Shown: positions 1 to 64,000 of the stretch, piece after piece
How positions within the stretch are numbered: the stretch's first letter is position 1
How the letters are laid out: each line of letters starts with the position of its first letter
Assembly (NCBI GenBank): GCA_016929135.1
Contig: JAFGJK010000013.1
Location: forward strand, 285 to 64,284
Length of the DNA stretch: 64,000 bases
DNA from: Spirochaetota bacterium
GTDB lineage: Bacteria; Spirochaetota; UBA4802; UBA5550
Reading direction: 5' to 3'
Notes under the pieces: generated by a model
Told to the model about the DNA's origin: nothing
What the model saw: only the letters and a program-made list of their open reading frames with translations
The model's database searches: none
Made by a program: the position numbers and the translations under genes

Positions 1-670
1 ATGCCGGCGTCGGGGTCCCTCCCTGGGAATCAAAGGATACCGTATACTGGTTTTTCGTCCATAGGGCATGGATCGTCGTGTCCCCCGACACCGTCATACT
101 TCCGAAATTCCACACGGTGCTGTAGGTACCGTCCGTAAACCAGCCGGCGAAGGTGTACCCGGTCAGGGAGGGATCGGGGGCAGGCTGCGTCGCCGTGGCG
201 CCGTAATTCACCGTCTGGGGCGACGGCACCGGGGTCCCCCCGTAGGTATTGAAGGAGACCGTGTATTGGTTGATATCCCATCGGGCGTAGAGGATCACAC
301 CGAGGGCGCCCATGGTGAGGGAATCCCCCGGTGCGTAGTCAATCCCGGTTCCGTCAGGCGCGGTGTTCCACATGGGGGTACCCAGGGTGTGCCCGGTCCT
401 GGCGAGGGAGCCGGTGTTCCCAAGGACTGTGACGCTCTGACCCTGGAGATAGATGGTCGTATCCTCCGGGGGCGTGCCGGAGGTGCTGCCGTTGCCGCTG
501 TAAGTCACCGACCTAATCTCGCTGGGCACCATATTAGTCATGTTCCCGTGGAGCACGTCGTAATAGGCGTCGCCGCAGGAGATGATGGAGAGGGTCAGAG
601 CCGCAGCACAGAGCATTACGGCAAAGAGCGGCTTATGCTTTCCGGTGTATCTGTTACTGGTAATTCTCAT
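1..670 (-). CDS. Lipoprotein with Listeria-Bacteroides (InlB B-repeat / Flg_new) repeats; 3' end runs off the window
   Basis: Absent from the ORF track because there is no stop inside the window. Reverse translation from the ATG at 670-668 gives MRITSNRYTGKHKPLFAVMLCAAALTLSIISCGD (lipobox LSIISC). It continues with units such as NQYTVSFNTYGGTPVPSPQTVNYGATATQPAPDPSLTGYTFAGWFTDGTYSTVWNFGSMTVSGDTTIHALWTKNQYTVSFDSQGGTP, which fit the YTVxF..GG...GYTFxGW...W.F...V..D.T..A.W repeat. Track ORF 68..787 (+) is its antisense shadow. Confidence 0.8.
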   Translation of the reverse strand, partial: MRITSNRYTGKHKPLFAVMLCAAALTLSIISCGDAYYDVLHGNMTNMVPSEIRSVTYSGNGSTSGTPPEDTTIYLQGQSVTVLGNTGSLARTGHTLGTPMWNTAPDGTGIDYAPGDSLTMGALGVILYARWDINQYTVSFNTYGGTPVPSPQTVNYGATATQPAPDPSLTGYTFAGWFTDGTYSTVWNFGSMTVSGDTTIHALWTKNQYTVSFDSQGGTPTPA

Positions 671-793
671 TACCTGGATTCCATACCAATTCCCCGGTTA
701 TGGGGACCAACCATTATTAAGTATTTATACAAGGCCAATTACAATCTTAATATAAAGAAAAATGGGGAAATAGGGTCAAGGCGTTAACATCTT

Positions 794-831
794 GGAACAA
801 GCTGTGCCTCTCAGGGAATGAACTGTGCGTA
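794..831 (-). promoter_or_regulatory. LytTR-type direct-repeat box A (two 9-mers, 12-nt spacer), upstream of the lipoprotein gene
   Basis: The minus strand reads tacgcACAGTTCATtccctgagaggcACAGCTTGTtcc. The 9-mers lie at 826-818 and 805-797, a 21-bp period. It matches box B (5090..5127) at 33/38 positions. A TTGACC hexamer (779-774, minus) follows 14 nt downstream, and the lipoprotein ATG lies about 124 nt downstream. Confidence 0.45.
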
Positions 832-920
832 TGGATCTTATTTTCAGGGACTGTGGGAAGTATCGTGAGGGCTCCCTGAGGGCTCTGCCCCCTTTTTATA
901 TAAATCCGAGACAATAGTGA

Positions 921-934
921 GCTTTGACCCCTCT
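921..934 (-). repeat. Left terminal inverted repeat (REP-like) of the transposase island
   Basis: gctttgacccctct is the exact reverse complement of 2009-2022. Confidence 0.8.
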
Positions 935-1000
935 TTTTTTTCATTTCTTGATAACTCAGACGTTTATACTATACAATACATTGATCAGCAGGAGGGACAC

Positions 1001-1591
1001 ATGCCAAGACCATTGCGTAATATTGCACAGGGTTTAACCCATCATACTTATAGCAGATGCCATGGTAAGAGAAATCTCCTCCAGGGAAAATATGGTAGAC
1101 TCTTTTTCATTGAAGCGGTTCGCCAATGCCAGGAAAAGTATGACTTTGCCCTTATAGCTGCTGAAATCGTTGCCAACCATATCCACCTTGTCATCAAAAC
1201 AGACCAAGGCAAACAAACGATCTCCCTTATTATGCAATACATCAAGGCAAGAATCGCGGAAAAGTACAATCGAGCCATGGGTATGACAGGAGCATTCTGG
1301 AATGAACGCTTCGGCTCCACGGTTATTGAGGAGTCAGAAAATCCGGAGGGGTATCTTCTGTGGCTTTTATGGTATATTGGATACAATCCTGTACGAAAGG
1401 GCCTGTCCCGAGATCCACGTTTGAATGATATTGGATTTATAAACTGCTACCTAAATAAAAATCATGAAGCACCAGTAAAGATCACACCACATCATTTCTT
1501 CATAAAACTTGGTGAGACATTCGAGGAGCGTATAAAAAAATTTATATTCTATGAAGATGCCTATCTCAGAAGACTGGCTGTGTATCTATGA
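1001..1591 (+). CDS. IS200-like / REP-associated tyrosine transposase (RAYT, HUH Y1 family)
   Basis: Taken from track ORF 917..1591. I prefer the ATG at 1001 (MPRPLRN), which is preceded by gcaggaggga. Motifs: HUH (IVANHIHLVIKT), FWNERFGSTVIE, and the catalytic Tyr region WYIGYNPVRKGL. These match the Y1_Tnp/RayT pattern (H-u-H ... FWxxRFxxxxI ... YIxxNPVxxGL). Confidence 0.8.
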   Translation: MPRPLRNIAQGLTHHTYSRCHGKRNLLQGKYGRLFFIEAVRQCQEKYDFALIAAEIVANHIHLVIKTDQGKQTISLIMQYIKARIAEKYNRAMGMTGAFWNERFGSTVIEESENPEGYLLWLLWYIGYNPVRKGLSRDPRLNDIGFINCYLNKNHEAPVKITPHHFFIKLGETFEERIKKFIFYEDAYLRRLAVYL

Positions 1592-2008
1592 TAAGCAGGG
1601 TCGGAGCTCAGTAATCCCTCTCAATCGTGGACTTTAAGACTCGAATATATTGTAATCCATAATAACTAATCCATTTATAGTAGACTTTAATATAGAAAGC
1701 AGTATGATCCAAACATCCACTTCGATATCCGCGTTATCCCAACCACATCCTCTGAATGGTTGATTGCATCCTTGATCACCATGTTTTTTTGTAATACTTC
1801 CTTCGCTAAACTAGCAATTCATCCTATACTTCCGTTTTGCAGTTTAATTACAGCATAGAGTTCAACTATAAGCTGGGCTCCAGGGCTCTGTCCCCGAACT
1901 CCATCCTTATAAATGCATAAATCGGGGTCAAAGCCTATATTGAATTGAAGGTTTGCTCCCCCCAATACCCCATAATTTGCTATGACCCCAGTTCTGTTCT
2001 AAAGCAAC

Positions 2009-2022
2009 AGAGGGGTCAAAGC
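2009..2022 (+). repeat. Right terminal inverted repeat (REP-like) of the transposase island
   Basis: agaggggtcaaagc is the exact reverse complement of 921-934. It ends 18 nt before the stop codon of the kinase gene at 2041. Confidence 0.8.
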
Positions 2023-2040
2023 CTTAAAGCGCCCCAAAGC

Positions 2041-4929
2041 TTATTGCATCTTTTCCCGCAGTGCCTCCAGAAAGGCCTGCCCCACCGGTAATTCGGTGCC
2101 ACCATCGCCGAGGCGTACCCGGTAACGTCCGGTGGGCTGGCGGGAGATCCCCCGGATGAAATCGATATTGACGATGTGGCTTCTGTGCACGCGGATGAAC
2201 AGGTCCGGCGGAAGGCGGTAAACGATATCCTTCATCAGGACCGGCACGTCCGTATCCCCATCAACCGTATGTATCACGGTGTGCTTCGACTGTGCCGTGA
2301 TATGGACGATCTCTCCGAACCTGATGGAGCGGGCCCTCTTCCCGATGCGGACGGTGATGCCCGCCGGGGCCGGTCTCTGTACGTTCCCGAGCTTCAGCAT
2401 CATGCCAACCCGCGCCAGAACCTCCCGCATGATGAAAGGCTTCACGATATAGTCGTTAGCCCCGGCCACGAATGCGGCGTCGATATCTGTCTTCCTGTTC
2501 TTCGCCGTAAGCATCACCACCGGGAGCTCCTTCGGGGACCGGCCGGCCCGGATCCTCCGGCACACCTCGTACCCGGACATGTCCGGCATCATGACGTCCA
2601 GGAGCACCAGATCCACCGGACCCTCCCGCTCCAGGATCTCCAGGGCTGTGACCCCGTCCGGGGCGGTCTTCACTGTGCCCCCCCCGGACTGCAGGCAGTT
2701 CCGGAGTAGGTCGAGATTCACCGGATCGTCGTCCACCACCAGGATGACCGGGGTCCCCTCGAAGAGGCCGTCATCGCCTCCGGAATGATCGGCCGAAACG
2801 GCATCATCCACCTTCCCCTGGATGACCGTTTCCCCCAGGGTAACGTCCGAGAAACCATCCGGAACGGGGAGCGTGAAGTGGAAGACCGAGCCGCCCCCCT
2901 CCCGGGGATCGACGCCGATGGTGCCGCCGTGGAGCTCCACGATCCGCCTGGCGATGGAGAGCCCCAGCCCCGTGCCGGGATAGGCCCGCGTATCACCCCC
3001 CTCTGCCTGCCGGTATGCCTCGAAGATCGTCTCCCGGTACTCCTCGGGAACGCCGATCCCGGTGTCCGATACGCGAACCTCCACCGACCCGCCGTTATCA
3101 TCACCCCCGTGCATGACCCTCGCTGACAGCTCCACCCGCCCGGCATTGGTGAACTTGACGGCGTTCCCCACCAGATTGAAGAGCACCTGCCGTATGCGCT
3201 CTTCGTCAGCCCACACCCTGGGGGTCTCCGTCCCGATGCCATTGACGATCTTCAGGGGCTTCCCCCCCGCCAGGGGGATCGACAGCCGCACCACCGATTC
3301 CCCCAGGGGATGGAGGTCAACCGGACGCAGGTTCAGGCTCAGCCCCTCCTCCTGCATCTTCGCCATGTCCAGCAGGTCGTTCACCATACCGGCAAGGCGG
3401 TGGCCGCTGGAGGAGATGAGGGAGAGATTCTCCAGGGCCTTCGGGGGGAGCCAGCCGGCGGCGCCGTCGATCATCGACTCCGACAGGCCGATCATGCCGT
3501 GGAGCGGGGTTCTGAGCTCGTGGGAGGTGCTGGCAAGAAACTGGTCCTTGAGGCGATCCAGCTTCGTGAGGGACTGGTTCTTCTCCTCCAGGTCCCGGGA
3601 GAGCTCCTCCACCCTCCCGAGGGCCCTGGCAAACCGTCGTGAGATGATCAGGGTGATGATCAGGCAGAAGAGCACTGTGCTGAAATGGATAATGTTGCCG
3701 GTATCGATGATCCACAGGGCGTACAGGATATTGTTGATCGCCCCCACCACCAGCGGTGAAAAGCCCGCAATGAATAGTACGGCGTCCTCCCGCCGGTTTC
3801 TCCAGATCCTGATAAAGACGTACAGACCGTAGAGGATGAAGAGGATGCAGAAGATGAAAAATATGCCGATTATTCTCTCGGAAGCCCTGAATCCCACGAA
3901 AAAAAGCGGCGTGATGAACACGACGGCAAGGACCTGATAGACCCGGAGCACGGCGGTGGAGAACTCCTCGGGGAAGAGCGATTTCATGGTCATGATGCAG
4001 AGGGTCATACCCAGCACCACCGTGGAATAGTCCAGCAGTAAGGGGTTCCCCGGATAGGAGAGGTCGCCGGAGAGGACCGGCGACTGCAGGTTGTAGGTGT
4101 TGACGGCAAAGACAAGGCTGAATAAGCCGATATACAGTGGCGCCTTGTTCTCGCTGCGGAAGAAATAGAGCAGTATGTTGTACATGGAGGCGAAGAGGAG
4201 CAGGCCCACGATGATCATGTCCACCGTGTGTCGACGATGTATTCGCCGCATCACCGCCGCTCCCTCTTCGATACTCGGTGCCACGCCGATGCCGCCCGAT
4301 TCGTAGTCCCGGTTCCACACCTGCAGGAGGAGCTCGTTTTCGCCCTTTTTCAGGGTGAAGAACGAGGTTCTCCTGCTGTTGATGAAGACATAGTCATCCC
4401 TGGTCCTCGGCGCTTCCTCTATCGTTCCCGCGGCGTCCGCCGGCACCCCGTTGATCCAGAGCCGGTAGGCGGAGTAGATACGGGGAAGGGTCAGGATCTG
4501 CCTCCCGGCAACCGCCCCCGCCTGTATCCGCAGTCGGTAGGTCCCCCTCCCCCTGCCGGTCAGGGGGACGCCGCCGATACCGTGCCCCTTCCACAGGCCA
4601 GGCACCGGCAGGTAGCCGCAGCCGCTCCGGGACGCGTTCCCCGCAAAGTCGGCGGGCGCCAAGATCCGGTCACGGCAGAACTCCCACTGCCCCTTAAGGT
4701 TCAGCGCACCGTCGTCTTCGAAGCTCCAGCTCCCCAGGTCCACCAGACCCTTCACCGCAGACGGGGGCTCACTCCCGGCGGCCAAGCCGCTGCTGGCGGT
4801 GCCGCTGCCGCAGGAGAATGCCAGTGCGACGACGCAGAGCAGCGCGGCTGAGAAGAGCAGTATGAGCCTTCCCACTGATCGGTTATTCATCATATTTCCG
4901 GTAGTGTCCCTCAGAACAGGCCGATACAT
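2041..4929 (-). CDS. Fused 7TMR-DISM sensor / histidine kinase / receiver / LytTR DNA-binding protein (paralogue 1)
   Basis: 962-aa track ORF; alternative starts at 4893/4890 (MMNNRS). Domains in order:
- signal/anchor LILLFSAALLCVVALAFSCG
- extracellular 7TMR-DISMED2-like region (VKGLVDLGSWSFEDDGALNLKGQWEFCRDRIL)
- about 7 TM helices
- H-box FLASTSHELRTPLHGMIGLSE
- HATPase boxes FNLVGNAVKFT, DTGIGV, GTGLGLSIARRIVELHGG
- REC (ILVVDDDPVNL, DLVLLDVMMPDMSGYEV, MLTAK)
- C-terminal LytTR (IRFGEIVHITAQSKHTVIHTVDGD, LPPDLFIRVHRSHIVNIDFI, YRVRLGDGGTELPV). Confidence 0.9.
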   Translation of the reverse strand: MYRPVLRDTTGNMMNNRSVGRLILLFSAALLCVVALAFSCGSGTASSGLAAGSEPPSAVKGLVDLGSWSFEDDGALNLKGQWEFCRDRILAPADFAGNASRSGCGYLPVPGLWKGHGIGGVPLTGRGRGTYRLRIQAGAVAGRQILTLPRIYSAYRLWINGVPADAAGTIEEAPRTRDDYVFINSRRTSFFTLKKGENELLLQVWNRDYESGGIGVAPSIEEGAAVMRRIHRRHTVDMIIVGLLLFASMYNILLYFFRSENKAPLYIGLFSLVFAVNTYNLQSPVLSGDLSYPGNPLLLDYSTVVLGMTLCIMTMKSLFPEEFSTAVLRVYQVLAVVFITPLFFVGFRASERIIGIFFIFCILFILYGLYVFIRIWRNRREDAVLFIAGFSPLVVGAINNILYALWIIDTGNIIHFSTVLFCLIITLIISRRFARALGRVEELSRDLEEKNQSLTKLDRLKDQFLASTSHELRTPLHGMIGLSESMIDGAAGWLPPKALENLSLISSSGHRLAGMVNDLLDMAKMQEEGLSLNLRPVDLHPLGESVVRLSIPLAGGKPLKIVNGIGTETPRVWADEERIRQVLFNLVGNAVKFTNAGRVELSARVMHGGDDNGGSVEVRVSDTGIGVPEEYRETIFEAYRQAEGGDTRAYPGTGLGLSIARRIVELHGGTIGVDPREGGGSVFHFTLPVPDGFSDVTLGETVIQGKVDDAVSADHSGGDDGLFEGTPVILVVDDDPVNLDLLRNCLQSGGGTVKTAPDGVTALEILEREGPVDLVLLDVMMPDMSGYEVCRRIRAGRSPKELPVVMLTAKNRKTDIDAAFVAGANDYIVKPFIMREVLARVGMMLKLGNVQRPAPAGITVRIGKRARSIRFGEIVHITAQSKHTVIHTVDGDTDVPVLMKDIVYRLPPDLFIRVHRSHIVNIDFIRGISRQPTGRYRVRLGDGGTELPVGQAFLEALREKMQ

Positions 4930-5089
4930 CTCGATAACCGATTATTACACTCTCTCCACCCAATCACCACTGCCGCTGTGTACGGGCCCCGGATGATCGC
5001 GAAACAGCCTTTCGCTGCGCATTGAGAACACAAGGATAACTGAAATCTAATAAAAAATGAGGGCTTAGTGCCGATGCGTCAGCCGGACG

Positions 5090-5127
5090 GGAATAAGCTG
5101 TGCCTGCAGGGGAATGAACTGTGCGTA
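5090..5127 (-). promoter_or_regulatory. LytTR-type direct-repeat box B, between the two fused kinase genes
   Basis: The minus strand reads tacgcACAGTTCATtcccctgcaggcACAGCTTATtcc: two 9-mers, a 12-nt spacer and a 21-bp period. It ends 4 nt from the stop codon of the upstream paralogue (5132). It lies about 160-200 nt upstream of the possible starts of the downstream paralogue. Confidence 0.45.
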
Positions 5128-5131
5128 AAAC

Positions 5132-7975
5132 TCATATTTTTTTCCGCAGCGACTCCAGGAAGGCCGGCCCCACCGGCAGCTCCGTGTCGTCGTCGTCCCT
5201 GAGGCGCACGCGGTAGCGCCCCGACAGGACATGGGACACGCTGTGGATGTAATCGGCGTTGACGATATGGCTCTTGTGGACCCGCACGAACAGGTCCGGC
5301 GGGAGCCGTTCGATGATCTCCTTCAGCATCACCGGCACCTCGATGTCCTGCTGGACCGTGTGGATTATGATCCTTTTCGAATGCGACGTGATGTAGACGA
5401 TCTCGCCGAACACGATGGAATAGGCCCTGTTCCTGTCGCGGATGGTTATACCCCGGGCGGCAGACCGCCGGACATTCCTGAGCTTCAGCATCGTGCGCAC
5501 CCGCGCCAGTAGCTCGGTGATCCGGAAGGGCTTCACGACGTAATCGTTTGCCCCGGCCGCGAAGGCGGCGTCTATGTCGGCCATCCTGTTCTTCGCCGTG
5601 AGCATGATTACCGGCAGCTCCTCCGGGGACCGCTCGGCCCGGATCCTCCGGCACACCTCGTACCCTGACATGACCGGCATCATGATATCCAGCAACACCA
5701 GGTCGATGGGGCCCTCCCGGTCGATGATCTCCAGGGCGGTAATTCCGTCGGGAGCCGCTTTCACCGTGCATCCCTTGGACTCCAGGTAATTCTGGATTAC
5801 TCTGAGGCTCACCGGGTCGTCGTCCACCGCCAGGAGGGCCGGGCTCCCGTCGAAGTTGCCGTCAGGTTCCGGCATGCCGGCGGCGGCTTCCGCGGGCCCG
5901 TCATCCAGGCTCTCGATGACGACCTCATCGGAGGCCTCAGGAGCCCGCTCGTCAGCCAGGGGGAGCGTAAAGGAGAAGACCGTACCCCCCTCTTTGCGGG
6001 GGGCCACGGCGATGGCGCCGCCGTGGAGCTCAACGATCTGTTTCGCGATTGCCAACCCCAGCCCCGTACCGCCGTAGACGCGCGTGTCCCCCCCGTCCGC
6101 CTGGCGGTAGGTCTCGAAGATCGCCTCCCGGTCCTCCTCCGGCACGCCGATCCCGGTGTCCGACACGCGCACCTCCACCGCACCGGCCGCGTCGTCCTCC
6201 TCTTCGTCACCGCCCACGACCCGCGCCGCCAGCTCCACCTGCCCCGTACTGGTGAACTTGACCGCGTTCCCCACCAGGTTGAAGAGCACCTGCCGTATCC
6301 GCTCCTCGTCGGCAAAAACCCTTGGGGTCCCCTGCCCGATGGCGTTGACGATCTCCAGGGGCTTCCCCCCCGCAAGGGGAATCGACAGCCGCACCACCGT
6401 ATCCCCCAGAATACGCAGGTCCACCGGGCGCAGATTCAGGCTCATCCCCTCCCCCTGCAGCTTCCCCATGTCCAGCAGGTCGTTCACCATGCCGGCCAGG
6501 CGGTGGCCGCTGGAGGAGATGAGGGAGAGGTTCTCTATTGCCTTCGGGGGGAGGCCCCCGGCGGCGCCGTCGATCATCGACTCCGACAGGCCGATCATCC
6601 CGTGGAGCGGCGTTCTGAGCTCGTGGGAGGTGCTGGCCAGGAACTGGTCCTTGAGCCGGTCCAGCTCCGTGAGGGAGAGGTTCTTCTCCTCCAGGTCCCG
6701 GGAGAGCTCCTCCACCTTGCCGAGGGCCCTGGAAAACCGCCGGGAGATGACCATGGTGGAGGTAAAGCAGAGCACCACCATGGCGTACTGGATGACGTTC
6801 CCGGTGTTGATGATCCACAGGGCGTAGAGTACGTTGTTTATCCCCGCGAGAAAGATGGAAACGAAGCCGACGAAAAACAGCAGGGCACCGTCTCTTCGGT
6901 TCTTTATAATCTGTACGAAGACGGACAGACCGTACATAATAAACAGGATGCAGACGATAAAATAAATCTTTATCACGATTTCCGCCGCTCTGAAGTCGAT
7001 AAAAAAAAGAAGAGTGATCAGAGCGGCGGCCGCCGCCTGGAAAAACCGGACAACTCCCATGGAAAAATCGTCCGGGAAGAGCGACTTCATGGTCATGACG
7101 ATCATTGTCATACCAAGGATGACCGTGATATAATTGATCAGGAAGGGGTTCCCGGGATAGGAGAGGCCGCCGGAGAGGATCGGCGACTGGATATTGTAGG
7201 TGTTAACTGCCCACACGATGCTCGTGAATCCGAGATACAGCGGCGACGCGTCCGTCTTCCGGGAAAAGAAGAAGAGGATGTTGTAGACGGAGGCGAAGAG
7301 CAGCAGGCCCACGACGATCATGTTGATCGAATGCCCCTGCAGGCCCCGCCGCATGACCCTCTCTCTATCGTCCAGCTGCAGGGGGCTGTCGATGCCCCCC
7401 GATTCGTACTCGCGGTTGGAGACCTGGAAGACCACCTCGTTCCTCCCCTCCTTCAGGGTGAAGGAGGGCTGCCGTATATTGTGAACGAAGATGTAATACT
7501 CCCCGGCACGGGCTGCCCCGTCCACACTCCCGATCGTATCCACCAGCGTCCCGTTGATCCAGAGCCGGTAGGCCGAATAGATCCGGTGTATGCCGAGGGT
7601 TGCAGCCTTTGCAGTGCCGTCGCTCAACAGTGTCAGCCGGTACGTGGCCCGACCCCTTCCGGGGAAACCGGCGCCGCCGGATTTCCGTTCCGTCCATAGT
7701 CCCGGGACCTCCATGTACCCGCAGCCCCCCCGTCCGGCCCCCTTCGCAAAATCCGCGGGCTCCAGCAGGCGGTCCCAGCAGAATTCCCACTCCCCGTCCA
7801 GGTTCACCGACCCGTCCCGTTCGAAGCTCCAGCCCTTGAGGTCCAGGACGCCCCTGACGGCAACGGGCCGCCGATCCGAGGAGCCGCGGTTGCATGCCGT
7901 CAATGCCGGAACGCACAGGCAGACTGCCATGGACAGCGCGGCGATGGTTCCATATGCCTTGCGGGACGCTCTCAT
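5132..7975 (-). CDS. Fused 7TMR-DISM sensor / histidine kinase / receiver / LytTR DNA-binding protein (paralogue 2)
   Basis: Track ORF 5132..8122. I prefer the ATG at 7975 (MRASRKAYGTIAALSMAVCLCVPALTAC, signal/lipobox-like); the upstream extension merely translates repeat box C. The domain order matches paralogue 1:
- VRGVLDLKGWSFERDGSVNLDGEWEFCWDRLL
- 7 TM helices
- FLASTSHELRTPLHGMIGLSE
- GTGLGLAIAKQIVELHGG
- LLAVDDDPVSL, DLVLLDIMMPVMSGYEV
- LytTR (IVFGEIVYITSHSKRIIIHTVQQD, LPPDLFVRVHKSHIVNADYI, YRVRLRDDDDTELPV)
The kinase core is roughly 85-90% identical to paralogue 1 by eye over about 165 aa. The sensor region is more diverged. Confidence 0.9.
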   Translation of the reverse strand: MRASRKAYGTIAALSMAVCLCVPALTACNRGSSDRRPVAVRGVLDLKGWSFERDGSVNLDGEWEFCWDRLLEPADFAKGAGRGGCGYMEVPGLWTERKSGGAGFPGRGRATYRLTLLSDGTAKAATLGIHRIYSAYRLWINGTLVDTIGSVDGAARAGEYYIFVHNIRQPSFTLKEGRNEVVFQVSNREYESGGIDSPLQLDDRERVMRRGLQGHSINMIVVGLLLFASVYNILFFFSRKTDASPLYLGFTSIVWAVNTYNIQSPILSGGLSYPGNPFLINYITVILGMTMIVMTMKSLFPDDFSMGVVRFFQAAAAALITLLFFIDFRAAEIVIKIYFIVCILFIMYGLSVFVQIIKNRRDGALLFFVGFVSIFLAGINNVLYALWIINTGNVIQYAMVVLCFTSTMVISRRFSRALGKVEELSRDLEEKNLSLTELDRLKDQFLASTSHELRTPLHGMIGLSESMIDGAAGGLPPKAIENLSLISSSGHRLAGMVNDLLDMGKLQGEGMSLNLRPVDLRILGDTVVRLSIPLAGGKPLEIVNAIGQGTPRVFADEERIRQVLFNLVGNAVKFTSTGQVELAARVVGGDEEEDDAAGAVEVRVSDTGIGVPEEDREAIFETYRQADGGDTRVYGGTGLGLAIAKQIVELHGGAIAVAPRKEGGTVFSFTLPLADERAPEASDEVVIESLDDGPAEAAAGMPEPDGNFDGSPALLAVDDDPVSLRVIQNYLESKGCTVKAAPDGITALEIIDREGPIDLVLLDIMMPVMSGYEVCRRIRAERSPEELPVIMLTAKNRMADIDAAFAAGANDYVVKPFRITELLARVRTMLKLRNVRRSAARGITIRDRNRAYSIVFGEIVYITSHSKRIIIHTVQQDIEVPVMLKEIIERLPPDLFVRVHKSHIVNADYIHSVSHVLSGRYRVRLRDDDDTELPVGPAFLESLRKKI

Positions 7976-8087
7976 AACAGCATTATTAATACTGCAGACC
8001 GGGCGAATTAGAAAGTGACATAATTGGATATTGCATCCATAATTCTGCAGAATGCAAGCACTAATTTCCCGTGAAGACGATATAGCC

Positions 8088-8125
8088 GGCGCACAGTTCA
8101 TTCCCTTCGACGCACAGTTCATTCC
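8088..8125 (+). promoter_or_regulatory. LytTR-type direct-repeat box C in the divergent region between paralogue 2 and the cyclase operon
   Basis: The plus strand reads ggcgcACAGTTCATtcccttcgacgcACAGTTCATtcc, with identical 9-mers at 8093-8101 and 8114-8122 and a 12-nt spacer. The ACAGTT reading direction points to the plus-strand promoter at 8154. A third consensus-fitting 9-mer, ACAGTTGAT (8157-8165), overlaps that promoter's -35/spacer. Confidence 0.5.
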
Positions 8126-8153
8126 GGAGAAGGCATATTTTAGTCGAACTCTG

Positions 8154-8182
8154 TTGACAGTTGATTAATCGAATTCTAATAT
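8154..8182 (+). promoter_or_regulatory. Sigma70-type promoter for the cyclase operon
   Basis: TTGACA (8154-8159), a 17-nt spacer (gttgattaatcgaattc), then TAATAT (8177-8182). Confidence 0.5.
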
Positions 8183-8422
8183 ACAGATGATACATACACC
8201 GATGCATCGATGTAACAGCATCCCGCTCCGTGTATTCGGTCGGGAAGGATTTGTGGAATACGATATCATTCACTACAGGATACCCATATCAATTCACCAG
8301 TCAAACATCTGATCGGAGAGAAGATAGGCGGTATCCGCATCTTCCCCATAGCCACGAAGATCGTCCTCATCTTCGTCTTTTTCATTCTGCTGTCAAACTT
8401 CACGTCCCACTACATCAGCCTC

Positions 8423-9997
8423 ATGCTCTACCGTGGCGAGATGATCATGATGATGAAGCAGCACCTGGTGAAGGACCTGAGGGACATCTACACCTTCGCC
8501 AAGACCCAGCACGAGATATCCCTCTCCGGGGGGACCCCGCAGGCCTGCCTCAAGGCGATCGAGGAGAAGTCCATGCTGGAATTCAAGAACAGGAATTCGC
8601 TCCTCCTGGGAATCCGGCAGGACGGGAGCATCCTCTTCCAGTCGTCTCGGGGCAAGCGCTTGGATGCCTTCCCGGACAGGGACGCCATGGACCTCTTCAA
8701 CAAAAACTTCAGGAAAAACGTCAAGGAGGGCTTCACCACCTTCACGCTCGAGGGGAAGCAGTTTTTCGGCGTCTACAAGTACAACATGGACTGGAACGCC
8801 TACTTCCTGCGTGCCGAGGAGTTCAACGAGTTCTACGCGCGCTCCAGGGTGATTTTCACCACCATATCCCTGGTGATCGGCGTCATCACGCTCCTCTGCG
8901 CGGTGGCCGGCGTCCTCATCCTCAGGCACGTGCTCAAATACATCGGGCAGATGACCCAGGCCATCATCGCCATGACCAGGGACAAGCAGATGGGCATCCT
9001 GGACCTCAAGGACGCACAGACCGATGACGTGACCTTCCTGGGCATGTCCTTCAACTCCCTGTCCAACACCATCAGCAATCTGCTGCAGATATTCCAGAAG
9101 TTCACCAACAGGGACATCGTGGTGAAGGCCTACGAGGAGCGCGAGATACGCCTCGAGGGGGCCAAGCACGAGCTTACCTGCCTCTTTTCGGACATCAAGA
9201 GCTTCACCAACATGACCGAGGTGCTGGGGACCGAGATCATCACCCTCCTGAACCTCCACTACACGCAGGTGATCAACATCATCCTGGGGCACGACGGGAT
9301 CATCGGCTCGATCATCGGCGACGCCCTCCTGGCGGTGTACGGCGTCTTCCCCGGCGATTCCGCGCGGCAGAAGTCCTACCAGGCGGTGATCACCGGGTAC
9401 CAGATCCACGATGTGGCAAGGCAGATCCGGAGCCAGATGATCGAGATGAGGGAGCGGATTATCGCTGAGAAGGGATCGCTCACCCCCGAGGAGGAGAGGG
9501 TCTACGAGGCGGTGCTGATCGACGTGGGCGTGGGGATCGACGGCGGCATGGTCTTCTACGGCAACATCGGAAGCCACGAGCGAATGACCAACACCGTCAT
9601 CGGCGACAACGTCAACTCCGCGTCGCGGCTCGAGGGCCTCAACCGGATCTACAAGATACCGGTGATCTGCTCTGAATACATCAAGCTGGACATCGAGAGG
9701 AACGTTCCCGAGACGAAGCTGAAATTCACCGAGATCGACACGGTCCGCGTAAAGGGGAAGACCGAGGGGAAGAAGATATACTGGCCCATCCCGAAGGAGA
9801 ATATGACCAAGGACATGCAGCGGCAGCTCGCGATATTCAGCGAGGGGCTGGCGTGGTACTACGCGGGAAAATGGAAGAGCGCCCGCAGGTCCTTCGAGCG
9901 CTGTACCCTCCCCATGGCGGAGGTCTTCCGCACTCGGACCGCCTCCGCGGAGTGTCCGAAGAACTGGGCGGGCATCTGGGCCATGGATTCCAAGTAA
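8423..9997 (+). CDS. Membrane HAMP / class III adenylate-guanylate cyclase (true start probably upstream of 8423)
   Basis: Cyclase motifs: LTCLFSDIKSFTNMTE, IGDALLAVYG, GIDGGMVFYGNIGS, IGDNVNSASRLEG. TM helix VIFTTISLVIGVITLLCAVAGVLIL is followed by a HAMP-like linker. The frame stays open upstream to 8216 and encodes a TM helix (IFPIATKIVLIFVFFILLSNF) with no ATG/GTG/TTG; see findings. Confidence 0.85.
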   Translation: MLYRGEMIMMMKQHLVKDLRDIYTFAKTQHEISLSGGTPQACLKAIEEKSMLEFKNRNSLLLGIRQDGSILFQSSRGKRLDAFPDRDAMDLFNKNFRKNVKEGFTTFTLEGKQFFGVYKYNMDWNAYFLRAEEFNEFYARSRVIFTTISLVIGVITLLCAVAGVLILRHVLKYIGQMTQAIIAMTRDKQMGILDLKDAQTDDVTFLGMSFNSLSNTISNLLQIFQKFTNRDIVVKAYEEREIRLEGAKHELTCLFSDIKSFTNMTEVLGTEIITLLNLHYTQVINIILGHDGIIGSIIGDALLAVYGVFPGDSARQKSYQAVITGYQIHDVARQIRSQMIEMRERIIAEKGSLTPEEERVYEAVLIDVGVGIDGGMVFYGNIGSHERMTNTVIGDNVNSASRLEGLNRIYKIPVICSEYIKLDIERNVPETKLKFTEIDTVRVKGKTEGKKIYWPIPKENMTKDMQRQLAIFSEGLAWYYAGKWKSARRSFERCTLPMAEVFRTRTASAECPKNWAGIWAMDSK

Positions 9998-10000
9998 GGG

Positions 10001-11149
10001 ATGACCCGAGGGGAAGCCGGAGCAATGAACAGGAGAGGCATCGCAGGGAAGAAGAACAAGGGGCTGCCCGAGGAGATGCCCACTTCCCTCTTTCTCAAGA
10101 AGGAGATGGTGGCGGCCGCGGAGAAGGCGGTGGTCTACAATCTCGCCGAGGAGTTCAGGACCACGAGAAAGAACAGGGGTTTCAGGCTCTACCTCGCCAT
10201 ACTCCTCTTCACCCTGTTGCTCCTTGGTGGCACCTTCGGCGCCACGTCCTACATCGAGCAGCGCAACAGGAACATCGCCATCGACATCACCGACTTCGAG
10301 GACATCAACATGCAGGAGCTCCTCTATGCCCTGCGGAACGCCGGCAAGCTGCTGGACGACATGAAGAACAACATGGAGCTGATGCGGGGTCAAATGAACG
10401 CGGAGATGGAGCGGCAGCGGCGGAAGGCCCTGGAGGAGATGGCGCTCCTCAAGAAACGGCATGACCTCTCCGACGCACAGAGGGCCGAGATGATGAAGCG
10501 AATCCTGGCGGCGCGGGACAGGCGGCTCGCGCAGACCAGCGCCCATTATGAAGACAAGATACGGAACAAGGAGAAGTCCATCGATGAGATGAACGCCAGG
10601 ATGGGGGATTACAAGAGCCAGCTCAAGCAGCAGATGGACAGCTACCTGACCAAGGTGCAGAGCAGGCTGAAGGAATACCAGAGCGAAACGGCGACGGACA
10701 AGGCGAAGACCCAGGATCTGATCGTCCAGATGGGGGAGGACCAGAGGCTGAAGCGCCTGGAGGACAAGAAGGAGTACGAGAAGAGGATCGCCGAGCTCAG
10801 GGACAGGATAAAGGAATCGGAAGAGAGCCTGAAGAGCACCACCGGCAGGGCCAACGAGTACGGCTACCTGCTGGACATGTACCGCAGGGCCCTGGTGCAC
10901 TACGCCTTTTTGCGGGGCGAGCAGGGGCACGTGATATGTCCGGAGAAGGACGGGCACTTCCTGGTGGTGCTCAATCCCCTGATGGAGCTGGAGACATCCT
11001 GCAAGGGGATGGTGATCGACCGAAACGGTGAGATCATCGCCAGGGTGGCCATCAACAGGGATCAGGGGGTCACACGGGCCCGCGTGCTGAACAAGGTGTC
11101 GCGCGCCCCCATCAGACCCTTCGACATGATCATCATCCAGAAGGAGTGA
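10001..11149 (+). CDS. Membrane-anchored coiled-coil protein, function unknown
   Basis: Starts 4 nt after the cyclase stop. One TM helix (FRLYLAILLFTLLLLGGTFGA), then about 200 aa of K/E/R/Q-rich heptad-like sequence and a roughly 100-aa C-terminal globular part. I recognise no family. Alternative start at 10025 (MNRRG). Confidence 0.6.
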   Translation: MTRGEAGAMNRRGIAGKKNKGLPEEMPTSLFLKKEMVAAAEKAVVYNLAEEFRTTRKNRGFRLYLAILLFTLLLLGGTFGATSYIEQRNRNIAIDITDFEDINMQELLYALRNAGKLLDDMKNNMELMRGQMNAEMERQRRKALEEMALLKKRHDLSDAQRAEMMKRILAARDRRLAQTSAHYEDKIRNKEKSIDEMNARMGDYKSQLKQQMDSYLTKVQSRLKEYQSETATDKAKTQDLIVQMGEDQRLKRLEDKKEYEKRIAELRDRIKESEESLKSTTGRANEYGYLLDMYRRALVHYAFLRGEQGHVICPEKDGHFLVVLNPLMELETSCKGMVIDRNGEIIARVAINRDQGVTRARVLNKVSRAPIRPFDMIIIQKE

Positions 11150-11154
11150 CTGCC

Positions 11155-12357
11155 ATGAAAAAACTGTTCCCCATCGCGGTCCTGCTTCTGCTGGCGCCCC
11201 TGTACGCGGACTGGGATGATTACGGTCTCACCCTGGTCTCCACCACCCCCTCCACCATGGAGGAGGCGACGAGATTCGAGGTGAAGGACCGGCAGGACCA
11301 CACCTTCTTCGTGAATGCCAGGAACCAGCCGGAGGGGGCGGCGATGCGGAGGATTCTGAGGTACAAGGACGACATCCTCGGCTGGCATCACGCCTCCTTC
11401 AGGGAGCTCTCGTTCTATATATACGAAAAGGGGATCCACGCGGTCTGCGTCCCCTACGCCGCCACCTACCGGAAGACCAACCTGATGAACCACCTCCCCT
11501 CGGGCTTTCTCTTCTTCGAGGAGAGGGAGGGGCTCAACTTCAGGTTCCGCATCGTCGTGGGGAGCACCTCGCTGAAGCTGGACGGCGTCTACAAGGGTGA
11601 GGAGCCGCTGCTGGAGGAGGTGTACCGCTACATCAAGGGGATCCGGGAAGGGAAGATCCAGGTGGAGGACGAGCGTGTCGTCTCGGGGAGCGTCGTCTCC
11701 TTCCCCGAGGAGAAGGACAAGGGGGACAAGCGGATCTATCCCACGGGCGACTTCCCCGACATCGAGAAGGCGCAGCAGGAGGCGCGGGAGAAAGAGGAGA
11801 GGGAGCGGGAGATGGGGAAGCCTGCCTTCTACGCATCCGCACAGGCGGCGTACCTCCTCCCGGTAAATATTCTGAGCGACATCTTTATCGGCGGCTACGG
11901 ATTCCTGGCGTCGGGGGGGCTGCGGGACATCGGCATCTCCCTGCAGGACAAGACTATCTTCAAGCTGGAGATGGAGCTTTCCACCGGCTACTGGCATCTG
12001 AGCGACCGGGAGCAGCAGGGCATCAGCACCGGCTGTTCCATGAATACCGCCTACATCGTACCGATCCTGTTCACCGCCCGGGGCCGCTTCGGACTCTTCA
12101 GGGAGCTCTCCGTCGCACCGGCGGTGAGTTTCGGCTACAACTTCAACAGGCTGAACTACACAAAGACGACGCTCACCGGGATCCCCTACTGCATGTCCGT
12201 GCGCCAGTGGAACCCCTCGTTCCTGCTGGGGCTCAGGTTCGATTACCGGTTCGAGAGGTTCTTCCTCTTCGCCGGCACCGATTTCATGGCCATGTTCGAG
12301 CGGCGAATGACCATCACCTCGCTCCTCTTCAACACCGGCGGCGGCTACCGCTTCTGA
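11155..12357 (+). CDS. Secreted protein, probable outer-membrane beta-barrel
   Basis: ATG at 11155 is preceded by gaaggag. Signal peptide MKKLFPIAVLLLLAPLYA. The C-terminal half has alternating hydrophobic/aromatic strands and ends GGGYRF (terminal aromatic, typical of beta-barrel OMPs). It overlaps the end of the previous gene. Confidence 0.6.
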   Translation: MKKLFPIAVLLLLAPLYADWDDYGLTLVSTTPSTMEEATRFEVKDRQDHTFFVNARNQPEGAAMRRILRYKDDILGWHHASFRELSFYIYEKGIHAVCVPYAATYRKTNLMNHLPSGFLFFEEREGLNFRFRIVVGSTSLKLDGVYKGEEPLLEEVYRYIKGIREGKIQVEDERVVSGSVVSFPEEKDKGDKRIYPTGDFPDIEKAQQEAREKEEREREMGKPAFYASAQAAYLLPVNILSDIFIGGYGFLASGGLRDIGISLQDKTIFKLEMELSTGYWHLSDREQQGISTGCSMNTAYIVPILFTARGRFGLFRELSVAPAVSFGYNFNRLNYTKTTLTGIPYCMSVRQWNPSFLLGLRFDYRFERFFLFAGTDFMAMFERRMTITSLLFNTGGGYRF

Positions 12358-12377
12358 CGCAGGCATCCCGGCAGCAC

Positions 12378-12399
12378 GGCGCCGCGGCGCCGCGGCGCC
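12378..12399. repeat. Perfect 22-bp GC palindrome, possible terminator hairpin without a U-tract
   Basis: ggcgccgcggcgccgcggcgcc equals its own reverse complement. It lies 21 nt after the stop at 12357 and is followed by caaaaaa rather than a T-run. Confidence 0.4.
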
Positions 12400-12409
12400 C
12401 AAAAAATCA

Positions 12410-12437
12410 TTGACACCACCCCCGAATCCCGTATACT
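12410..12437 (+). promoter_or_regulatory. Sigma70-type promoter for the lipase-like gene
   Basis: TTGACA (12410-12415), a 16-nt spacer, then TATACT (12432-12437). The RBS-like gaagagga lies ahead of the ATG at 12478. Confidence 0.5.
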
Positions 12438-12477
12438 GCATAACTGAATCCGTTCACTACTCTGAAGAGGATCAGCC

Positions 12478-13821
12478 ATGAAGATACAGTGGTTCGCGCC
12501 GGTGTCCCCGTTCAACCGCAGCGCAATCCCGGCCTCCCGTTGCGTCCGGCTTCGCAGGTTCGCGGCGGCCCTCCTGGCCCTGGCACTCCTGGTCCCGCTG
12601 TGCCGCTGCAGCAGCGACGACTCCGGCGATCCGACCCTGTACGACTACATCGCCATGCCCTTCACCGCCGGGCCGGTGTACCGCTACGACTCCATGGAGG
12701 GACCGCAGCGGGGGCGCCTCCTCACCTCGCAGCAGAAATGGGACCTTTCGCAATCCACATTCAACACCCTGGTATCCCTCTTCATGACCTATTTCGGCAC
12801 CTCGCTCACAACCTATCCCCTGTTCGCCCCCGACAACGGCGCCAGGTTTCACTATATCACCTACGAGACCCTGAACACCGACGGCAGCCTGGTCACCGTA
12901 TCCGGCGCCCTCTGGGTCCCTACCGACGCCACGCCCACGCGGCTCCTGGCCTACGGCCACGGTACCATGATCAACTCGGACATCACCAGCTCCAGGATCG
13001 AACCGGGCCTCTTCGCCGGCAAGGGGTACATGGCGGTCTCCTCGGACTACCTGGGCTACGGCGCCAGCGAGGCCCTGGGGCACCCCTACTGCCATGCCAG
13101 GACCATGGCAATCTCCACCATCGACGCCATACGGGCCGCCAGGAAGTTCGCGAAGTACAACGGCATCGCCCTCGCCAACAGCGACATCATCATCGTCGGC
13201 TACTCCGAGGGGGGGATGACCGCCATGGCCACCACCAAGGCCATCGCCGAGGATTCGTCCCTCACCGCCGAGTTCACCATCTACAGATCGGCCCCCATGT
13301 CGGGCCCCTACGACATCCGCGGCACCGCCGATGCGCTGATACAGTACAACACGAAGGTGGTACCCCACTACCTCTGCTTCATCATCCCGGCCTACGACAG
13401 GGCCTACGGCCTCAACCGGCCCCTGGACCACTACCTGCGGGAGCCCTACGCCACCTGGTTCACCGAGGATCCCATCCCCAGACCGGACGCCGAGGCGATC
13501 GCAGAGCTGCTCCCCACGAACTCCAGCGACCTCCTCCAGGACGCCTTCATCTACGACTACACCCACTACGGCGAGGTGCAGATAAAGGCCGCCCTGGACG
13601 ACAACAACACCTATAAATTCAAACCGTTGATACCGATCAAGCTGTACGCCGGGAATGGAGACACCCACGTTCCCGTCGCCAACACCAATACGGCACTGGC
13701 CTATTTCGCGTCCGTCAGCGCCCCGTCCGTCACCAGTGACATCAAATCCGCCGGCGCCGGCGACCACGGGGCCCTGGTGCTCCCCTGCTTCTACGATGCC
13801 ATCACCACTTATTTCCCGTGA
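12478..13821 (+). CDS. Lipoprotein, alpha/beta-hydrolase (secretory lipase-like)
   Basis: Signal with lipobox-like LLVPLCRCSS. Nucleophile elbow VGYSEGG, and candidate acid/His residues in GNGDTHVP and GAGDHGAL. Confidence 0.65.
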   Translation: MKIQWFAPVSPFNRSAIPASRCVRLRRFAAALLALALLVPLCRCSSDDSGDPTLYDYIAMPFTAGPVYRYDSMEGPQRGRLLTSQQKWDLSQSTFNTLVSLFMTYFGTSLTTYPLFAPDNGARFHYITYETLNTDGSLVTVSGALWVPTDATPTRLLAYGHGTMINSDITSSRIEPGLFAGKGYMAVSSDYLGYGASEALGHPYCHARTMAISTIDAIRAARKFAKYNGIALANSDIIIVGYSEGGMTAMATTKAIAEDSSLTAEFTIYRSAPMSGPYDIRGTADALIQYNTKVVPHYLCFIIPAYDRAYGLNRPLDHYLREPYATWFTEDPIPRPDAEAIAELLPTNSSDLLQDAFIYDYTHYGEVQIKAALDDNNTYKFKPLIPIKLYAGNGDTHVPVANTNTALAYFASVSAPSVTSDIKSAGAGDHGALVLPCFYDAITTYFP

Positions 13822-13847
13822 TACGGTGATTTCCGGCGCCTCCAGGC

Positions 13848-14102
13848 ATGAACGGAAACGGCACGCCGCCTGAAACGGGAATGATCGCGGCCATCGTCCT
13901 GCCGGGGGCCGCCTGGCTCCACCGCGGGCCGGTGATATTCTGGCACACCCCCCTGCAGGGCGCCCCGTCGGATTACGGGCTCCCCCTGTGGGCCCTCTAC
14001 GCCCTCTGGGTCCTCTTCCTGGCCCTCCTCTACCCCCTGTGCCGCCGGTACGCCGCGGTGAAGTTCCGCCCCGATGCCCCCTCCTGGATGCGGTACCTGT
14101 GA
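13848..14102 (+). pseudogene. Possible C-terminal remnant of a DUF1624/acyltransferase-like membrane protein
   Basis: The 84-aa ORF ends in WALYALWVLFLALLYPLCRRYAAVKFRPDAPSWMRYL. From memory, this resembles the conserved C-terminus (YPLCRWF...K.R....WLSYL) of about 380-aa DUF1624 proteins. Only the tail is present, directly after the preceding gene. Confidence 0.3.
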
Positions 14103-14329
14103 GGAGATTCCGCCGTATGCAGACCCTTCATCAGCCACAATAAATTTTCCATCCGTGCAGTTTTTCGCTAAGAATTGCCTTGACAAATTTCGATATATAG
14201 TCAGGATGCCTATGATGGTAACGCCGCAAATTCCTTCTATAATCTTACCCGCGATCAGTGACGTAAAATCATAGTAGTATTTGGGCCGACCCCTCGGGCA
14301 TAATGCCAAACAACACTCAGGAGTTTCTC

Positions 14330-14530
14330 ATGTCGAAAGGTACAGTAAAATGGTTCAACGATCAGAAGGGTTTCGGATTCATCACCTCCGAAGACGGCGG
14401 CGATGTCTTCGTTCACCACTCAGCGATCCTCGGTGAAGGGTTCAAGACCCTGCAGGAGGGCGCGAAGGTGCAGTTCCAGGTTGAACAGAGCGACCGAGGT
14501 CCCCGGGCCATTCAGGTCTCCGTCGAATAA
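14330..14530 (+). CDS. Cold-shock protein (CspA family)
   Basis: [33 protein letters not shown] carries the RNP1 (KGFGFI) and RNP2 (VFVHH) motifs. The internal ATG of track ORF 14303..14530 was chosen because aggag lies 7 nt upstream. Confidence 0.9.
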
Positions 14531-14551
14531 GACGGCATCATCACGACACGG

Positions 14552-14590
14552 AAAAGGGGCTGTTCCGAAGGGGCAGCCCCTTTGTTTTAT
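14552..14590 (+). terminator. Rho-independent terminator after csp
   Basis: aaggggctg / cagcccctt form a 9-bp stem with an 11-nt loop, followed by tttgtttt. Confidence 0.65.
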
Positions 14591-14615
14591 CCTCGCGCTG
14601 GCCGGCGCGCTCTCT

Positions 14616-15635
14616 CTAACGATCGCTCCTCCGCAGCAGCTCCTGTATCTCCCGCAGCAGCACCGGCGCATGTTCCCGTTCAATGAGGTGCCCCATCCCG
14701 TCAACGACCAGAAGCCTGGCCCCCGGGATCATGGCCGAATACTTCTCCGTGTGCCCGAGGGGTATAATCGGATCCTGCGTGCCGTGGATCACCAGCACCG
14801 GCACCCGTATCCTCCCCAGCTCGCCGTACCGGGAGCCCGATGCGGCGATGGCGGCGGAGTGCTGGCGGCTCGCCTCTGGGTTGAAGCCCCGGCGGCGGCG
14901 CATCTCGTAGAGTGTCGATCCCGCGATCTCCCTCAGGTCGGGCTCGTGGTCCCGCCCCCCCTGCAACAGTCGCATAAATCCGGCCGCAAACCGGGCCATC
15001 CCCCGCTCCCCCCCCAGTATGGCGTACCGCAGATAGAGCCGCACGATGTCACCCTGGACGCTCCCCTCCCCCCGGGGGAGCGCCGGGTCGTTGAAGTAAC
15101 CCGAGGAGCTCATGGATGTCATGGAGCGCACCCTCCCGGGGTAGCTGATGGCCAGTCGCTGGGCTATCATCCCCCCCATGGAGATGCCGATGACGTGGGC
15201 CTTCTCCACCCCTGCGGCATCCAGCACCGCCACCGCATCCTTCGCCATGTCCTCCAGCGTGCAGGGACCGTCAATTCGGTCCGATATTCCCACGCCCCGA
15301 TGATCGTAACGAATGACACGATATCCTGCCTTCATCAGGGGATCGATGAAGTAGTCTGGCCACCCCAGGGCCGTGGCACTGGCACCCATCACCAGGAGGA
15401 CCGCAGTGCCGGGCCTCCTTGCGGTGCCGATGGACTCGTACCAGATATTCGCGCCGCGCGAGCGGGCGATCCCGGTCGTCCCCTTCACCAGCTCCGGGGG
15501 GCCGGTGCGAAGCACCTCGTCAATTGCCTCGTCGGTCCCCGGCGGAAGCGGCGGGGCGGAGATGCAGACCACGGCAACCGCCACGGCGGCCAGCAGCGCC
15601 AGCATGCCGGCGGCGACAGCAATTTTCTTGATCAT
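14616..15635 (-). CDS. Alpha/beta-fold hydrolase with N-terminal membrane anchor
   Basis: MIKKIAVAAGMLALLAAVAVAVVCI anchor; HG-type region LLVMGASATALGW; nucleophile elbow IGISMGGMIA; C-terminal GMGHL. Confidence 0.75.
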   Translation of the reverse strand: MIKKIAVAAGMLALLAAVAVAVVCISAPPLPPGTDEAIDEVLRTGPPELVKGTTGIARSRGANIWYESIGTARRPGTAVLLVMGASATALGWPDYFIDPLMKAGYRVIRYDHRGVGISDRIDGPCTLEDMAKDAVAVLDAAGVEKAHVIGISMGGMIAQRLAISYPGRVRSMTSMSSSGYFNDPALPRGEGSVQGDIVRLYLRYAILGGERGMARFAAGFMRLLQGGRDHEPDLREIAGSTLYEMRRRRGFNPEASRQHSAAIAASGSRYGELGRIRVPVLVIHGTQDPIIPLGHTEKYSAMIPGARLLVVDGMGHLIEREHAPVLLREIQELLRRSDR

Positions 15636-15654
15636 GGTACTCCTCCTCTGTCTT

Positions 15655-17490
15655 TCAATCGTCCTGTCCCCGTCCCGCCGGCACGCGCACCGTGAAGACG
15701 GTCCTCTCCCCCCGCTGAAATCCGCAGGAGCCGCCCAGCTGCTGCGCCATGGTCTTCACCAGAAGCATGCCGAATCCGCTGGACTCCCCGATCGCAAACC
15801 CCGCCGGGAGACCGGCCCCGTCATCGGAGACGGAGAGCAGTATCTCATCGTCACGCCTCTCCAGTCCGATCCAGACCGTCCCCTTCCTGCCCCCCGGGAA
15901 GGCATATTTCAGCGCGTTGGTCAGCAGCTCGTTGACGATCAGCCCGATGGGGGCGGCAATCCTCATGTCGGCATCCACCGGGGCCATCTCGGTTTTCACG
16001 GTGACGGCCCCCATGCCGGTCACGTAGGTCCGGGAGATTGACTGGGCGATCTGCCCGATGTATTGGTCGAGGCGTATCCCCATGTCGCTGCCGGTGCGGT
16101 GGAGGATCGAATAGAGGTTCGCCATGGATTCTATCCTGCCGCGAAGGTTTTCCAGGGCGAGCCGCGTCTCGCCGCTCATGGCCCTGTTCTTCTCAAGCCC
16201 CACGAGGCTCGTGATCATGGCGAGGTTGTTCTTGAAGCGGTGCAGGAGCTCGCGGAACAGGGCCTGCTTCTCCTCCAGGGCCTGCTCCAGGGCCTGCTCC
16301 ACCCGCCTCCGGACCGTGATGTCCTTTGACGTGCAGATCACCGACTGGACATTCCCCTCGCCGTTCCTGACTGGATTCATGCTGGCGATGTAGTAGCGGT
16401 CCCCGCCGGACCTCGGGAGGCGCACCTCTATCTCCCGGGGAACCCCCGATTCCAACACCTGCTTCAGGGTGGTAAAGCGCTGCTCCGCCTCCTCCCTGGG
16501 GAAGACCTCCCAGACCGTCCTGCCGACGATCTCGGAGACCGGCCGCCCCACGCTCTCGGCGAAGGTCCTGTTGGCGTACCGGTAGCGGCCGTCCGGGTTG
16601 AACGAATAGATTGGATCGCTCGACTCCTCCAGCACTATGCGGTACTCCTCCTCGCTCTCCCTGAGCACCCTGATGGCGGCCTCTCTCCGGAGCTCCTCCT
16701 CCTTCCGCTCTGTTATATCATGGATCACCACGGTGGCGCCGGTTATGGCGCCGCTGTCACCGTAGTAAAACATGTTCTTCAGGGTCACCCAGCGCGCGCT
16801 TCCGTCCTTCAGCCTGATCTCGTAATCGACGTAGGGTGATACGGGCTCCCCGGCGAGCATCTTACCCAGGCGCTGCCGGAAGACCCGCTGCCCCTCGCCG
16901 ATTATGATGTCGGGAAGGCGCATGTTCATAAACTCTTCCCGGGAATAGCCGCTCATCTCGCACATGTAGTCGTTCACGCTGATCATGCGGCCCGTGGTGA
17001 AGTCGACCTCGTAGATCCCCGCCGGCACGTGGTCCACAAGATGCCGGTACCTCTCCTGGTTCTCCCTGAGGGACTGCTCCCGCTCCAGAATCCGCCTGTG
17101 CGCGTCGTGGAGCCTGAAGGCCATCCGTATCGACGCCAGAAGGACGGTGGCTCCCGAGTGCTTCACCACGTAGCCGTAGGAGGTGATACGCTCGGTCCTG
17201 TGCACCACCTCCGGCTCGCTGTGGCTCGACAGAAAGAGCACCGGAATGTCGCGCATCGCCAGTATCTGCTCCGCCGCCTCGGTGCCGTCCATCCCCTCCC
17301 CCAGGTTGATGTCCATGAGCACCAGGTCGATGTCGTCCCTCTCCCTGACGATGGCCACCGCCTCCTCGCCGGTTGCCGCCGCAACGACGTTATAGCCGTG
17401 ATTTCCCAGCATGGCTGATTCGGACTCGGCGATCAGCAGCTCGTCTTCCACGAGAAGGAGCGTCCGCGATGGAGATCCTGTCATATTCAC
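15655..17490 (-). CDS. REC / PAS / PAS / HisKA_2 (HWE-type) sensor histidine kinase
   Basis: N-terminal receiver (LLLVEDELLIAE, DLVLMDINLGEGMDG), PAS repeats (YRHLVDHVPAGIYEVD, YRIVLEESSDPIYSFN), H-box LLHRFKNNLAMITSLVGLE, and an ATPase region (NELLTNALKYAF, DDGAGLP, GFGMLLVKTMAQQLGG). Confidence 0.85.
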   Translation of the reverse strand: MNMTGSPSRTLLLVEDELLIAESESAMLGNHGYNVVAAATGEEAVAIVRERDDIDLVLMDINLGEGMDGTEAAEQILAMRDIPVLFLSSHSEPEVVHRTERITSYGYVVKHSGATVLLASIRMAFRLHDAHRRILEREQSLRENQERYRHLVDHVPAGIYEVDFTTGRMISVNDYMCEMSGYSREEFMNMRLPDIIIGEGQRVFRQRLGKMLAGEPVSPYVDYEIRLKDGSARWVTLKNMFYYGDSGAITGATVVIHDITERKEEELRREAAIRVLRESEEEYRIVLEESSDPIYSFNPDGRYRYANRTFAESVGRPVSEIVGRTVWEVFPREEAEQRFTTLKQVLESGVPREIEVRLPRSGGDRYYIASMNPVRNGEGNVQSVICTSKDITVRRRVEQALEQALEEKQALFRELLHRFKNNLAMITSLVGLEKNRAMSGETRLALENLRGRIESMANLYSILHRTGSDMGIRLDQYIGQIAQSISRTYVTGMGAVTVKTEMAPVDADMRIAAPIGLIVNELLTNALKYAFPGGRKGTVWIGLERRDDEILLSVSDDGAGLPAGFAIGESSGFGMLLVKTMAQQLGGSCGFQRGERTVFTVRVPAGRGQDD

Positions 17491-17638
17491 CCCTTGGCAG
17501 GAGATTCCCGCACGCCCCCTCGGTTCCCCCGGTCAGGAGGACAGGGGGGCACAATGCCAGGGGGAAGAATTATCCCGTAAAATGCAAGATTTTTTCCCCT
17601 TGGCCCTTCGTCGGCCACGTCATTATGGAGCCGTGACA

Positions 17639-18394
17639 TCAGTCCAGCAGACGGCAGTTCCCCCGCTCAAGGCAGTCCCCGATGGTGTCCCCCCTCTCCG
17701 GCAGGCTCTCCACCATGTCGGTGAAGAGCGCTTCCGCCACGGCGGACGGATCCTCCGGCGTTGGCGGCTCGTTGAAGAGGTGGTAGAAGAACCCGTCGAG
17801 ACAGCCCCGCTCGCTATGCGAATCGGATACGACGATGCTCCTCTCGTGCTGCAGATACAGGTCCAGCTCGCCGGTTGCCAGGTTGAACACGTGGAGAGAG
17901 CCGTGGATCGAAGACGAAACACTGTCGGTGTAGACCGTCACGCTGTCGGCCCCTCTCCCCCTCTCCTCACGTATCGGCAGCTCTTCCCTGGTCTCATACT
18001 GGGACATCTGGAAGGACTCGATGACCGGGACGACCACGTAGTTCAGGCCGAGGGCTCCCGAGAGCTCCCGAACCGCCCCCGCCTTCGGCGACGTGCCGCA
18101 CCTCAGGTCCCACAGGAGTCCGTTGAGCAGCCCCTTCCCCCTCGCGTCGAGCCTGGAGAGGGTGTACCCGGCGCCCTGCACCGGCAGATCCCTTCTCTCC
18201 CCCCTGAACACCTTCTCAAGAAGGACCTCTGAATGCTCCAGCGTCCGGACCTTCGATCTGTTCACCGCCGGCGCGAGGTAAAGGTTCTTCTTCGAAAAGG
18301 TATCGTACAGAAATCCCTCCCGGATGCGGATGGTCTTCACACCCCCCGCGCATGAAATGCAGAGAAGGGTCAGCAGTGCCAGCGTCCGTTTCAT
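17639..18394 (-). CDS. Lipoprotein, function unknown
   Basis: MKRTLALLTLLCISCAGG has a lipobox. No recognisable domain. Confidence 0.6.
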   Translation of the reverse strand: MKRTLALLTLLCISCAGGVKTIRIREGFLYDTFSKKNLYLAPAVNRSKVRTLEHSEVLLEKVFRGERRDLPVQGAGYTLSRLDARGKGLLNGLLWDLRCGTSPKAGAVRELSGALGLNYVVVPVIESFQMSQYETREELPIREERGRGADSVTVYTDSVSSSIHGSLHVFNLATGELDLYLQHERSIVVSDSHSERGCLDGFFYHLFNEPPTPEDPSAVAEALFTDMVESLPERGDTIGDCLERGNCRLLD

Positions 18395-18531
18395 GCGTCA
18401 CCTCGACGATAACCTTTCTGAGCCGGGAACCCATCACCGGCCTTCATAAGTAAAGGCCAGAGGGGAGCCCGTGTCAACCGAATTCCGGGTGGCAGAGCTT
18501 CCAGGGGCACCCCCGGCCGGACACCTCCCCG

Positions 18532-19398
18532 GTGATGCTGGCCCCCCTCAGGGGTTGTGCGGCGGGATACGGGTCAGCACGTCACCGGGGGGAGGGGGAA
18601 TGGCATAAAGGAATTGACACCGCCGCGGCCGATGCGAGTCCCCCTTTCTCCGGGGAGAACGCGCAATCCCCCTTTCAGATAGACCTGGCGGTGGACATAT
18701 CCCTCACCGGGATCTCTGCGGCCGCGGCACTGGCCACCTACCTCTACGGCGAGAACCTCACCAGGACGCACTACTCAATCCGCTCCAGGAGCGGCCTAAA
18801 CCGGCTGGACCGCTCCGTGATCGGCAACGACAGTGAGGGTTTCAGGATCGCCGGCGATATCGGCTCGGTGGCGGTCCCCGCCGCGGCGCTCTGCATGAGC
18901 CTGATGGAATACCCGCGATGGGGATGGAACGGTGTCGCCGAGGACTTCCTGATCGTCGGGGAAACCCTGGCGATCTCCTCCTGCCTTGAGAATATCACGG
19001 TGAACCTGTTCCCCCGGCGGCGCCCCTACATGTACGACCTGCGGCTGAAGCTGCGGAACGAACGGCGCACCGTCTGGGACACACGCTCCTTCTATTCCGG
19101 CCATGCCGCCTCACCCTTCGCCGCGACGACGGCCTTCTCCTTCATCTTCACGATGCGCCGGCCGCAGAGCCCCTGGGTGCCTCTGGTGTGGGCGGCCTCC
19201 ATGGCCGCCTCCTCCCTCGTTGCAGTCAGCAGGCCCCTGGCGGGGGAGCACTTCTAGACGGACGTCATCGCCGGCTCGGTGATCGACGCCACCCTGGGCA
19301 TCCTCGTCCCTGTCCTGCACCTGGACTCGTTCCGGGGAGCCGGGGAGGTGCGGATCGTGATCACCGGAACCGGCCTGGCCGCCTCCTGCTCCTTTTGA
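18532..19398 (+). pseudogene. PAP2-family phosphatase interrupted by an in-frame TAG (19255-19257)
   Basis: PAP2 motifs: RRRP, SFYSGHAAS, and VSRPLAGEHF-TAG-TDVIAGSVIDATLGILVPV. Compare the canonical SRxxxxxHxxxD, e.g. SRVYLGVHYPSDVLAG. The same frame continues to the TGA at 19396-19398. Confidence 0.6.
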
Positions 19399-19402
19399 GG
19401 CG

Positions 19403-20215
19403 TTAAAAAAACCGTATCCCGGCGCTCAGGTGCACGTGAACATTGTGGAGGTTGTTCCTGTTCTTGACGCTGTAGAGCTCCTGTGGCAGTACCCCGCCGT
19501 CCCGGATGGTGACGATGTCCTGAAACAGCTCCAGCACCAGGGTGAGCTGGAGAAACCAGCAGGGGAAACCGCCGGAGCCCGGGAAGACGTTCCCAAGCCC
19601 CAGCCCCGTGATGTACCCCTCGCCGTGAAAGCGTATTGTGTAATCGTCGATCTCCTCGGAGAAGGCCTCGAGGTATTCCGGCGCCCGCAGGCCCCTGAGC
19701 CAGAAGACGCTCATGCCGTAGCCGGAGAAGAGCCTGAGGAAGGGATTGACCGTTTCCGAATCGTTGAAAAACGGGAGGCGCAGCAGGATCCCCAGATAGA
19801 GTGACGTGTCCCACATGTAGGCGCTGAAATCGTCGATCCTGAAATAGTGGTACACACCGTCCGCCATCATCTGGTAATTCACCACGGTCATGTCGTGGAA
19901 ATACCCGAAGCTGATGATCGCCCCCACTTCGATGCCCAGGTGGTCGCCGAACCAGTATCCCACCGCCGGCATCACGTGGCATCCCGCATAGCTCTTGTTC
20001 TGCGTATCGTTTGAGATCGATCTCACCAGGGAATAGCCGAGGCCGGTAGTCATGTACCATCCGGAACGCCATGTGGACATGGCGTATTCGTTGTCTTCCC
20101 TTGTCATCTCATACTCATGGACGGCGTCGCCGCCGTCCTTCTCCGCCCCCGCGGCGGCGCGGGGAGCCGGCAGGAGCAGCAGGAGTGATATCAGAAGGAT
20201 CGGCCTCATGCGCAC
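19403..20215 (-). CDS. Secreted protein, probable outer-membrane beta-barrel
   Basis: Signal peptide MRMRPILLISLLLLLPAPRAAAGA. Aromatic-rich alternating strands with the C-terminus SAGIRFF. It starts 3 nt after the upstream gene's stop. Confidence 0.6.
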   Translation of the reverse strand: MRMRPILLISLLLLLPAPRAAAGAEKDGGDAVHEYEMTREDNEYAMSTWRSGWYMTTGLGYSLVRSISNDTQNKSYAGCHVMPAVGYWFGDHLGIEVGAIISFGYFHDMTVVNYQMMADGVYHYFRIDDFSAYMWDTSLYLGILLRLPFFNDSETVNPFLRLFSGYGMSVFWLRGLRAPEYLEAFSEEIDDYTIRFHGEGYITGLGLGNVFPGSGGFPCWFLQLTLVLELFQDIVTIRDGGVLPQELYSVKNRNNLHNVHVHLSAGIRFF

Positions 20216-20218
20216 TCC

Positions 20219-21007
20219 TCAGAACCTGAACGAGAGGGAGATCACCATCGTCTTCCCCGATGGATCGAAGGAGGGGGAGAACCGGTAGTTGCTCCCCGGG
20301 AGCAGCGCGAAGGGGTTGAGAATGTACCCCGCAATATGGGCGATCGTATAGGGCATACTCAGCAGCCGGCAGCTCAGGTATTCCAGGGTCATCCCCACGA
20401 GGGCCCCCAGCACCGGGGTCTGAAACATGTCCTGGATGCTCGGCTGCTCCGTCACCACCTCGATGGTGAATTCGAAGAGGAGATGGGCGGCGAATCCCCA
20501 GAGAAGCGATCCGCTCTTGGAATACCCCCTGGAGCGGAAGAAGAGATAGTAGCATGTCCCCGACAGGGTATGGCCGATGAGATTGTAATCGAAGCTGTCC
20601 TTGTCGAAGTGCGGCTGGTAGATGTTGGTATACCAGTTCCTGAAGGAGCCGTGTTTCCTGATGGTCTCCCACTGGAAGGCGAAATAGTACACCCACTGGA
20701 AGGCGTAGACGATCCCCACGTTCACAAAGCGTTCCCGCAGGGTGATGTCGTTCCTGAGGACGTGTTGGAAGCCGGCGGGAGTGACGGACCGCTCCCGCTC
20801 AACTGCGGCGGCTGCGGCCGCCTCCGCCTCCGGCGCAACCTGTGGCGCCAGATCGTTCGGATTGGCCGCGATGGAGACCTGCATGATCACCGCGACGAGG
20901 AGTATCATCCACGGTCGCCGCGAGGAAATCCCGGGTGCGTGATGCCCGTCGATGGTGCCCGCTTCGGGATACGGCGCACGCGGCCGTCTGTTCCTTCTCT
21001 CCGACAT
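20219..21007 (-). CDS. Membrane/outer-membrane-associated protein (possibly DUF3943-like)
   Basis: Track ORF 20219..21205. I prefer the ATG at 21007 (MSERRNRR...WMILLVAVIMQVSIAA). The conserved-looking core is WYTNIYQPHFDKDSFDYNLIGHTLSGTCYY...EFTIEVVTEQPSIQD, and the C-terminus is ISLSFRF. The family name is from memory only. Confidence 0.5.
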   Translation of the reverse strand: MSERRNRRPRAPYPEAGTIDGHHAPGISSRRPWMILLVAVIMQVSIAANPNDLAPQVAPEAEAAAAAAVERERSVTPAGFQHVLRNDITLRERFVNVGIVYAFQWVYYFAFQWETIRKHGSFRNWYTNIYQPHFDKDSFDYNLIGHTLSGTCYYLFFRSRGYSKSGSLLWGFAAHLLFEFTIEVVTEQPSIQDMFQTPVLGALVGMTLEYLSCRLLSMPYTIAHIAGYILNPFALLPGSNYRFSPSFDPSGKTMVISLSFRF

Positions 21008-21169
21008 GCAATTCATCTCTCTACTCCCCGCGCCGGAGGCCTCCATCCTCCGGACCGTCGTTTCCGTGGCCCCGTACCGCCGGTGCTCCTCTTCCGTGGC
21101 GGCTGGGGACCGCAATGAGGACTGGTCCATCAGAATCCCTCCGATCCCCCATGGAGCAAGGCACAATTC

Positions 21170-21233
21170 ATTTAGCCAGCTAAATAATTCCCAGCAGATT
21201 GTCAAGCCCGTTTACTTAGCTAGCTAAATAATA
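21170..21233. promoter_or_regulatory. Two operator-like palindromes, TTTAGCcAGCTAAA and TTAGCTAGCTAA
   Basis: atttagccagctaaataat (21170-21188) and acttagctagctaaataat (21214-21232). ttagctagctaa is a perfect 12-bp palindrome. The site centres are about 44 bp apart, upstream of the 20219..21007 gene and downstream of the TetR gene. Confidence 0.4.
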
Positions 21234-21516
21234 ATATTTTTTCGGATTTTTTTCTGCATCCCATCATTGGGACCATGGAATTGACAATACCTGTTTGTCG
21301 CCCTGAATCCCCGGTCAGCTCCGAGAGCCTCGTCGTGAGCGATTCGCATTCAATGAACGATATTTTCTATGACGTACTCAAGGCAGATACCATTCGTCCA
21401 TCATTCTCCCCGGCTCATATTAACCAACTGTTCAGTTACTTTATGCTGATATCATTATTATTTATTGCCATACAAGACCATTCCGGCATCCCCGGAGACT
21501 GCCGGCCGGAGGGGAT

Positions 21517-22185
21517 CTATACCCCCCGGATCGCCGCCCCCCCGTTCACAATGCCGTAGAGGACCAGGTCCAGCACGCTCTTCTCGCGATCCTGTAAAAA
21601 TCCTTTCTCATCGGTAATTGGAATCTGCAGAAACGACTGCGCCAGAGGGAGTCCCATAATATGGAGGATCGCACCCATGCCGATGATGCTGACGCAGACG
21701 CTGTTGGTGTCGATATCGCGGAAGACACCGGCGTCCTTCCCCTTTTCGACGACCTCCTTGATCCTGTCGATTACGTTGAGCGCGGGGTTTACGGTACTGC
21801 GGCTCCTGTTCATTGCCCGCACCACCATCTCCGGCTCCTTCACAACCGCGTCGATTAGGATTGTGGTCTTCTCTGTGTTCTCGTTCAGCATCCGGAACAT
21901 GAGCAGTATCAGCCGCTCCAGTATGCCATTGTAGTCCCCGCCCTCGTTATTCTCCTGATCGAAATCGGCTATCGTATCATCGCCGATCGTCATGAAGAGG
22001 TGGCAGAGGAGCTCGTAGTAGAGGTTTTCCTTGCTGTTGAAATAGTAGTAGACCATGGCCTTGTTGACGCCGGCCTTCGCCCCGATCTCGTCCATGGTGG
22101 CGCCGTGGGAGCCCTTCTGGGCGAAAACCGCCTTCGCTGATTCCAGTATCCTGGTCTTGCTGTCGATTCTGTTTGAACCGCTCAT
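21517..22185 (-). CDS. TetR/AcrR-family transcriptional regulator
   Basis: N-terminal HTH: RILESAKAVFAQKGSHGATMDEIGAKAGVNKAMVYYYFNSKENLYYELL. Confidence 0.9.
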   Translation of the reverse strand: MSGSNRIDSKTRILESAKAVFAQKGSHGATMDEIGAKAGVNKAMVYYYFNSKENLYYELLCHLFMTIGDDTIADFDQENNEGGDYNGILERLILLMFRMLNENTEKTTILIDAVVKEPEMVVRAMNRSRSTVNPALNVIDRIKEVVEKGKDAGVFRDIDTNSVCVSIIGMGAILHIMGLPLAQSFLQIPITDEKGFLQDREKSVLDLVLYGIVNGGAAIRGV

Positions 22186-22202
22186 CTGGCCGTCTCTTTT
22201 TC

Positions 22203-22252
22203 AACGATATCGTTTGACTATAGAGTTTGACATTGGATTTAACGATATTGTT
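22203..22252. promoter_or_regulatory. Operator-like palindromes upstream of the TetR gene
   Basis: aacgatatcgtt (22203-22214) is a perfect 12-bp palindrome. aacgatattgtt (22241-22252) is an 11/12 copy 38 bp away. The partially inverted pair gactatagagt / gactctatcgtc flanks them. Confidence 0.4.
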
Positions 22253-22501
22253 TATTTATGGTTTTTTGACTCTATCGTCAATACTATATATCCTTTTTCT
22301 TATTTTTGCCCCATTCGAAACATTCGTTCTAATTGGAGGGACCAGTACAGAACCGGTACATGTCATTACGACATCTTCCCCCGCACAGTGTCTCCGGGGC
22401 GGTTGAACTCACCCATGACAAGGGGTCCCACATTACGGGAGCATACCGAATCCTCAATTGAATCCACGATACCGCTCCCGGGAGACCAGGCCTCAGGTTT
22501 T

Positions 22502-23500
22502 TCATCTCCTGTCCCGCACGCTCTCCCCCGCGAGGAGGGTGCCGTCGATCTCGGCCCGCAGGGGCCTGCTCCGGCGGTTCAGTATGTTGTCCCTGAGCCA
22601 GCGGGAGGCGAGGAACCCCATGTCATAGATCGGCTGGCGGATAGTGGTGAGCAGCGGCTTGTATACCCGGCGCAGCGGCGAGTCGTCGAATCCCGTCACC
22701 GACAGGTCTCCGGGAACGGAGAGACCGGCGGCGTTGAGTTCGTTGATCAGGTTCAGGGCCATGTAATCGTTGAAGCAGATCACCGCGTCGCATCCGCGCC
22801 CGGAAAAGGTGGTCGCCACGGCACGGTCCACGGCGAGGATCGAGGGGGCGTTCACCACCAGCTCCTCGCGGAAGGGGATACCCCCCTCCTCCAGGGCGGC
22901 CCGGTATCCCCTGAGCCGGTCGATGTTGTTGGGATTGGGCCCGTTCCCCAGATAGCCGATGGTGCGGTGCCCGACGGCAATCAGGTGCTCCCCCAGGGCG
23001 AGGGTTCCCTTGAACCAGTTGCATGAGACGTAGTTCTGGTCGGCGATGAGCCGGCTGAGGTAGATGCAGGGGATGCCCATCTTCGCCACATGGCTCCGCA
23101 TCCCCTCCGGCATGGCCCGGTAGGCCAGGATCACACCGTCGGCGCGGGGGGCGCCCCCGGTCCCGAAGGCCCCGGAGTCCGGTGATGCGATCACCTCGAT
23201 GCGCTTCTTTTCCCGGGGGAAGGCCTCGTTGATGGAGCCGATGAGCTCGGTGATATTGAGAAAGGGATTCACCGAGAGCTCCTCCTCCTCGGGAATGACC
23301 AGCACTATGATGAGCTCCGAGCGGGCCAGGGGCCGCTTCCGTCTCTGGAGAACGAAGCCGTACTCCTCCGCCACCTCAAGGATCCTTTGCCTTGTCTCCG
23401 CGGCGATGCCGGGCTTGTTGTTCAGCACCCTGGAGACGGTGCTGAGGGAGACGTTGCAGCGTCTTGCGATGGTTTCGAGGTTCAGCGCTTCCATCTTCAT
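22502..23500 (-). CDS. LacI-family transcriptional regulator
   Basis: MKMEALNLETIARRCNVSLSTVSRVLNNKPGIAAETRQRILEVAEEYGF is the HTH_LacI region, followed by a periplasmic-binding-fold core. The ATG at 23500 lies 1 nt after the fucI stop. Confidence 0.9.
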   Translation of the reverse strand: MKMEALNLETIARRCNVSLSTVSRVLNNKPGIAAETRQRILEVAEEYGFVLQRRKRPLARSELIIVLVIPEEEELSVNPFLNITELIGSINEAFPREKKRIEVIASPDSGAFGTGGAPRADGVILAYRAMPEGMRSHVAKMGIPCIYLSRLIADQNYVSCNWFKGTLALGEHLIAVGHRTIGYLGNGPNPNNIDRLRGYRAALEEGGIPFREELVVNAPSILAVDRAVATTFSGRGCDAVICFNDYMALNLINELNAAGLSVPGDLSVTGFDDSPLRRVYKPLLTTIRQPIYDMGFLASRWLRDNILNRRSRPLRAEIDGTLLAGESVRDRR

Positions 23501-23501
23501 C

Positions 23502-25301
23502 TCAATACCGGCCGTACAGCGGCCCGAAGGCGGCACAGGCCCTGAAATCGGCCCCCTGGGGATCCGCGGTGCCGAAGGAATCCCACGCCGCGGGCCTGAA
23601 GAGGCGCTCCGGCGCCACGTTGTGCATTGCCACCGGTATCCGCAGCATGGAGGCCAGGGAGATCAGATCGGCCCCCACGTGACCGTAGCAGAGGGCGCAG
23701 TGATTGGCACCCCACCGGTTCATCACGTCATAGACGTCCCCGGCATCGCCGCCGTCGGTCTCGGGGACGAAAAAGGTCCTGGGCCAGGTGGGGTCGGTCC
23801 TGCGCACGATCTCCCGCTCCATCTCCGGGGGCAGGTCCACGGATCTCCCCTGGATCACCTGCAGCACCGGCCCCAGGCCCTTCACCAGGTTCAATCGGGT
23901 CATCGTCATGGGCATCCCGCCGCGCGAGCGGTACGACGAGGAAAACCCGCCTCCCCTGAAGGTGGCCAGCTTCGCCGGTCCCCAGCGCGTCGCGGCAACG
24001 CAGGCCCGGGCCTCCTCCTCCGTGATCTCCCAGAAGGGCTTCATGGCCGGCTCCCCCCCCCGCTCCTGGCACCCGGTCCCGTCGAGGGCCGCGGCGCCGG
24101 AGTTGGTCAGGTAGATGAATCCCCCCGCCAGCGCCCCCCCGGGCCTCCTGCCGGTGACCCGCCGGATCGCCGCGGGGCTCCAGAGGGTGCGCACGTCAGC
24201 AAATATCTGGGCCGTGCCGGTGAGCAGCCGGCCGAAGAGCATCGACAGGGCGTTCAGCGAATCGTTCTCCGTGGCGATGATATAGGGCTCACGGATGCCG
24301 TTCCAGTCGAAGGAGGAGTTCAGCATCGCCTCCATGAAATCCCCGCTGGGCATGAAATCGGTCCACTGCCGCTGCCCCTGGAACCCGCCGGCGATGGCGT
24401 TGTGACCCTCCGCCTCCTCCTGGTATCCCAGGTCGGCCAGCGCCCGGTTCCCCACCATGAGGTCCCGGGCGATCAGGGCCATCTTCACCGAGGTCTCCCA
24501 CCGGCGCCCCCTCTGCTCCCGCGATTCCCGGCGATCCGGGGGATTCGGGTCCTCCGTCTCGATGCAGTGCGCCTTCACCCACGCCATGGCCCGGCGGTAT
24601 TCATCGCCATCGTAGATCTCACCCTCGATCCGTCTCGTGAACTCGGACATGTCCACGTACTGGCAGCGCATCCCCAGATAGGCCTGAAAGAAATCCGGGT
24701 CCACGATGGACCCGCCGATCCCCATGGAGACCCCGCCCATGGAGAGGTAGGAGGTGCCGCGCATGGTGGCCACCGCGACGGCGCAGCGGGCAAAGCGGAG
24801 CAGCCTCTCCCGCACGTCGCCGGGGATTTCGAAGTCCTCCTCGTCCTGGACATCCCTTCCGTATATCTTGAACGCCGGCAGCCCCTTCTGCGCTGCCGCC
24901 GCCATGGCGCCGGCCAGGTACACCGCCCCGGGTCTCCGCGTACCGTTGAACCCCCAGATCGCGGTGGGTACCGCGGCGTCCATCCCGATGATCTCCGAGG
25001 CGTAGCACCAGCAGCGGGTCACGTGGATGATCCCGCCGGCATACTCCCGCCGGAAGAGCTCATGGGCCCGCGCCGATTCCGCCACGCCCCCCACGGCGAT
25101 CTCCGGTACCACGCAGCGCAGCGGCCGGCCGCACGGGTGGCGCACCTCCTTCGACAGCAGATCCGCCACCGACCGGGCCATGGCCATGATGGGAGCCTCG
25201 AGGGATTCCCGGACGCCGTCTCTGCGCCCGTCGATCACCGGAAGGATGCCCATGGAGGGGAGTTCGTTGTTACGCCTGTTTTCCCATCGCGCTTCTGCCA
25301 T
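23502..25301 (-). CDS. fucI: L-fucose isomerase
   Basis: Collinear with E. coli FucI as I recall it: [81 protein letters not shown]. Confidence 0.9.
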
Positions 25302-25310
25302 CGACTCCTC

Positions 25311-26129
25311 CTATCGCCCGAAGCGCCTCCTGAAGAACTCGATGCTCCTGCGCACCGCCGGGTCCGGGTCAACGGTATAGCCGAAACCCAGCTCCACCGC
25401 CAGGTATCCGTCGTATCCGGAGGTGGCGAGGCGATCCAGAAAGACCTCGAAATCGATCACCCCCTCCCCCATCACCAGATGGTCGTCCGTGACCCCGCCG
25501 TTGTCGTCGATGTGGTAGTGGCACCTGCGCCCCCCCACCTTTTCCACCACGTCGGAGAGGGATTCCCTGTTCATGTAGCAGTGGCCGGTATCCACGAGGA
25601 TCCCCATGGCGACGCCCAACTCGTCCAGGGCCCGGAGGCCGTCGTCCACCGTCACCACCAGGTCCGTCTCGTAGCGGTTCCCCGGCTCCAGCAGGAGCCT
25701 CAGCGGCATCCCTTCGGCGTGCGCCAGGAGCTCCCGGAAGCTCTGCATCATGGCCTCCCACCCGGCGCGGGCGCTCTGTCCGTAGAGCGTGTAGCCGGGG
25801 CAGAGACTCACCAGTGGGGATCCCAGGGCCGCCGCGACGTCGATGCTTCTCCTGATGTAGTCGACGCTGGTCCTGCGGATGTCCTCGTCGCCCGCGGCGA
25901 GATTCGAGGGATAGCGGAACTGCGCCGGGATGAAGTTTGAAACGGCGATGCCGCATTCCTCAATGGTCTCACGCACCGCGGCGATGCGCGCCCCCGTCAT
26001 GTCGTCGCAATAGGCATGGGGCCGCCCCCCCCAGAGCTCCACGGCGTCGAACCCGAAGGCCGCGGTACGGCGGATCGCCTCCGCCAGAGGATACCGGTAA
26101 TACACGAAGGTGGACAGGCTCGTTTTCAT
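25311..26129 (-). CDS. Sugar-phosphate isomerase/epimerase (xylose-isomerase-like TIM barrel)
   Basis: MKTSLSTFVYYRYPLAEAIRRTAAFGFDAVELWGGRPH, LLEPGNRYETDLV, DTGHCYMN, HYHIDDN. Its start overlaps the upstream gene's stop as ATGA (26126-26129). Confidence 0.8.
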   Translation of the reverse strand: MKTSLSTFVYYRYPLAEAIRRTAAFGFDAVELWGGRPHAYCDDMTGARIAAVRETIEECGIAVSNFIPAQFRYPSNLAAGDEDIRRTSVDYIRRSIDVAAALGSPLVSLCPGYTLYGQSARAGWEAMMQSFRELLAHAEGMPLRLLLEPGNRYETDLVVTVDDGLRALDELGVAMGILVDTGHCYMNRESLSDVVEKVGGRRCHYHIDDNGGVTDDHLVMGEGVIDFEVFLDRLATSGYDGYLAVELGFGYTVDPDPAVRRSIEFFRRRFGR

Positions 26130-28660
26130 TCGCCCTCCTCCAGGTCGGGGAAGGGATTGTTCCACTCCCGGACCGTCTGCGGCGAGAACATCGCGGGATC
26201 CGCCGTCACCAGCGGCGGATAGGCGAAGGCCAGCGCGTCGTTCCTGATCTCCTGCGGGGGGCAGTCACCGCGGTAGGGGGAGATAAGCAGTCTGAAGCGC
26301 TCGCTCCTGCCGCCGTAGGAGGGGGCATAGGGCTTCAGATGATCCGAGGCGGATGCGTAAATCGCGGCGAGCCTCCCCAGGCCCGTACGGGCGGCCGGAC
26401 TTTTGAGCTGGCCTCCGTCGTAGCTTCCGAAGGGGTTCAGGAAAACCCGCCTAGTGCCGCCGACGCGGCGCGCTCTCATGGGGCAGAAGGCCATGGAGGT
26501 GAGGGCCTCCGCCGTCTGGGCCACCAGCAGGCCCCGCCGCCCGTCGGATACCGCCACCCATCCGAAGGTGACGTGGTTATTGAAGGAGTCCAGGTCATCG
26601 TTTTTCGAGAATCCGGAGTAATCGGGCTCGTAGCTGGAGACGTCGCCGAAGTAGTTGTGCTTCCACACCCGAAGCGGAGGACCGGAGAGGGCGGGCGATA
26701 TCTGGCAGGGCATCACCTCACGCCATCGGGCGTCCCACCGCCTCTGGAGGCGCTGGGACTTTGCCTCGTCATATCCGCCGAAGGGGGTACGGGGATAGGA
26801 GACATGGACGGTGAGGTACAGATACGGGAGGTCCCGGTGCAGGATGAATTCCCTCTCCACGGTCACCGTGCGGCCCCCCTCCGACCGGAACGACGCCGAC
26901 CCCCTAGTGCGCCTCAGGGCGACGCACCCCCCGGCCGGCAGACCCGACCGCATAATCCGCCACTGCTGGATCTCATACAGGCGCCCCCCGTAATTCACTG
27001 CACTGGTGAGAAAGGGCTCCGTCGACCACTCCTCGCCCTGAAACTCCATGGCACTGCATTCGCCCCGGCTGTCAAAGCGGAGCGCCAGGACGCCGTTGGA
27101 AAGGCGCCGCTCCTCCGCCTGGAGCGTCGATTTCCTCCCCCCGTTCCCGGGAAAAGCGCAGCGGTAGGTCCGCCGCCCCCCGCCGTCGATGGGGCTCACG
27201 AAGAGCAGTTCACCCGGGGCGTCGTCTTCGCCCGGCAGGACCGTTCCGGTCACGGCGGGTCCACCGTGAGTCTCCAGGGCCGCCGTCTCTCCGCCGGGAA
27301 CCATCGCCAGGGGGAGCCGCACCAGGGACCGCGACGGGAAGAGGGGATAGGTCACCGCCCCGGTGGATTCGCCGCGGGGATAATCGATGAGGGTGATCTC
27401 ACCGCTCCCTGCGGCCGCACCCCCCGCCCCCCCGATCGCCAGGTCCAGGGCGCCCGCCGCGCGCTCCACCGAGGAGGCCACCAGTTCCCCGGCCCTGATG
27501 AGCCGCGTTCTGTTCATCACCGGTGCTGCCATGCCGAAGTGGGTAGTGGAGAGCGCCTTCAGCCTGTCCTCCAGGGCGGATTCCAGGCGCCCCCTGATTT
27601 CGGCGCTCCCGCCCTTCAGCGCGCGGGCCTGCAGGGCGCAGACACGGGAACGGTCGATACCGGTCCAGAGGGCGTGATTGGACCACTTCTCCATCCAGCT
27701 GGAGAGGCCGTCGAAGCTTCCGTCCGCCGTATCCTGCGCCAGGGCGACCTCCCCCACGGGGGGATGGGACTGGAGATAGCGATAGGGGGTGGTGAAGCGT
27801 ATGAAATCCAGATCCCGGACGCTCTCCACCATTCCCCGGAGGCCCCGGAAGATGGAGAAGAGGCTCTTCAGCACCGGCAAATCCATGCCGATCCAGAACT
27901 CGTCGTCCGCGTCCATGTCGATGCACAGGAGAAGGTCCCGTGGCTCCTCCATCGCCAGCTGGCTTTTCCTGAGGCGTTTCACCCAGCCCCGCAGCGAGAG
28001 GTTGTCCACCAGGTCGCCGGTATTGCAGCAGGGTATCACGGTGATCGACCCCTCGACGCCGGGACAGACCAGCGTCATGGGATTGTAGCGCCGGTGCGGC
28101 GGCAGTGGCGGGATGAAGGACCCGAAGCAGTTGAAGGGAATGGTGCTGTAATAGAGACTCAGCGCCTCGGCACCGTAGTGCCGATAGAGCCTCAGGAAAC
28201 TGGGGGTGTACATCATCTCCTGGGGCCGCACCACCGGCGCGAAGTCCCCGAAGATATCCCGCAGCCCGGAGCCGGCCCGGTTGGAGACGGACCTCGTCAC
28301 CGCCTCCTGGAATTCCCTGGCGTCGTGGCCGCTCAGGAGCCCGTTGTTGTAGGACATCAGCTGTATCTCGTCGATCCCCGAGGCGGTGCGCCGCTTCCAT
28401 GCCGTCAGGATGTCGGGGCAGTGGCGGGGGATTATCCTTTCCAGGGAGAAATAATTTTCGATGTCCCAGGTGCCGCGTACGGGCACACCGGCGGCGTTGT
28501 ATCCGTCCAGCACCTCCAGGATACGGCGGATGATGCGGATGTCCTTGCCGAAGCCCAGCTCGTCGGGGGTGTCCCCGCGGTAGGAGTGGTAGAAGTTCAC
28601 GTGAAACCGGAAGGCCAGATGTACGTTGACGTCTACGGGATCAATGCGTTTCATCTCCAA
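26126..28660 (-). CDS. Large uncharacterised putative glycoside hydrolase (GH57-like barrel)
   Basis: The N-terminus FRFHVNFYHSYRGD, GIDEIQLMSYNNG, VRPQEMMYTP and LLCIDMDADDEFWIG loosely parallel the GH57 conserved regions (HQP, GQLEI, WxxE, DDGEKFG). The family assignment is weak. Its position in a sugar operon supports a carbohydrate-active role. Confidence 0.45.
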   Translation of the reverse strand: MEMKRIDPVDVNVHLAFRFHVNFYHSYRGDTPDELGFGKDIRIIRRILEVLDGYNAAGVPVRGTWDIENYFSLERIIPRHCPDILTAWKRRTASGIDEIQLMSYNNGLLSGHDAREFQEAVTRSVSNRAGSGLRDIFGDFAPVVRPQEMMYTPSFLRLYRHYGAEALSLYYSTIPFNCFGSFIPPLPPHRRYNPMTLVCPGVEGSITVIPCCNTGDLVDNLSLRGWVKRLRKSQLAMEEPRDLLLCIDMDADDEFWIGMDLPVLKSLFSIFRGLRGMVESVRDLDFIRFTTPYRYLQSHPPVGEVALAQDTADGSFDGLSSWMEKWSNHALWTGIDRSRVCALQARALKGGSAEIRGRLESALEDRLKALSTTHFGMAAPVMNRTRLIRAGELVASSVERAAGALDLAIGGAGGAAAGSGEITLIDYPRGESTGAVTYPLFPSRSLVRLPLAMVPGGETAALETHGGPAVTGTVLPGEDDAPGELLFVSPIDGGGRRTYRCAFPGNGGRKSTLQAEERRLSNGVLALRFDSRGECSAMEFQGEEWSTEPFLTSAVNYGGRLYEIQQWRIMRSGLPAGGCVALRRTRGSASFRSEGGRTVTVEREFILHRDLPYLYLTVHVSYPRTPFGGYDEAKSQRLQRRWDARWREVMPCQISPALSGPPLRVWKHNYFGDVSSYEPDYSGFSKNDDLDSFNNHVTFGWVAVSDGRRGLLVAQTAEALTSMAFCPMRARRVGGTRRVFLNPFGSYDGGQLKSPAARTGLGRLAAIYASASDHLKPYAPSYGGRSERFRLLISPYRGDCPPQEIRNDALAFAYPPLVTADPAMFSPQTVREWNNPFPDLEEGE

Positions 28661-28675
28661 TCTCCATACGGCGTC

Positions 28676-30136
28676 TCAGCCGCGGCGGCGTATCATCAGC
28701 CGCTTCAACTCCTCCTCCTCGCCGGCGGAGTAGGCAAGCCCCTTCCGCCGCGCCGTCAGGAACACGTTCAGGCGATCATGAATCTCCGGTGTGAGGCGGT
28801 AGCGCAGGGCGTTGAACAGCCCGGCGAGAATGAACACCGCCGGCACGACCACCAGGATGAGCCGCAGGGAGAGGATGAAGGCGTCGGACTGCTGCTGCTG
28901 CACTAGGCGGGTTACCCCCTCCACCGTCTCCTCCACCGGCTTCCGGTAGCCGGTAAAGGCCAGCAGGTATGATACGATGAAGATACCCACCGCGGAGCCG
29001 AACTTGCGCATGAAGGTCATGATTCCGGAGAACATCCCCTCACGGCGCATTCCGGAATAAAGCTCGTCCACGTCCGGCACGTCCGGCATGATGGAATAAA
29101 CCATCACGTAGATCCCGCCGCTCCCCACGCCCACCAGCACCCCGAAGAGGTAGATCGCGAAATGGGGATTGCGGGGACCCAGAAGGAGGCTCATAACAAT
29201 CACCGCGAGCCACTCCACGCAGGCGATCATGTAGCTCTTCTTCTTGCCGATCCTGCGGCTGATCAGTGCAAAGAGGGGGATGCTGAGCACCTGGGTCACC
29301 AGCATGGCCCCCAGGACGTAGTTGGTCTCGGATGCCCGGCCGATGTAGTAGGTCATGTAGTACATGATGATGGACATCAGGATGTCCATGGCGGTGAGCG
29401 CGAAGAGATACATGAAGAGCGCGTTCACGAAGGTGGGGGTCCTGAAGGGCTCGATGAATGACCGCTTCAGGTCGAAGGGGGCCATCTCCTTCTGAAACTC
29501 CGGCCGCTCCCTGGTGGCGAAAAAGGTGGCCAGAAAGGGGAGCGAGAAGACGAGGCCGAAGACAAGGGCCATGACGAGATACCCGGCCCTCTGGCCCTGG
29601 AAGCTCTTCACGATCTCCATGGGGATCAGCGCGCAGGTGAGCGACGAGACCATGGAGAAGATCATCCTGAAGGTGGTGAGGGAGGTCCGCTCGTTGTAAT
29701 CGGTGGTGAGCTCCGACGCCAGCGAGAAATACGGGATCATGACGATGGTGTAGCTGGTGGCGAAGAACACATAGGCGGCCAGCACGAAGGCGAAGCGGTG
29801 CATCTCTTGAGTGAAATCCACGGGGAACCACATCATGGTGAAGGAGAGAAAGACCAGCACCACCCCGGCCAGGAAATAGGGGCGCCGTCTGCCGAACCTG
29901 GTTCTGGTGCGGTCCGAGATGATCCCCATGAAGGGATCGGTGACGGCATCCCACACCTTGCTCACCAGGAACACGGTGCCCGCCAGCACCGGGCTGATGA
30001 GCAGTACGTCGGTCAGGAAGTAGAGATAGAAGAACCCGATGATGACCAGTGATCCCCCGCCGAAGATATCCCCGGCACCGAATCCGAGCTTTGTCCTGAG
30101 GCTCAACGCCTCTCCCCGAATAGATTGATCTTTCAT
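28676..30136 (-). CDS. MFS transporter, glycoside-pentoside-hexuronide (GPH) cation symporter family
   Basis: LGFGAGDIFGGGSLVIIGFFYLYFLTDVLLISPVLAGTVFLVSKVWDAVTDPFMGIISDRTRTRFGRRRPYFL is the classic GPH signature DAxxDPxxGxxSDRTxxxxGRRRP. About 12 TM helices. Confidence 0.85.
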   Translation of the reverse strand: MKDQSIRGEALSLRTKLGFGAGDIFGGGSLVIIGFFYLYFLTDVLLISPVLAGTVFLVSKVWDAVTDPFMGIISDRTRTRFGRRRPYFLAGVVLVFLSFTMMWFPVDFTQEMHRFAFVLAAYVFFATSYTIVMIPYFSLASELTTDYNERTSLTTFRMIFSMVSSLTCALIPMEIVKSFQGQRAGYLVMALVFGLVFSLPFLATFFATRERPEFQKEMAPFDLKRSFIEPFRTPTFVNALFMYLFALTAMDILMSIIMYYMTYYIGRASETNYVLGAMLVTQVLSIPLFALISRRIGKKKSYMIACVEWLAVIVMSLLLGPRNPHFAIYLFGVLVGVGSGGIYVMVYSIMPDVPDVDELYSGMRREGMFSGIMTFMRKFGSAVGIFIVSYLLAFTGYRKPVEETVEGVTRLVQQQQSDAFILSLRLILVVVPAVFILAGLFNALRYRLTPEIHDRLNVFLTARRKGLAYSAGEEEELKRLMIRRRG

Positions 30137-30177
30137 GGCGCCCCCCTCTGTAATTCAGAATATTTTCACTATTTGAA

Positions 30178-30190
30178 TGCAAATTTTGCA
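30178..30190. promoter_or_regulatory. Candidate LacI-type operator TGCAAA-T-TTTGCA upstream of the sugar operon
   Basis: Perfect 6-1-6 inverted repeat, 42-54 nt upstream of the transporter ATG (30136), in an AT-rich promoter region. On the minus strand it overlaps TTGCAA, a possible -35. Confidence 0.4.
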
Positions 30191-30430
30191 ATTCTTTTTC
30201 TGTATATGATCGATTTTTTATTCAGTTCTTCCTGCTGTAGGTCGCCCTGAAACAGGGGGCCAGAGCCTCAGCCGAAGGTGATCCGGGAATGGATAGTGGA
30301 GAGTAAATGATACCCGCGGCAGAATCGGGTCAGCGGAGCCCGCTACGAAAAGCCGGGATCTCCCCCTGGAGAACCCAGGGGCCCAGCGCCGGGACGGCCC
30401 CTGGGGGGACACTGGGGCCAGAGCCCCCCC

Positions 30431-31537
30431 TCAGTGCAGGAGCGACCGCATGATATCCTGGATGAAGTGATCGTAGGTGATCCATATCCCGAAGTGGAAA
30501 ACCCTGTCCAGGGCCTTTACCCCCAGGTACCAGAGGGCGCAGCCCCCCGCAAGGAACGATACGGTGAAACAGGATGCCATGGCCCATCGCCCCGCCAGGG
30601 AAGCAACCGCGCCGGTTCCACCCCACACCGCCGGCACCCGGTTTTTCACCTCGTTAAAAAGGAAGGCCGCGAGGAAGCAGAGAGCCTCCAGCACAAGGTA
30701 TCCCAGCACCCTCACCGGGCGTCGCACCAGCACCACCCGGTATGAGCCCCCGTGCCCCGACCGCACCATCATCCGGGGCCGGCCGCCCTCTGTCATCCTC
30801 ACCACCTCGACCGCCCAGGAAGCCTCGCCATCGCCGTGAAAGTGCACCGGCCTTTCGGATATGCCGCCGTCGACCCCGGAGATCCCCGCCGCGATGGTGG
30901 TACCGGGGACGCCCGCCCCATCGATCCTGAGGAGGTAGACGGTACCCGCCGCCGCCTCGAAGGGCATGGCATGCCAGCGGTTCGGCACCACCCTGATGAT
31001 CCAGGCCGGACGCGCCCAGAGGCCGGCCGCCCCCAGGGCCATGGCAATGAGGGCCAGGGCCGCCAGAAAATTTCTCGCCGACACCGCCGCGGCGTAGCGG
31101 AGAAAGAAGCGCCGCGAGCGCGGCACGGGCCGTTCCCCCCTCCCCGTAACCTCAAGTGAGGCAGGCCAGCGGAAGGCCGGCTTGTGCACCCTGTCGCCCG
31201 GGGAGAGGGACTCCCACCGCTTTCTCGGCAGCATGAGGGAGGAGAGCCGGCCGCCCGAGGCCAGGAGAACGCCGTGCACGAGCCCCCCCCTCGTACCACC
31301 GCCCTCCCCGGCGGGCCGCGGCTCCCGGAGGCCCAGCATCGACGCCGCCCCTCTCTTCAGGAGGAACCGATCCGCCACGGTACCGGATACCGGGAGGCAC
31401 CAGGCGAAGAGGGTGCCGGCGACAAACCTCGCCACGAGCGGCGCCGCCAGGAAGAGAAGTACCAGCGTCATGTTCCATCCCCCGGCCTCTTCGCTGAAGT
31501 AATACAAGCAGGACTGTACGCCTCCGATGAATTCCAT
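30431..31537 (-). CDS. Multi-pass membrane protein, function unknown
   Basis: TM segments (MTLVLLFLAAPLVARFVAGTLFAWCL, FLAALALIAMALGAAGLW, VLGYLVLEALCFLAAFLF, MASCFTVSFLAGGCALWYL) flank a roughly 110-aa loop. No recognised domain. Alternative start at 31471. Confidence 0.5.
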   Translation of the reverse strand: MEFIGGVQSCLYYFSEEAGGWNMTLVLLFLAAPLVARFVAGTLFAWCLPVSGTVADRFLLKRGAASMLGLREPRPAGEGGGTRGGLVHGVLLASGGRLSSLMLPRKRWESLSPGDRVHKPAFRWPASLEVTGRGERPVPRSRRFFLRYAAAVSARNFLAALALIAMALGAAGLWARPAWIIRVVPNRWHAMPFEAAAGTVYLLRIDGAGVPGTTIAAGISGVDGGISERPVHFHGDGEASWAVEVVRMTEGGRPRMMVRSGHGGSYRVVLVRRPVRVLGYLVLEALCFLAAFLFNEVKNRVPAVWGGTGAVASLAGRWAMASCFTVSFLAGGCALWYLGVKALDRVFHFGIWITYDHFIQDIMRSLLH

Positions 31538-31597
31538 AAATCCCCCCCTGTTCGGGACTGAAGGCCCGCCTTGACCGACAGTACGCTATGATCGCCC

Positions 31598-33538
31598 TTA
31601 TGCCGCAGGGCCCTCCCCGATATCGATCACCACCACGGTGACGTCGTCCTCGAAGCGCTTCTCCGGCAGGATCCATTCCCTCATCCGGGCGGTGAGCGCA
31701 CCGGCGAACTGGCTCGCCGGGAGGCCCCCCCTCTCCCTGATGAACCGCTGGAACGACCCGTTGCCGAACTGCTCGCCGTCGATGTTCCTCGCCTCCAGAA
31801 GGCCGTCGGTGATCATGATGATCTTGTCGCCCCGCCCGATCGCCATCTCCCGGGTGGCGCACGACAGTTCGTCGAAATACCCGATTACCCTCCCCCGGGG
31901 CTTGAACTCCTCGATCACTCCGAGCCCCCCCCTCCACACCATCAGCGGCGGATGGCCGGCGCTGGCGAAGAGGGCCCTCCCCTCCCCGGGATCGATGACC
32001 AGGTATCCGGCGGTGAGGAAGTTCCCCTCCATCTGCTGCCGGAGCCTCCGGTTCATCCCCTCCAGAAGCAGTGCGGGGTCCTCGGTGCTGCCTGACTCGT
32101 AATCGAATATGACCTTGGCCATGAGCGAAATCAGGGCCGAGGGCACCCCGTGTCCCGATATGTCGGAGATGAGTATCCCCAGCCTCCCCCCCTCCATGTG
32201 GCGGAAGGCGTAGAAATCCCCCCCCACGCTTACCATGGGCATATAGACCGTGGCGACGGTCATCTCCCGCAGGTCCGGATTCTCCGCCGGGAGTACCGAC
32301 ATCTGGATCTGCCGCGCCAGCCGCATCTCGTAGGTATAGCCGTAATACCTCCTGTTGAAGTCGACGATGCGGTACACGACGATAACACCGATGGAGAGGA
32401 CGAAGACCAGCATGCCCCAGTGCTGGATGAATCCGTAGCGAGGGAGCATCCCCATGTCCACCAGCGAATCCCGTATCCCGGTGGCGATGAAGACGAGGAT
32501 GCCGAAGACGAAGAGGTACGATTCCCTGTTCCCCTTCCAGAAGGTGTTTGCGATGATCAGTATCAGCACCGAGATGCCGGCCAGGACCATGATGTTAAAG
32601 GGAAGTATCGTCGCCATCACCGGCACAAGCCCCGCCAGGGCAAGCGACAGGGACAGGACGGAATAGGAAAAATAGGCGATGACGAAGACCAGGATCGCCC
32701 TGTGGAACCTCGTCTGGAAGGTCTGATAGATGAAGCCGGTGATCGCCGAGACGAATATGTACACGCCGGCGAGCCGCATGTAGAGCCAGGCCAGCGGCGC
32801 TTCCACGATGAGCTCCTTGATCCTGGTGTCGGCGATGGTGCCCAGGCCGATGAAGAGGGACGCCAGGATGAAGAAGATGAAGATCGACCCGCCGGCCTCG
32901 AAATCGTCCCAGCGTCTCCTCATCCTGGTGATATAATAGAAGAGCACCAGGAGCCCCAGTATGATGAAGACGATGCCGATGGAAAACTTGAAGATATCAT
33001 CCTTCACGATGTGCCTGAGGTGGTCAGCCTGCGAGCCGATCACGGCCGACGAGATGCCGATGGATTGGAAGTCCGAATGAAACCTGAAATAGAGCCACCG
33101 GTCCGCGAAATCCCCGGGGAGCCTCACCAGGTGAAACCACTTGTAGCCGGCGAAGATCCCCTGGCCGGAATCGTCGAACCTCCCGAAGCGGTAGACCGGC
33201 CGCTCCTCCAGGAACACCTGGCATACCTCATGGATCCCGGAGGTGAGGATCGCCGGCGATTCCCACGCGCCCCGCGGGAGCTTTACCCGGAGCCAGAGGT
33301 GATCGCGCCCGCGGCGCTGCGGCGGTTCGTAGGGGAGCTGAAGGGGTATCCACCGGGCGCCCTTCACCGCACTCCATTGTGGCGCACCGGCAGCGTCACC
33401 GGGGAAATCCCCCCAGTGGTACTGGAACCTTTTACCCAGCGATACCGGCGGTGCCACATCGCTCCCCTCGCCGCCGCACCCTGCCGCTCCGGAAAACAGC
33501 AGAATAGCGCAGGCGCATGCCCTCAGCAGCCGTTTCAT
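31598..33538 (-). CDS. 7TMR-DISM receptor fused to a PP2C/SpoIIE serine phosphatase
   Basis: Signal peptide MKRLLRACACAILLFSGAAGCGG, a 7TMR-DISMED2-like ectodomain, and about 7 TM helices. These are followed by the SpoIIE motifs VGGDFYAF, GILISDISGHGVPSAL, FLTAGYLVIDP, ASAGHPP, GDKIIMITDGLLEA and DDVTVVVIDI. Confidence 0.85.
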   Translation of the reverse strand: MKRLLRACACAILLFSGAAGCGGEGSDVAPPVSLGKRFQYHWGDFPGDAAGAPQWSAVKGARWIPLQLPYEPPQRRGRDHLWLRVKLPRGAWESPAILTSGIHEVCQVFLEERPVYRFGRFDDSGQGIFAGYKWFHLVRLPGDFADRWLYFRFHSDFQSIGISSAVIGSQADHLRHIVKDDIFKFSIGIVFIILGLLVLFYYITRMRRRWDDFEAGGSIFIFFILASLFIGLGTIADTRIKELIVEAPLAWLYMRLAGVYIFVSAITGFIYQTFQTRFHRAILVFVIAYFSYSVLSLSLALAGLVPVMATILPFNIMVLAGISVLILIIANTFWKGNRESYLFVFGILVFIATGIRDSLVDMGMLPRYGFIQHWGMLVFVLSIGVIVVYRIVDFNRRYYGYTYEMRLARQIQMSVLPAENPDLREMTVATVYMPMVSVGGDFYAFRHMEGGRLGILISDISGHGVPSALISLMAKVIFDYESGSTEDPALLLEGMNRRLRQQMEGNFLTAGYLVIDPGEGRALFASAGHPPLMVWRGGLGVIEEFKPRGRVIGYFDELSCATREMAIGRGDKIIMITDGLLEARNIDGEQFGNGSFQRFIRERGGLPASQFAGALTARMREWILPEKRFEDDVTVVVIDIGEGPAA

Positions 33539-33665
33539 GGCTCCAGAGGAGACACTACAATCCGCGGATTGTCAAACACCTTTTGGTGATCGGGCCGCGA
33601 TGTCCATAATGCCCCCCGGCCGCGGCTGATCATCGCATTTTCCTTGGCCTCCGGGGATTAAATAA

Positions 33666-33693
33666 TTGACGTACCCGGCACGACCGGTATTAT
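33666..33693 (+). promoter_or_regulatory. Sigma70-type promoter for the TPR gene
   Basis: TTGACG (33666-33671), a 16-nt spacer, then TATTAT (33688-33693), 40 nt before the ATG at 33733. Confidence 0.5.
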
Positions 33694-33732
33694 ATCAAAG
33701 GAATACACACATCCACCACACCGGGGGGTCCT

Positions 33733-34779
33733 ATGGATCGAAAAATATTCAGGGTGATCTTCATCCTTCTTCTCTGCCAGTGTATCGGCTGCGTCGCCAT
33801 TTACCGGAGCATGCGCGACAAGAGGGATCGCAATTATCAGGAGGGCGTTGCCTTCTACAAGCAGCACAAGATCGCCGAGGCACACGAATGCTTCGACACC
33901 GTCGTGGACATCGAGCCCGAGTACAGGGACGCCAAGCGATACCTGCGGAAGACCACGCGGCTTCTGGCGCTGAAGGAGCGTCGCGTGAAGCAGAGGGCAA
34001 ACATCAACTACGAAAGGGGCGTCGCGATGCTCAACAGGCGGCGCTACGATGACGCCCTAAGGCTCCTCCTGCTGGCGCAGCAACAGGACCCGGACCACGA
34101 GGAGGTGGAGGACAAGATCGACGAATGCCGGGAGAAGCTCGCCCCGAGATTCGATCAGCTCATAAAGATCGCCGAGCGGCAGTACGACCGCAAGCAGTAC
34201 ATCCCGGCCTACCGGACATACCTGAAGGCCAGGGACTATGATCCCTCCAGTATGCAGGTGGGATCCCTGCGGCGAAGGATCGAGGGCAAGCTGGAAGACA
34301 ACGCCGAGAAGTACTACGACCGGGGAAGGGAGCTGTACAACAGGCGGCAGTACGCGGCGGCCCAGCGTCAGTTCCGGATGGCGCTGCGGGCGCACCCCTG
34401 GTATGAAGACGCCAGGGAGTTCCTGAACAAGACATCCGGCAGGCTCAACCTGGACAAGAACTACACCGCTGCGGTCACCATGTTCAACAGGGGCAACTAC
34501 TTCGGCGCGAAAACCGCCTTCAACCAGGTGAACAGCATCGAACCGAGCTACAAGGCGACTGAGCAGTATCTGTCCAGGATCTCCGGCGCGCTGGCCGGCC
34601 AGGCACCGGCGTTCTACAACTCCGGCGTGGCGCTCTATGACAAGGGCAACTACCAGGCCGCCATCGGGGAGTTCAACAAGGTGCTGGCGATCAACCCGGG
34701 CCACACGCAGGCGCAGGAGTACCGACAACGGGCGCAGACAAAACTGGATATTCAAAAATCTCTGGGAGGATCACAGTGA
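33733..34779 (+). CDS. TPR-repeat protein with N-terminal signal/anchor
   Basis: MDRKIFRVIFILLLCQCIGC is followed by repeated 34-aa units of the form YxxGxxxYxxxxYxxAxxxFxxxLxxxPxxxxA, e.g. YNSGVALYDKGNYQAAIGEFNKVLAINPGHTQAQ. Confidence 0.8.
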   Translation: MDRKIFRVIFILLLCQCIGCVAIYRSMRDKRDRNYQEGVAFYKQHKIAEAHECFDTVVDIEPEYRDAKRYLRKTTRLLALKERRVKQRANINYERGVAMLNRRRYDDALRLLLLAQQQDPDHEEVEDKIDECREKLAPRFDQLIKIAERQYDRKQYIPAYRTYLKARDYDPSSMQVGSLRRRIEGKLEDNAEKYYDRGRELYNRRQYAAAQRQFRMALRAHPWYEDAREFLNKTSGRLNLDKNYTAAVTMFNRGNYFGAKTAFNQVNSIEPSYKATEQYLSRISGALAGQAPAFYNSGVALYDKGNYQAAIGEFNKVLAINPGHTQAQEYRQRAQTKLDIQKSLGGSQ

Positions 34780-35168
34780 TGAACAGAAAAGAGATGCTGG
34801 ACGACTACCTGCAGAAGCACGAGGTGCCGGAGCTGATCGCGAACAAACTGAACGCCAATTCCTTCCTCACTGACAATTTCGCCTACAGCGCCATGAGGAT
34901 CGGCAACTCCATCGGCGACCTCTTCGACATCTCCATCGAGATAGTCCTCCTGGAGGAGGTGGCGAAAAGGTTCAATCTGATACTGAACACCACCGAGCAC
35001 GCCGAACTCCACTCCAGGGGAGTGACAGAGAAGGACCTGGACAGCCTCATCAAGGGAGCGGTGCTCTTCGAGAACATCAAGCACAACAAGAAACAGTACA
35101 AGCACTCCCTGAAGGAGATATCGGACTTCACCCGCAAGCAGATGGACGAGATCATCAGGTCCTCCTGA
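34776..35168 (+). CDS. Hypothetical protein (130 aa)
   Basis: Overlaps the TPR gene stop by 4 nt (GTGATGA). The sequence looks lower in GC and helical. No recognised domain. Confidence 0.5.
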   Translation: MMNRKEMLDDYLQKHEVPELIANKLNANSFLTDNFAYSAMRIGNSIGDLFDISIEIVLLEEVAKRFNLILNTTEHAELHSRGVTEKDLDSLIKGAVLFENIKHNKKQYKHSLKEISDFTRKQMDEIIRSS

Positions 35169-35208
35169 AAGGAGGACCCTCCCCCCCGGGGGAGCGTCCC
35201 AACGCCGG

Positions 35209-35233
35209 CGGCCCTTCCGGGCCGTTATTTCTT
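35209..35233 (+). terminator. Hairpin plus T-rich tail after the 34776..35168 gene
   Basis: cggccc-ttcc-gggccg is followed by ttatttctt. A longer imperfect GC hairpin (ggaccctccccc/gggggagcgtcc) lies just upstream at about 35174-35199. Confidence 0.45.
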
Positions 35234-36727
35234 CATCCCGGTAATCTGGTAGATGTCGATGGGCTTCGCCTTCCCCTTCACCCTGACCGGCTCGAGCTTC
35301 TTGCCCACGAACTTCCCCTTCGTGGCGGTGGAGAGCACGTTCTTGGAAACGATGATGGTGCCGGCGTCGGCCTGTGAGCAGAGCCGGGCCGACAGGTTCA
35401 CCGCATCGCCGATGGAGGTGTTGTCCATCCTGTCCCGCGAGCCCATGCGTCCGTGAACCACGTCGCCGCTGTGGATCCCTATACCCACCTCGACGGTGAT
35501 CTTGTTCTCCTTCATCCTCTTGTCGTTGAGCTTCTTGATCGAGTCGATGATCTCGATGGCGGAGGCGAAGGCGTGGTCCGCCTTCCCGGGACCGGAGAAG
35601 ACCGCCATGACCTCGTCGCCGACGAACTTGTCGATGTCGCCCTTGTTTTTCTTGATGATCTGCGCCTGGAGATCAAGGTACTCGTTCAGTATGCTCACCA
35701 CGTTTTCCGGCTCCAGCTTCTCCGACATGGCGGTGAATCCGCGGATATCCGAGAAGAGGAAGGCGAAATTCTGCCGCTTGCCGCCGAGCCCGATGTCGCC
35801 GCTCTTCGAATGCTCCCTGATCATGGAGATGGTCGATTCCGATACGAACTTCTGCATCTGCAGCTTCTCCCGCAGGTGGTTTATCAGGTTATTGAACTCG
35901 CCGCCGAGCTCGCCCAACTCGTCGTGCCTGTTGATGGAGAGCTCCACACCCAGGTCCCCGTCACGCACCCTGTGCATCCCCGACGAGAGCAGGTTGATCG
36001 GCTTTACCATGCCCCTGGCCACGAAGACGGAGATGGCAACCCCCCCGCAGAGGATCAGCACGCCCAGGATGATGATATAGAGCCGCATCCTGTTGACCGG
36101 ACCAAGGATCGACTCCTCGGTGAAGACCACCTCGATGACCCCCACCGGGACGTTGAAAAACTTGAAGGGCATGCGATAGCGGTAGCAGGGAATTGACTCC
36201 GAGTCCTTCTGGCAAACGATCCGCTCCTCCTGGAAGTCTCTCACGCCACGGATCTCTCCGTAGAGGTCCCTGGGTATCGGTCTGGCCCTCTTGGTCGCCA
36301 CGGTGTGGGCCGCATAGGCCTTCTCACGCTCCACCAGATTCCCGCTGATATCGTATACCGCGGCGTATTCGAAGCCGTCAATCTTGCTCTTGCTCAGGCC
36401 GCTGACGATGTCCTGGAGTATCACCGATCTCCTGAAGGTGCTCCGTTCTGCAGTGATGATCGATTCCGCCGAGGATATATTCCCGGCGATGGTCTGGCAG
36501 AGCTGGCGCGCCGAGCCCTTCAGCGCGGAGCTGGCCATGAGGGTGAAGATCACGCTGAGCAGCGCCACGATCACCACGGTGATCAGCGAAATGAGGACGG
36601 TCCATTTCAGGAGTATCCCCCCCTTGGCGGCCAGTCCCTTCAGGCCGGGGATGGTCTCTATGATCCGGTACACAATCCCGGTCTGTGAATCCCTCTGCGT
36701 GCTCTCTGAACCGTTATCGGTAGTCAT
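35225..36727 (-). CDS. Membrane HAMP / class III adenylate-guanylate cyclase
   Basis: Two TM helices with an intervening ectodomain, then HAMP (PINLLSSGMHRVRDGDLGVELSINRHDELGELGGEFNNL). Cyclase motifs: FAFLFSDIRGFTAMSE, FVGDEVMAVFSG, IGIHSGDVVHGRMGS, IGDAVNLSARL. Confidence 0.9.
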   Translation of the reverse strand: MTTDNGSESTQRDSQTGIVYRIIETIPGLKGLAAKGGILLKWTVLISLITVVIVALLSVIFTLMASSALKGSARQLCQTIAGNISSAESIITAERSTFRRSVILQDIVSGLSKSKIDGFEYAAVYDISGNLVEREKAYAAHTVATKRARPIPRDLYGEIRGVRDFQEERIVCQKDSESIPCYRYRMPFKFFNVPVGVIEVVFTEESILGPVNRMRLYIIILGVLILCGGVAISVFVARGMVKPINLLSSGMHRVRDGDLGVELSINRHDELGELGGEFNNLINHLREKLQMQKFVSESTISMIREHSKSGDIGLGGKRQNFAFLFSDIRGFTAMSEKLEPENVVSILNEYLDLQAQIIKKNKGDIDKFVGDEVMAVFSGPGKADHAFASAIEIIDSIKKLNDKRMKENKITVEVGIGIHSGDVVHGRMGSRDRMDNTSIGDAVNLSARLCSQADAGTIIVSKNVLSTATKGKFVGKKLEPVRVKGKAKPIDIYQITGMKK

Positions 36728-36893
36728 GGAGTTGACCTCTCGAATGAAAATAAGTGGAGATGACTATGAACCGGCGTCCCGTGAAATACAAATACTTTTT
36801 ATGGGGGATCGGAATTTTTCTCCCGGCCCGAGATGCCGCCGCACTGATTCCCCGCGTGAAAACGAAAAAAAATAAGCCCCTCAGGAAGAATGT

Positions 36894-36923
36894 TTGACCT
36901 TGTTGCCGCCATATGCATAGAAT
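36894..36923 (+). promoter_or_regulatory. Sigma70-type promoter for the 93-aa ORF
   Basis: TTGACC (36894-36899), an 18-nt spacer, then TAGAAT (36918-36923). Confidence 0.4.
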
Positions 36924-36964
36924 CGGCATATACCCTCGATATGGGGGAATAAGGAACAGCAACA

Positions 36965-37246
36965 ATGAGAGAAGTCAAAGAAGATCATAAGGTACTATTT
37001 AAAAATGCACTGTACGATGTTGTGGAATGCCTGATCAAGTACGAGGTATCGCACACGGCAAAGACTCTCATCAACCACTACTTCAACATGAGCGAATCCG
37101 AAGAGACGCTCAGCAGGGCAATCGAAGCCATCGAGAAATACACCCAGGAACAGATACCAACTCCGGAGAACAGAACGCCCCGCCTTTCGAGGCTTCTGGA
37201 CGAGCTGGCCTTTCGGGCGAAACGGTGGGACGCGGAGACCCCCTGA
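36965..37246 (+). CDS. Hypothetical protein (93 aa)
   Basis: Its own promoter-like signal and an aaggaa RBS. Acidic and helical. No recognised domain. Confidence 0.45.
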   Translation: MREVKEDHKVLFKNALYDVVECLIKYEVSHTAKTLINHYFNMSESEETLSRAIEAIEKYTQEQIPTPENRTPRLSRLLDELAFRAKRWDAETP

Positions 37247-37293
37247 CGCACCATCGAGGGGCTGCCGGCAGGCCCGATGGCTCTAAAATGTAA

Positions 37294-37332
37294 TTGACAG
37301 CCCCGCACCCGGCACGCACAATCTATGTGCGT
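37294..37332 (+). promoter_or_regulatory. Promoter-like signal with an overlapping 7-bp inverted repeat
   Basis: TTGACA (37294-37299), a 17-nt spacer, then CACAAT (37317-37322). acgcaca (37314-37320) and tgtgcgt (37326-37332) are exact reverse complements separated by a 5-nt spacer. Confidence 0.35.
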
Positions 37333-37358
37333 TCTCAGGTTGCGCGATATCAGCCGGC

Positions 37359-38591
37359 ATGCCGTGCATGGAGATCGACAACCCGGGCCCGGGGGAGCTG
37401 ACAGTGGACGATGATATCTTCAAGGACGATCTTTTCGGAGTGCCTCAGGAGGAGGAGACCCCCCCGGCGCCTGCTGAAGATCCGTACCGGGACTACTCGA
37501 GGGCGAAGACGCGATACTACAGGGACGTCCTCAGGATACAGGACAAGGACTTCATCCGGCTGCTCACAAAGGTGCCGGACGACTGGGATGAGTACGAGAG
37601 CCGCAGATCGAAGGACACCCTTACCATAGGCGAGGAGACGAAGCTCCGCCTCAGCGATATCAAGAAGATGAAATCCTGGGAGCTGAAATTCGAGAGCCTC
37701 TACGTCTATTTCATCGTCACCATGGAAAACACCCTTGTGGAATGCCTCAACTACCGGTCTGTGACGCCGGAGGTGATCGACGAGGGGATCGAATCGGTGA
37801 ACAGCATCATGGTGGAGATCGGGAGCGATCTCCTCAACTTCAAGAACCTCCTCCTGAGTCTGGCGAAGAGGTCGGTCAGCGATCTCTACTACCTGATGGT
37901 GGCCTATTACCGGTTCTTTAAAAGGATGTCCTACGCCATGGAACGGGAATTCGACGACTTCTGCAGGGACGCCCTGGCGATCATGGAGGACAACAGGCGC
38001 GTGGGAGACATCATCGCAGCCCTGCAGGATATCGAGACGATCATCACCCCCTTCTTCGACAGAAGCGCCCACCTGCTGGGATGGCGCCTCAACGAATTCT
38101 CCCTGAAGCAGTACATCGAGGGGAAGGGGAAGAGCGAGCTGATACGGCACGATCATCTGAAGAAGATTCTCACCATGGCCTACTCGCTGAAGATGAGGGT
38201 CCGGCGCGCCCACGATTTCCTCGCCTATTATTACAACGCCAAGGACGGCAAGCTCTACCGCTACAACTACATCATCTCAGAGCTGGACAGAAAATACCGC
38301 AACGGGAAGGTGCCCTCCGAGGCCATCGAGGGCTTCAGGGAAATCCACGGCCATTTCAGGCGGGTGGCGGAGACGTTCCATTCAAACGGCCTGGACGGCT
38401 TCGGCCCCGGGATCTACACCTACGAGCGGCTGCTGGAATTCATACACAAATGCGGCAAGGTGCTGGAATTCATCTACCTGCGCTCCATGATGTACAACGA
38501 CCTGAACGACATCCGTGCAAGCATCCTCCGGCGTTGCGACGACGAACTCATAAGGATCCACGACCTGAAGACGAAATACAGGAGGAAGTGA
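37359..38591 (+). CDS. Hypothetical cytoplasmic protein (410 aa)
   Basis: Acidic, disordered-looking N-terminus, then a long helical region rich in Y/R/K/E. I recognise no domain. The opposite-strand ORF 37350..38213 looks like a shadow. Confidence 0.6.
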   Translation: MPCMEIDNPGPGELTVDDDIFKDDLFGVPQEEETPPAPAEDPYRDYSRAKTRYYRDVLRIQDKDFIRLLTKVPDDWDEYESRRSKDTLTIGEETKLRLSDIKKMKSWELKFESLYVYFIVTMENTLVECLNYRSVTPEVIDEGIESVNSIMVEIGSDLLNFKNLLLSLAKRSVSDLYYLMVAYYRFFKRMSYAMEREFDDFCRDALAIMEDNRRVGDIIAALQDIETIITPFFDRSAHLLGWRLNEFSLKQYIEGKGKSELIRHDHLKKILTMAYSLKMRVRRAHDFLAYYYNAKDGKLYRYNYIISELDRKYRNGKVPSEAIEGFREIHGHFRRVAETFHSNGLDGFGPGIYTYERLLEFIHKCGKVLEFIYLRSMMYNDLNDIRASILRRCDDELIRIHDLKTKYRRK

Positions 38592-38596
38592 CCCCT

Positions 38597-40492
38597 TCAG
38601 CCCCGCCCCCCGAGATCCCGCAGCATCTCCAGGAACGACGCGCCCAGGACCGGGTCGAACATCTTCCCGCCGTTTTCACTCATGAACTCCACCGCATCGG
38701 CGGGATCCATCCCCTTACGGTAGGGCCGGTCGGCCGTGATGGCGTCGTAGACGTCGGCGAGGCTGATGAGCCTGCCGTTGAGGGGGATCTCGTCCCCCCT
38801 GAGCCCCAGGGGATACCCGCCGCCGTCCCATCGCTCGTGGTGATAGAGAATGCCGGGCACGATGTTCCCGTAGGAAGGGATGTCGTAGATGATCTCGGCG
38901 CCCACCGAGGGGTGCTGCATGATCACCTCGTACTCCTCCCTGGTGAGCAGCGACGGCTTGTCCAGTATGAATTCCGGAACCGCGATCTTGCCGATGTCGT
39001 GCAGGATCGCCGAGAAGGTCAGGGTCCGCAGCTCCTTCTCGCCGAAACCGATCCGCATCGCCAGCCCCTCCGCCAGGCGGGCCACCCGTTCGCTGTGACC
39101 GGCGGTCCACTTCGACTTTGCGTCTATCGACTTGGTGAGGGCCAGCATGATCCCCAGCAGGATGTTCTCCTTCTCCTCGAAGGCCTTTACGCTCTGCAGG
39201 GCCACGCCTGTCTGGTCGGCCAGCATCGTGACGGTCGTCACCTCCTCGTCGGTGAAGCCGGTGGTCTCAGCCTTGATCATCAGGAGCGATCCCAGGTAGA
39301 CGTCCGATATGACGATCGGCACGTTCAGGAGGGAGCCCGTCTCCATATCCAGGAACTTCTTTACGAACTGCGGCGACCGCTCCGGATGGCGCAGGATCAT
39401 CTGCGAGAGGGTGCGCGCCCCCTGCACGAAGTCCCCGCCGATCATCAGGTCCGGGACGAAGGGCTCACGCTCCAGCATCCCCCTCCCGCCGCCGCGGTAG
39501 AAATTCAGGATATCGAAGCCGCCCCGCTCCTGGTTCCTGAGCACCATGGCGATGGAGCCGGTGGGGAAGAGCGAGGAAACGATACCCACCACACGGTCCA
39601 GGAGGTCGGTGCGGGATATCGACGAGAGCACCGCCTTGTCGATCCTGTTCATGGCCTCCATTGCCTTCATGCGGCGCTCGATCTCACCGACATCGTTCCT
39701 GATGCGTCCGGTCATCTGGTTCAGCGAATCAGCCAGCACCCCGATCTCGTCGCTTCGCCGCACCGTGAACTGTATCTCCAGATCTCCCGAGGCGGCCTTG
39801 GATGCCTCGTCGGAGAGGCGATGGATCGGCCGCGATATCCGCACCGCGAAGAGCTTTCCCAGCAGCGCGGAGAATACCACCAGCACCACCCCGAAGAGGC
39901 TCACGATGTTTCGGTTCCGCCGTATGAAGCCGTAGACCCCCTCGCGGTTCGCGTCGATCTCCAGCACGTGATGCCTCCCCGACCGTTCCGGGCTCAGCCC
40001 GATCATCATGGTGACGGTGTCGCTCCGGCCGTAATAGAAGTCGGAGGACTTCACCAGCCTCTTGCGGAGCGCCTCGCGCAGCTGCGGCACCTTCTCCGGC
40101 TCCGCCGGCCGCGCCCTGAAATAGTTCGCCCCGTCCAGGTAGATGCGCCGCCAGGCGCCGTCCTTCGCGTCGTGGATGTAATACCGGAAGGATACACTGG
40201 TGCGGCTCTTGGCGATGAGCCTGTTCACCAGGCGCACGGTTTCCGCCAGGTCGTCGTGCCGTTTGTTGAGAATCCTCGGAACGAAGTCCTCCTTCTCGGA
40301 GCCGGCGATGTCCCTGGTGAGGGTCATGAGGGTGTCCACCGCCAGATGCAGGTACTCGTGGGTGGTGATGACGGTGACCATGAGAAAGGTGAAGTATCCC
40401 ACGACGATGCCGAAGACGATAAAATAGAGGGTGAGGCGAAGGCTCAGGGTGAACCTGACTTGCCGAGGGATGAATTTTCTTACAGGATTCAT
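38597..40492 (-). CDS. Membrane HAMP / GAF / HD-GYP protein (putative c-di-GMP phosphodiesterase)
   Basis: ATG at 40492 (MNPVRKFIP). Two TM helices, then HAMP (PIHRLSDEASKAASGDLEIQFTVRRSDEIGVLADSLNQM) and a GAF-like region. HD-GYP motifs: HSERVARLAEGLA, ILHDIGKIAVPEFIL, HHERWDGGGYPLGL, ADVYDAITADRPYR. Confidence 0.85.
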   Translation of the reverse strand: MNPVRKFIPRQVRFTLSLRLTLYFIVFGIVVGYFTFLMVTVITTHEYLHLAVDTLMTLTRDIAGSEKEDFVPRILNKRHDDLAETVRLVNRLIAKSRTSVSFRYYIHDAKDGAWRRIYLDGANYFRARPAEPEKVPQLREALRKRLVKSSDFYYGRSDTVTMMIGLSPERSGRHHVLEIDANREGVYGFIRRNRNIVSLFGVVLVVFSALLGKLFAVRISRPIHRLSDEASKAASGDLEIQFTVRRSDEIGVLADSLNQMTGRIRNDVGEIERRMKAMEAMNRIDKAVLSSISRTDLLDRVVGIVSSLFPTGSIAMVLRNQERGGFDILNFYRGGGRGMLEREPFVPDLMIGGDFVQGARTLSQMILRHPERSPQFVKKFLDMETGSLLNVPIVISDVYLGSLLMIKAETTGFTDEEVTTVTMLADQTGVALQSVKAFEEKENILLGIMLALTKSIDAKSKWTAGHSERVARLAEGLAMRIGFGEKELRTLTFSAILHDIGKIAVPEFILDKPSLLTREEYEVIMQHPSVGAEIIYDIPSYGNIVPGILYHHERWDGGGYPLGLRGDEIPLNGRLISLADVYDAITADRPYRKGMDPADAVEFMSENGGKMFDPVLGASFLEMLRDLGGRG

Positions 40493-40696
40493 GGCACCCA
40501 CGGCGGCAGGATACGGGTACCGCGGGAATTGGCAATAAAAAAACAGTCCCCCTCCCCAAAATACGGGCCCGGCTAATCCGCGAACAACTTTTTTTTCTCC
40601 CCCTGCTGGCATGATGCGCCGCAGTGGCTATATTAATAGCATACGTGTTTTCATCCGCGGCTGTACGCTGAATACCGAATCAAGGGGGGAGGAACG

Positions 40697-42433
40697 ATGG
40701 CGCTATCGGGGGGTGATATAATCGGCGGGATTCTGAAGGACCGGGAGATCCGATGGGTCTTCACCCTCTGCGGCGGTCACATCTCCCCCATACTCACCGG
40801 CGCAGAACGGCAGGGGATCCGCGTGATCGACATGCGGCACGAGGCCGCGGCGGTCTTCGCGGCCGACGCCACGGCGCGGCTTACCGGCCTCCCGGGCGTT
40901 GCGGCGGTCACCGCCGGACCCGGCGTCACCAACACGGTGACGGCGCTGAAGAACGCCCAGATGGCCCAGTCACCGGTGGTGGTTCTGGGGGGCGCTGCCG
41001 CAACGGTCCTGCGGGGACGGGGATCGCTCCAGGACATCGACCAGCGGGGCCTCCTGCGATCCGTGGTGAAGAGGACCTTCACCCTGCGGCGCAGCTGCGA
41101 CATCGTCCCCGTCATGGAGCACGCCTTCGATACTGCGGTCTCCGGCGTGCCTGGCCCGGTATTCGTTGAATGCCCCATAGACATGCTCTACGAGGAGGCC
41201 CTGGTTCGCCGCTGGTACGGCGCCGCGACGGTGGGGGGCGGGACCCTCAGGTCTCGTCTCCTTCAGTGGTACCTGAACCGCCACGTGGACCGGATGTACT
41301 CCTGCGACTTCGAGGCCGTGACACCGGGGCATGCCCCTCCCAGGATCCCCGGAGCGGGGGGCGCTTCCGTCGTCCGGGCGCTGAAGATGATGGGCCGGAG
41401 CAGGAGGCCTCTGCTGGTGATGGGGAGCCAGTCGATGCTCGCTCCCCGCGAAGCGCCGCGTCTCGCCGCCGCTGTCGAGCGGCTGGGCATGCCGGTATAC
41501 CTCGCCGGCATGGCCAGGGGGCTCCTGGGCAGGGATCACCCCCTGCAGATGCGCCACCGACGTCGCGAGGCCCTCCGCGAGGCGGACCTCCTCCTCCTGG
41601 CGGGCATGCCCATGGACTTCAGACTCGATTACGGCCGCGCCGCGGGCCCCGAAACAGAGATCATCGCCGTGAACCGGAGCCCCCGCGACCTGTATCTGAA
41701 CCGGCATCCCCGCCTGGCGGTGCACGGCGATCCCGGCCTCTTCCTCCATGCCCTGGCCGGCACCTCGGCGGGCCCGGCGGCGGCGTGGCAGCCCTGGATC
41801 GGCACGCTCCGCGACCGGGACAGGGAACGCGACGATGAGATACTCTCGGCCGCGAAGAAACGGAGGAGGCCCATGAATCCCCTGGATCTGCTCGTCAGGG
41901 TCGAGCAGTCGCTGGGTGAGCGGGCGGTCATCGTGGCAGACGGCGGGGACTTCGCCGCCACGGCCTCCTACATCCTGCGCCCCCGGTCCCCCCTCTCCTG
42001 GCTCGATCCGGGGCCCTACGGCACGCTGGGTGTCGGTGCCGGCTTCGCCGTGGGGGCGAAGCTCTGCAGGCCCGATGCCGAGGTGCTGCTCCTCTACGGC
42101 GACGGCGCCGCCGGCTACAGCCTGCAGGAATTCGACACCCTCGCCCGGCACGGTCTGGGCATCGTGGCCCTCGTGGGCAATGACGCCTCCTGGAGCCAGA
42201 TCGCCCGTGACCAAATGGAATTCCTGGGCAGCGACATCGCCACGCGCCTGGCATACAGCGACTACGATTCCGTGGCGGAGGGTTTCGGCGGCAGGGGGTT
42301 CATCCTGCGCGATGCCGGCAGCGCCCCCCGGATCCTCCGCAGTGCCTTCAGGCTGGCCGCGAAGGGCATCCCGGTCCTGGTGAACGCCCTGATCGGTCAC
42401 TCCGATTTCCGGAAGGGGTCCATCTCCATGTGA
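40697..42433 (+). CDS. Thiamine-pyrophosphate-dependent enzyme (acetolactate synthase / oxalyl-CoA decarboxylase-like)
   Basis: N-terminal TPP_enzyme_N pattern ([41 protein letters not shown]). C-terminal TPP-binding motif [35 protein letters not shown] ggggggagg. Confidence 0.8.
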
Positions 42434-42508
42434 CGGGACTCCTCCCGCTCCGCCGTTGTTCCGGAACAAAGAGTGGACAATTTTCCCCGCCCGTGCTACC
42501 GCTGTCCC

Positions 42509-43264
42509 ATGCGGTACGCGGTGATATCGGACCTCCACATGGGGAGCGAGGAGTTCGAGCAGAACCTCCGCGGCTTCGAGCGGTTCCTGGACCACCTGGA
42601 GCGCCGGCACGACGAGATCATACTCCTGGGGGACGTCTTCGAGACCTACTACCCGGTGTTCCCCTGGGGCGCCCTCGGGGAGTACCGGAGGCATCGGCGG
42701 CGCTACGATTCCATCGCCTCCCGCTTCTTCTCCCCCCCCTACGCCCTCCTCTCGGGCAACCACGACGCGGTCCTGGGCCGCAGGCTCGGCGTCCCCCACG
42801 AGACCGAACGCCGGCACGGCCCCCTGAGGATCCTCTTCACCCACGGGCACCTGTACGAGAGGACCTTCAGAAACCCCCTCTTCGCCAGGTTCGCCGAGAC
42901 CTACATGTGGCTGGGCTACCGGCTGAAAAAACTGGGCCTCCCGGGCCTCTACGAGGCCGGGTTCCGCTACGACCACGAGATGAATGTCAGGGACGGCGGA
43001 ATGAAGTACATCCGCGGGGCCCGGGAGGCCATGGCGCGCCACAGCTACGACATCGTGGTGACCGCCCACACCCACGACGAGAAATACCTGGTCTTCGACG
43101 ACGGCAGGGTGTACCTGAACTGCGGCGACTGCATGACCAGGAAGATGTACGCGGCCATCGATACGGAGCGGCGGGACTGCTCGCTGAACTACTACGACGA
43201 CGGCCGCGTCACCACGCTGCGGGAGGCGCGCCCCTGGCCGGCATGCGGCGAGGCGGCCCCGTGA
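42509..43264 (+). CDS. Calcineurin-like metallophosphoesterase (LpxH-like)
   Basis: MRYAVISDLHMG, ILLGDVFE, LSGNHD, FTHGH, TAHTH are the ordered phosphoesterase motifs D-x-H / GD / GNH / H / H-x-H. Confidence 0.8.
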   Translation: MRYAVISDLHMGSEEFEQNLRGFERFLDHLERRHDEIILLGDVFETYYPVFPWGALGEYRRHRRRYDSIASRFFSPPYALLSGNHDAVLGRRLGVPHETERRHGPLRILFTHGHLYERTFRNPLFARFAETYMWLGYRLKKLGLPGLYEAGFRYDHEMNVRDGGMKYIRGAREAMARHSYDIVVTAHTHDEKYLVFDDGRVYLNCGDCMTRKMYAAIDTERRDCSLNYYDDGRVTTLREARPWPACGEAAP

Positions 43265-43265
43265 T

Positions 43266-44645
43266 TCACAGGAGCGTGCCGCGGAGGATCACGGCCGAGA
43301 TGGTGAAGTAGATGACCAGCCCGGTCACGTCCACCACCGTGGCCACCAGCGGCGCCGACGATGAGGCGGGGTCGAACCCCAGCCGCCGCAGCAGGAAGGG
43401 GAGCATGGAACCGGTGATGGTGCCGAGCATGACGACCCCCATCAGCGAAAAGGCCACGGAAACAGCGATGAGAAGCCAGTGCGGTCCGTAGAGATCGGTG
43501 AACATCGACCAGAGGGATATCCGCATGAAGCCGATCATGCCGAGTACCGAGCCGAGCACCAGGCCCGATACGAGCTCCCGCCGCATGACGAACCACCAGT
43601 CCCTCAGCGTCACCTCCCCCAGCGACATGGCCCTGATGATGATCGTCGCCGCCTGGGAGCCGGTATTGCCGCCGCTGGAGATGATGAGCGGCACGAAGAG
43701 CGCCAGCACCACGGCCCTGGCGATCTCCCTCTCGAAGAACCCCATGGCCGAGGCGGTGAGCATCTCGCCGAAAAAGAGGAGGACGAGCCATCCGATGCGG
43801 TGCCGGATCATCTCCCAGAGAGAGGTGGACCGGTAGGGATATCCCAGCACCTCGACACCGCCAAACCTGTGGATATCCTCCGTATGCTCCTGTTCCACGA
43901 CGTCCAGGACGTCATCCACCGTGACGATGCCGATAAGGTAGCCCCCGGAATCAACGACCGGGAGCGCCACGCGGTCGTATTTTTCGAAGAGCTCCACCGC
44001 CATCTGCTCGTCCTCGGTGGCGGTGAGGCTGATGAAGGTCCGGTCCATGATCTCGGCCACCGTCCGTTCAGGAGGCGACAGGAGGAACTCGTTGATGCGG
44101 ATGTCATCGATCAGCAGGCCGCGCTCATCCACCACAAAGATGATGCTGAGCGATTCGGTGTCCTTCCCGTTGCTGCGTATGAAATCCATCACCTCCCGGA
44201 CCGTCCACTCCTCCCGCACGGCAATGTAATCGGGGGTCATCAGGCGCCCCACGCTGTCCCTGGGGTAGCCCAGGAGGGTCAGGGCCACCGAGCGCTCCTC
44301 GGCGGAGAGCAGGCTCAGGAGCTGTTTCGTCGTGGGGCCAGGCAGCTCCTCCAGGAGGGCCGTCCTGTCGTCGGGGGACATCCCGTTCAGGATCGATGCC
44401 ACCTCCCCCCGTCCCAGGGACCGCAGCAGCTCCTTCTGCAGCTCCAGGTCCAGGTATTCGAACACATCGGCCAGCATCCCGGGAGGCAGGATGCGGAACA
44501 CCACAGACTGCTCGATCGGCGGCAGGTCCTCGATCAGCTCGGCCAGGTCGCTGGGATGCCAATCCCCCAGGGAATCCCGCAGTACGGCGAACTGGTTGTT
44601 TTTGATGAGCTCACTTATTTCCGGCAGTATCAGTTTTCCAATCAT
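43266..44645 (-). CDS. mgtE: Magnesium transporter MgtE
   Basis: N-domain (HPSDLAELIEDLP), tandem CBS domains, and C-terminal TM domain motifs (PLIISSGGNTGSQAATIIIRA, ASSSAPLVATVVDVTGLVIYF). Confidence 0.9.
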   Translation of the reverse strand: MIGKLILPEISELIKNNQFAVLRDSLGDWHPSDLAELIEDLPPIEQSVVFRILPPGMLADVFEYLDLELQKELLRSLGRGEVASILNGMSPDDRTALLEELPGPTTKQLLSLLSAEERSVALTLLGYPRDSVGRLMTPDYIAVREEWTVREVMDFIRSNGKDTESLSIIFVVDERGLLIDDIRINEFLLSPPERTVAEIMDRTFISLTATEDEQMAVELFEKYDRVALPVVDSGGYLIGIVTVDDVLDVVEQEHTEDIHRFGGVEVLGYPYRSTSLWEMIRHRIGWLVLLFFGEMLTASAMGFFEREIARAVVLALFVPLIISSGGNTGSQAATIIIRAMSLGEVTLRDWWFVMRRELVSGLVLGSVLGMIGFMRISLWSMFTDLYGPHWLLIAVSVAFSLMGVVMLGTITGSMLPFLLRRLGFDPASSSAPLVATVVDVTGLVIYFTISAVILRGTLL

Positions 44646-44758
44646 CGTGCATATCCCGTCCTAGAATTGACCTGCGGTGACACAGGCGGAAGAGGCAGTC
44701 AAAACGCATCGGGCGCCTCTCCCGGGTATGGCGATCACGCCGCCGGAGGGGGCGCCCC

Positions 44759-46552
44759 CTACATCCTGAAGTAGTCGATGGAGCGAATGAGGTCGGCGGC
44801 GTTGCCGGCCACACGCGACGAGGTGGCCGAGAGCTCCTCGCTGGATGCGGAGCTGTTCTGCGTAACGTCGTTGATCACGGCGGTGGACCTGGATATCTCC
44901 TCAAGGGCGTTCTTCTGTTCCATCATGGCGTTCATTATCTCGTCGGATCGCCTCAGGAAATGGGAGGTGTCCTTCTTCAGCTCGCTGTTGATCTCCAGGT
45001 CCTTTCCCGTAAGCTCCCCCACCCTGTTCACCGTGAGTCCGAAGGAACCGAGGCCCTCGAAGATATTCTCGATATTCTGGATCGCCTCGCTGAGCGAGCG
45101 GTAGGAACCGTCGATGCTCCTGCTGGTGACGTTCATTATTTCCGAGATGGTCTTCGTGCTCTCCCCCGCCTGGTCGGCGAGCCTTCCGATCTCATCGGCC
45201 ACCACGGCGAAGCCCTTCCCGGACTCGCCGGCCCGTGCCGCCTCGATACTGGCGTTCAGAGAGAGGAGGTTCGTCTTGTCCGCGATGTCCCTGATGACGC
45301 CGGTGTGGTCCATCATGCTCGCGGCGTCCCTGGTGGCCGTCTCCATCAGCTTCATGGTCTCGCTGATCTTGAGCTTTACGCTCTCGATGTGATCGTCCAG
45401 CTTCGCCTTCACCTCCAGCGCCTTGGCCATCTCCTCACCCTCGTCGAGGACGATCCGGTGGAGCGTCTCGATGTTCTCGATAAGGATCTTCGTCCTGTTG
45501 TGCTGGTACTCCACCGTCTCGTAGACGGTGGCGTTCCCGGATGACATCTCGTTCAGGGAGGACGAGAGCTGCTCCACGGTGGCGGCCGAGGTCTGGCTCT
45601 GCCCGGCGAAATCGTCCGCCGTCTTGGCCATCTCCTCGGAGGAGATGTTGAGCTCAGCCGCCATCTCCTTGATCACCAGGATCACCGACCGGAGCTTCCC
45701 GATCAGGCCGTTCATGTGGACGCTCATCGTCCCGAGCTCATCCAGGGTCACCATGGGAACGTAGGTCTCGCTGACGTCCCCTTCGGCGATCCTCCCCAGG
45801 GCCTTCCCGATCTCCCGGATGGTGCCGCTGGACGTCTTCGCGTAGAGGTAGCCGGCCATGGCCGTGGTCCCCAGCATCATCAGGGTGATGACGGCAACGT
45901 GGACCCCAAGATGCGGCACCTCCAGCATGCCGTACCGGATCTGCACGATGAAGGTGACGAATATGACGATCGGGACGATCAGTATGGAGAAGAGGGTGAT
46001 GACGATCTTGCGGTAAATGCCCAGGCCCGTCAGCCGCTCCTTTTCCAGGACGACCCCGGCCAGCGAGCTCTCGTTGAGATATTCCGCGAGGGTCACCTCG
46101 GACTGGAACAGGAAGAAGATTGCCGTGACCGGGAGCACCATCACGATGCCGGCCAGCAGGACGAAAAAGCGGACCCAGTTCATCTCGCCCATGAGCGCCA
46201 GTGCCAGCATCGCCGTGCCGACGCCCACCGGGTACCGGACCAGGATCGTCAGGGCCTCGAACCCCGGCTGACGGAGCAGCCGGAGCTTGATCCCCCTTCG
46301 CCGGCCGGCATCGAGGGAATCCAGTTCCGGAAGTGCGGCGGCGACCGGGTCCATCCTCCTGTGTCTCACCATGAGCCCTCCCAGGAGCGTCAGCAGGGAA
46401 CCGGCGGAGGCGCCGACGAAAAAGGGTACGAGGTTGTCCAGGAAGCCGCAGGCGACGAGGCCGTAGTACGCCAGCATGGCGGTGGGGAGCAGGTAGGCGT
46501 AGACCTCCAGTCCCAGGGTCAGCTTGATGAAGGGGCTCGATGATCGTCTCAT
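44759..46552 (-). CDS. Methyl-accepting chemotaxis protein with a multi-TM N-terminal region
   Basis: ATG at 46552 ([11 protein letters not shown]) is preceded by gagga. Several TM helices, a HAMP-like linker, then the signalling-domain core [39 protein letters not shown]. Confidence 0.85.
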
Positions 46553-46705
46553 GTCCGTGATCCTCGCGTGGAAATTCATCCGTCGGCACCCGCCTGGGCG
46601 GGAAGGGATGCGCCCGGTTCCGCGGCGTTGCGCGACCGCGGGGGCAGAAGGACAAGTATACAACGCTCCCTCGGGGTTCTGTCAATGAAAAAACGCGGGG
46701 CGGCG

Positions 46706-47290
46706 CTACCGGAGGGCGTCGATGTGCTTCTCCATCTGATCCGCCAGCGACTGCATCCCCACCTCGTTGAGGGTCAGCGCGTCGGCATAGTGAAGGGCGG
46801 GATAGAGTTTCGGCATGAGGAAATCGCCGCCGAACTCTCCCTCCATCCATTCGTTCAGGGCCCTGTCCTGCTCCGTGGGGCCGTCCCTCCTGGTGATCCC
46901 CAGGACCACAACCCGGCGGCGCTGCGCCTGCTGGACGTAGACCATCCTGGCCATGTTCTTCTTGAATTCCGGTAGATCGCGGTCGTGGAGCCCGTAGGCG
47001 TAGACCACCACGTCCGGAAGGAGCCGGTTGATGATCTCCAGCCGCTTCATGCCGCCGCGGCTCGAGGTCCCGTACCGCGACACGTTGAACATCTCGTACT
47101 TGAGGCACCTCCAGCGCGGGTCGAGGCCGGCGGCGTGGAGCCTGTCGTCGCCGCAGAGTACCACCACGGGGGACGCCCCCGCCTTGCTCCCCGTCACCGA
47201 CGGGGAGACCTGATCGGCCGCCGTCTTCTCCTGGGCCTGAGAGACCGCCACGACAAGCACCACGAGCGGGACGAGACAGAATGCCTTCAT
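46706..47290 (-). CDS. Secreted SGNH/GDSL-fold-like protein, catalytic residues apparently substituted
   Basis: Signal peptide MKAFCLVPLVVLVVAVSQA. Block-like motifs VVLCGDDRL (GDS becomes GDD), YGLHD (GxND-like) and DALTLNEVG (DxxH becomes DxxT). The fold call is motif-based and weak. Confidence 0.4.
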   Translation of the reverse strand: MKAFCLVPLVVLVVAVSQAQEKTAADQVSPSVTGSKAGASPVVVLCGDDRLHAAGLDPRWRCLKYEMFNVSRYGTSSRGGMKRLEIINRLLPDVVVYAYGLHDRDLPEFKKNMARMVYVQQAQRRRVVVLGITRRDGPTEQDRALNEWMEGEFGGDFLMPKLYPALHYADALTLNEVGMQSLADQMEKHIDALR

Positions 47291-47491
47291 CGCTTCCTCC
47301 GCTGCGGAAAACCGCTCCGCCGATATGGGGATTTCGGAGACGGGCCGTGCCCCTCCCCGCCCCCATTGTGCCCCCCGCCCGCCGACGATGCAATGATTTT
47401 TTCTCTGCCGCGGCGGATCCGGCGCGGCAAAAAAGGGTTGCCAGCGGGCTCGTCATGGCGCCCCATGGAGGGATCATTTCAGGGGGTGGCG

Positions 47492-48079
47492 ATGAAGCGC
47501 CTGTGTGTCTACTGCGGATCGAGCCTGGGGACCGATACCGCATACCGTCGCGGTGCCGCGAGACTCGGCGCCCTCATCGCCGGCCGCGGCCTCGAGCTGG
47601 TCTACGGCGGGGCGGTGATGGGCCTCATGGGAACGCTGGCGAAGGCATGTCTGGAGGCGGGGGGCCGGGTGACCGGCGTGATCCCGGAGCGTCTCGTCGG
47701 CATGGGCGTGGTGAAGGAGGACCTCCAGGAGCTCATTCTGGTACGGGACATGCACGAGCGGAAGCGGGTGATGATGGAGCTCTCCGATGCCTTCATCGCC
47801 ATGCCGGGCGGCCCCGGCACCCTGGAGGAGGCCTTCGAGGTGTACTCGTGGATGCAGCTGGGGATGCATGAAAAGCCGCTGGGCCTCTTCAACCTCCTGG
47901 GCTTCTACGATCCCCTCATGGCGTTTCTGCAGGGGGTATCGGCCGCGGGCTTTCTCAGGCCCGGTCACCTGGAGTACCTCATCGTGGAGGGGGACCCGGC
48001 GGTCCTGCTGGACCGGATCGAGGGCTTCCGCTTCCGGGCCCTGGGAAAATGGGAGGACATGGCGGCGCACCGGGTTTAG
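47492..48079 (+). CDS. LOG-family protein (TIGR00730-type, cytokinin riboside 5'-monophosphate phosphoribohydrolase-like)
   Basis: Internal ATG of track ORF 46985..48079. MKRLCVYCGSS, VYGGAVMGLMG, AMPGGPGTLEE are the hallmark GGGxxGxMG and PGGxGTxxE motifs. The gene ends in TAG. Confidence 0.85.
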   Translation: MKRLCVYCGSSLGTDTAYRRGAARLGALIAGRGLELVYGGAVMGLMGTLAKACLEAGGRVTGVIPERLVGMGVVKEDLQELILVRDMHERKRVMMELSDAFIAMPGGPGTLEEAFEVYSWMQLGMHEKPLGLFNLLGFYDPLMAFLQGVSAAGFLRPGHLEYLIVEGDPAVLLDRIEGFRFRALGKWEDMAAHRV

Positions 48080-48104
48080 GCGCCGCCGTACCGGAGCGGA
48101 ATCG

Positions 48105-48542
48105 ATGAAAGCGGTGGAGCCCATAAAACTCGTCAGTGTCACCGGCGACCGCGACGCCACGAGAGTGGTCTTCGCGTCATACCTGAAACCCGATTTCGTC
48201 GAGCGCGCCATGACCGTCCGCATCGGCGCTGACAGGATCGTCCGGGAGATCGAGTTCTCGTCCAACGAGTACGGCACCGCCCTGTGGGTGAACGGGCGCG
48301 GCATCACCGACTGCCACCGATGGGAGGACGAGGAGACGGTGCAATCCACCTCCTACCTCAACAGGCACTACCCCGCGCTCCTCCTGAACGGCCCCATGAG
48401 CGAGGACTACGCCGAGAGGCAGGTGATACCGGACGTGCTGGACTCGCTTGAAAGTGTGCCCCTGCGTGAGACCATACGCGCCATGGTAGGGGAATCGAGG
48501 TCCGAAACCGCTATAGACCCCTCGCTGCTGGAGCTGTCATGA
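48105..48542 (+). CDS. Hypothetical protein (145 aa)
   Basis: Internal ATG of track ORF 47787..48542 (MKAVEPIKLVSV). Its stop overlaps the next gene's ATG (ATGA). No recognised domain. Confidence 0.45.
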   Translation: MKAVEPIKLVSVTGDRDATRVVFASYLKPDFVERAMTVRIGADRIVREIEFSSNEYGTALWVNGRGITDCHRWEDEETVQSTSYLNRHYPALLLNGPMSEDYAERQVIPDVLDSLESVPLRETIRAMVGESRSETAIDPSLLELS

Positions 48543-49228
48543 ACAATCCCATCGAAGCAGCCATAGAGGCCGCCACCGCCGGGGAGCGCTGCATCCACGG
48601 CTTCTCCGACCTGCGGGGCCTCCTTCCCCCCCCCTACGACCGCTACGGCTACGGCATCACCCTGGCCATGCGGCTCGACGACGATGTCATCGACGGCATA
48701 CGGGAGGGGCCCACCGCGGAATACCACGACCACTACCGGGAGGTAAACCGGCGACTGGAGTCGGCGGCGAACCGGATTGCGGACTTCATGGCGGGGCTGG
48801 CCCCCTCGGAGGCGGTGACGCCCACCTTTTCCGACGGAAGGCTGACGGCGAATTACCAAACGCTTCGCGCCCCCCTCTCGCACAAGATGGCGGCCACAAG
48901 GAGCGGCCTGGGCTGGATCGGCAAGTGCGACCTCTTCGTGTCCGAGCGGTTCGGTCCCCGGATCCGGCTCGCCACGGTGCTCACCGAATACCCGCTGGAG
49001 CCGGGCGAGCCGGTCACCGAGAGCCGCTGCGGCGCCTGTACCGCCTGCGTGCGGGCCTGCCCCGCCGGTGCACCCTCGGGACGGCAGTGGCGGGCCGGCC
49101 TGGACCGGGACGAGTTCTTCGACCCATTCAAATGCAGGGAGAAGTGCCTGGAGCTGACGGAGCGGCGCATCGGTCAGAGGATAAGCATCTGCGGCATCTG
49201 CGTGTCGGTCTGCCCGCAGGGGAGGTGA
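48539..49228 (+). CDS. 4Fe-4S dicluster protein related to epoxyqueuosine reductase (QueG-like, short form)
   Basis: SHKMAATRSGLGWIGKCDLFVSERFGPRIRLATVLTEYPLE resembles the QueG core. Two Cys clusters: CGACTACVRACP and CGICVSVCP. Confidence 0.6.
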   Translation: MNNPIEAAIEAATAGERCIHGFSDLRGLLPPPYDRYGYGITLAMRLDDDVIDGIREGPTAEYHDHYREVNRRLESAANRIADFMAGLAPSEAVTPTFSDGRLTANYQTLRAPLSHKMAATRSGLGWIGKCDLFVSERFGPRIRLATVLTEYPLEPGEPVTESRCGACTACVRACPAGAPSGRQWRAGLDRDEFFDPFKCREKCLELTERRIGQRISICGICVSVCPQGR

Positions 49229-49272
49229 CCGCGATCCGGGCGCGGGGCCCGGCAGCTGCCCCCCCGGGGCCG

Positions 49273-49704
49273 TCAGGGGGTTATGTTCACCACGGTCCAG
49301 AAGCGGCCGATGGAATCGAGAGAATCGAGAAGCTGCTTGAATTCCAGGGGTTTCACCACGTAGGCGTTGCTGCCGAAATCGTAGCACTCCTGTATGTCCC
49401 GCTCCTCCCTGGAAGAGGTGAGCATTACCACCGGCAGGACCTTCAGCACCGGGTCCCCCTTGATCCACTTTAAAAGCTCGATCCCGTTCATGCGGGGCAT
49501 CTTGATGTCCAGTAGCACCAGCGACGGGAGCCCCCGGGCCTCGGCTCCCGCCCCCGATTTTTCGTGAAGGTACTCCAGGGCCTCAACCCCGTCGCACACT
49601 CTGTCCACCGTGATCCCCTCCGCCCCGTTCACCAGCGCCATGGATATGAGCTCCGCGTCATGATCATTGTCCTCCACCAGCAGAATCCTTCTCGCGACGG
49701 TCAT
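49273..49704 (-). CDS. Single-domain response regulator (CheY-like)
   Basis: ATG at 49704 is preceded by aggagg. ILLVEDNDHDAELI, LVLLDIKMPRMNGIELL, VVMLTSS, AYVVKP. Confidence 0.9.
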   Translation of the reverse strand: MTVARRILLVEDNDHDAELISMALVNGAEGITVDRVCDGVEALEYLHEKSGAGAEARGLPSLVLLDIKMPRMNGIELLKWIKGDPVLKVLPVVMLTSSREERDIQECYDFGSNAYVVKPLEFKQLLDSLDSIGRFWTVVNITP

Positions 49705-49714
49705 GCCCTTCCTC

Positions 49715-52700
49715 CTATGCACTATCCGCTCCCCCCGCCGGGAGCGTGAAATAAAAACTGGAGCCCTTCCCCGGCTCGCTCTCGGCCCAGACCCTGCCCC
49801 CGTGGCGCTCGATGATCCGCTTCACCGTGGCGAGGCCGATGCCGGTCCCCTGGAATTCCCGGTCGCTGTGGAGCCGCTGGAACACGCCGAAGAGCTTGTC
49901 GGCGTACCGCATATCGAAGCCGACGCCGTTGTCCCGCACCGTAAAGACCACCTCCCCCTCACCCGGCGCCGCGGCGACCTCCACCCTGGGGTGCGGGGCG
50001 CGTGAGCTGAACTTGAAGGCGTTGGCGAGGAGGTTCGTCACCACCACCTTCAGCATCGCCCTGTCGCCGTTCACCTCCGGCAGCGCGCTATTCCTCACCA
50101 CCTCCACCCCCTCCGCCTCCACCGCCAGGTCCCGCAGCGTCTCCGCGAGGATCGAATTCATGTCCACGGCGTTCATCACGAGCCCCGATCTCCCCATCCT
50201 GGAAAAGGCCAGCAGGTCGTCGATGAGCTGCCCCATGCGCCTGGATGAATCCTCTATCACCTCCATGTAGTGGAGCGCCCGGGGATTGTCGATGGTCCCG
50301 ATCTCCCCCTTGAACATGTCGAGGAATCCATTGATGTGCCTGAGGGGCGCCCTGAGGTCGTGGGACACGGTGTAGGAGAAGGACTCCAGCTCGCGGTTCG
50401 CCTTGTCCAGGTCCCCGGTCCGGTCCGCCACCAGCCGCTCCAGGTTGGCGAACAGCTCCTCGAGCCGGTCTTCTGCCTGCTTGCGGATGATGGTCCCGGC
50501 GAGGGTGGCCGCCGCGGCGGTCAGGAAATCCGCCTCGTACTCGCTGTACCCGTGATCCTCGTCGACGTGGAGGTCCATGACCCCCAGGACGAATCCCTCG
50601 TGCAGGATGGGGACGCAGTAATGGCGGTGGCGCGCCATTCCCGGCACGGTCACCGGGTGCCGCTCGTCCGGATACGGGGCGAAGATCACCCTCTTCTCCA
50701 TGGCCGCGCGGCCGCAGAGGCATTCGCCGAAGGGGACCGGTCCCTCGTGAAGGTGGCGCGACAGCTCCGCCGCGATTCCGCAATGGGCCGCCACGGAGAG
50801 GGTCCGCTGGTCGTCGTCCGCCAGGAAGACCATGCCCCGGCGGTCCGGGGAGAACCAGTCCAGGGAGAGGATCGTCTCCATGCTCTCCTCCAGCAGTTCC
50901 CCCAGCCGGGCCTTTTTCAGGGAGATCGTGAGCAGCTGGTTCTGCACCCGCTGTGTCTCCAGGTTCAGCCTAAGGTCCCGTTCCGCCCACTTCAGGTCGG
51001 TGATGTCGCTCATGATCCCCGTAATCCCCTCGACGGCGCCGTCCTTTATGAGCACCCTGCTGGAGGTGCGGACGAAGTGCACCGCACCCCCCCTGTCGTA
51101 GGTGCGGAACTCGAAGGGTTCAAATCTGCCGTCTATGGTCCTGGTCAGGCTCTCGAAGAGGGCCGGCAGGTCTTCGGGGCACACGAACTCCACGAACTCC
51201 CTGCCGACCACCTCGTCAGCGCGGTACCCGCTGATTGCCTCGATGGGCGGGCTGATGTAGGTGAAGTGGCCCTTCGTGTCCAGCACGAAGAACACGTCGT
51301 TGATGTTCTCAATGATGGTCCGGAAGCGCTCCTCGCTCCTGCGTACCTCCTCCTCGGCCCGCTTCCTTTCGGTGATGTCGATGGAGAGTATGAACAGGCC
51401 CTCGGGAACCGGCTGGATGCTCAGCTGAAACCAGCCGGCGGAATCGTCTGGGTAGACGAACTGGTTTTCCATGTGATGCGTCCCGCGTTCCTCCATGCAG
51501 CGCCGCAGGTGCACGAAGAGCTCGGTCTTCTCAATCCCGGGGTACACCTCCATCATGGTCCTGCCGAGCATCTCCTCCTTTGTCAGGCGTCCGTGTTTCA
51601 CTGCCGAATCGTTGAGGTAGAGGTATTGCCAGTCGAAGCCGATTATCTGCCCCCCCTCCAGCATGCTGTCCAGGGTCCTGCGGTACCGCTCCTCGCTGGC
51701 ACGCAACGACTCCTCGGCCATCCTGCGCTCGGTGATATCCGATATGAATCCCTCCAGGGCCTCCGTGTCGCCCCCCTCGAATACGCCGCGCCCCCTCTCC
51801 CATACCCACCGCTTCGATCCGTCGGCGGTGCGAATCCGGTACTCCAGGGTGTAGGGGCTCCTCCGGGCCACACATCGCTGAATCTCGTCCCATACCCCCT
51901 GCCGGTCCTCCGGCTCGATGACGGAATTGAAGGACCGGACACGGTTATGCAGGAAGTCCTCTGCCGGGTATCCCGCGAGCTCCATGACGCCGTCGCTGAT
52001 GTATTCCATAGTCCAGTCGGAATCGTTTATGCACCGGTACGCCACGCCCCGAAGGTTGTTCATGAGGATCCGGACCTTCCGGTCGCTCTCCCGCAGCTCC
52101 TCCTGGGCCCTCTTCAGCCCGGTGATGTCCCTGTTCGCCCCCCTCCTTCCGGCGTACCAGCCGTCGGCGGTGACGATGGGGCTGCAGACATGGCTGATCC
52201 ACCGGGTCTCGCCGTCCTTCGAGATGATTCGGAATTCCAGCTCGTGGAAATCCCCGGCCTTAGACGATTCGGCGAGGTGGCCGCTCACCAGGGCCCTGTC
52301 CTCGGGATGGGCTATCTCCTCGAAGAGCCCCGGCCGGTCGTCGAACTCCGCCGGCGAATAACCGGTGATGCGCTCGCAGGCGGGGGAGCTGTAGCGGAAA
52401 CGCCCCTCCTGGTCCACCCAGTAGACCCAGTCGTCGGCGTTGTCGGCGATCATCCGGTACTTCTCCTCGCTCTCCCGCAGCGCCTCCGCCGCCTCGAGGC
52501 GCTCGTGGAGCACCGCCTCGTCCTGCTTGCGCCAGAGGAGCAGCAGGCCGGCCCCCGCCCCGGTGACGAAGAGCAGCATGGCCACCGCCATGAGCCAGAA
52601 CTGGTGCCGCACCGGCTCGTACACCTCGTCGGCATCGATGCGGGCCACCAGGAACCACGGGGAGCCGGGCACGGCCCGCAGGGCCGCCACCACCGGCTTG

Positions 52701-54214
52701 CCCCGGTAGTCGATCCCCTCCACGATCCCCCGGCGTCCCTTCACCGCCATCACCGCGGGCACCTCGGTGCGCGTGAGGGGGATGCGCCGGTTCATCGCGC
52801 TGTTCTTGATGAACCGCAGCTCGTTCAGGAACAGGACATGGTCCCCCTGGCGGCGCACCAGAAGGCTCTCGGCGGTGCGGCTCGGCGCGGGCCAGCGCTC
52901 GATCATGGGATACAGGTAGGTGGCGGGGTCGAGGACCATGACGACGAAGCCGAGGGTCCCCCGCCCCCCCGACTCGACGACCGGGGTGACCACGGCGAGC
53001 CGGATCGGCCCCTTCGGTCCCGCACGGAAGAAATCGACCATCGCCACCCTTCCGGAGCGGCGCGCCTCTTCGAGACAGGCGACGCAGTACTCCCCGGTAT
53101 TCCCCCGCGCCGGCGGCAGGGCGATGCGGAGCCTCCCCCCGGCGTCGAAGACCAGCGTCTGCGTGAAGCCGTAGGCCGCCTGCCTCCGTCGGAGCCACGA
53201 GAGGAACTCCCGGCGGGAGACCTCTTCGCCGGGCTGGGAGAGGTGACGCCGCATCAGGCCCGTGAAGGCGTCGTTGCCGTACAGCGCTCTTCCGTTCTCC
53301 ATGCGCTCCCGGCGCCAGTTGACCAGATCCTCCACCTTCATGTCCGCGATGGCGGAAAGCCCCCGCTCCACCTCCTCCCTGAAATGGTTCCGGTAGTGGC
53401 GGTAGTACAGGAATCCCGAGAAGATCATCCCCGTGGCCAGGACGATGTAGATTGCGGTAAAGGCGGCCGGTATCTGCTTTGTCGGATCGAGCCTGGGCGC
53501 CATTCCGATAAGCCGCTTCGGGTTGAGCCCCCAGGCGATGATGAGTGAGCCCAGGGCGAAACTCTGCGGCAGGAAGTTCAGCTCCATCCCCGGCAGGAGG
53601 TTGAAGATGGGGAACAGAGAGCCCACCACCACCACCAGTGTGCCCGCCCCCAGGATCACGGCCTGGGCGCGGTGCCGCCGGTACAGGCGCGCCGCGGCGA
53701 CGAAGATGATGGTGACCCCCGCAAGCATCAGCAGGTACGTGTAGAGCAGATTGACGTTGAACCAGACGCCGGGGACCCGGTGCCACATCTGCGGAATGTA
53801 AAAGGGACCCGCGTGCCTGTAGGCGACGTCGCGGACCACCCAGAGGGAGTGAAAATCCTTGCTCCAGACCATCACCTGGGTGATCAGGGGAACGATGAAG
53901 AGCGCCGCCGCCGGCCGCCCCGACAGCGCGCCGGCCGCCCCCGCATAGCGCAGCACAAAGATGAACCACAGGACCGGGATCAGCGAAAAGGGGAAAAACC
54001 TCAGGTCCCACCAGAGGTCCGCCAGCACCTCCGACGGACCGGCCATTGAGAGGCCCTGGAGGAGGGAGAGAATGGCCACCAGTATCACCATCCACATGCA
54101 CATGCCGGCGCCGGCCACGACGCCGCGCTGCCTTCGGGTGTACAGGGCCACGAACCCCATGGCGGCGGCCGTTACAAAGGTTGAAATGAAATAGGTCAGG
54201 TGAGCCCAGTTCAT
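49715..54214 (-). CDS. Large sensor histidine kinase: N-terminal 7TM region, periplasmic-type sensor, about 5 PAS, GAF, HisKA, HATPase
   Basis: 1499 aa. The N-terminal multi-TM block resembles the histidine-kinase 7TM domain. A second TM pair encloses a sensor region. PAS repeats are each followed by DITERK/DITGLK-type junctions. GAF region (LLEESMETILSLDWF), H-box FSYTVSHDLRAPLRHINGF, and ATPase boxes (TNLLANAFKF, DNGVGFD, GTGIGLATVKRIIERHGG). Confidence 0.9.
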   Translation of the reverse strand: MNWAHLTYFISTFVTAAAMGFVALYTRRQRGVVAGAGMCMWMVILVAILSLLQGLSMAGPSEVLADLWWDLRFFPFSLIPVLWFIFVLRYAGAAGALSGRPAAALFIVPLITQVMVWSKDFHSLWVVRDVAYRHAGPFYIPQMWHRVPGVWFNVNLLYTYLLMLAGVTIIFVAAARLYRRHRAQAVILGAGTLVVVVGSLFPIFNLLPGMELNFLPQSFALGSLIIAWGLNPKRLIGMAPRLDPTKQIPAAFTAIYIVLATGMIFSGFLYYRHYRNHFREEVERGLSAIADMKVEDLVNWRRERMENGRALYGNDAFTGLMRRHLSQPGEEVSRREFLSWLRRRQAAYGFTQTLVFDAGGRLRIALPPARGNTGEYCVACLEEARRSGRVAMVDFFRAGPKGPIRLAVVTPVVESGGRGTLGFVVMVLDPATYLYPMIERWPAPSRTAESLLVRRQGDHVLFLNELRFIKNSAMNRRIPLTRTEVPAVMAVKGRRGIVEGIDYRGKPVVAALRAVPGSPWFLVARIDADEVYEPVRHQFWLMAVAMLLFVTGAGAGLLLLWRKQDEAVLHERLEAAEALRESEEKYRMIADNADDWVYWVDQEGRFRYSSPACERITGYSPAEFDDRPGLFEEIAHPEDRALVSGHLAESSKAGDFHELEFRIISKDGETRWISHVCSPIVTADGWYAGRRGANRDITGLKRAQEELRESDRKVRILMNNLRGVAYRCINDSDWTMEYISDGVMELAGYPAEDFLHNRVRSFNSVIEPEDRQGVWDEIQRCVARRSPYTLEYRIRTADGSKRWVWERGRGVFEGGDTEALEGFISDITERRMAEESLRASEERYRRTLDSMLEGGQIIGFDWQYLYLNDSAVKHGRLTKEEMLGRTMMEVYPGIEKTELFVHLRRCMEERGTHHMENQFVYPDDSAGWFQLSIQPVPEGLFILSIDITERKRAEEEVRRSEERFRTIIENINDVFFVLDTKGHFTYISPPIEAISGYRADEVVGREFVEFVCPEDLPALFESLTRTIDGRFEPFEFRTYDRGGAVHFVRTSSRVLIKDGAVEGITGIMSDITDLKWAERDLRLNLETQRVQNQLLTISLKKARLGELLEESMETILSLDWFSPDRRGMVFLADDDQRTLSVAAHCGIAAELSRHLHEGPVPFGECLCGRAAMEKRVIFAPYPDERHPVTVPGMARHRHYCVPILHEGFVLGVMDLHVDEDHGYSEYEADFLTAAAATLAGTIIRKQAEDRLEELFANLERLVADRTGDLDKANRELESFSYTVSHDLRAPLRHINGFLDMFKGEIGTIDNPRALHYMEVIEDSSRRMGQLIDDLLAFSRMGRSGLVMNAVDMNSILAETLRDLAVEAEGVEVVRNSALPEVNGDRAMLKVVVTNLLANAFKFSSRAPHPRVEVAAAPGEGEVVFTVRDNGVGFDMRYADKLFGVFQRLHSDREFQGTGIGLATVKRIIERHGGRVWAESEPGKGSSFYFTLPAGGADSA

Positions 54215-54346
54215 ACAGCCCCCTCTTTCCCGGTATCACCGGCGGATGATCCCTCATCGCGCCGCGCGGGAGTTCTTCCCGCCGGACGGGCTTCGCGGCA
54301 TTCCCGGATTCCGCCGGGCGTCATGTCACGCTGTATCGGCAAACCC

Positions 54347-55753
54347 TCAGGAAAAATCGAAGCCCCCGCGAAACAGGGAGAGGCACGCCTCCACGACGCG
54401 CTCCTCGTAGAAGGTGCCCGCGTTGTTCTGAATCTCTTCGAGGGCCCTCTCCACCCCCATGGCGGGACGGTAGGGACGGTGCGACGCCATGGCCTCCACC
54501 ACGTCCGCCACCGCGATGATCCGCGCCTCGGCGATGATCTCCTCGCCCTTCAGCCCCCGCGGGTACCCGGAGCCGTCGAGCCGCTCGTGGTGCTGGTACA
54601 CCGCCTGGGCGATGGGCCACGGGTACTCTATGTCCCTGAGGATTCTGTACCCCGACTCGGGATGTTCCTTGATGATCTCGAATTCTATCTCGCTGAGTTT
54701 CCTGGGGCTCGTGAGTATCTCCGCGGGGATCGAGATCTTGCCGAGGTCGTGGACGCTGGAGGCCAGGTAGAGCCCGTTGCTGCGGTCCTCATTCATCCCC
54801 AGAATTCTGCCCATGGCGATGGTCAGGTGGGCCACCCGTTTCTGGTGCCCCGCCGTGTAGGGATCGCGGCATTCCAGGGCCATGGACACCGCGTGGATGC
54901 TGTCGAAGAGTGTCTTGTTGAGCCTGCGGTACCCCTCCCGGATCCTGTCGCGGGCGAGGACGCGGTCGGTGACGTCGCTCACGGTGAGCACGTAACCGGT
55001 GATCCTTCCGGCCTCGTATATGGGGGCGAGCCTGCATTCCGCATCGAAGGCGTTCCCCCCCTTCGCGCGGACGCTGCACTCCGCCGCGGACCGCTTCGAC
55101 GGGGAGGCGGAATTTCCGCTCCCCTCCGCGCCGGCCGACAGCAGGGGGGGGATCTCGCTGCCGAAGAGGATATCGAGCCCCTTCCCGGCGAGCTCCTCCG
55201 CCCGGTACCCCAGCAGCGCGGTCCCCGACCTGTTCACCGAAACGAAACGCAGCGCCTCGTCGAGCCCCAGTATCCCCTCGCCGGCGGAATCGAGTATCAG
55301 GGTGTTCCTGGTGCGCAGCTGCTCCATCGCCGACTCCGCCTCCCGGCGCTGGAGGCGCTCCCGGAACTCCTCCACGGCCCTTCGGAACGCCGAGGGGAGC
55401 TTCCCCAGATGGTTCTTGTTGATGCAGTCGGTGGCGCCCCGCCTGATCGCCTCTATGGCCAGGTCCTCGCCGATGGCGCCGCTGACGAAGATGAACGGGA
55501 TCTCCCGGTCGCGCCGCCGCACCGCCTCCAGGGCGAGGAAGCCGTCATAGGAGGGTATGCAGAAATCGGAGATGACCACCTCCGGCCTGAACTCGTCGAG
55601 GGCCTCGATATAATCGCGCTCATTGTCGACGTGCCGGTAATCATACTGGATCTCCGACTTATCCATCTCGCTGTTCATGAGCTCGGCGTCCCTGGCGTCA
55701 TCCTCCAGTATCAGGACCCGCACCGCCGTGCTCACCGGGGCCCCTTCAGCCAT
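54347..55753 (-). CDS. Response regulator REC / PAS / HD-GYP (putative phosphorylation-controlled c-di-GMP phosphodiesterase)
   Basis: VRVLILEDDARDAELM, VVISDFCIPSYDG, then a PAS region. HD-GYP motifs: HQKRVAHLTIAMG, SVHDLGKISIPAEIL, HHERLDGSGYPRGL, ADVVEAMASHRPYR. Confidence 0.85.
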   Translation of the reverse strand: MAEGAPVSTAVRVLILEDDARDAELMNSEMDKSEIQYDYRHVDNERDYIEALDEFRPEVVISDFCIPSYDGFLALEAVRRRDREIPFIFVSGAIGEDLAIEAIRRGATDCINKNHLGKLPSAFRRAVEEFRERLQRREAESAMEQLRTRNTLILDSAGEGILGLDEALRFVSVNRSGTALLGYRAEELAGKGLDILFGSEIPPLLSAGAEGSGNSASPSKRSAAECSVRAKGGNAFDAECRLAPIYEAGRITGYVLTVSDVTDRVLARDRIREGYRRLNKTLFDSIHAVSMALECRDPYTAGHQKRVAHLTIAMGRILGMNEDRSNGLYLASSVHDLGKISIPAEILTSPRKLSEIEFEIIKEHPESGYRILRDIEYPWPIAQAVYQHHERLDGSGYPRGLKGEEIIAEARIIAVADVVEAMASHRPYRPAMGVERALEEIQNNAGTFYEERVVEACLSLFRGGFDFS

Positions 55754-56627
55754 TCCCCCCCTCCACGCCGCCGGTCTTCCCGCAGGGATCGCCGCCGGTG
55801 ACCCTCAAAAGGTTCGCCAGGTCGATGATCTCCGAATGCATGGCGATGATATCGGGGTCGTCCCGCCACGGCCCATCCTTGCTCCTGAGGCGCTCCAGCA
55901 GCTCCAGAATCCTTTCGACCGACCGGGTGATGGCCTGCTCGGGCACCGTGATATGCCCCCCACCCTCCCTGGCACGCCGCCGCACCGCCGTCACCAGCCT
56001 CTTCCTCAGCAGTCCGGATTTCACCGCCCGCACCAGCCTCTCGTCGGTGATCCCGTCCTTGATGAGGTAATTCACCGCGCCGAGCTTTATGGCGCTCACC
56101 GCCACCGTTTCGCTCCCCTGGCTGGTCATCATGATCACCGGAACGTCCTTCACCGCATCGGTCTTCCGGATCCACTGCAGCACCTCCAGGCCGTTGGAGC
56201 CGGGGAGCCGGTAGTCCAGGAGCACGCAGTCGGGCGTCTCCGTCTCAAAAATACGCGCGGCCTCCTGCCCGCTCTCCGCCTCCAAGACGGTGAAGCGCAT
56301 ATCCACTGCGTTTTCAAGGTAGGTGCGGAAGAGCTCCCTGTCATAGGGGTCGTCGTCGATGATGAGGACGGAGACGGGGCCACTGCCTGCAAGCTCGCCC
56401 AGTGCCTCATCGGGCACGGGGTGGCCCGCCTTGTCCAGCAACACCTCGTAGGGGATCCCGTAGAGCTCGCCGATCCTTCTCAGTATCTCCGGGGACGGCC
56501 GCGTGATGTGTCCGTTTTCAATCTGATTCAGGTAGGCATTGGAGATACCGCTCTTGACTTCGGCCTCCTTCAGTGAGAGAGGGATCCGCTCCCTCGCCGC
56601 CTTGATTACGGGGCCCAGTTCTTCCAT
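55746..56627 (-). CDS. XRE-family HTH fused N-terminally to a receiver domain, with a C-terminal helical tail
   Basis: IKAARERIPLSLKEAEVKSGISNAYLNQIENGHITRPSPEILRRIGELYGIPYEVLL is the Cro/C1 HTH. The REC follows: VLIIDDDPYDREL, CVLLDYRLPGSNGLEVL, VIMMTSQG, NYLIKD. It overlaps the next gene by 8 nt. Confidence 0.8.
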   Translation of the reverse strand: MEELGPVIKAARERIPLSLKEAEVKSGISNAYLNQIENGHITRPSPEILRRIGELYGIPYEVLLDKAGHPVPDEALGELAGSGPVSVLIIDDDPYDRELFRTYLENAVDMRFTVLEAESGQEAARIFETETPDCVLLDYRLPGSNGLEVLQWIRKTDAVKDVPVIMMTSQGSETVAVSAIKLGAVNYLIKDGITDERLVRAVKSGLLRKRLVTAVRRRAREGGGHITVPEQAITRSVERILELLERLRSKDGPWRDDPDIIAMHSEIIDLANLLRVTGGDPCGKTGGVEGGNG

Positions 56628-56675
56628 CGATCCTCCCGACAGGCACGCTTACACTCCATTGGAGCAGGCAATTTC

Positions 56676-56704
56676 AAAATAGCACGTTCCGCCCTTCATG
56701 TCAA
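56676..56704 (-). promoter_or_regulatory. Sigma70-type promoter for the XRE-REC / REC-HD-GYP pair
   Basis: The minus strand reads TTGACA (56704-56699), a 17-nt spacer (tgaagggcggaacgtgc), then TATTTT (56681-56676), about 50 nt before the ATG at 56627. Confidence 0.4.
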
Positions 56705-56780
56705 ACAAAACCTCCCGTTCATCTCACCGCATCGAGCGGCGCGGTCTGCCTTATGCCGGCGGCCCTTTCGCTTCCGCATC

Positions 56781-57701
56781 TCATTCCGCAAGGATCACCC
56801 GGTTCTTGTTCTCCCGCTTCCCGCGATACATGGCGTCGTCGGCCCTGCGGATATTCTCGTCGATACCGGCCTCGTGCCGGTACTGGGCGACGCCGACGGT
56901 GATGGTTATCGTGAGCGCCATCCCGTCGTACCGCACCTCCGACGCCTCCACCGCCGCCCGAATCTTCTCCGCGATCACCGCCGCCCCCGGCAGGGGGGTC
57001 TCCGGGAAGACCAGCAGGAATTCCTCGCCGCCCCAGCGTGAGGCCATGTCCTCCTTCCTCATGCTCTCCGTGATGATCGCTGCGGTCTGCTTCAGTACCA
57101 GGTCGCCGCACACGTGACCGTGGGTATCGTTGATCATCTTGAAATCGTCGATATCCACCATGGCGACGGAGAGACCGGTGCCGTGGCGCAGCGACCGCGC
57201 CGTCTCCTGCTGGAGCCTGTCCAGCAGGTACCTGCGGTTGGCCAGCCCCGTGAGGGGATCGACCCTGGCCATGGTCTCCATCTGCTCCAGCGCCGAGGCG
57301 AGCCTCCTGTTCATCTCCTCCAGGCGCTCCCTGGCCTGCTTCAGCTCCAGGTGCGTCCGTACCCTGGCATGGAGCTCCTGCGGGTTGAAGGGCTTGGTGA
57401 TGTAGTCCTCGCCGCCCGCGTCGAAGCCGCGCACCACGTCGTCGGCATCGCTCCTGGCGGTGATGAAGATGACCGGGATGTCCGCGGTGAGGGGATTCCT
57501 CTTGAGCTCGATGCAGGCCTGGTAGCCGTCGATCCCCGGCATCATGACGTCCATGAGCACCAGGTCGGGGATCACCGAGGCCGCCAGCTCCAGGGCCGTC
57601 TTCCCGTCCTTGGCGACGAAGACCTCGTAGTCCCTCTTCAGCAGCTCCCCCAGGTACAGCACGTTCGTTGACTCGTCGTCGGCGATCAGTATCTTCGGCA
57701 T
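56781..57701 (-). CDS. Response regulator REC / GGDEF diguanylate cyclase
   Basis: MPKILIADDESTN, LVLMDVMMPGIDGY, a coiled linker, then GGDEF: DPLTGLANRRY, VAMVDIDDFKMINDTHGH, SRWGGEEFLLVF. It starts 3 nt after the upstream kinase's stop. Confidence 0.9.
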   Translation of the reverse strand: MPKILIADDESTNVLYLGELLKRDYEVFVAKDGKTALELAASVIPDLVLMDVMMPGIDGYQACIELKRNPLTADIPVIFITARSDADDVVRGFDAGGEDYITKPFNPQELHARVRTHLELKQARERLEEMNRRLASALEQMETMARVDPLTGLANRRYLLDRLQQETARSLRHGTGLSVAMVDIDDFKMINDTHGHVCGDLVLKQTAAIITESMRKEDMASRWGGEEFLLVFPETPLPGAAVIAEKIRAAVEASEVRYDGMALTITITVGVAQYRHEAGIDENIRRADDAMYRGKRENKNRVILAE

Positions 57702-57704
57702 GTG

Positions 57705-63980
<6,276 letters not shown>

Positions 63981-64000
63981 TCCGATGATTCTCTTCAGTG

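Follow-up and report, generated by a model that had tools for sequence, protein, structure and literature searches.

Tandem membrane kinase-receiver-LytTR fusions in a spirochaete and a predicted paired operator beside their genes

How does a transcription regulator that is fixed in the membrane find its DNA? Two tandem genes, both on the minus strand of a Spirochaetota metagenome-assembled genome (MAG), raise this question, and their family offers a clean and compact test case in that the whole pathway lies on one protein and the operator can be predicted with unusual precision, having 15-bp half-sites, a strict period of 21 bp, and a set distance to the −35 box. We analyzed the genes within a window of 64 kb, meaning the whole stretch of DNA under study, and compared them with related loci. 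On the sequence evidence given below, we consider it probable that the two products are self-contained membrane-tethered two-component regulators, likely acting on adjacent promoters via a paired operator. This reveals no new principle, because hybrid kinase-regulator fusions, those ending in LytTR included, are already catalogued; the conserved paired operator is the new element here.

Architecture and divergence of the two paralogs

Gene A, the downstream paralog, spans 2041 to 4890 on the minus strand (949 aa; MBN1531274.1), and gene B, the upstream paralog, spans 5132 to 7975 on the same strand (947 aa; MBN1531275.1), both assigned from the ORF, Pfam matches, and an exact NCBI protein. These lengths follow the NCBI starts; the maximal ORFs run from 2041 to 4929 (962 aa) and from 5132 to 8122 (996 aa), and both are uninterrupted, as the first-pass annotation had stated. 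In gene A, an ectodomain (approximately 4228 to 4767) is followed by 7TMR-DISM_7TM (3637 to 4227), HisKA (3349 to 3549), HATPase_c (2860 to 3207), REC (2407 to 2745), and LytTR (2047 to 2331), with all boundaries but that of the ectodomain taken from Pfam. The corresponding parts of gene B lie at approximately 7328 to 7870 and at 6752 to 7327, 6452 to 6652, 5954 to 6310, 5495 to 5833, and 5138 to 5425. All five domains pass the Pfam thresholds in both proteins, which confirms that a 7-TM block, HisKA/HATPase, and REC separate the ectodomain from a LytTR domain at the C terminus. The LytTR domains score 69.0 (A) and 69.8 (B) bits against a cutoff of 22.6, and the nearly full-length 7TMR-DISM_7TM matches (PF07695) score 68.7 and 42.1 bits against a cutoff of 29. 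Hydropathy indicates an N-terminal signal segment and six to seven more segments; both signal peptides terminate in a conserved Cys (LAFSC in A), and that of B is of the lipoprotein type (VPALTAC).

Among 26 family members, the kinase residues H457 (in the SHELRTPLH box), N572/N576, D609/G611/G613, and G639/G641/G643 are invariant, as are D720, D721, D765, T795, and K817 in the receiver and H902, S904, N908, and R922 in LytTR. Together, the Pfam domains and the invariant phosphorelay residues bear out the proposal that sensor, phosphotransfer, and LytTR output share a single membrane polypeptide. The family LytTR domain has a conserved RxH(K/R)SxxxN motif, and its profile aligns with the solved LytTR domains 3d6w (E = 1.8e-10) and AgrA 3bs1; the base-contact residues of AgrA align in part only, with AgrA N201 being Lys or Arg in the family. 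The Pfam scan of A and B returned no HTH_18 match, the output domain being LytTR, and no MHYT match, and it is the kinase and receiver that separate the membrane module from LytTR. Neither protein contains an Hpt domain, and no separate response-regulator gene adjoins either gene. No LytTR genes other than A and B were found in the window; a candidate at 56784 to 57704, taken up on a weak profile match, turned out to encode a REC-GGDEF protein.

The ectodomains had been described as DISMED2-like. However, the isolated A and B ectodomains gave no Pfam match even at E ≤ 10, and thus none to PF07696, which is also absent from the ten families returned at E ≤ 1 for 24 family ectodomains. At that threshold, Glyco_hydro_2_N is matched weakly by 14 of the 24. 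An AlphaFold model of the gene A ectodomain (pLDDT, 82.5) has GH2 N-domains as its top Foldseek matches (E = 2e-8). Going by the model and the family profile, the ectodomain of A and B is a predicted periplasmic jelly-roll of the GH2-N sugar-binding type; the DISMED2 identity was dropped in its favor, and the earlier label fits only in the sense of a sugar-binding beta-sandwich. As in 7TMR-DISM receptors with DISMED2, an all-beta ectodomain precedes 7TMR-DISM_7TM in A and B, but theirs is unscored by PF07696 and is closest to the GH2 N-terminal sugar-binding domain, whereas true DISMED2 relatives score 76 to 127 bits for that ectodomain.

The overall identity of A and B is 62%; by domain, it falls from 92.5% in HisKA through 75% in HATPase_c, 72% in REC, 63% in LytTR, and 59% in the 7TM block to 51% in the ectodomain. 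Divergence is greater in the sensor parts than in the core, as was noted at first sight, although the accompanying estimate of 85 to 90% identity for the kinase cores holds around HisKA only and not for HATPase_c. Identity at synonymous sites is 0.83 to 0.88 around HisKA and approximately 0.55 elsewhere. The high HisKA identity, combined with the raised synonymous-site identity there, points to a gene-conversion-like tract over HisKA rather than to a young duplication. The recent duplication that had been suggested is therefore not upheld: judging by these comparisons, the duplication is lineage specific but not recent.

Relatives and known systems

Approximately 68 clusters (90% identity) share the five-domain form of A and B, to which they are 42 to 63% identical, and at least seven further 50%-identity representatives have a true DISMED2 domain with the 7TM-HK-REC-LytTR layout. 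When a genome collection was scanned with the full-length alignment, the search relied on generic kinase motifs and gave at least one true family locus among the 80 matches listed, and a scan of metagenomes with the C-terminal alignment gave at least eight among the 80 listed, counts that do not measure abundance. We found no experimental characterization of the 7TMR-DISM-kinase-REC-LytTR architecture in the literature. In this respect, the remark that no such fusion is known as a characterized protein stands, although the layout itself has been recorded: the supplement of a 2023 survey, in its accessible part, lists 7TMR-DISM_7TM-HisKA-HATPase_c-REC-LytTR once, as a table entry, along with many 7TMR-DISM-HK-REC proteins with HTH_18 or GerE ends (PMC10269533). 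LytTR is the DNA-binding domain in 5.1% of the TTRs that the survey catalogues (PMC10269533), and a membrane-bound LytTR regulator, CoxC, has been characterized (PMC11347149), so the statement that LytTR regulators are normally separate soluble proteins is outdated.

Hybrid TTRs, including the Bacteroides HTCS, resemble A and B in that a single membrane polypeptide unites the periplasmic sensor with HisKA, HATPase_c, the receiver, and the DNA-binding domain, in having neither Hpt nor a separate regulator, and in having regulated genes that adjoin the regulator gene (PMC10269533). Of the defining features given there, the structural ones (a TM segment, intact HisKA/HATPase_c/Response_reg, and a DNA-binding domain on the same polypeptide) are all present in A and B, and transcriptional control from the membrane is predicted. 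Characterized hybrid TTRs have an AraC-type HTH_18 end and Reg_prop/Y_Y_Y or periplasmic-binding-protein sensors (PMC10269533), whereas A and B have a LytTR output, a GH2-N-like jelly-roll with 7 TM helices as the sensor, and a host among the Spirochaetota. Possessing neither that output nor any of those sensors, they fall outside the Bacteroides-type HTCS.

The closest parallels on the output side are response regulators of the AgrA/ComE/AlgR type, in which REC likewise precedes LytTR and the target, as predicted for A and B, is a direct-repeat pair upstream of the −35 box. Those proteins are soluble and are phosphorylated in trans by a separate kinase (AgrC or ComD), whereas REC-LytTR of A and B is covalently joined to its own kinase and tethered to the membrane. 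CoxC, an MHYT-LytTR one-component regulator, shares a seven-TM sensor and a C-terminal LytTR domain and binds direct repeats beside its regulated cluster while membrane bound, but it has no kinase or receiver and senses CO via MHYT and copper (PMC11347149). ChiS of Vibrio cholerae, too, is a hybrid sensor kinase; its signal is a glycan, and it contacts DNA directly while still in the membrane. Its DNA-binding domain is a cryptic helix-turn-helix variant (PMC8092284) in contrast to the LytTR of A and B, and it is without the 7TMR-DISM module.

A predicted operator past the regulator stop codon

The expectation that candidate cognate DNA sites adjoin the two genes was borne out by three predicted pairs of half-sites in the window, which recur at related loci. 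The half-sites, CGCAC(A/C)GTT(C/T)ATTCC, are 15-bp direct repeats with a period of exactly 21 bp in all pairs, in the window and in related loci, and each contains a 9-bp core, ACAGTTCAT, leaving a 12-bp spacer between cores. Site 1 (794 to 829, minus strand; CGCACAGTTCATTCC-N6-GGCACAGCTTGTTCC) precedes by 123 bp the ATG of a lipoprotein gene, here called gene X. Site 2 (5090 to 5125, minus strand; CGCACAGTTCATTCC-N6-GGCACAGCTTATTCC) begins 6 bp past the B stop codon and is located 200 bp ahead of the ATG of A. Site 3 (8090 to 8125, plus strand) consists of two perfect copies of CGCACAGTTCATTCC in the divergent region between B and a cyclase gene, oriented toward the latter, with a possible degenerate third copy (10/15) in register at 8132 to 8146. 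Three pairs were seen in the window, for which 0.77 single matches were expected and six were reached in 0 of 100 shuffles. A weight matrix trained on the other loci alone recovered exactly sites 1 to 3 and found no pair in 50 simulated 64-kb sequences.

In the related loci, a pair with the 21-bp period follows the stop codon of 12 HK genes. The distance is 2 to 14 bp in L001, L081, L083b, L085a, L085b, L086, L088, L089, L091, L092, and the DISMED2-type L167, and approximately 70 bp in L083a and the near-identical L093; in L087, the pair faces a divergent cyclase ortholog in the same layout as that of site 3. The position past the stop codon is conserved in most of the related loci checked, in relatives down to 42% identity, and in the distant L167 the half-site differs along with the protein. 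No site was found in L090; in L166, the stop codon is not followed by one, the sole repeat with a 21-bp period being of another kind and lying ahead of an FG-GAP gene close by, and the half-site copies of L168 are all irregularly spaced. The region upstream of gene B has no site in the usual orientation, and the approximately 15 sites yielded no simple pattern in which half-site bases covary with LytTR residues.

A low-GC (approximately 47%) insertion of 1.2 kb, flanked by GGGGTCAAAGCY repeats, separates the A stop codon from site 1 (830 to 2040) and carries an IS200-like Y1 transposase ORF (917 to 1591, plus strand). It is outside the regulatory system. Site 1 adjoins this insert, and an origin of the repeats as REP elements or transposon remnants was considered and rejected, given that they recur in insert-free loci.

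The published rule for LytTR targets calls for two direct repeats of 9 bp with a spacing of 10 to 13 bp, located upstream of the −35 box at activated promoters (PMC11347149; AgrA, PMC4227749), and the predicted family sites fit it in geometry. A −35-like TTGNNN begins 7 to 8 nt past the proximal half-site in 11 of 15 sites, although site 1 (14 nt) and site 3 (28 nt) break this rule. Site 2 is followed after 7 nt by CTGACG, 17 nt, and CATTTT, which on visual inspection resemble a promoter weakly. Past site 3, at a distance of 28 nt (7 + 21), a promoter-like TTGACA, 17 nt, and TAATAT (8154 to 8182, plus strand; a consensus match only) faces the cyclase gene.

Gene X, of which the 5′ part (1 to 670, minus strand) lies in the window before the gene runs off its end, encodes a lipoprotein with an LTLSIISC lipobox and a Listeria-Bacteroides (Flg_new) repeat (PF09479; E = 4.7e-23). 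It is the predicted target of site 1, and Flg_new genes come after the regulator in L081, L083, and L085 as well. The membrane adenylate/guanylate cyclase gene (8290 to 9997, plus strand; assigned by Pfam; ATG ORF at 8423 to 9997, with homology reaching upstream to approximately 8290) is the predicted target of site 3. It is 59% identical to the L001 ortholog, which is itself downstream of a site, its region is syntenic with L081, and it is followed by conserved genes without an assigned function (10001 to 11149 and 11146 to 12357). We also asked whether site 3 might serve B in autoregulation; the way the pair is oriented, the arrangement in L087, and the target in L001 favor the cyclase instead, and an effect on B is possible. 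Taken over the window and the related loci, the genes downstream of sites encode lipoproteins (Flg_new, PD40, FecR, and FG-GAP), adenylate cyclase orthologs, or the paralog. With its operator so well defined and so consistently placed, the regulon can be predicted for uncultured spirochaetes, with surface repeat lipoproteins, adenylate cyclase, and paralogous kinase as its content.

Proposed mechanism and alternatives

A periplasmic ligand, probably a glycan, would shift the kinase or phosphatase activity of A or B, each a protein of the inner membrane, and phosphoryl transfer would run, inside one dimer, from the invariant His of the kinase to the Asp of the receiver. Each half-site of a pair with the exact 21-bp period could then be bound by one of the dimer's two REC-LytTR arms; as the pair lies 7 to 8 nt upstream of a −35 box, this would most likely lead to activation of that promoter. 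Because the operator lies directly past the stop codon of the regulator's own gene, the controlled gene would be the next one downstream, whether a surface lipoprotein, a paralogous kinase, or a membrane adenylate cyclase. In the window, site 1 would control the Flg_new lipoprotein gene X, site 2 would place A under LytTR control in a B-to-A cascade, and site 3 would act on the cyclase operon that it faces. An operator beside the gene of a tethered regulator would presumably keep the target DNA near the point where the protein is inserted. We infer that the proteins bind these sites, as well as the sign of the effect and the role of phosphorylation in it.

A bolder extension of this mechanism, which we offer as speculation, is that hard-wiring the operator 2 to 14 bp past the stop codon may let a tethered LytTR kinase find its target without diffusing, since the regulator, transcribed, translated, and inserted into the membrane in a coupled process, would keep the promoter beside its gene there. 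Gene conversion over HisKA may in addition keep the paralogs able to pair, so that A-B heterodimers or a B-to-A cascade could combine two different glycan signals from the periplasm at a single promoter set, that of surface lipoproteins and a cAMP-producing cyclase.

The sign of regulation could be the reverse of that proposed, with the protein acting as a repressor or with receiver phosphorylation lowering DNA binding, as in V. cholerae ChiS, so that the phosphatase state is the active one. The −35 boxes at many target promoters are near consensus, which is unusual for strictly activator-dependent promoters and therefore makes repression or fine modulation possible; several of these promoters have strong −35/−10 boxes (TTGACA, 17 nt, and TATGTT or TATACT) that might fire without an activator. 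HisKA of A and B carries an H-E-x-x-T motif, which we take to be typical of bifunctional kinase/phosphatases, and a weak minus-strand promoter match at 8216 to 8187 would put site 3 inside the 5′ leader of B. The membrane-bound CoxC, moreover, is a repressor, but its operator has three repeats that overlap the −35 box (PMC11347149), whereas the half-sites described here lie upstream of it without overlap, a position that the literature ties to LytTR activators. We regard reversed logic as a possible but rather improbable reading.

It is unlikely that A and B are precursors from which signal-dependent proteolysis frees a soluble REC-LytTR that acts like an AgrA-type response regulator. A protease might reach the HATPase_c-REC linker, which has approximately 37 poorly conserved residues (identity of 31% for A versus B and 23% on average in the family), and the REC-LytTR part resembles ordinary LytTR regulators of 240 to 280 aa. 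However, the neighborhoods of L081, L083, and L085 contain no conserved protease gene beside the locus, there are reports that ChiS and hybrid two-component regulators function without leaving the membrane (PMC10269533), and an operator kept beside its own gene is what would be expected of a nondiffusing regulator.

Alternatively, the repeats could be bound by another, soluble LytTR regulator encoded elsewhere, leaving the fused LytTR with a different role or other targets. Response regulators of the LytTR type are very numerous (25,058 representatives at E ≤ 0.001), and 64 kb of the genome was examined, in which no further LytTR gene occurs. We nevertheless consider this very unlikely, as the repeats travel with the fused gene, past its stop codon, in relatives that are 42 to 63% identical and have differing neighborhoods, and the half-site changes together with the protein in L167.

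That the fusion is an assembly or frameshift artifact joining a kinase gene to a response-regulator gene is scarcely credible even for a sequence from a MAG, because the approximately 68 independent clusters, drawn from NCBI, JGI, ENA, and Logan assemblies and including contigs of 4.27 and 4.95 Mb, keep the same five domains uninterrupted at 42 to 63% identity, in agreement with the earlier reading of both genes as free of a hidden frameshift.

Public annotation gives members of the family only the names "response regulator" or "ChiS." The latter, found on several of them, is an automatic JGI name and is no evidence of orthology, and correcting both names is a practical outcome of the present analysis.

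Domain layout and divergence of the tandem regulators

Genes A (2041-4890, minus strand, in an ORF spanning 2041-4929) and B (5132-7975, minus strand, ORF 5132-8122) encode proteins of 949 and 947 amino acids that exactly match MBN1531274.1 and MBN1531275.1, both from a Spirochaetota metagenome-assembled genome and annotated at NCBI only as "response regulator." An NCBIfam scan gave nothing above threshold, with sub-threshold matches only to generic hybrid kinases (TorS, BarA, and ArcB). The first-pass annotation had described uninterrupted ORFs running from a sensor to a C-terminal LytTR domain, which is confirmed by the NCBI proteins and by about 68 clusters (90% identity) from independent assemblies that share the same five domains in the same layout, at 42 to 63% identity. 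The continuous frame from kinase to LytTR is thus genuine and is explained neither by a frameshift nor by faulty assembly; contigs bearing the family include lengths of 4.27 and 4.95 Mb. The C-terminal domain is indeed LytTR according to Pfam (69.0 bits in A and 69.8 bits in B; cut-off, 22.6), and its profile can be aligned with LytTR domains of known structure (3d6w, E = 1.8e-10; AgrA 3bs1, E = 1.9e-6), placing the family motif R(I/V)H(K/R)SH(I/V)(I/V)N opposite RCHNSFVVN of AgrA. Invariant residues in a 26-member family alignment include the phospho-accepting H457 (SHELRTPLH) and the N, G1, and G2 box residues of the kinase, the acidic pair D720/D721, acceptor D765, T795, and K817 of the receiver, and H902, S904, N908, and R922 of LytTR. 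Neither an Hpt domain nor a separate response-regulator gene is found beside A or B. Each protein opens with a signal peptide, predicted to be of the lipoprotein type, that has a conserved Cys at its end (VPALTAC in B and LAFSC in A).

The ectodomain (about residues 42 to 228 of the 949-aa protein) had been called DISMED2-like. Isolated ectodomains of A and B have no Pfam match even at an E of ≤10, and PF07696 is absent among the ten families returned at an E of ≤1 for 24 family ectodomains, 14 of which weakly match Glyco_hydro_2_N (best E = 1.3e-6). The family ectodomain profile matches the N-terminal domain of the beta-galactosidases 3dec and 3bga (about 1e-4), and a confident AlphaFold model from the family alignment (pLDDT, 82.5; pTM, 0.80) has its best PDB matches in N-terminal sugar-binding domains of GH2 beta-galactosidase/beta-glucuronidase (E = 2e-8; TMq, 0.55). 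Together, the profile and model matches indicate that the sensor is a predicted sugar-binding-type jelly-roll, so that its likeness to DISMED2 is only broad.

A 2,091-aa hybrid kinase (57705-63980, minus strand) also begins with an ectodomain of this type and a 7TMR-DISM module (28% identity to the gene B protein over 416 aa; E = 1e-44), followed by multiple PAS domains, GAF, HisKA, HATPase_c, two receivers, and Hpt. A REC-GGDEF gene (56781-57701, minus strand) comes next. By its gene content, the same genome thus appears to wire this sensor module to a conventional phosphorelay with c-di-GMP output as well.

The proteins of A and B are 62% identical overall, and the proposal of a recent duplication is not borne out, because 38% of residues differ. 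Identity is 51% in the ectodomain, 59% in the 7TM block, 92.5% in HisKA, 75% in HATPase_c, 72% in REC, and 63% in LytTR; the earlier estimate of 85 to 90% for the kinase cores therefore suits HisKA but not HATPase_c. A and B are sisters in a neighbour-joining tree, as are P0038 and P0050, the tandem kinases of locus L083, which indicates that tandem duplication occurred independently in two lineages or more. Where the two proteins have the same residue, identity at the third codon position is about 0.55 across most of the gene and rises to 0.83 to 0.88 at residues ~400 to 520, covering the last TM helix, the coiled coil, and HisKA (about 3330-3690 in gene A and 6430-6800 in gene B, minus strand). 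This pattern suggests a gene-conversion tract that would keep the dimerisation and phosphotransfer core alike and, speculatively, would permit A-B heterodimers or cross-phosphorylation.

Half-site pairs in the window and in related loci

Candidate DNA sites had been proposed to adjoin A and B, and this was upheld. The 15-mer GGAATRARCTGTGCS has six copies in the window, forming three pairs with a spacing of exactly 21 bp: site 1 (794-829, minus strand), site 2 (5090-5125, minus strand), and site 3 (8090-8125, plus strand). Single matches expected by chance number 0.77, and six copies were reached in none of 100 shuffles. A weight matrix trained only on loci outside the window recovers exactly these three pairs in it and none in 50 simulated sequences of 64 kb. 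Of the two half-sites, the distal one hardly varies, and the proximal one is less strict.

Two lone matches of 15.4 bits each, TGCGCCGTTCGTTCC (19055-19069, minus strand) and CGAAGCGTTCATTCC (1299-1313, minus strand, within a transposase ORF), have no partner 21 bp away and are probably due to chance. One weak LytTR-profile match in the window was rejected as a second LytTR gene, as it is a REC-GGDEF protein.

Related loci came from one species-representative genome (L001; genome scan), exact-protein look-ups (L081 to L085), a metagenome scan that used a C-terminal alignment specific to the family (L086 to L093, among the matches listed), and three relatives with a true DISMED2 domain (L166 to L168). 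Written in the orientation of the regulator gene, the half-site is CGCAC(A/C)GTT(C/T)ATTCC, with a core, ACAGTTCAT, that we take to resemble the AgrA-type half-site. A period-21 pair lies 2 to 14 bp past the regulator stop in L001, L081, L086, L088, L089, L091, and L092, after both kinases of L085, and after the second kinase of L083; it lies about 70 bp past the stop of the first L083 kinase and likewise in L093, which is nearly identical. L090, which lacks a site altogether, fits this scheme poorly. The distant DISMED2-type locus L167 has the same layout with another half-site (TCGCTGTTGTTCC / TCGCTCTTAATAC), L166 has no pair after the stop, and L168 has only irregularly spaced copies.

Elsewhere in L166 (2234-2266), a different 21-bp-period repeat (TTCATTACATTT / TTCGTTACATTT) lies upstream of a nearby FG-GAP gene. 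In L168, two GGAATGA(T/A)C copies ~55 bp apart, upstream of 4001, face a divergent FG-GAP gene.

In 11 of 15 sites (counting L085a and L088, read by eye where the script chose another hexamer), a -35-like TTGNNN begins 7 to 8 nt past the proximal half-site and is followed, after 17 to 19 nt, by a -10-like hexamer. Sites 1 and 3 depart from this rule with gaps of 14 and 28 nt, the latter being 7 + 21 with a third repeat (10/15) in register. Gene B has no upstream site in the usual orientation. The geometry of the predicted pairs matches the published LytTR rule (PMC11347149) of "a pair of 9 bp direct repeats spaced 10-13 bp apart," which at activated promoters normally lies ahead of the -35.

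Genes next to the sites

Site 2 begins 6 bp past the stop of B, and the ATG of A is 200 bp downstream of the site, a position that places gene A under predicted LytTR control. Site 1 precedes gene X (1-670, minus strand) by 123 bp; this gene, cut off by the window edge, encodes a lipoprotein with a Listeria-Bacteroides Flg_new repeat. Between site 1 and the stop of A is a 1.2-kb insert of low GC content (830-2040; about 47% versus 62%), which carries an IS200-like Y1 transposase ORF (917-1591, plus strand) flanked by GGGGTCAAAGCY repeats (920-931, minus strand; 1924-1935 and 2012-2023, plus strand) and looks like a REP-associated transposase (RAYT) unit. Without this insert, site 1 would directly follow the stop of A, as in other loci.

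Both copies in site 3 are perfect. The site sits in the interval between B and a divergently oriented gene for a membrane adenylate cyclase (8290-9997, plus strand) and is oriented toward the latter. Locus L087 has the same divergent layout, its pair lying 8 nt from a promoter (TTGACA, 17 nt, TATCGT) that faces the cyclase ortholog, and in L001 a cyclase ortholog (59% identical) is the gene after the site. Genes in this downstream position at other loci code for Flg_new proteins, a MACPF protein, lipoproteins of the PD40 and FG-GAP types, a FecR-like lipoprotein with fn3 and Big_2 proteins after it, or the second kinase.

Homology of the cyclase reaches ~45 codons upstream of its first ATG (8423), through a stretch (8290-8425, plus strand) with no in-frame ATG, GTG, or TTG. 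An in-frame ATC is found at the same position in the window and L087 (reverse strand of 1-560), after a purine-rich stretch and 7 codons ahead of a conserved HLIGEK, and may reflect either a sequencing error or the use of a non-canonical start codon. Downstream of the cyclase are two genes to which Pfam assigns no family (10001-11149 and 11146-12357, plus strand; 382 and 403 aa), and L081 has 382-aa and 369-aa genes beside its own cyclase (11841-14139, minus strand), which looks like a conserved cyclase operon.

Proposed mechanism and relation to known systems

From these sequence features, the products of A and B are probably each a membrane protein that contains a whole two-component pathway and acts via adjacent half-site pairs. 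A periplasmic ligand, for which the ectodomain fold suggests a glycan, would modulate the kinase; phosphoryl transfer from His to the receiver Asp would occur inside the dimer, whose two REC-LytTR arms would fill both half-sites and aid RNA polymerase at the neighbouring -35. Within this scheme, we lean toward activation as opposed to repression and, to the same degree, toward a regulator that acts while tethered; the glycan is its more tentative part.

Reversed logic, with a repressor or a ChiS-like system in which phosphorylation turns binding off, is unlikely, and release of REC-LytTR by proteolysis is less likely still. Binding of the sites by a different soluble LytTR protein is improbable, as the 64-kb window holds no other LytTR gene. 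An assembly artefact has almost no probability, given the ~68 independently assembled clusters. The single-protein pathway acting through the half-site pairs is the reading that we prefer. The finding itself is real and constitutes a well-supported regulatory module of an already known general kind.

A 2023 survey of transmembrane transcription regulators (TTRs) defines "hybrid TTRs," about 8% of TTRs, and reports that LytTR supplies the DNA-binding domain in 5.1% of TTRs (PMC10269533). The view that no fusion of this type has been characterised holds for the literature searched, but the general kind is known from that survey. CoxC is the characterised prototype of membrane-bound LytTR regulation (PMC11347149), and ChiS is that of a DNA-binding hybrid kinase. 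No paper found with "LytTR" and either "hybrid histidine kinase" or "7TMR-DISM" treats such a fusion, which is weak evidence as not all journals were covered. The GH2-N-like clade, the conserved operator placed at the stop codon, and the predicted regulon appear to be undescribed in the searched literature. To a specialist, the architecture by itself would be no surprise, but the fixed geometry and position of the operator lead to clear, testable predictions. A profile search run exhaustively over 1.84 billion representatives returned 15 proteins at an E of ≤1e-30. A true DISMED2 domain with the same downstream layout occurs in at least seven of the long profile matches, and the named members of those clusters are Spirochaetota or unclassified bacteria.

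Follow-up and report, generated by a model that had tools for sequence, protein, structure and literature searches.

Judged from its sequence, box B is a real, evolutionarily conserved LytTR-type site that most likely turns on the next gene. It lies on the minus strand of the window (the whole 64-kb stretch of DNA that was analyzed), between two paralogous genes for fused LytTR sensor kinases: gene 2 (5132–7975, minus strand, 947 aa) and, downstream of the box, gene 1 (2041–4893, minus strand, 950 aa). The two products share the same architecture (7TMR-DISM_7TM, HisKA, HATPase_c, REC and LytTR) and are 64% identical. A cyclase operon, a lipoprotein gene and a transposase island make up the surroundings.

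Organization of Box B

Read directly from the window, the minus strand from 5127 to 5090 is tacgcACAGTTCATtcccctgcaggcACAGCTTATtcc; with its upstream context, it reads ...aaaaatatgag ttttacgcACAGTTCATtcccctgcaggcACAGCTTATtcc. The TGA stop codon of gene 2 occupies positions 5134–5132, the sequence tacgc starts at 5127, 4 nt past this stop, and the distal 9-mer begins 9 nt past the TGA. This distal half-site, ACAGTTCAT (5114–5122, minus strand), is preceded by ACGC, followed by TCC and identical to the LytTR consensus at 9/9 positions. It is separated from the proximal half-site, ACAGCTTAT (5093–5101, minus strand), by the 12-nt spacer tcccctgcaggc (5102–5113, minus strand), for which both the sequence and the module alignment described below give a TCC-N7-GC frame. 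The proximal half-site is also followed by TCC and matches the consensus at 8/9 positions, with C for T at position 5. The preliminary description had reported a 9+12+9 geometry on the minus strand, a perfect distal 9-mer, a proximal one with GCT for GTT, and a start 4 nt behind the stop codon of paralogue 2, all of which proved exact (5122–5114, 5113–5102 and 5101–5093).

An A7 tract (5137–5143, minus strand) precedes the distal 9-mer at a distance of exactly 21 nt and also provides the codons for KK at the end of the gene 2 product (...SLRKKI, then the stop). No third half-site was found at box B: the next register downstream has 1/9 matches, and the upstream register is the A-tract. Ten nucleotides past the proximal half-site, a weak -35 hexamer is predicted, CTGACG (5077–5082, minus strand; 4/6), followed after a 17-nt spacer by a predicted -10 hexamer, CATTTT (5054–5059, minus strand; 3/6); the same CATTTT is found after box A and after the box on contig C3. 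Both hexamers are weak, as expected of an activator-dependent promoter, and they were not called by a generic promoter scan. Transcription is predicted to start at ~5047, which would center the proximal site near -50 and the distal one near -71. An alternative promoter register, TCGGCA-16-TATTAG, with a predicted start near 5040, is equally possible.

The first ATG of the gene 1 frame lies at 4929, 164 nt from box B, although a start at 4893 (MMNNRSVGRLILLF..., MMNNRS..., with a signal peptide and a lipobox-like AFSC), 200 nt from the box, is more likely. Both distances agree with the ~160–200 nt proposed earlier, and the claimed orientation toward paralogue 1 is correct; the predicted -35/-10 pair is located downstream at the distance typical of the family.

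The published rule for LytTR sites describes 9-bp direct repeats, [TA][AC][CA]GTTN[AG][TG], 12–13 bp apart and just upstream of the -35 (PMC5600425). By sequence, box B has the consensus repeats, the 12-nt spacing and a co-oriented -35/-10 of such an operator, in a genome that encodes a LytTR regulator. A Bacteroidota-type -33/-7 promoter, read from TAGATTTC, was also considered and dropped, given the conserved TTGACA-17-TATAAT geometry and the placement of the genome among the spirochaetes.

Conservation of the Box and of Its Predicted Promoter

A search of the window for the 9+12+9 pattern with at most three mismatches yielded four matches, compared to 0.04 expected, and none of 100 shuffles reached four. 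These matches are box A, box B, box C and a degenerate third register of box C. With a stricter pattern, the entire assembly (4.39 Mb, 81.5% complete) contained five matches, compared to zero for the reversed control; over 122 genomes of the order, the pattern was found 44 times, versus a single control match. A chance similarity could be argued from the single 9-mers, which, with one mismatch allowed, are not enriched (11 vs. 6.4 expected). However, the excess of paired sites in the window, the assembly and the order makes the probability of such a coincidence negligible. Among metagenome contigs, the exact box B sequence had no match, and the generic module was found in one 1.1-kb contig.

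An ungapped alignment was made of 30 copies, no two of them identical, that came from this genome and from further genera and families of a single order of Spirochaetota. The resulting module consists of an A-tract; ACGC-ACAGTTCAT-TCC, N7, GC-ACnGTTCAT-TCC; 10 nt; a -35; 17 nt; and a -10. Counted from the first base of the distal 9-mer, the A-tract covers columns -20 to -15, with a nearly invariant A, and ACGC covers columns -4 to -1; after the distal ACAGTTCAT-TCC, the consensus reads gA.GC-ACnGTTcaT-TCC. The half-sites occur as the variants ACAGTTCAT, ACCGTTCAT, GCCGTTCAT and ACAGTTTGT, and the 12-nt spacing is invariant in 30/30 homologous copies. The sequence TTGAC is present 10 nt past the proximal 9-mer in 22 of the 30, with a TAtt.T hexamer 17 nt further, and several copies are textbook promoters, like the TTGACA-17-TATAAT of genome G013. 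As the A-tract, the ACGC, the second TCC, the -35 and the -10 were all absent from the search pattern, their conservation is independent evidence. The A-tract is, moreover, kept in 11 of the 13 copies without an intact kinase gene directly upstream.

The boxes are also linked to kinase genes throughout the order. Seventeen matches begin, like box B, 10–13 nt past the last LytTR-matched residue, on the same strand, of ~950-aa proteins with the 7TMR-DISM/HisKA/HATPase/REC/LytTR architecture; five others resemble box C in lying upstream of a kinase gene in divergent orientation. A fused LytTR kinase is encoded in 23 of the 26 genomes with a box and in 11 of the 96 without (Fisher p ~1e-13, not corrected for phylogeny); the three box genomes that have no such kinase each contain a single match with one mismatch. 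The strict pattern overlooked two kinase loci that nevertheless have diverged boxes and TTGACA or TTGACC behind the stop codon. In G008, GCCGTTCAT-12-GCCGTTCAT and then TTGACA follow the kinase stop, and in G027, the box is found 78 nt past it. The 9-mers, their 12-nt spacing and the position behind the kinase stop, for which a comparison of orthologous loci had been proposed, are thus kept in many genera. Orthologous loci that retain the genes and lose the element were not the general picture. The exceptions are locus L143, where the stop codon of the closest relative of gene 2 is not followed by a box, and two kinases that have divergent boxes and lack a 3' one.

Two further features were noticed at boxes of other genomes. 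On contig C1 of G013 (L135/L119, 3239150–3239260), the kinase frame has no stop before the box and crosses both half-sites and the -35 (…ALKKKLKLSTVHSFRSTTHSRTIDK, then the stop), so that the operator overlaps the coding sequence. In G037, each of three boxes (L116, L120 and L122) has a GC hairpin with a T-run ~10–20 nt past its -10, e.g., gagggccccttattaaggcctttttat, which might represent an attenuator or a short RNA driven by the box.

The Fused LytTR Sensor Kinases

The LytTR domains of genes 1 and 2 score 69–70 bits against PF04397 and are C-terminal, behind the REC domain. No HTH_18/AraC output was matched in either protein; the output domain is LytTR (PF04397). Compared to PDB sequences, the LytTR domain found only 3d6w (E = 4e-8), and not AgrA. 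The assembly encodes four such paralogues: the two of the window, one on contig C3 and one on C27. All five LytTR domains found in it sit in large fused proteins, and no stand-alone LytTR regulator was seen in this 81.5%-complete assembly, the missing part of which may encode one. The fifth domain, on contig C64 (12882–13172, minus strand), lies at the terminus of an open frame of 1576 aa; similarly sized proteins (1591–1596 aa) occur in G084, G074 and G061, so that the order contains a second type of giant LytTR fusion.

Identity among the paralogues is unevenly distributed. It amounts to 41–50% in the periplasmic part, 36–58% in the 7TM part and 52–67% in LytTR, versus 70–92% in HisKA, HATPase and REC: the sensors have diverged and the signalling core has been kept. 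Between genes 1 and 2, the HisKA (dimerization/phospho-acceptor) domains are 92.5% identical, far above the rest of the proteins, and heterodimers or cross-phosphorylation between the two products are conceivable.

The full architecture is common to ~84 protein clusters (at 90% identity), with generic annotations only. Those kinase homologues that bear NCBI names are labelled Spirochaetota or Spirochaetes bacterium, and the spirochaete flagellar sheath family FlaA has three matches in the assembly and none in 14 control genomes. An exact look-up of the gene 2 sequence found it not to be on record, and back-translated patterns of gene 1 (generic kinase/REC motifs) retrieved only unrelated hybrid kinases from genome contigs.

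Other Boxes and Their Putative Target Genes

Box A (797–826, minus strand), a paralogous copy of box B, precedes a Flg_new lipoprotein gene (670–2, minus strand). Box C (8093–8143, plus strand) is composed of two perfect units and a degenerate third one (ATATTTTAG, 8135–8143) and points at the cyclase operon. It is followed by a consensus TTGACA-17-TAATAT (8154–8182), whose -35 lies 10 nt past the third unit, as is typical of the family. The three boxes had been described as one layout along the minus strand; this is correct for boxes A and B, but box C (8093–8122 for the two perfect units) belongs to the plus strand. As it faces the cyclase operon, gene 2 has no box of its own in activating orientation. 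In box C, with its three 21-bp registers, a perfect unit occupies the usual slot of the A-tract; the orthologous cyclase promoters of G025, G077 and L143 have the ordinary layout, an A-tract and two units. Furthermore, the codons for the first TM helix of the cyclase precede the first ATG/GTG/TTG (8423) and belong to an open frame without a canonical start (8216–8425, plus strand), and cyclase orthologues start ~25–35 residues before the helix (e.g., MTTMRGIRKVVNLILGSTIGKFRIFPIATK... in G054).

Three groups of downstream genes were recognized in the order. The first is the transmembrane adenylate/guanylate cyclase operon, behind box C and in G054, G062, G013, G077, G025 and L143. The second comprises large secreted proteins or lipoproteins with Flg_new, IPT/TIG, NHL or FecR domains, together with a small family that has no Pfam match and is read as outer-membrane-like. 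The third, represented in the window and in G119, is a further kinase paralogue. The fifth box of the genome (contig C16, 9400–10772; L107) is located behind an 88-codon LytTR relic (...ITELPVGSAFLETLCKKTVH, then the stop). It would drive a 267-aa protein without a Pfam match, a homologue of which is also the predicted box target in G106 (L132). No agr-like pheromone or processing genes (AgrD/AgrB-like or ComC/ComAB-like) were present among the scanned ORFs, in a search that was not exhaustive for small peptides. The predicted regulon, a cyclic-nucleotide cyclase operon and large surface repeat proteins, would tie an external signal to second-messenger signalling and to the remodelling of the cell surface.

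Duplication History and Mobile DNA

Boxes A and B can be aligned over ~140 nt, from 5 nt before the distal 9-mer, which includes the box, the promoter and the early leader (score of 87, compared to 25 ± 4 for shuffles). Genes 1 and 2 are sisters in a tree of 75 proteins (SH-aLRT 97). From this box homology and the sister relation of the genes, it follows that the duplicated unit was the gene with its box and its promoter, in agreement with the earlier suggestion of a gene-plus-box unit. The leader of gene 1 has no homology with the region upstream of gene 2 (score of 31, compared to 30 ± 6 for shuffles). In G119, which belongs to a different genus, a kinase-box-kinase-box array is present, with a kinase pair 78% identical (next best, 62%); this array is an independent repeat of the same duplication event. 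Its junction lies right after the -35, and the copy between the kinases has a poor -10. The gene-plus-operator cassette has thus been tandem-duplicated at least two times independently, providing an example of how a regulatory cascade can originate in one step.

Between boxes A and B, the 9-mers are identical at 17/18 positions, the spacer at 8/12 and the flanks at roughly 55–60%, and the proteins are 64% identical; the half-sites are, hence, better kept than their surroundings. This retention, compared to the divergence of the proteins and the flanks, points to selection on the sites.

An AT-rich island (860–2040) with an IS200/Y1-type transposase (917–1591, plus strand) and REP-like inverted repeats separates the stop of gene 1 from box A. 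Within the segment 835–2040, the ~35 nt upstream of box A resemble a decayed kinase 3' end (cttcccacagtccctgaaaataag vs. ccttcctggagtcgctgcggaaaaaaatatgag); gene 1 itself keeps an intact, slightly different C-terminus (FLEALREKMQ, then the stop). At locus L145 (6700–7623), a toxin-antitoxin pair (PIN_10/DUF5615 and DUF433) is found between a kinase stop with a lone distal half-site and a complete box, and ~45 nt (ctgagaaaaaaaat..atgacgcAC.GTTCATtccccgg) are duplicated on either side of the pair. This suggests insertions at the box region, or insertions that duplicate it. Mobile DNA that adjoins boxes in this way, at the transposase island between gene 1 and box A and at L145 with its ~45-nt duplication, could mean that the sequence is mainly a recombination or insertion hotspot, similar to an attachment site, and not an operator. 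Such a function is very improbable in view of the LytTR consensus and spacing, the linkage to LytTR genes and the fixed register with promoters; moreover, most copies have no integrase with them.

Proposed Regulatory Role of Box B

Box B is probably the operator of an activator-dependent, sigma-70-type promoter, by which fused LytTR proteins would raise the expression of paralogue 1. Gene 2, and probably its paralogues too, encodes a membrane-anchored two-component system in one polypeptide, from the periplasmic/7TM sensor to LytTR. A signal at this sensor would cause autophosphorylation, and the phosphate would be passed to the REC domain of the same protein. Two LytTR domains would then occupy both 9-mers, the starts of which are 21 bp apart, i.e., two helical turns, and the bound domains would help the RNA polymerase to use the weak CTGACG and CATTTT hexamers, with transcription proceeding from near 5047 into gene 1. 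As gene 1 has the same output domain, box B would make a small cascade or a positive loop. Since gene 2 lacks a box in activating orientation, the simplest wiring is one in which the level of sensor 1 is increased by sensor 2 and also by its own action. Sensor 1 may in turn serve box A, with its lipoprotein, and other boxes, and the paralogues may all share boxes A, B and C and those on C3 and C16. We infer the binding, the activation, the transcription start and the choice among the paralogues from the DNA sequence.

No terminator was found between gene 2 and gene 1, so that gene 1 could be transcribed by read-through, independently of box B. The box might then be inherited with the gene-plus-box copy as a mere passenger, which may bind a protein and have little regulatory effect, gene 1 being expressed mainly from read-through transcripts. 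The weakness of the -35 and -10 is consistent with this, as are the loss of the -10 by the inter-kinase box of G119 at the duplication junction and the nearest relative of gene 2, without a 3' box. However, the half-sites (17/18 compared to box A) and the A-tract have outlasted the surrounding intergenic DNA, next to proteins that are 64% identical, and the hexamers match the quality of those at box A and at the C3 box, the sole visible promoters of their lipoprotein genes. For these reasons, such a passenger box is considered unlikely.

The effect of box B could also be negative: a bound protein would block the polymerases arriving from gene 2 and, in this way, insulate or repress gene 1. The box does stand in the path of any read-through transcript, and for AgrA, the repression of one promoter through a site located downstream of it has been reported (PMC4227749). 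Elsewhere, however, the module precedes a consensus TTGACA-17-TATAAT at a fixed 10 nt and is often part of the sole promoter, a geometry of activation that renders blocking quite improbable. An attenuator or riboswitch in the leader was rejected: no Rfam family was identified downstream of box B and no stable fold was predicted, the 150-nt leader folding worse than shuffles (z = +2.0); the leader of box A is unremarkable (z = +0.6).

The operator keeps a fixed distance of 9–13 nt from the stop codon of the membrane-tethered regulator to which it belongs; this position is possibly, though this is rather doubtful, a functional requirement beyond inheritance. Co-translational membrane insertion would hold the DNA behind the gene near the new LytTR domains, and the in-phase A-tract would be part of the required DNA architecture. 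The gene, its 3' operator and the promoter would, if this were true, form a duplicable and self-contained cassette that solves the target search of a 7TM transcription factor.

Relation to Known LytTR Systems

LytTR operators are classical components of quorum sensing in Gram-positive bacteria. Relatives of box B are the AgrA boxes of the Staphylococcus aureus agr P2/P3 promoters and the ComE, PlnC/PlnD, VirR and FsrA sites. With the AgrA class, it shares a pair of imperfect 9-bp direct repeats that have an ACAGTT core, are spaced by 12 bp and precede a sub-optimal -35/-10, as well as a REC-LytTR regulator and a box located before a gene of the regulator's own kind, which allows auto-amplification (PMC5600425, PMC4227749). 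Unlike in this class, the LytTR domain of the box B family forms the C-terminal end of a 7TM sensor kinase, which tethers the regulator to the membrane, the box directly follows the stop codon of the regulator gene, and a conserved A-tract is found one 21-bp register upstream. The promoter spacer of box B has the optimal 17 nt, compared to 18–20 in the AgrA class, the proximal site is near -50 instead of near -60, and peptide-pheromone genes are absent from the vicinity.

The Bacteroides HTCS, or 'hybrid transmembrane transcription regulators', are likewise single membrane-bound polypeptides that unite a sensor with HisKA, HATPase, REC and a DNA-binding domain; they regulate genes next to their own and tend to multiply into sets of paralogues (PMC10269533). 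The output of genes 1 and 2 is, however, LytTR and not an AraC-type helix-turn-helix, and their sensor is 7TMR-DISM instead of a periplasmic beta-propeller/Y_Y_Y. Their host is a member of the Spirochaetota, and a cyclase operon and surface repeat proteins take the place of the polysaccharide-utilization loci.

Within the literature searched, the kinases of genes 1 and 2 belong to an undescribed family, with sensor, kinase, receiver and LytTR in one membrane protein and the operator behind its own stop codon. The module (~75 nt, with six conserved parts) is precise enough for regulon prediction in metagenome-assembled genomes and for heterologous reporter tests.

In the literature searched, the sole LytTR system described from spirochaetes is AtcS/AtcR of Treponema denticola, a two-component system with LytTR-type promoter elements (PMC12070737 and its reference 28). 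AtcS and AtcR are separate proteins, whereas the kinase family of box B is fused, multi-copy and found in uncultured lineages. According to the same paper, spirochaetes have no LytTR protein other than AtcR (PMC12070737), a statement that the fused LytTR kinase family contradicts for uncultured spirochaete lineages.

Follow-up and report, generated by a model that had tools for sequence, protein, structure and literature searches.

A direct-repeat box with a 21-bp period as a candidate operator for hybrid HK-REC-LytTR kinases of uncultured Spirochaetota

LytTR regulators are best known from Gram-positive bacteria, where they act as soluble response regulators in quorum sensing and virulence; more recently, stand-alone or sensor-tethered members have come to light as well. 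According to PMC5600425, their targets follow a common rule, with repeats of the form [TA][AC][CA]GTTN[AG][TG] placed 12-13 bp apart upstream of the -35 element; a strong bias to a position 10 bp upstream of the -35 has been described (PMC6193735). AgrA (agr P2/P3 of Staphylococcus aureus), ComE, PlnC and FsrA likewise have 9-bp imperfect direct repeats 12-13 bp apart and a LytTR domain downstream of the receiver (PMC4227749, PMC5600425). The autoregulatory HdrRM/BrsRM-type systems have direct repeats with a 12-bp spacer next to the regulator gene, mostly at 10 bp from the -35 (PMC6193735). Their regulator is a small LytTR protein standing alone, which a separate membrane inhibitor restrains without any phosphorelay. 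In CoxC the LytTR domain is tethered to a 7TM sensor and DNA is bound from the membrane (PMC11347149). The Bacteroides HTCS (“hybrid transmembrane transcription regulators”) unite sensor, HisKA, HATPase, receiver and DNA-binding domain in one protein acting on adjoining genes (PMC10269533, PMC11253607); HTCS-type hybrids are reported to be enriched in Bacteroidota, Rhodothermia and Chloroflexota, Spirochaetota not being named.

The window, that is, the whole 64-kb stretch of DNA analysed here, encodes two hybrids built in the manner of the Bacteroides HTCS:

5132..7975, minus strand: paralogue 2, 947 aa, with Pfam 7TMR-DISM_7TM, HisKA, HATPase_c, Response_reg and LytTR in one polypeptide
2041..4929, minus strand: paralogue 1, 962 aa, with the same five domains

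Both paralogues hold a membrane sensor, HisKA, HATPase_c, a receiver and a DNA-binding domain in one chain, as hybrid two-component proteins do, and the H-box SHELRTPL and the receiver motif DLVLLD are readable in their translations. The Pfam LytTR domains at the two C-termini (E=2e-19 and 4e-19) are 62% identical and can be aligned with the AgrA structures 3bs1 and 4xqq. Paralogue 2 is identical to the 947-aa NCBI MAG Spirochaetes protein P0001, which agrees with the start at 7975 given by the first-pass annotation. Since the protein starts there, the extension of the open reading frame 5132..8122 across the repeat described below is non-coding and merely translates it, as had been proposed.

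Around 75 homologues with identical architecture were detected. The Pfam search found no HTH_AraC in the paralogues, LytTR being their output domain, whereas the output of the Bacteroides HTCS is an AraC-type helix-turn-helix and their sensors are periplasmic glycan binders instead of 7TMR-DISM. AgrA is a soluble response regulator that depends on a peptide signal and a kinase of the AgrC type; in the present hybrids LytTR instead ends a 7TM hybrid kinase of the HisKA type, and nothing resembling agrB or agrD was noticed in the neighbouring genes. What HdrRM/BrsRM-type systems divide between two proteins is found here in one polypeptide, and CoxC, unlike these hybrids, has neither kinase nor receiver. 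An NCBIfam search of the hybrid family gave no model at cut-off, and literature searches on the motif and on spirochaetal HK-REC-LytTR hybrids brought up no relevant paper. The HK-REC-LytTR family of uncultured spirochaetes is thus undescribed in the literature searched.

Upstream of paralogue 2, and reading away from it, lies a direct repeat (Box C) followed by a promoter-like sequence and a cyclase operon:

8089..8104, plus strand: Box C unit 1 (distal), GCGCACAGTTCATTCC, with the 9-mer core ACAGTTCAT at 8093-8101; 23.7 bits with a matrix from other genomes
8110..8125, plus strand: Box C unit 2, ACGCACAGTTCATTCC, with the 9-mer core ACAGTTCAT at 8114-8122, 21 bp past unit 1; 25.9 bits
8131..8146, plus strand: Box C unit 3, AGGCATATTTTAGTCG, degenerate and in phase, 7 nt between the unit end and the -35; 6.5-6.8 bits
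8154..8182, plus strand: candidate sigma-70-type promoter TTGACA-17-TAATAT for the cyclase operon (TTGACA 8154-8159, TAATAT 8177-8182; 10/12 matches)
8157..8165, plus strand: 9-mer ACAGTTGAT, fitting the general LytTR consensus and overlapping the -35 and spacer; 0.7 bits in the 16-mer frame
8288..9997, plus strand: class III adenylate/guanylate cyclase with an N-terminal membrane segment (Pfam Guanylate_cyc), first operon gene
10001-11149, plus strand: operon gene 2, coiled-coil-like, 382 aa, of no known family, always accompanying the cyclase
11146-12357, plus strand: operon gene 3, 403 aa, with a signal peptide, of no known family, always accompanying the cyclase

The perfect 9-mer-N12-9-mer repeat that the first-pass annotation placed upstream of a promoter is present at these coordinates, with the two cores in direct orientation, 12 nt apart, with a period of 21. 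The assignment to LytTR also held, as both copies of the half-site ACAGTTCAT fit [TA][AC][CA]GTTN[AG][TG] at 9/9 positions and the 21-bp period is family-wide. The ACAGTT core of Box C is shared with AgrA's ACAGTTAAG. The exact repeat exceeds the 9-mer, with CGCACAGTTCATTCC at 8090-8104 and 8111-8125 and 17/18 nt identical between 8087-8104 and 8108-8125, and the full repeat unit of Box C is the 16-mer RCGCACAGTTCATTCC. Hence, the 9-mer was confirmed as such, and its proposed role as the entire unit was not: family comparison gave a conserved half-site of 14-16 nt (GCACAGTTCATTCC), against the 9 bp of the AgrA-type half-site. Box C has no dyad symmetry, only the direct repeat; an Rfam search of its region gave zero matches, and the region folded worse than shuffled sequences (z=+1.8). 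On these three grounds, an RNA element or terminator 3' of the kinase gene was ruled out.

We have then considered the repeat in the context of the whole window. The pattern WMMGTTNRK-N12-WMMGTTNRK matched once in the 64 kb, compared with 0 matches in 100 shuffles. The exact 9-mer ACAGTTCAT has four copies in the window, all intergenic and all within bipartite boxes beside the two LytTR-fusion genes. The two further boxes and their surroundings are the following:

5090..5126, minus strand: Box B, ACGCACAGTTCATTCC-cctgc-AGGCACAGCTTATTCC, 5 nt past the paralogue 2 stop codon and upstream of paralogue 1
794..830, minus strand: Box A, ACGCACAGTTCATTCC-ctgag-AGGCACAGCTTGTTCC, upstream of the Flg_new lipoprotein gene
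1..670, minus strand: lipoprotein gene with the Listeria-Bacteroides repeat (Flg_new), start 670, running off the window; putative Box A target
917-1591: Y1_Tnp (IS200-like) transposase gene (Pfam), ~90 bp from Box A

A 16-nt weight matrix was trained solely on boxes from other genomes and then applied to the window. It scored the pairs of Box C, Box B and Box A at 49.7, 46.5 and 45.1 bits, respectively, the best pair in 30 shuffles reaching 15.3 bits. Pairs with both halves at or above 10 bits occurred only at a spacing of 21, with none at the other spacings from 18 to 24 or at 31 and 32. All three boxes lie within 8 kb, and the matrix found no similar site in the remaining 56 kb.

The presence of three copies in 8 kb and of a Y1_Tnp gene close to Box A could be taken as pointing to a dispersed repeat of the REP/BIME or MITE type, perhaps tied to the IS200-like Y1 transposase and devoid of regulatory role. 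The transposase, however, has inverted repeats of its own at its flanks, which differ from the box (GCTTTGACCCCTCTTTT at 921-937 and 2006-2022) and leave Box A outside; because of these repeats and of differing sequence motifs, a REP/RAYT link of Box A to this gene was ruled out. In addition, the units of the box repeat in direct orientation and show neither dyad symmetry nor terminal inverted repeats, the box folds worse than shuffles, and its copies stand at a fixed distance from promoters and from the stop codon of one gene family. The other 56 kb hold no added copies, and the strict pattern gave 30 sites in 185,579 species genomes. Eighteen of these 30 are in Spirochaetota/Leptospirales MAGs, at 1-3 per genome, and two large contigs (4.3 and 4.9 Mb) contained one strict copy each. 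The first-pass annotation had named hundreds of copies genome-wide as the mark of a REP/MITE; with one to three, the regulatory reading stands and a mobile repeat is hardly credible. The strict matches in Ruminococcus, Agathobacter, Clostridia and Paenibacillus were judged by eye to be unrelated to LytTR boxes (repetitive coding-like sequence, with no promoter after them and no hybrid relative near), as were the 21-bp tandem repeats of Pirellula and Desulfatiglandaceae.

At least 15 other Spirochaetota MAGs carry the same bipartite box, with a constant 21-bp period, beside orthologues of the HK-REC-LytTR genes. The window and loci in other Spirochaetota MAGs together gave 27 distinct boxes. 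Their consensus is ACGCACAGTTCATTCC-N5-AsGCACmGTTCrTTCC, spacers and flanks being divergent, and the period is 21 in all of them (27/27). The promoter-proximal unit is the more degenerate one across the family, as reported for AgrA (PMC5600425). In 20/26 boxes a TTGACA-like hexamer follows 7-8 nt past the proximal 16-mer, equivalent to 10-11 nt past the 9-mer core and comparable to the 10 bp of HdrRM/BrsRM-type systems; these hexamers are separated by a 17-nt spacer from a TATAAT-like hexamer. At the other end, the box starts 8 nt past the last conserved HK-REC-LytTR codon (the stop plus 4-6 nt) in 11 of 13 loci.

The box is followed by the cyclase trio in the window and in L001, L003, L009, L024, L036, L039/L042 and L043, the trio itself being kept in L001, L003, L006, L009, L024, L036 and L042-L047. 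Other recurrent downstream genes encode Flg_new lipoproteins and FecR-domain, CsgG-like, He_PIG and FG-GAP proteins. An upstream box was not recognisable at the L006 cyclase orthologue (74% identity), nor was any box at the more distant homologue L011 (51% identity). Where the 4 kb fetched upstream of cyclase operons at 58% identity lacked an HK-REC-LytTR gene, the box was missing too. The repeat is conserved and exclusively tied to the HK-REC-LytTR family, with a fixed promoter geometry. This supported the earlier proposal that the repeat serves the cyclase operon promoter and belongs to the adjacent LytTR-fusion proteins, since the same box stands at cyclase operons, among other genes, in those other MAGs. 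An NCBIfam search of the operon proteins gave no name. The cyclase gene probably starts at 8288 with a non-canonical ATC.

Within the window the promoter geometry is not uniform. Box B is followed at +7 by a weak CTGACG-17-CATTTT, and Box A has TTGACC (774-779) at +14, compared with the usual +7. At Box C, the TTGACA-17-TAATAT reported by the first-pass annotation at 8154-8182 is indeed there, and the orthologous intergenic regions L036 and L039 keep its -35 and, from the -10 region, the TCTA. The repeat does lie upstream of it, as claimed, with the qualification that the perfect pair stands one 21-bp period farther out than the family norm: its distance to the -35 is 31 nt from the 9-mer and 28 nt from the 16-mer, the norm being 10-11 nt and 7-8 nt, respectively. 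The canonical proximal position, held in most family boxes, is filled by unit 3 (8131-8146), whose score is reached by 2.7e-4 of window positions.

Such an arrangement would also be compatible with a recent neutral tandem duplication by slippage, in which units 2 and 3, or their remnant, form the working operator and the extra copy is useless or weakening. The Box C units are alike beyond the core (17/18 nt), the closest promoters (L036 and L039/L042) have two units directly beside the -35, with the Box C region ~20 nt longer in the window than in the orthologues L036 and L039, and a third in-phase unit is unique to Box C among the 27 boxes. Perfect or near-perfect pairs are, however, frequent in the family without trace of recent duplication, occurring also in L021, L028, L035, L041 and L030, and thus the identity of the units reflects selection for the consensus. 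Unit 3 alone scores 6.5 bits, against 16-27 bits for working halves, so an operator made of units 2 and 3 would be far poorer than every other box. The added length is also 20-21 bp, which keeps the helical phase. We therefore regard slippage as quite unlikely.

A third 9-mer, ACAGTTGAT at 8157-8165, had been put forward as a further consensus-fitting site over the -35 and spacer. It is present and is probably not a family-type site: the invariant GC..TCC flanks are missing, its score is 0.7 bits, and neither of the closest orthologous promoters (L036 and L039) contains it. For these reasons it is probably a coincidence of TTGACA being followed by GTT, and its low score and lack of conservation ruled it out as a fourth unit. 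The suggested likeness to the divergent agr P2/P3 layout proved weak, as agr has two arrays for divergent promoters and here there is one array in one orientation; a matrix scan of 7976-8300 found no minus-strand box facing paralogue 2. A palindrome upstream of paralogue 2, ATTCTGCAGAAT (8042-8053), was set aside, being conserved in neither L036 nor L039.

Many family promoters have near-consensus -35 and -10 elements and optimal 17-bp spacers. AgrA promoters have spacers of 18-20 nt, which are suboptimal (PMC4227749), and this difference makes strict dependence of the family promoters on an activator uncertain. Promoters of this kind could fire unaided, and so some other regulator might bind the box, the hybrid LytTR domains then reading another sequence, or the box might serve repression or modulation, as a repressor operator whose occupancy could reach unit 3 and ACAGTTGAT over the -35. 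A precedent exists in the membrane-bound LytTR proteins CoxC and RcoM, whose operators consist of three direct repeats spaced 12-13 bp apart, to which the three in-phase units of Box C can be likened; in CoxC the repeats overlap the -35 and the effect is repression (PMC11347149). The fit of 8157-8165 to the general 9-mer consensus would agree with this. In the present family, by contrast, no unit overlaps the promoter in 20/26 boxes, the 8157 site is neither flanked nor conserved as a family site, and the RcoM half-site (TTCNNGCA) differs from the one found here. The period, half-site and 10-bp gap to the -35 correspond to the LytTR activator arrangement, and the box co-occurs with HK-REC-LytTR genes, attached to their 3' end. 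A different regulator or a repressor thus seems very improbable.

We have also compared the putative DNA-contacting residues of the hybrids with those of AgrA. At the positions aligned with the AgrA base contacts His169 and Asn201, the hybrid LytTR domains have Lys and Lys. The resemblance to the AgrA half-site is therefore not carried by the same side chains. Across 19 LytTR domains no residue column partitioned with the base (A or C) at half-site position 7, so that this search for covariation was uninformative.

Based on these data, we consider it likely that the two adjacent hybrids use Box C as a cis-regulatory operator for their LytTR domains; binding by these domains, activation and a transcription start downstream are inferred. 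In the proposed mechanism, a membrane-sensed signal would lead to autophosphorylation and then to phosphotransfer to the receiver of the same molecule. The kinase being dimeric, two LytTR domains would be presented, and these could occupy the two direct half-sites 21 bp apart, which lie on the same DNA face since 21 bp is two helical turns. The protein bound just upstream of the sigma-70-type -35 would aid RNA polymerase on the cyclase/coiled-coil/403-aa operon. Box A and Box B, of the same design, would control the surface lipoprotein gene and the downstream paralogue, respectively, suggestive of a small local regulon. At Box C, the two putative high-affinity units would act from one 21-bp period farther out, with an apparently decayed unit between them and the promoter. 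As the displacement is a full 21-bp period, the helical phase would be kept, and cooperative occupancy of all three units is possible.

An HK-REC-LytTR gene and the box ~5 nt past its stop might further constitute a self-contained, duplicating “regulator-operator cassette” with mainly cis action, which we put forward tentatively and think unlikely. Here, synthesis of the regulator at the membrane and its retention there would largely confine its action to the promoter linked to its own gene, and the rigid spacing from stop codon to operator would be the signature of such units. Tandem amplification could then give each surface-protein or cyclase gene a private membrane sensor; L007 has three tandem regulator-box units and the window has two. 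Such a cassette would be a phosphorelay-driven counterpart of the Bacteroides HTCS, built on LytTR.

The recognition logic of LytTR would in this way serve a ~75-member family of single-polypeptide sensor-kinase-receiver-LytTR proteins in uncultured Spirochaetota. The candidate operator is unusually well defined, with a 14-16-nt half-site, a 21-bp period and a fixed -35 distance, and it can be tested with synthetic DNA and purified domains despite the hosts being uncultured. The three-unit Box C offers a natural experiment on the distance and helical phase of the LytTR dimer relative to the promoter. The target set is recognisable, comprising the class III cyclase operon and envelope or surface proteins. 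The hybrid family appears to switch on the cyclic-nucleotide cyclase operon and surface-protein genes, and the system would thus tie an envelope sensor to cyclic-nucleotide signalling.

The first-pass annotation had described a 9-mer direct repeat with a 12-nt spacer, followed by a TTGACA-17-TAATAT promoter, and both were confirmed in Box C. The relevant features of the window are:

8087-8125, + strand: perfect pair of Box C with its flank, CGGCGCACAGTTCATTCCcttCGACGCACAGTTCATTCC
8093-8101 and 8114-8122, + strand: copies of the 9-mer ACAGTTCAT (12-nt spacer, 21-bp period)
8131-8146, + strand: Box C unit 3, AGGCATATTTTAGTCG
8154-8159 and 8177-8182, + strand: promoter candidate downstream of Box C (TTGACA, 17-nt spacer, TAATAT)
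5132-7975, leftward from 7975: paralogue 2 (947 aa), first of two hybrids
5126 down to 5090, - strand: Box B, bipartite, of the Box C design, ACGCACAGTTCATTCC-cctgc-AGGCACAGCTTATTCC
2041-4929, leftward, after paralogue 2: paralogue 1 (962 aa)
830 down to 794, - strand: Box A, bipartite, of the Box C design, ACGCACAGTTCATTCC-ctgag-AGGCACAGCTTGTTCC

Units 1 and 2 of Box C (16-mer half-boxes around the 9-mer core) are exactly identical over 15 nt. The 9-mers had been matched to the LytTR half-site consensus, quoted with a 12-13-bp spacing in PMC5600425. This held, with the degenerate pattern WMMGTTNRK-N12-WMMGTTNRK found once in the 64-kb window and in 0 of 100 shuffles. The exact 9-mer had only four copies in the 64 kb, two in Box C and two leading Boxes A and B. 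The two ORFs running through the repeat had rightly been taken as artefacts, since 7975 is where the NCBI protein and every homologue begin. Box B starts 5 nt past the stop codon of paralogue 2, upstream of paralogue 1, and Box A precedes a lipoprotein gene with a Flg_new repeat.

In this MAG, annotated as Spirochaetes bacterium, both paralogues carry 7TMR-DISM_7TM, HisKA, HATPase_c, Response_reg and LytTR domains in one polypeptide (Pfam). Their LytTR domains share 62% identity and can be aligned with AgrA structures, with different residues at the positions that contact bases in AgrA; no covariation between LytTR residues and the half-site was found. Rightward of Box C lie a class III cyclase (Pfam Guanylate_cyc) and two tightly packed genes for which no match to known families was found. 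From a stop at 8213 up to an ATG at 8423 the cyclase frame has no ATG, GTG or TTG, and yet the hydrophobic N-terminus encoded from ~8288 is conserved. An ATC stands at 8288, with AGGA (8277-8280) 7 nt before it. Orthologues L036 and L039 have ATC at the aligned position and L043 has ATG-ATC, which suggests a non-canonical ATC start conserved in three genomes. Upstream of paralogue 2 we have also seen a perfect 12-bp palindrome, ATTCTGCAGAAT (8042-8053), and a 19-nt direct repeat, GCATTATTAATACTGCAGA / GCATCCATAATTCTGCAGA (7980-8051, 53 bp apart), neither conserved in the orthologous L036 and L039.

About 75 homologues of the hybrid share the five-domain architecture, the source-named ones being almost all Spirochaetota MAGs. 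Among the nine neighbourhoods fetched, seven contained a box with the family 16-mer and 21-bp period. Seven boxes adjoined the hybrid gene, directly behind its stop codon or, for L008, immediately upstream of it with the hybrid transcribed divergently, and two more distant ones were present in L001 and L007. Downstream were the cyclase trio (L001, L003, L009), Flg_new lipoproteins (L001 and, twice, L007), an FG-GAP protein (L005, L010) or a CstA-Cache-cyclase protein (L008). No recognisable box was found at the cyclase promoter of L006 or in L011, both relatives. The latter is more distant (hybrid 51% identical), and the promoters of its hybrid gene and a 321-aa gene share another motif, AAAWTGATTGATTCA-N3-G.C.C..TTCATTA (9908-9950 and 16744-16790), which may be a diverged operator. 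A weight matrix trained on foreign sites only, none from the window, ranked Boxes C, B and A top there (49.7, 46.5 and 45.1 bits), with the next independent pair at 12.0 bits and the best shuffled pair at 15.3 bits; good-half pairs occurred only at spacing 21.

We have then considered a dispersed repeat (REP/MITE), for which hundreds of copies would be expected. Scanning GCACMGTTYRYTMC-N7-GCACNNNTYRYTMC over 185,579 species, with one genome each and the window's source genome not among them, returned only 30 places. Eighteen were in Spirochaetota/Leptospirales MAGs at one to three per genome, and the two largest contigs (4.27 and 4.95 Mb) held one box each. The inverted repeats of the IS200-like gene beside Box A are its own and unrelated to the box. 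On the counts in these species genomes, the dispersed-repeat reading was excluded. All 17 Spirochaetota/Leptospirales sites not cut by a contig end had a hexamer 7-8 nt downstream, TTGACA-like except in L028, and the hybrid gene lay within the fetched 8 kb in 10/18. The other 12 places (Ruminococcus, Agathobacter, Clostridia, Paenibacillus, Pirellula, Desulfatiglandaceae) were repetitive, apparently coding or tandem sequence, with neither a promoter downstream nor a hybrid relative nearby. Two are 21-bp tandem repeats in Pirellula and Desulfatiglandaceae MAGs (L027 599-650, GGCACCGTTCGTTCC...; L033 1260-1303, GTGCACAGTTTGCTCC...), also with no hybrid-kinase relative near. The box is exclusively associated with a single family of hybrid kinases that carry LytTR. 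Because box and LytTR gene are physically linked, another protein is unlikely to be the one that binds, and there is no support for reading the box as an RNA element or a terminator.

The consensus of 27 distinct boxes was ACGCACAGTTCATTCC-N5-A(C/G/A)GCAC(A/C)GTTC(A/G)TTCC. Unit positions G3, C4, C6 and T10 were invariant and A5, T14, C15 and C16 nearly so, which the search pattern partly forced in 15 sites and with which the 12 independently found sites agree. Of the two units, the one nearer the promoter is more degenerate, as PMC5600425 reports for AgrA. In 20/26 boxes a TTGNNN hexamer follows 7-8 nt past the proximal 16-mer, that is 10-11 nt past the 9-mer core, and then a 17-nt spacer and a TAnnnT-like hexamer. 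The distance agrees with the "strong bias ... 10 bp upstream of -35" reported for LytTR systems (PMC6193735). The half-site pair is conserved, phase-locked and at a fixed distance from sigma-70-type promoters.

In 11/13 loci (L001, L003, L005, L007, L010, L022, L024, L028, L035, L038 and window 5126-5134) the box starts 8 nt past the last conserved hybrid codon (..LRKKI/M), with a stop codon and 4-6 nt in between, or with two further codons and a stop that overlaps the box. Hence, gene end and operator travel as one module. In L009 the hybrid ORF stays open across the entire box and stops in the -35 region. One MAG contig (L007, 10001-22850) carries three tandem units of HK-REC-LytTR gene, box and Flg_new surface-protein gene, which suggests that the module amplifies as a cassette.

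Box A is atypical, with TTGACC at +14. Just upstream (831-860, - strand), ~25 nt are similar to HK-REC-LytTR gene 3' ends, with CTTCC..AGTC.CTG..AAAATA.GA aligning with the ends of paralogue 2 and its orthologues. This looks like a remnant. A paralogue probably once ended here, with Box A as its "stop codon + 5 nt" box, until a rearrangement or insertion took place. A 41% GC insert (917-2022) with an IS200-like Y1 transposase gene (917-1591, + strand) stands between the paralogue 1 stop codon (2041) and Box A (830); the gene is flanked by inverted repeats GCTTTGACCCCTCTTTT (921-937 and 2006-2022) and a second repeated motif, AGGGCTCTGCCCCC (879-892 and 1882-1895).

In the closest orthologous intergenic regions (L036 and L039/L042; cyclase 75% identical, same divergent layout), a two-unit box lies directly next to the -35, at 8 nt. 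The window carries ~20 extra nt between its perfect pair and the conserved TTGACA, which puts 28 nt between the pair and the -35 in the 16-mer frame. Unit 3 fills this 21-bp slot in phase and ends 7 nt before the -35; its 6.5 bits are reached by only 2.7e-4 of window positions. With two strong units set back by 21 bp and a decayed one in the slot, Box C reads as a three-unit array, resembling the triple direct repeats of the LytTR proteins RcoM and CoxC (PMC11347149). Since the strong pair is displaced by two helical turns, its face relative to the polymerase is kept. A recent neutral duplication of one unit is possible for the third copy only and leaves the operator reading unaffected. The third 9-mer previously proposed, ACAGTTGAT at 8157, fits the generic 9-mer but is taken as coincidental, because it is not conserved and, without the family flanks, scores 0.7 bits.

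The earlier interpretation was thus essentially right: the finding is real, and Box C is a predicted operator of the known LytTR type. From what LytTR regulators and hybrid two-component systems do (PMC10269533, PMC11253607), the hybrid would be a membrane-anchored dimer whose receiver is phosphorylated first; its two LytTR domains would then sit on two units and recruit RNA polymerase. Recruitment would turn on the cyclase operon via Box C, the surface lipoprotein via Box A and the second paralogue via Box B, the latter as a feed-forward or positive loop. No box facing paralogue 2 itself was found in the window matrix scan. Activation is favoured because the box lies upstream of the -35, and repression or modulation is kept as an option because many of these promoters are near consensus. 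The architecture served, with 7TM sensor, HisKA kinase, receiver and LytTR in one protein, is absent from the papers searched. The operator is an extended one, and regulator and operator form a strikingly rigid module.
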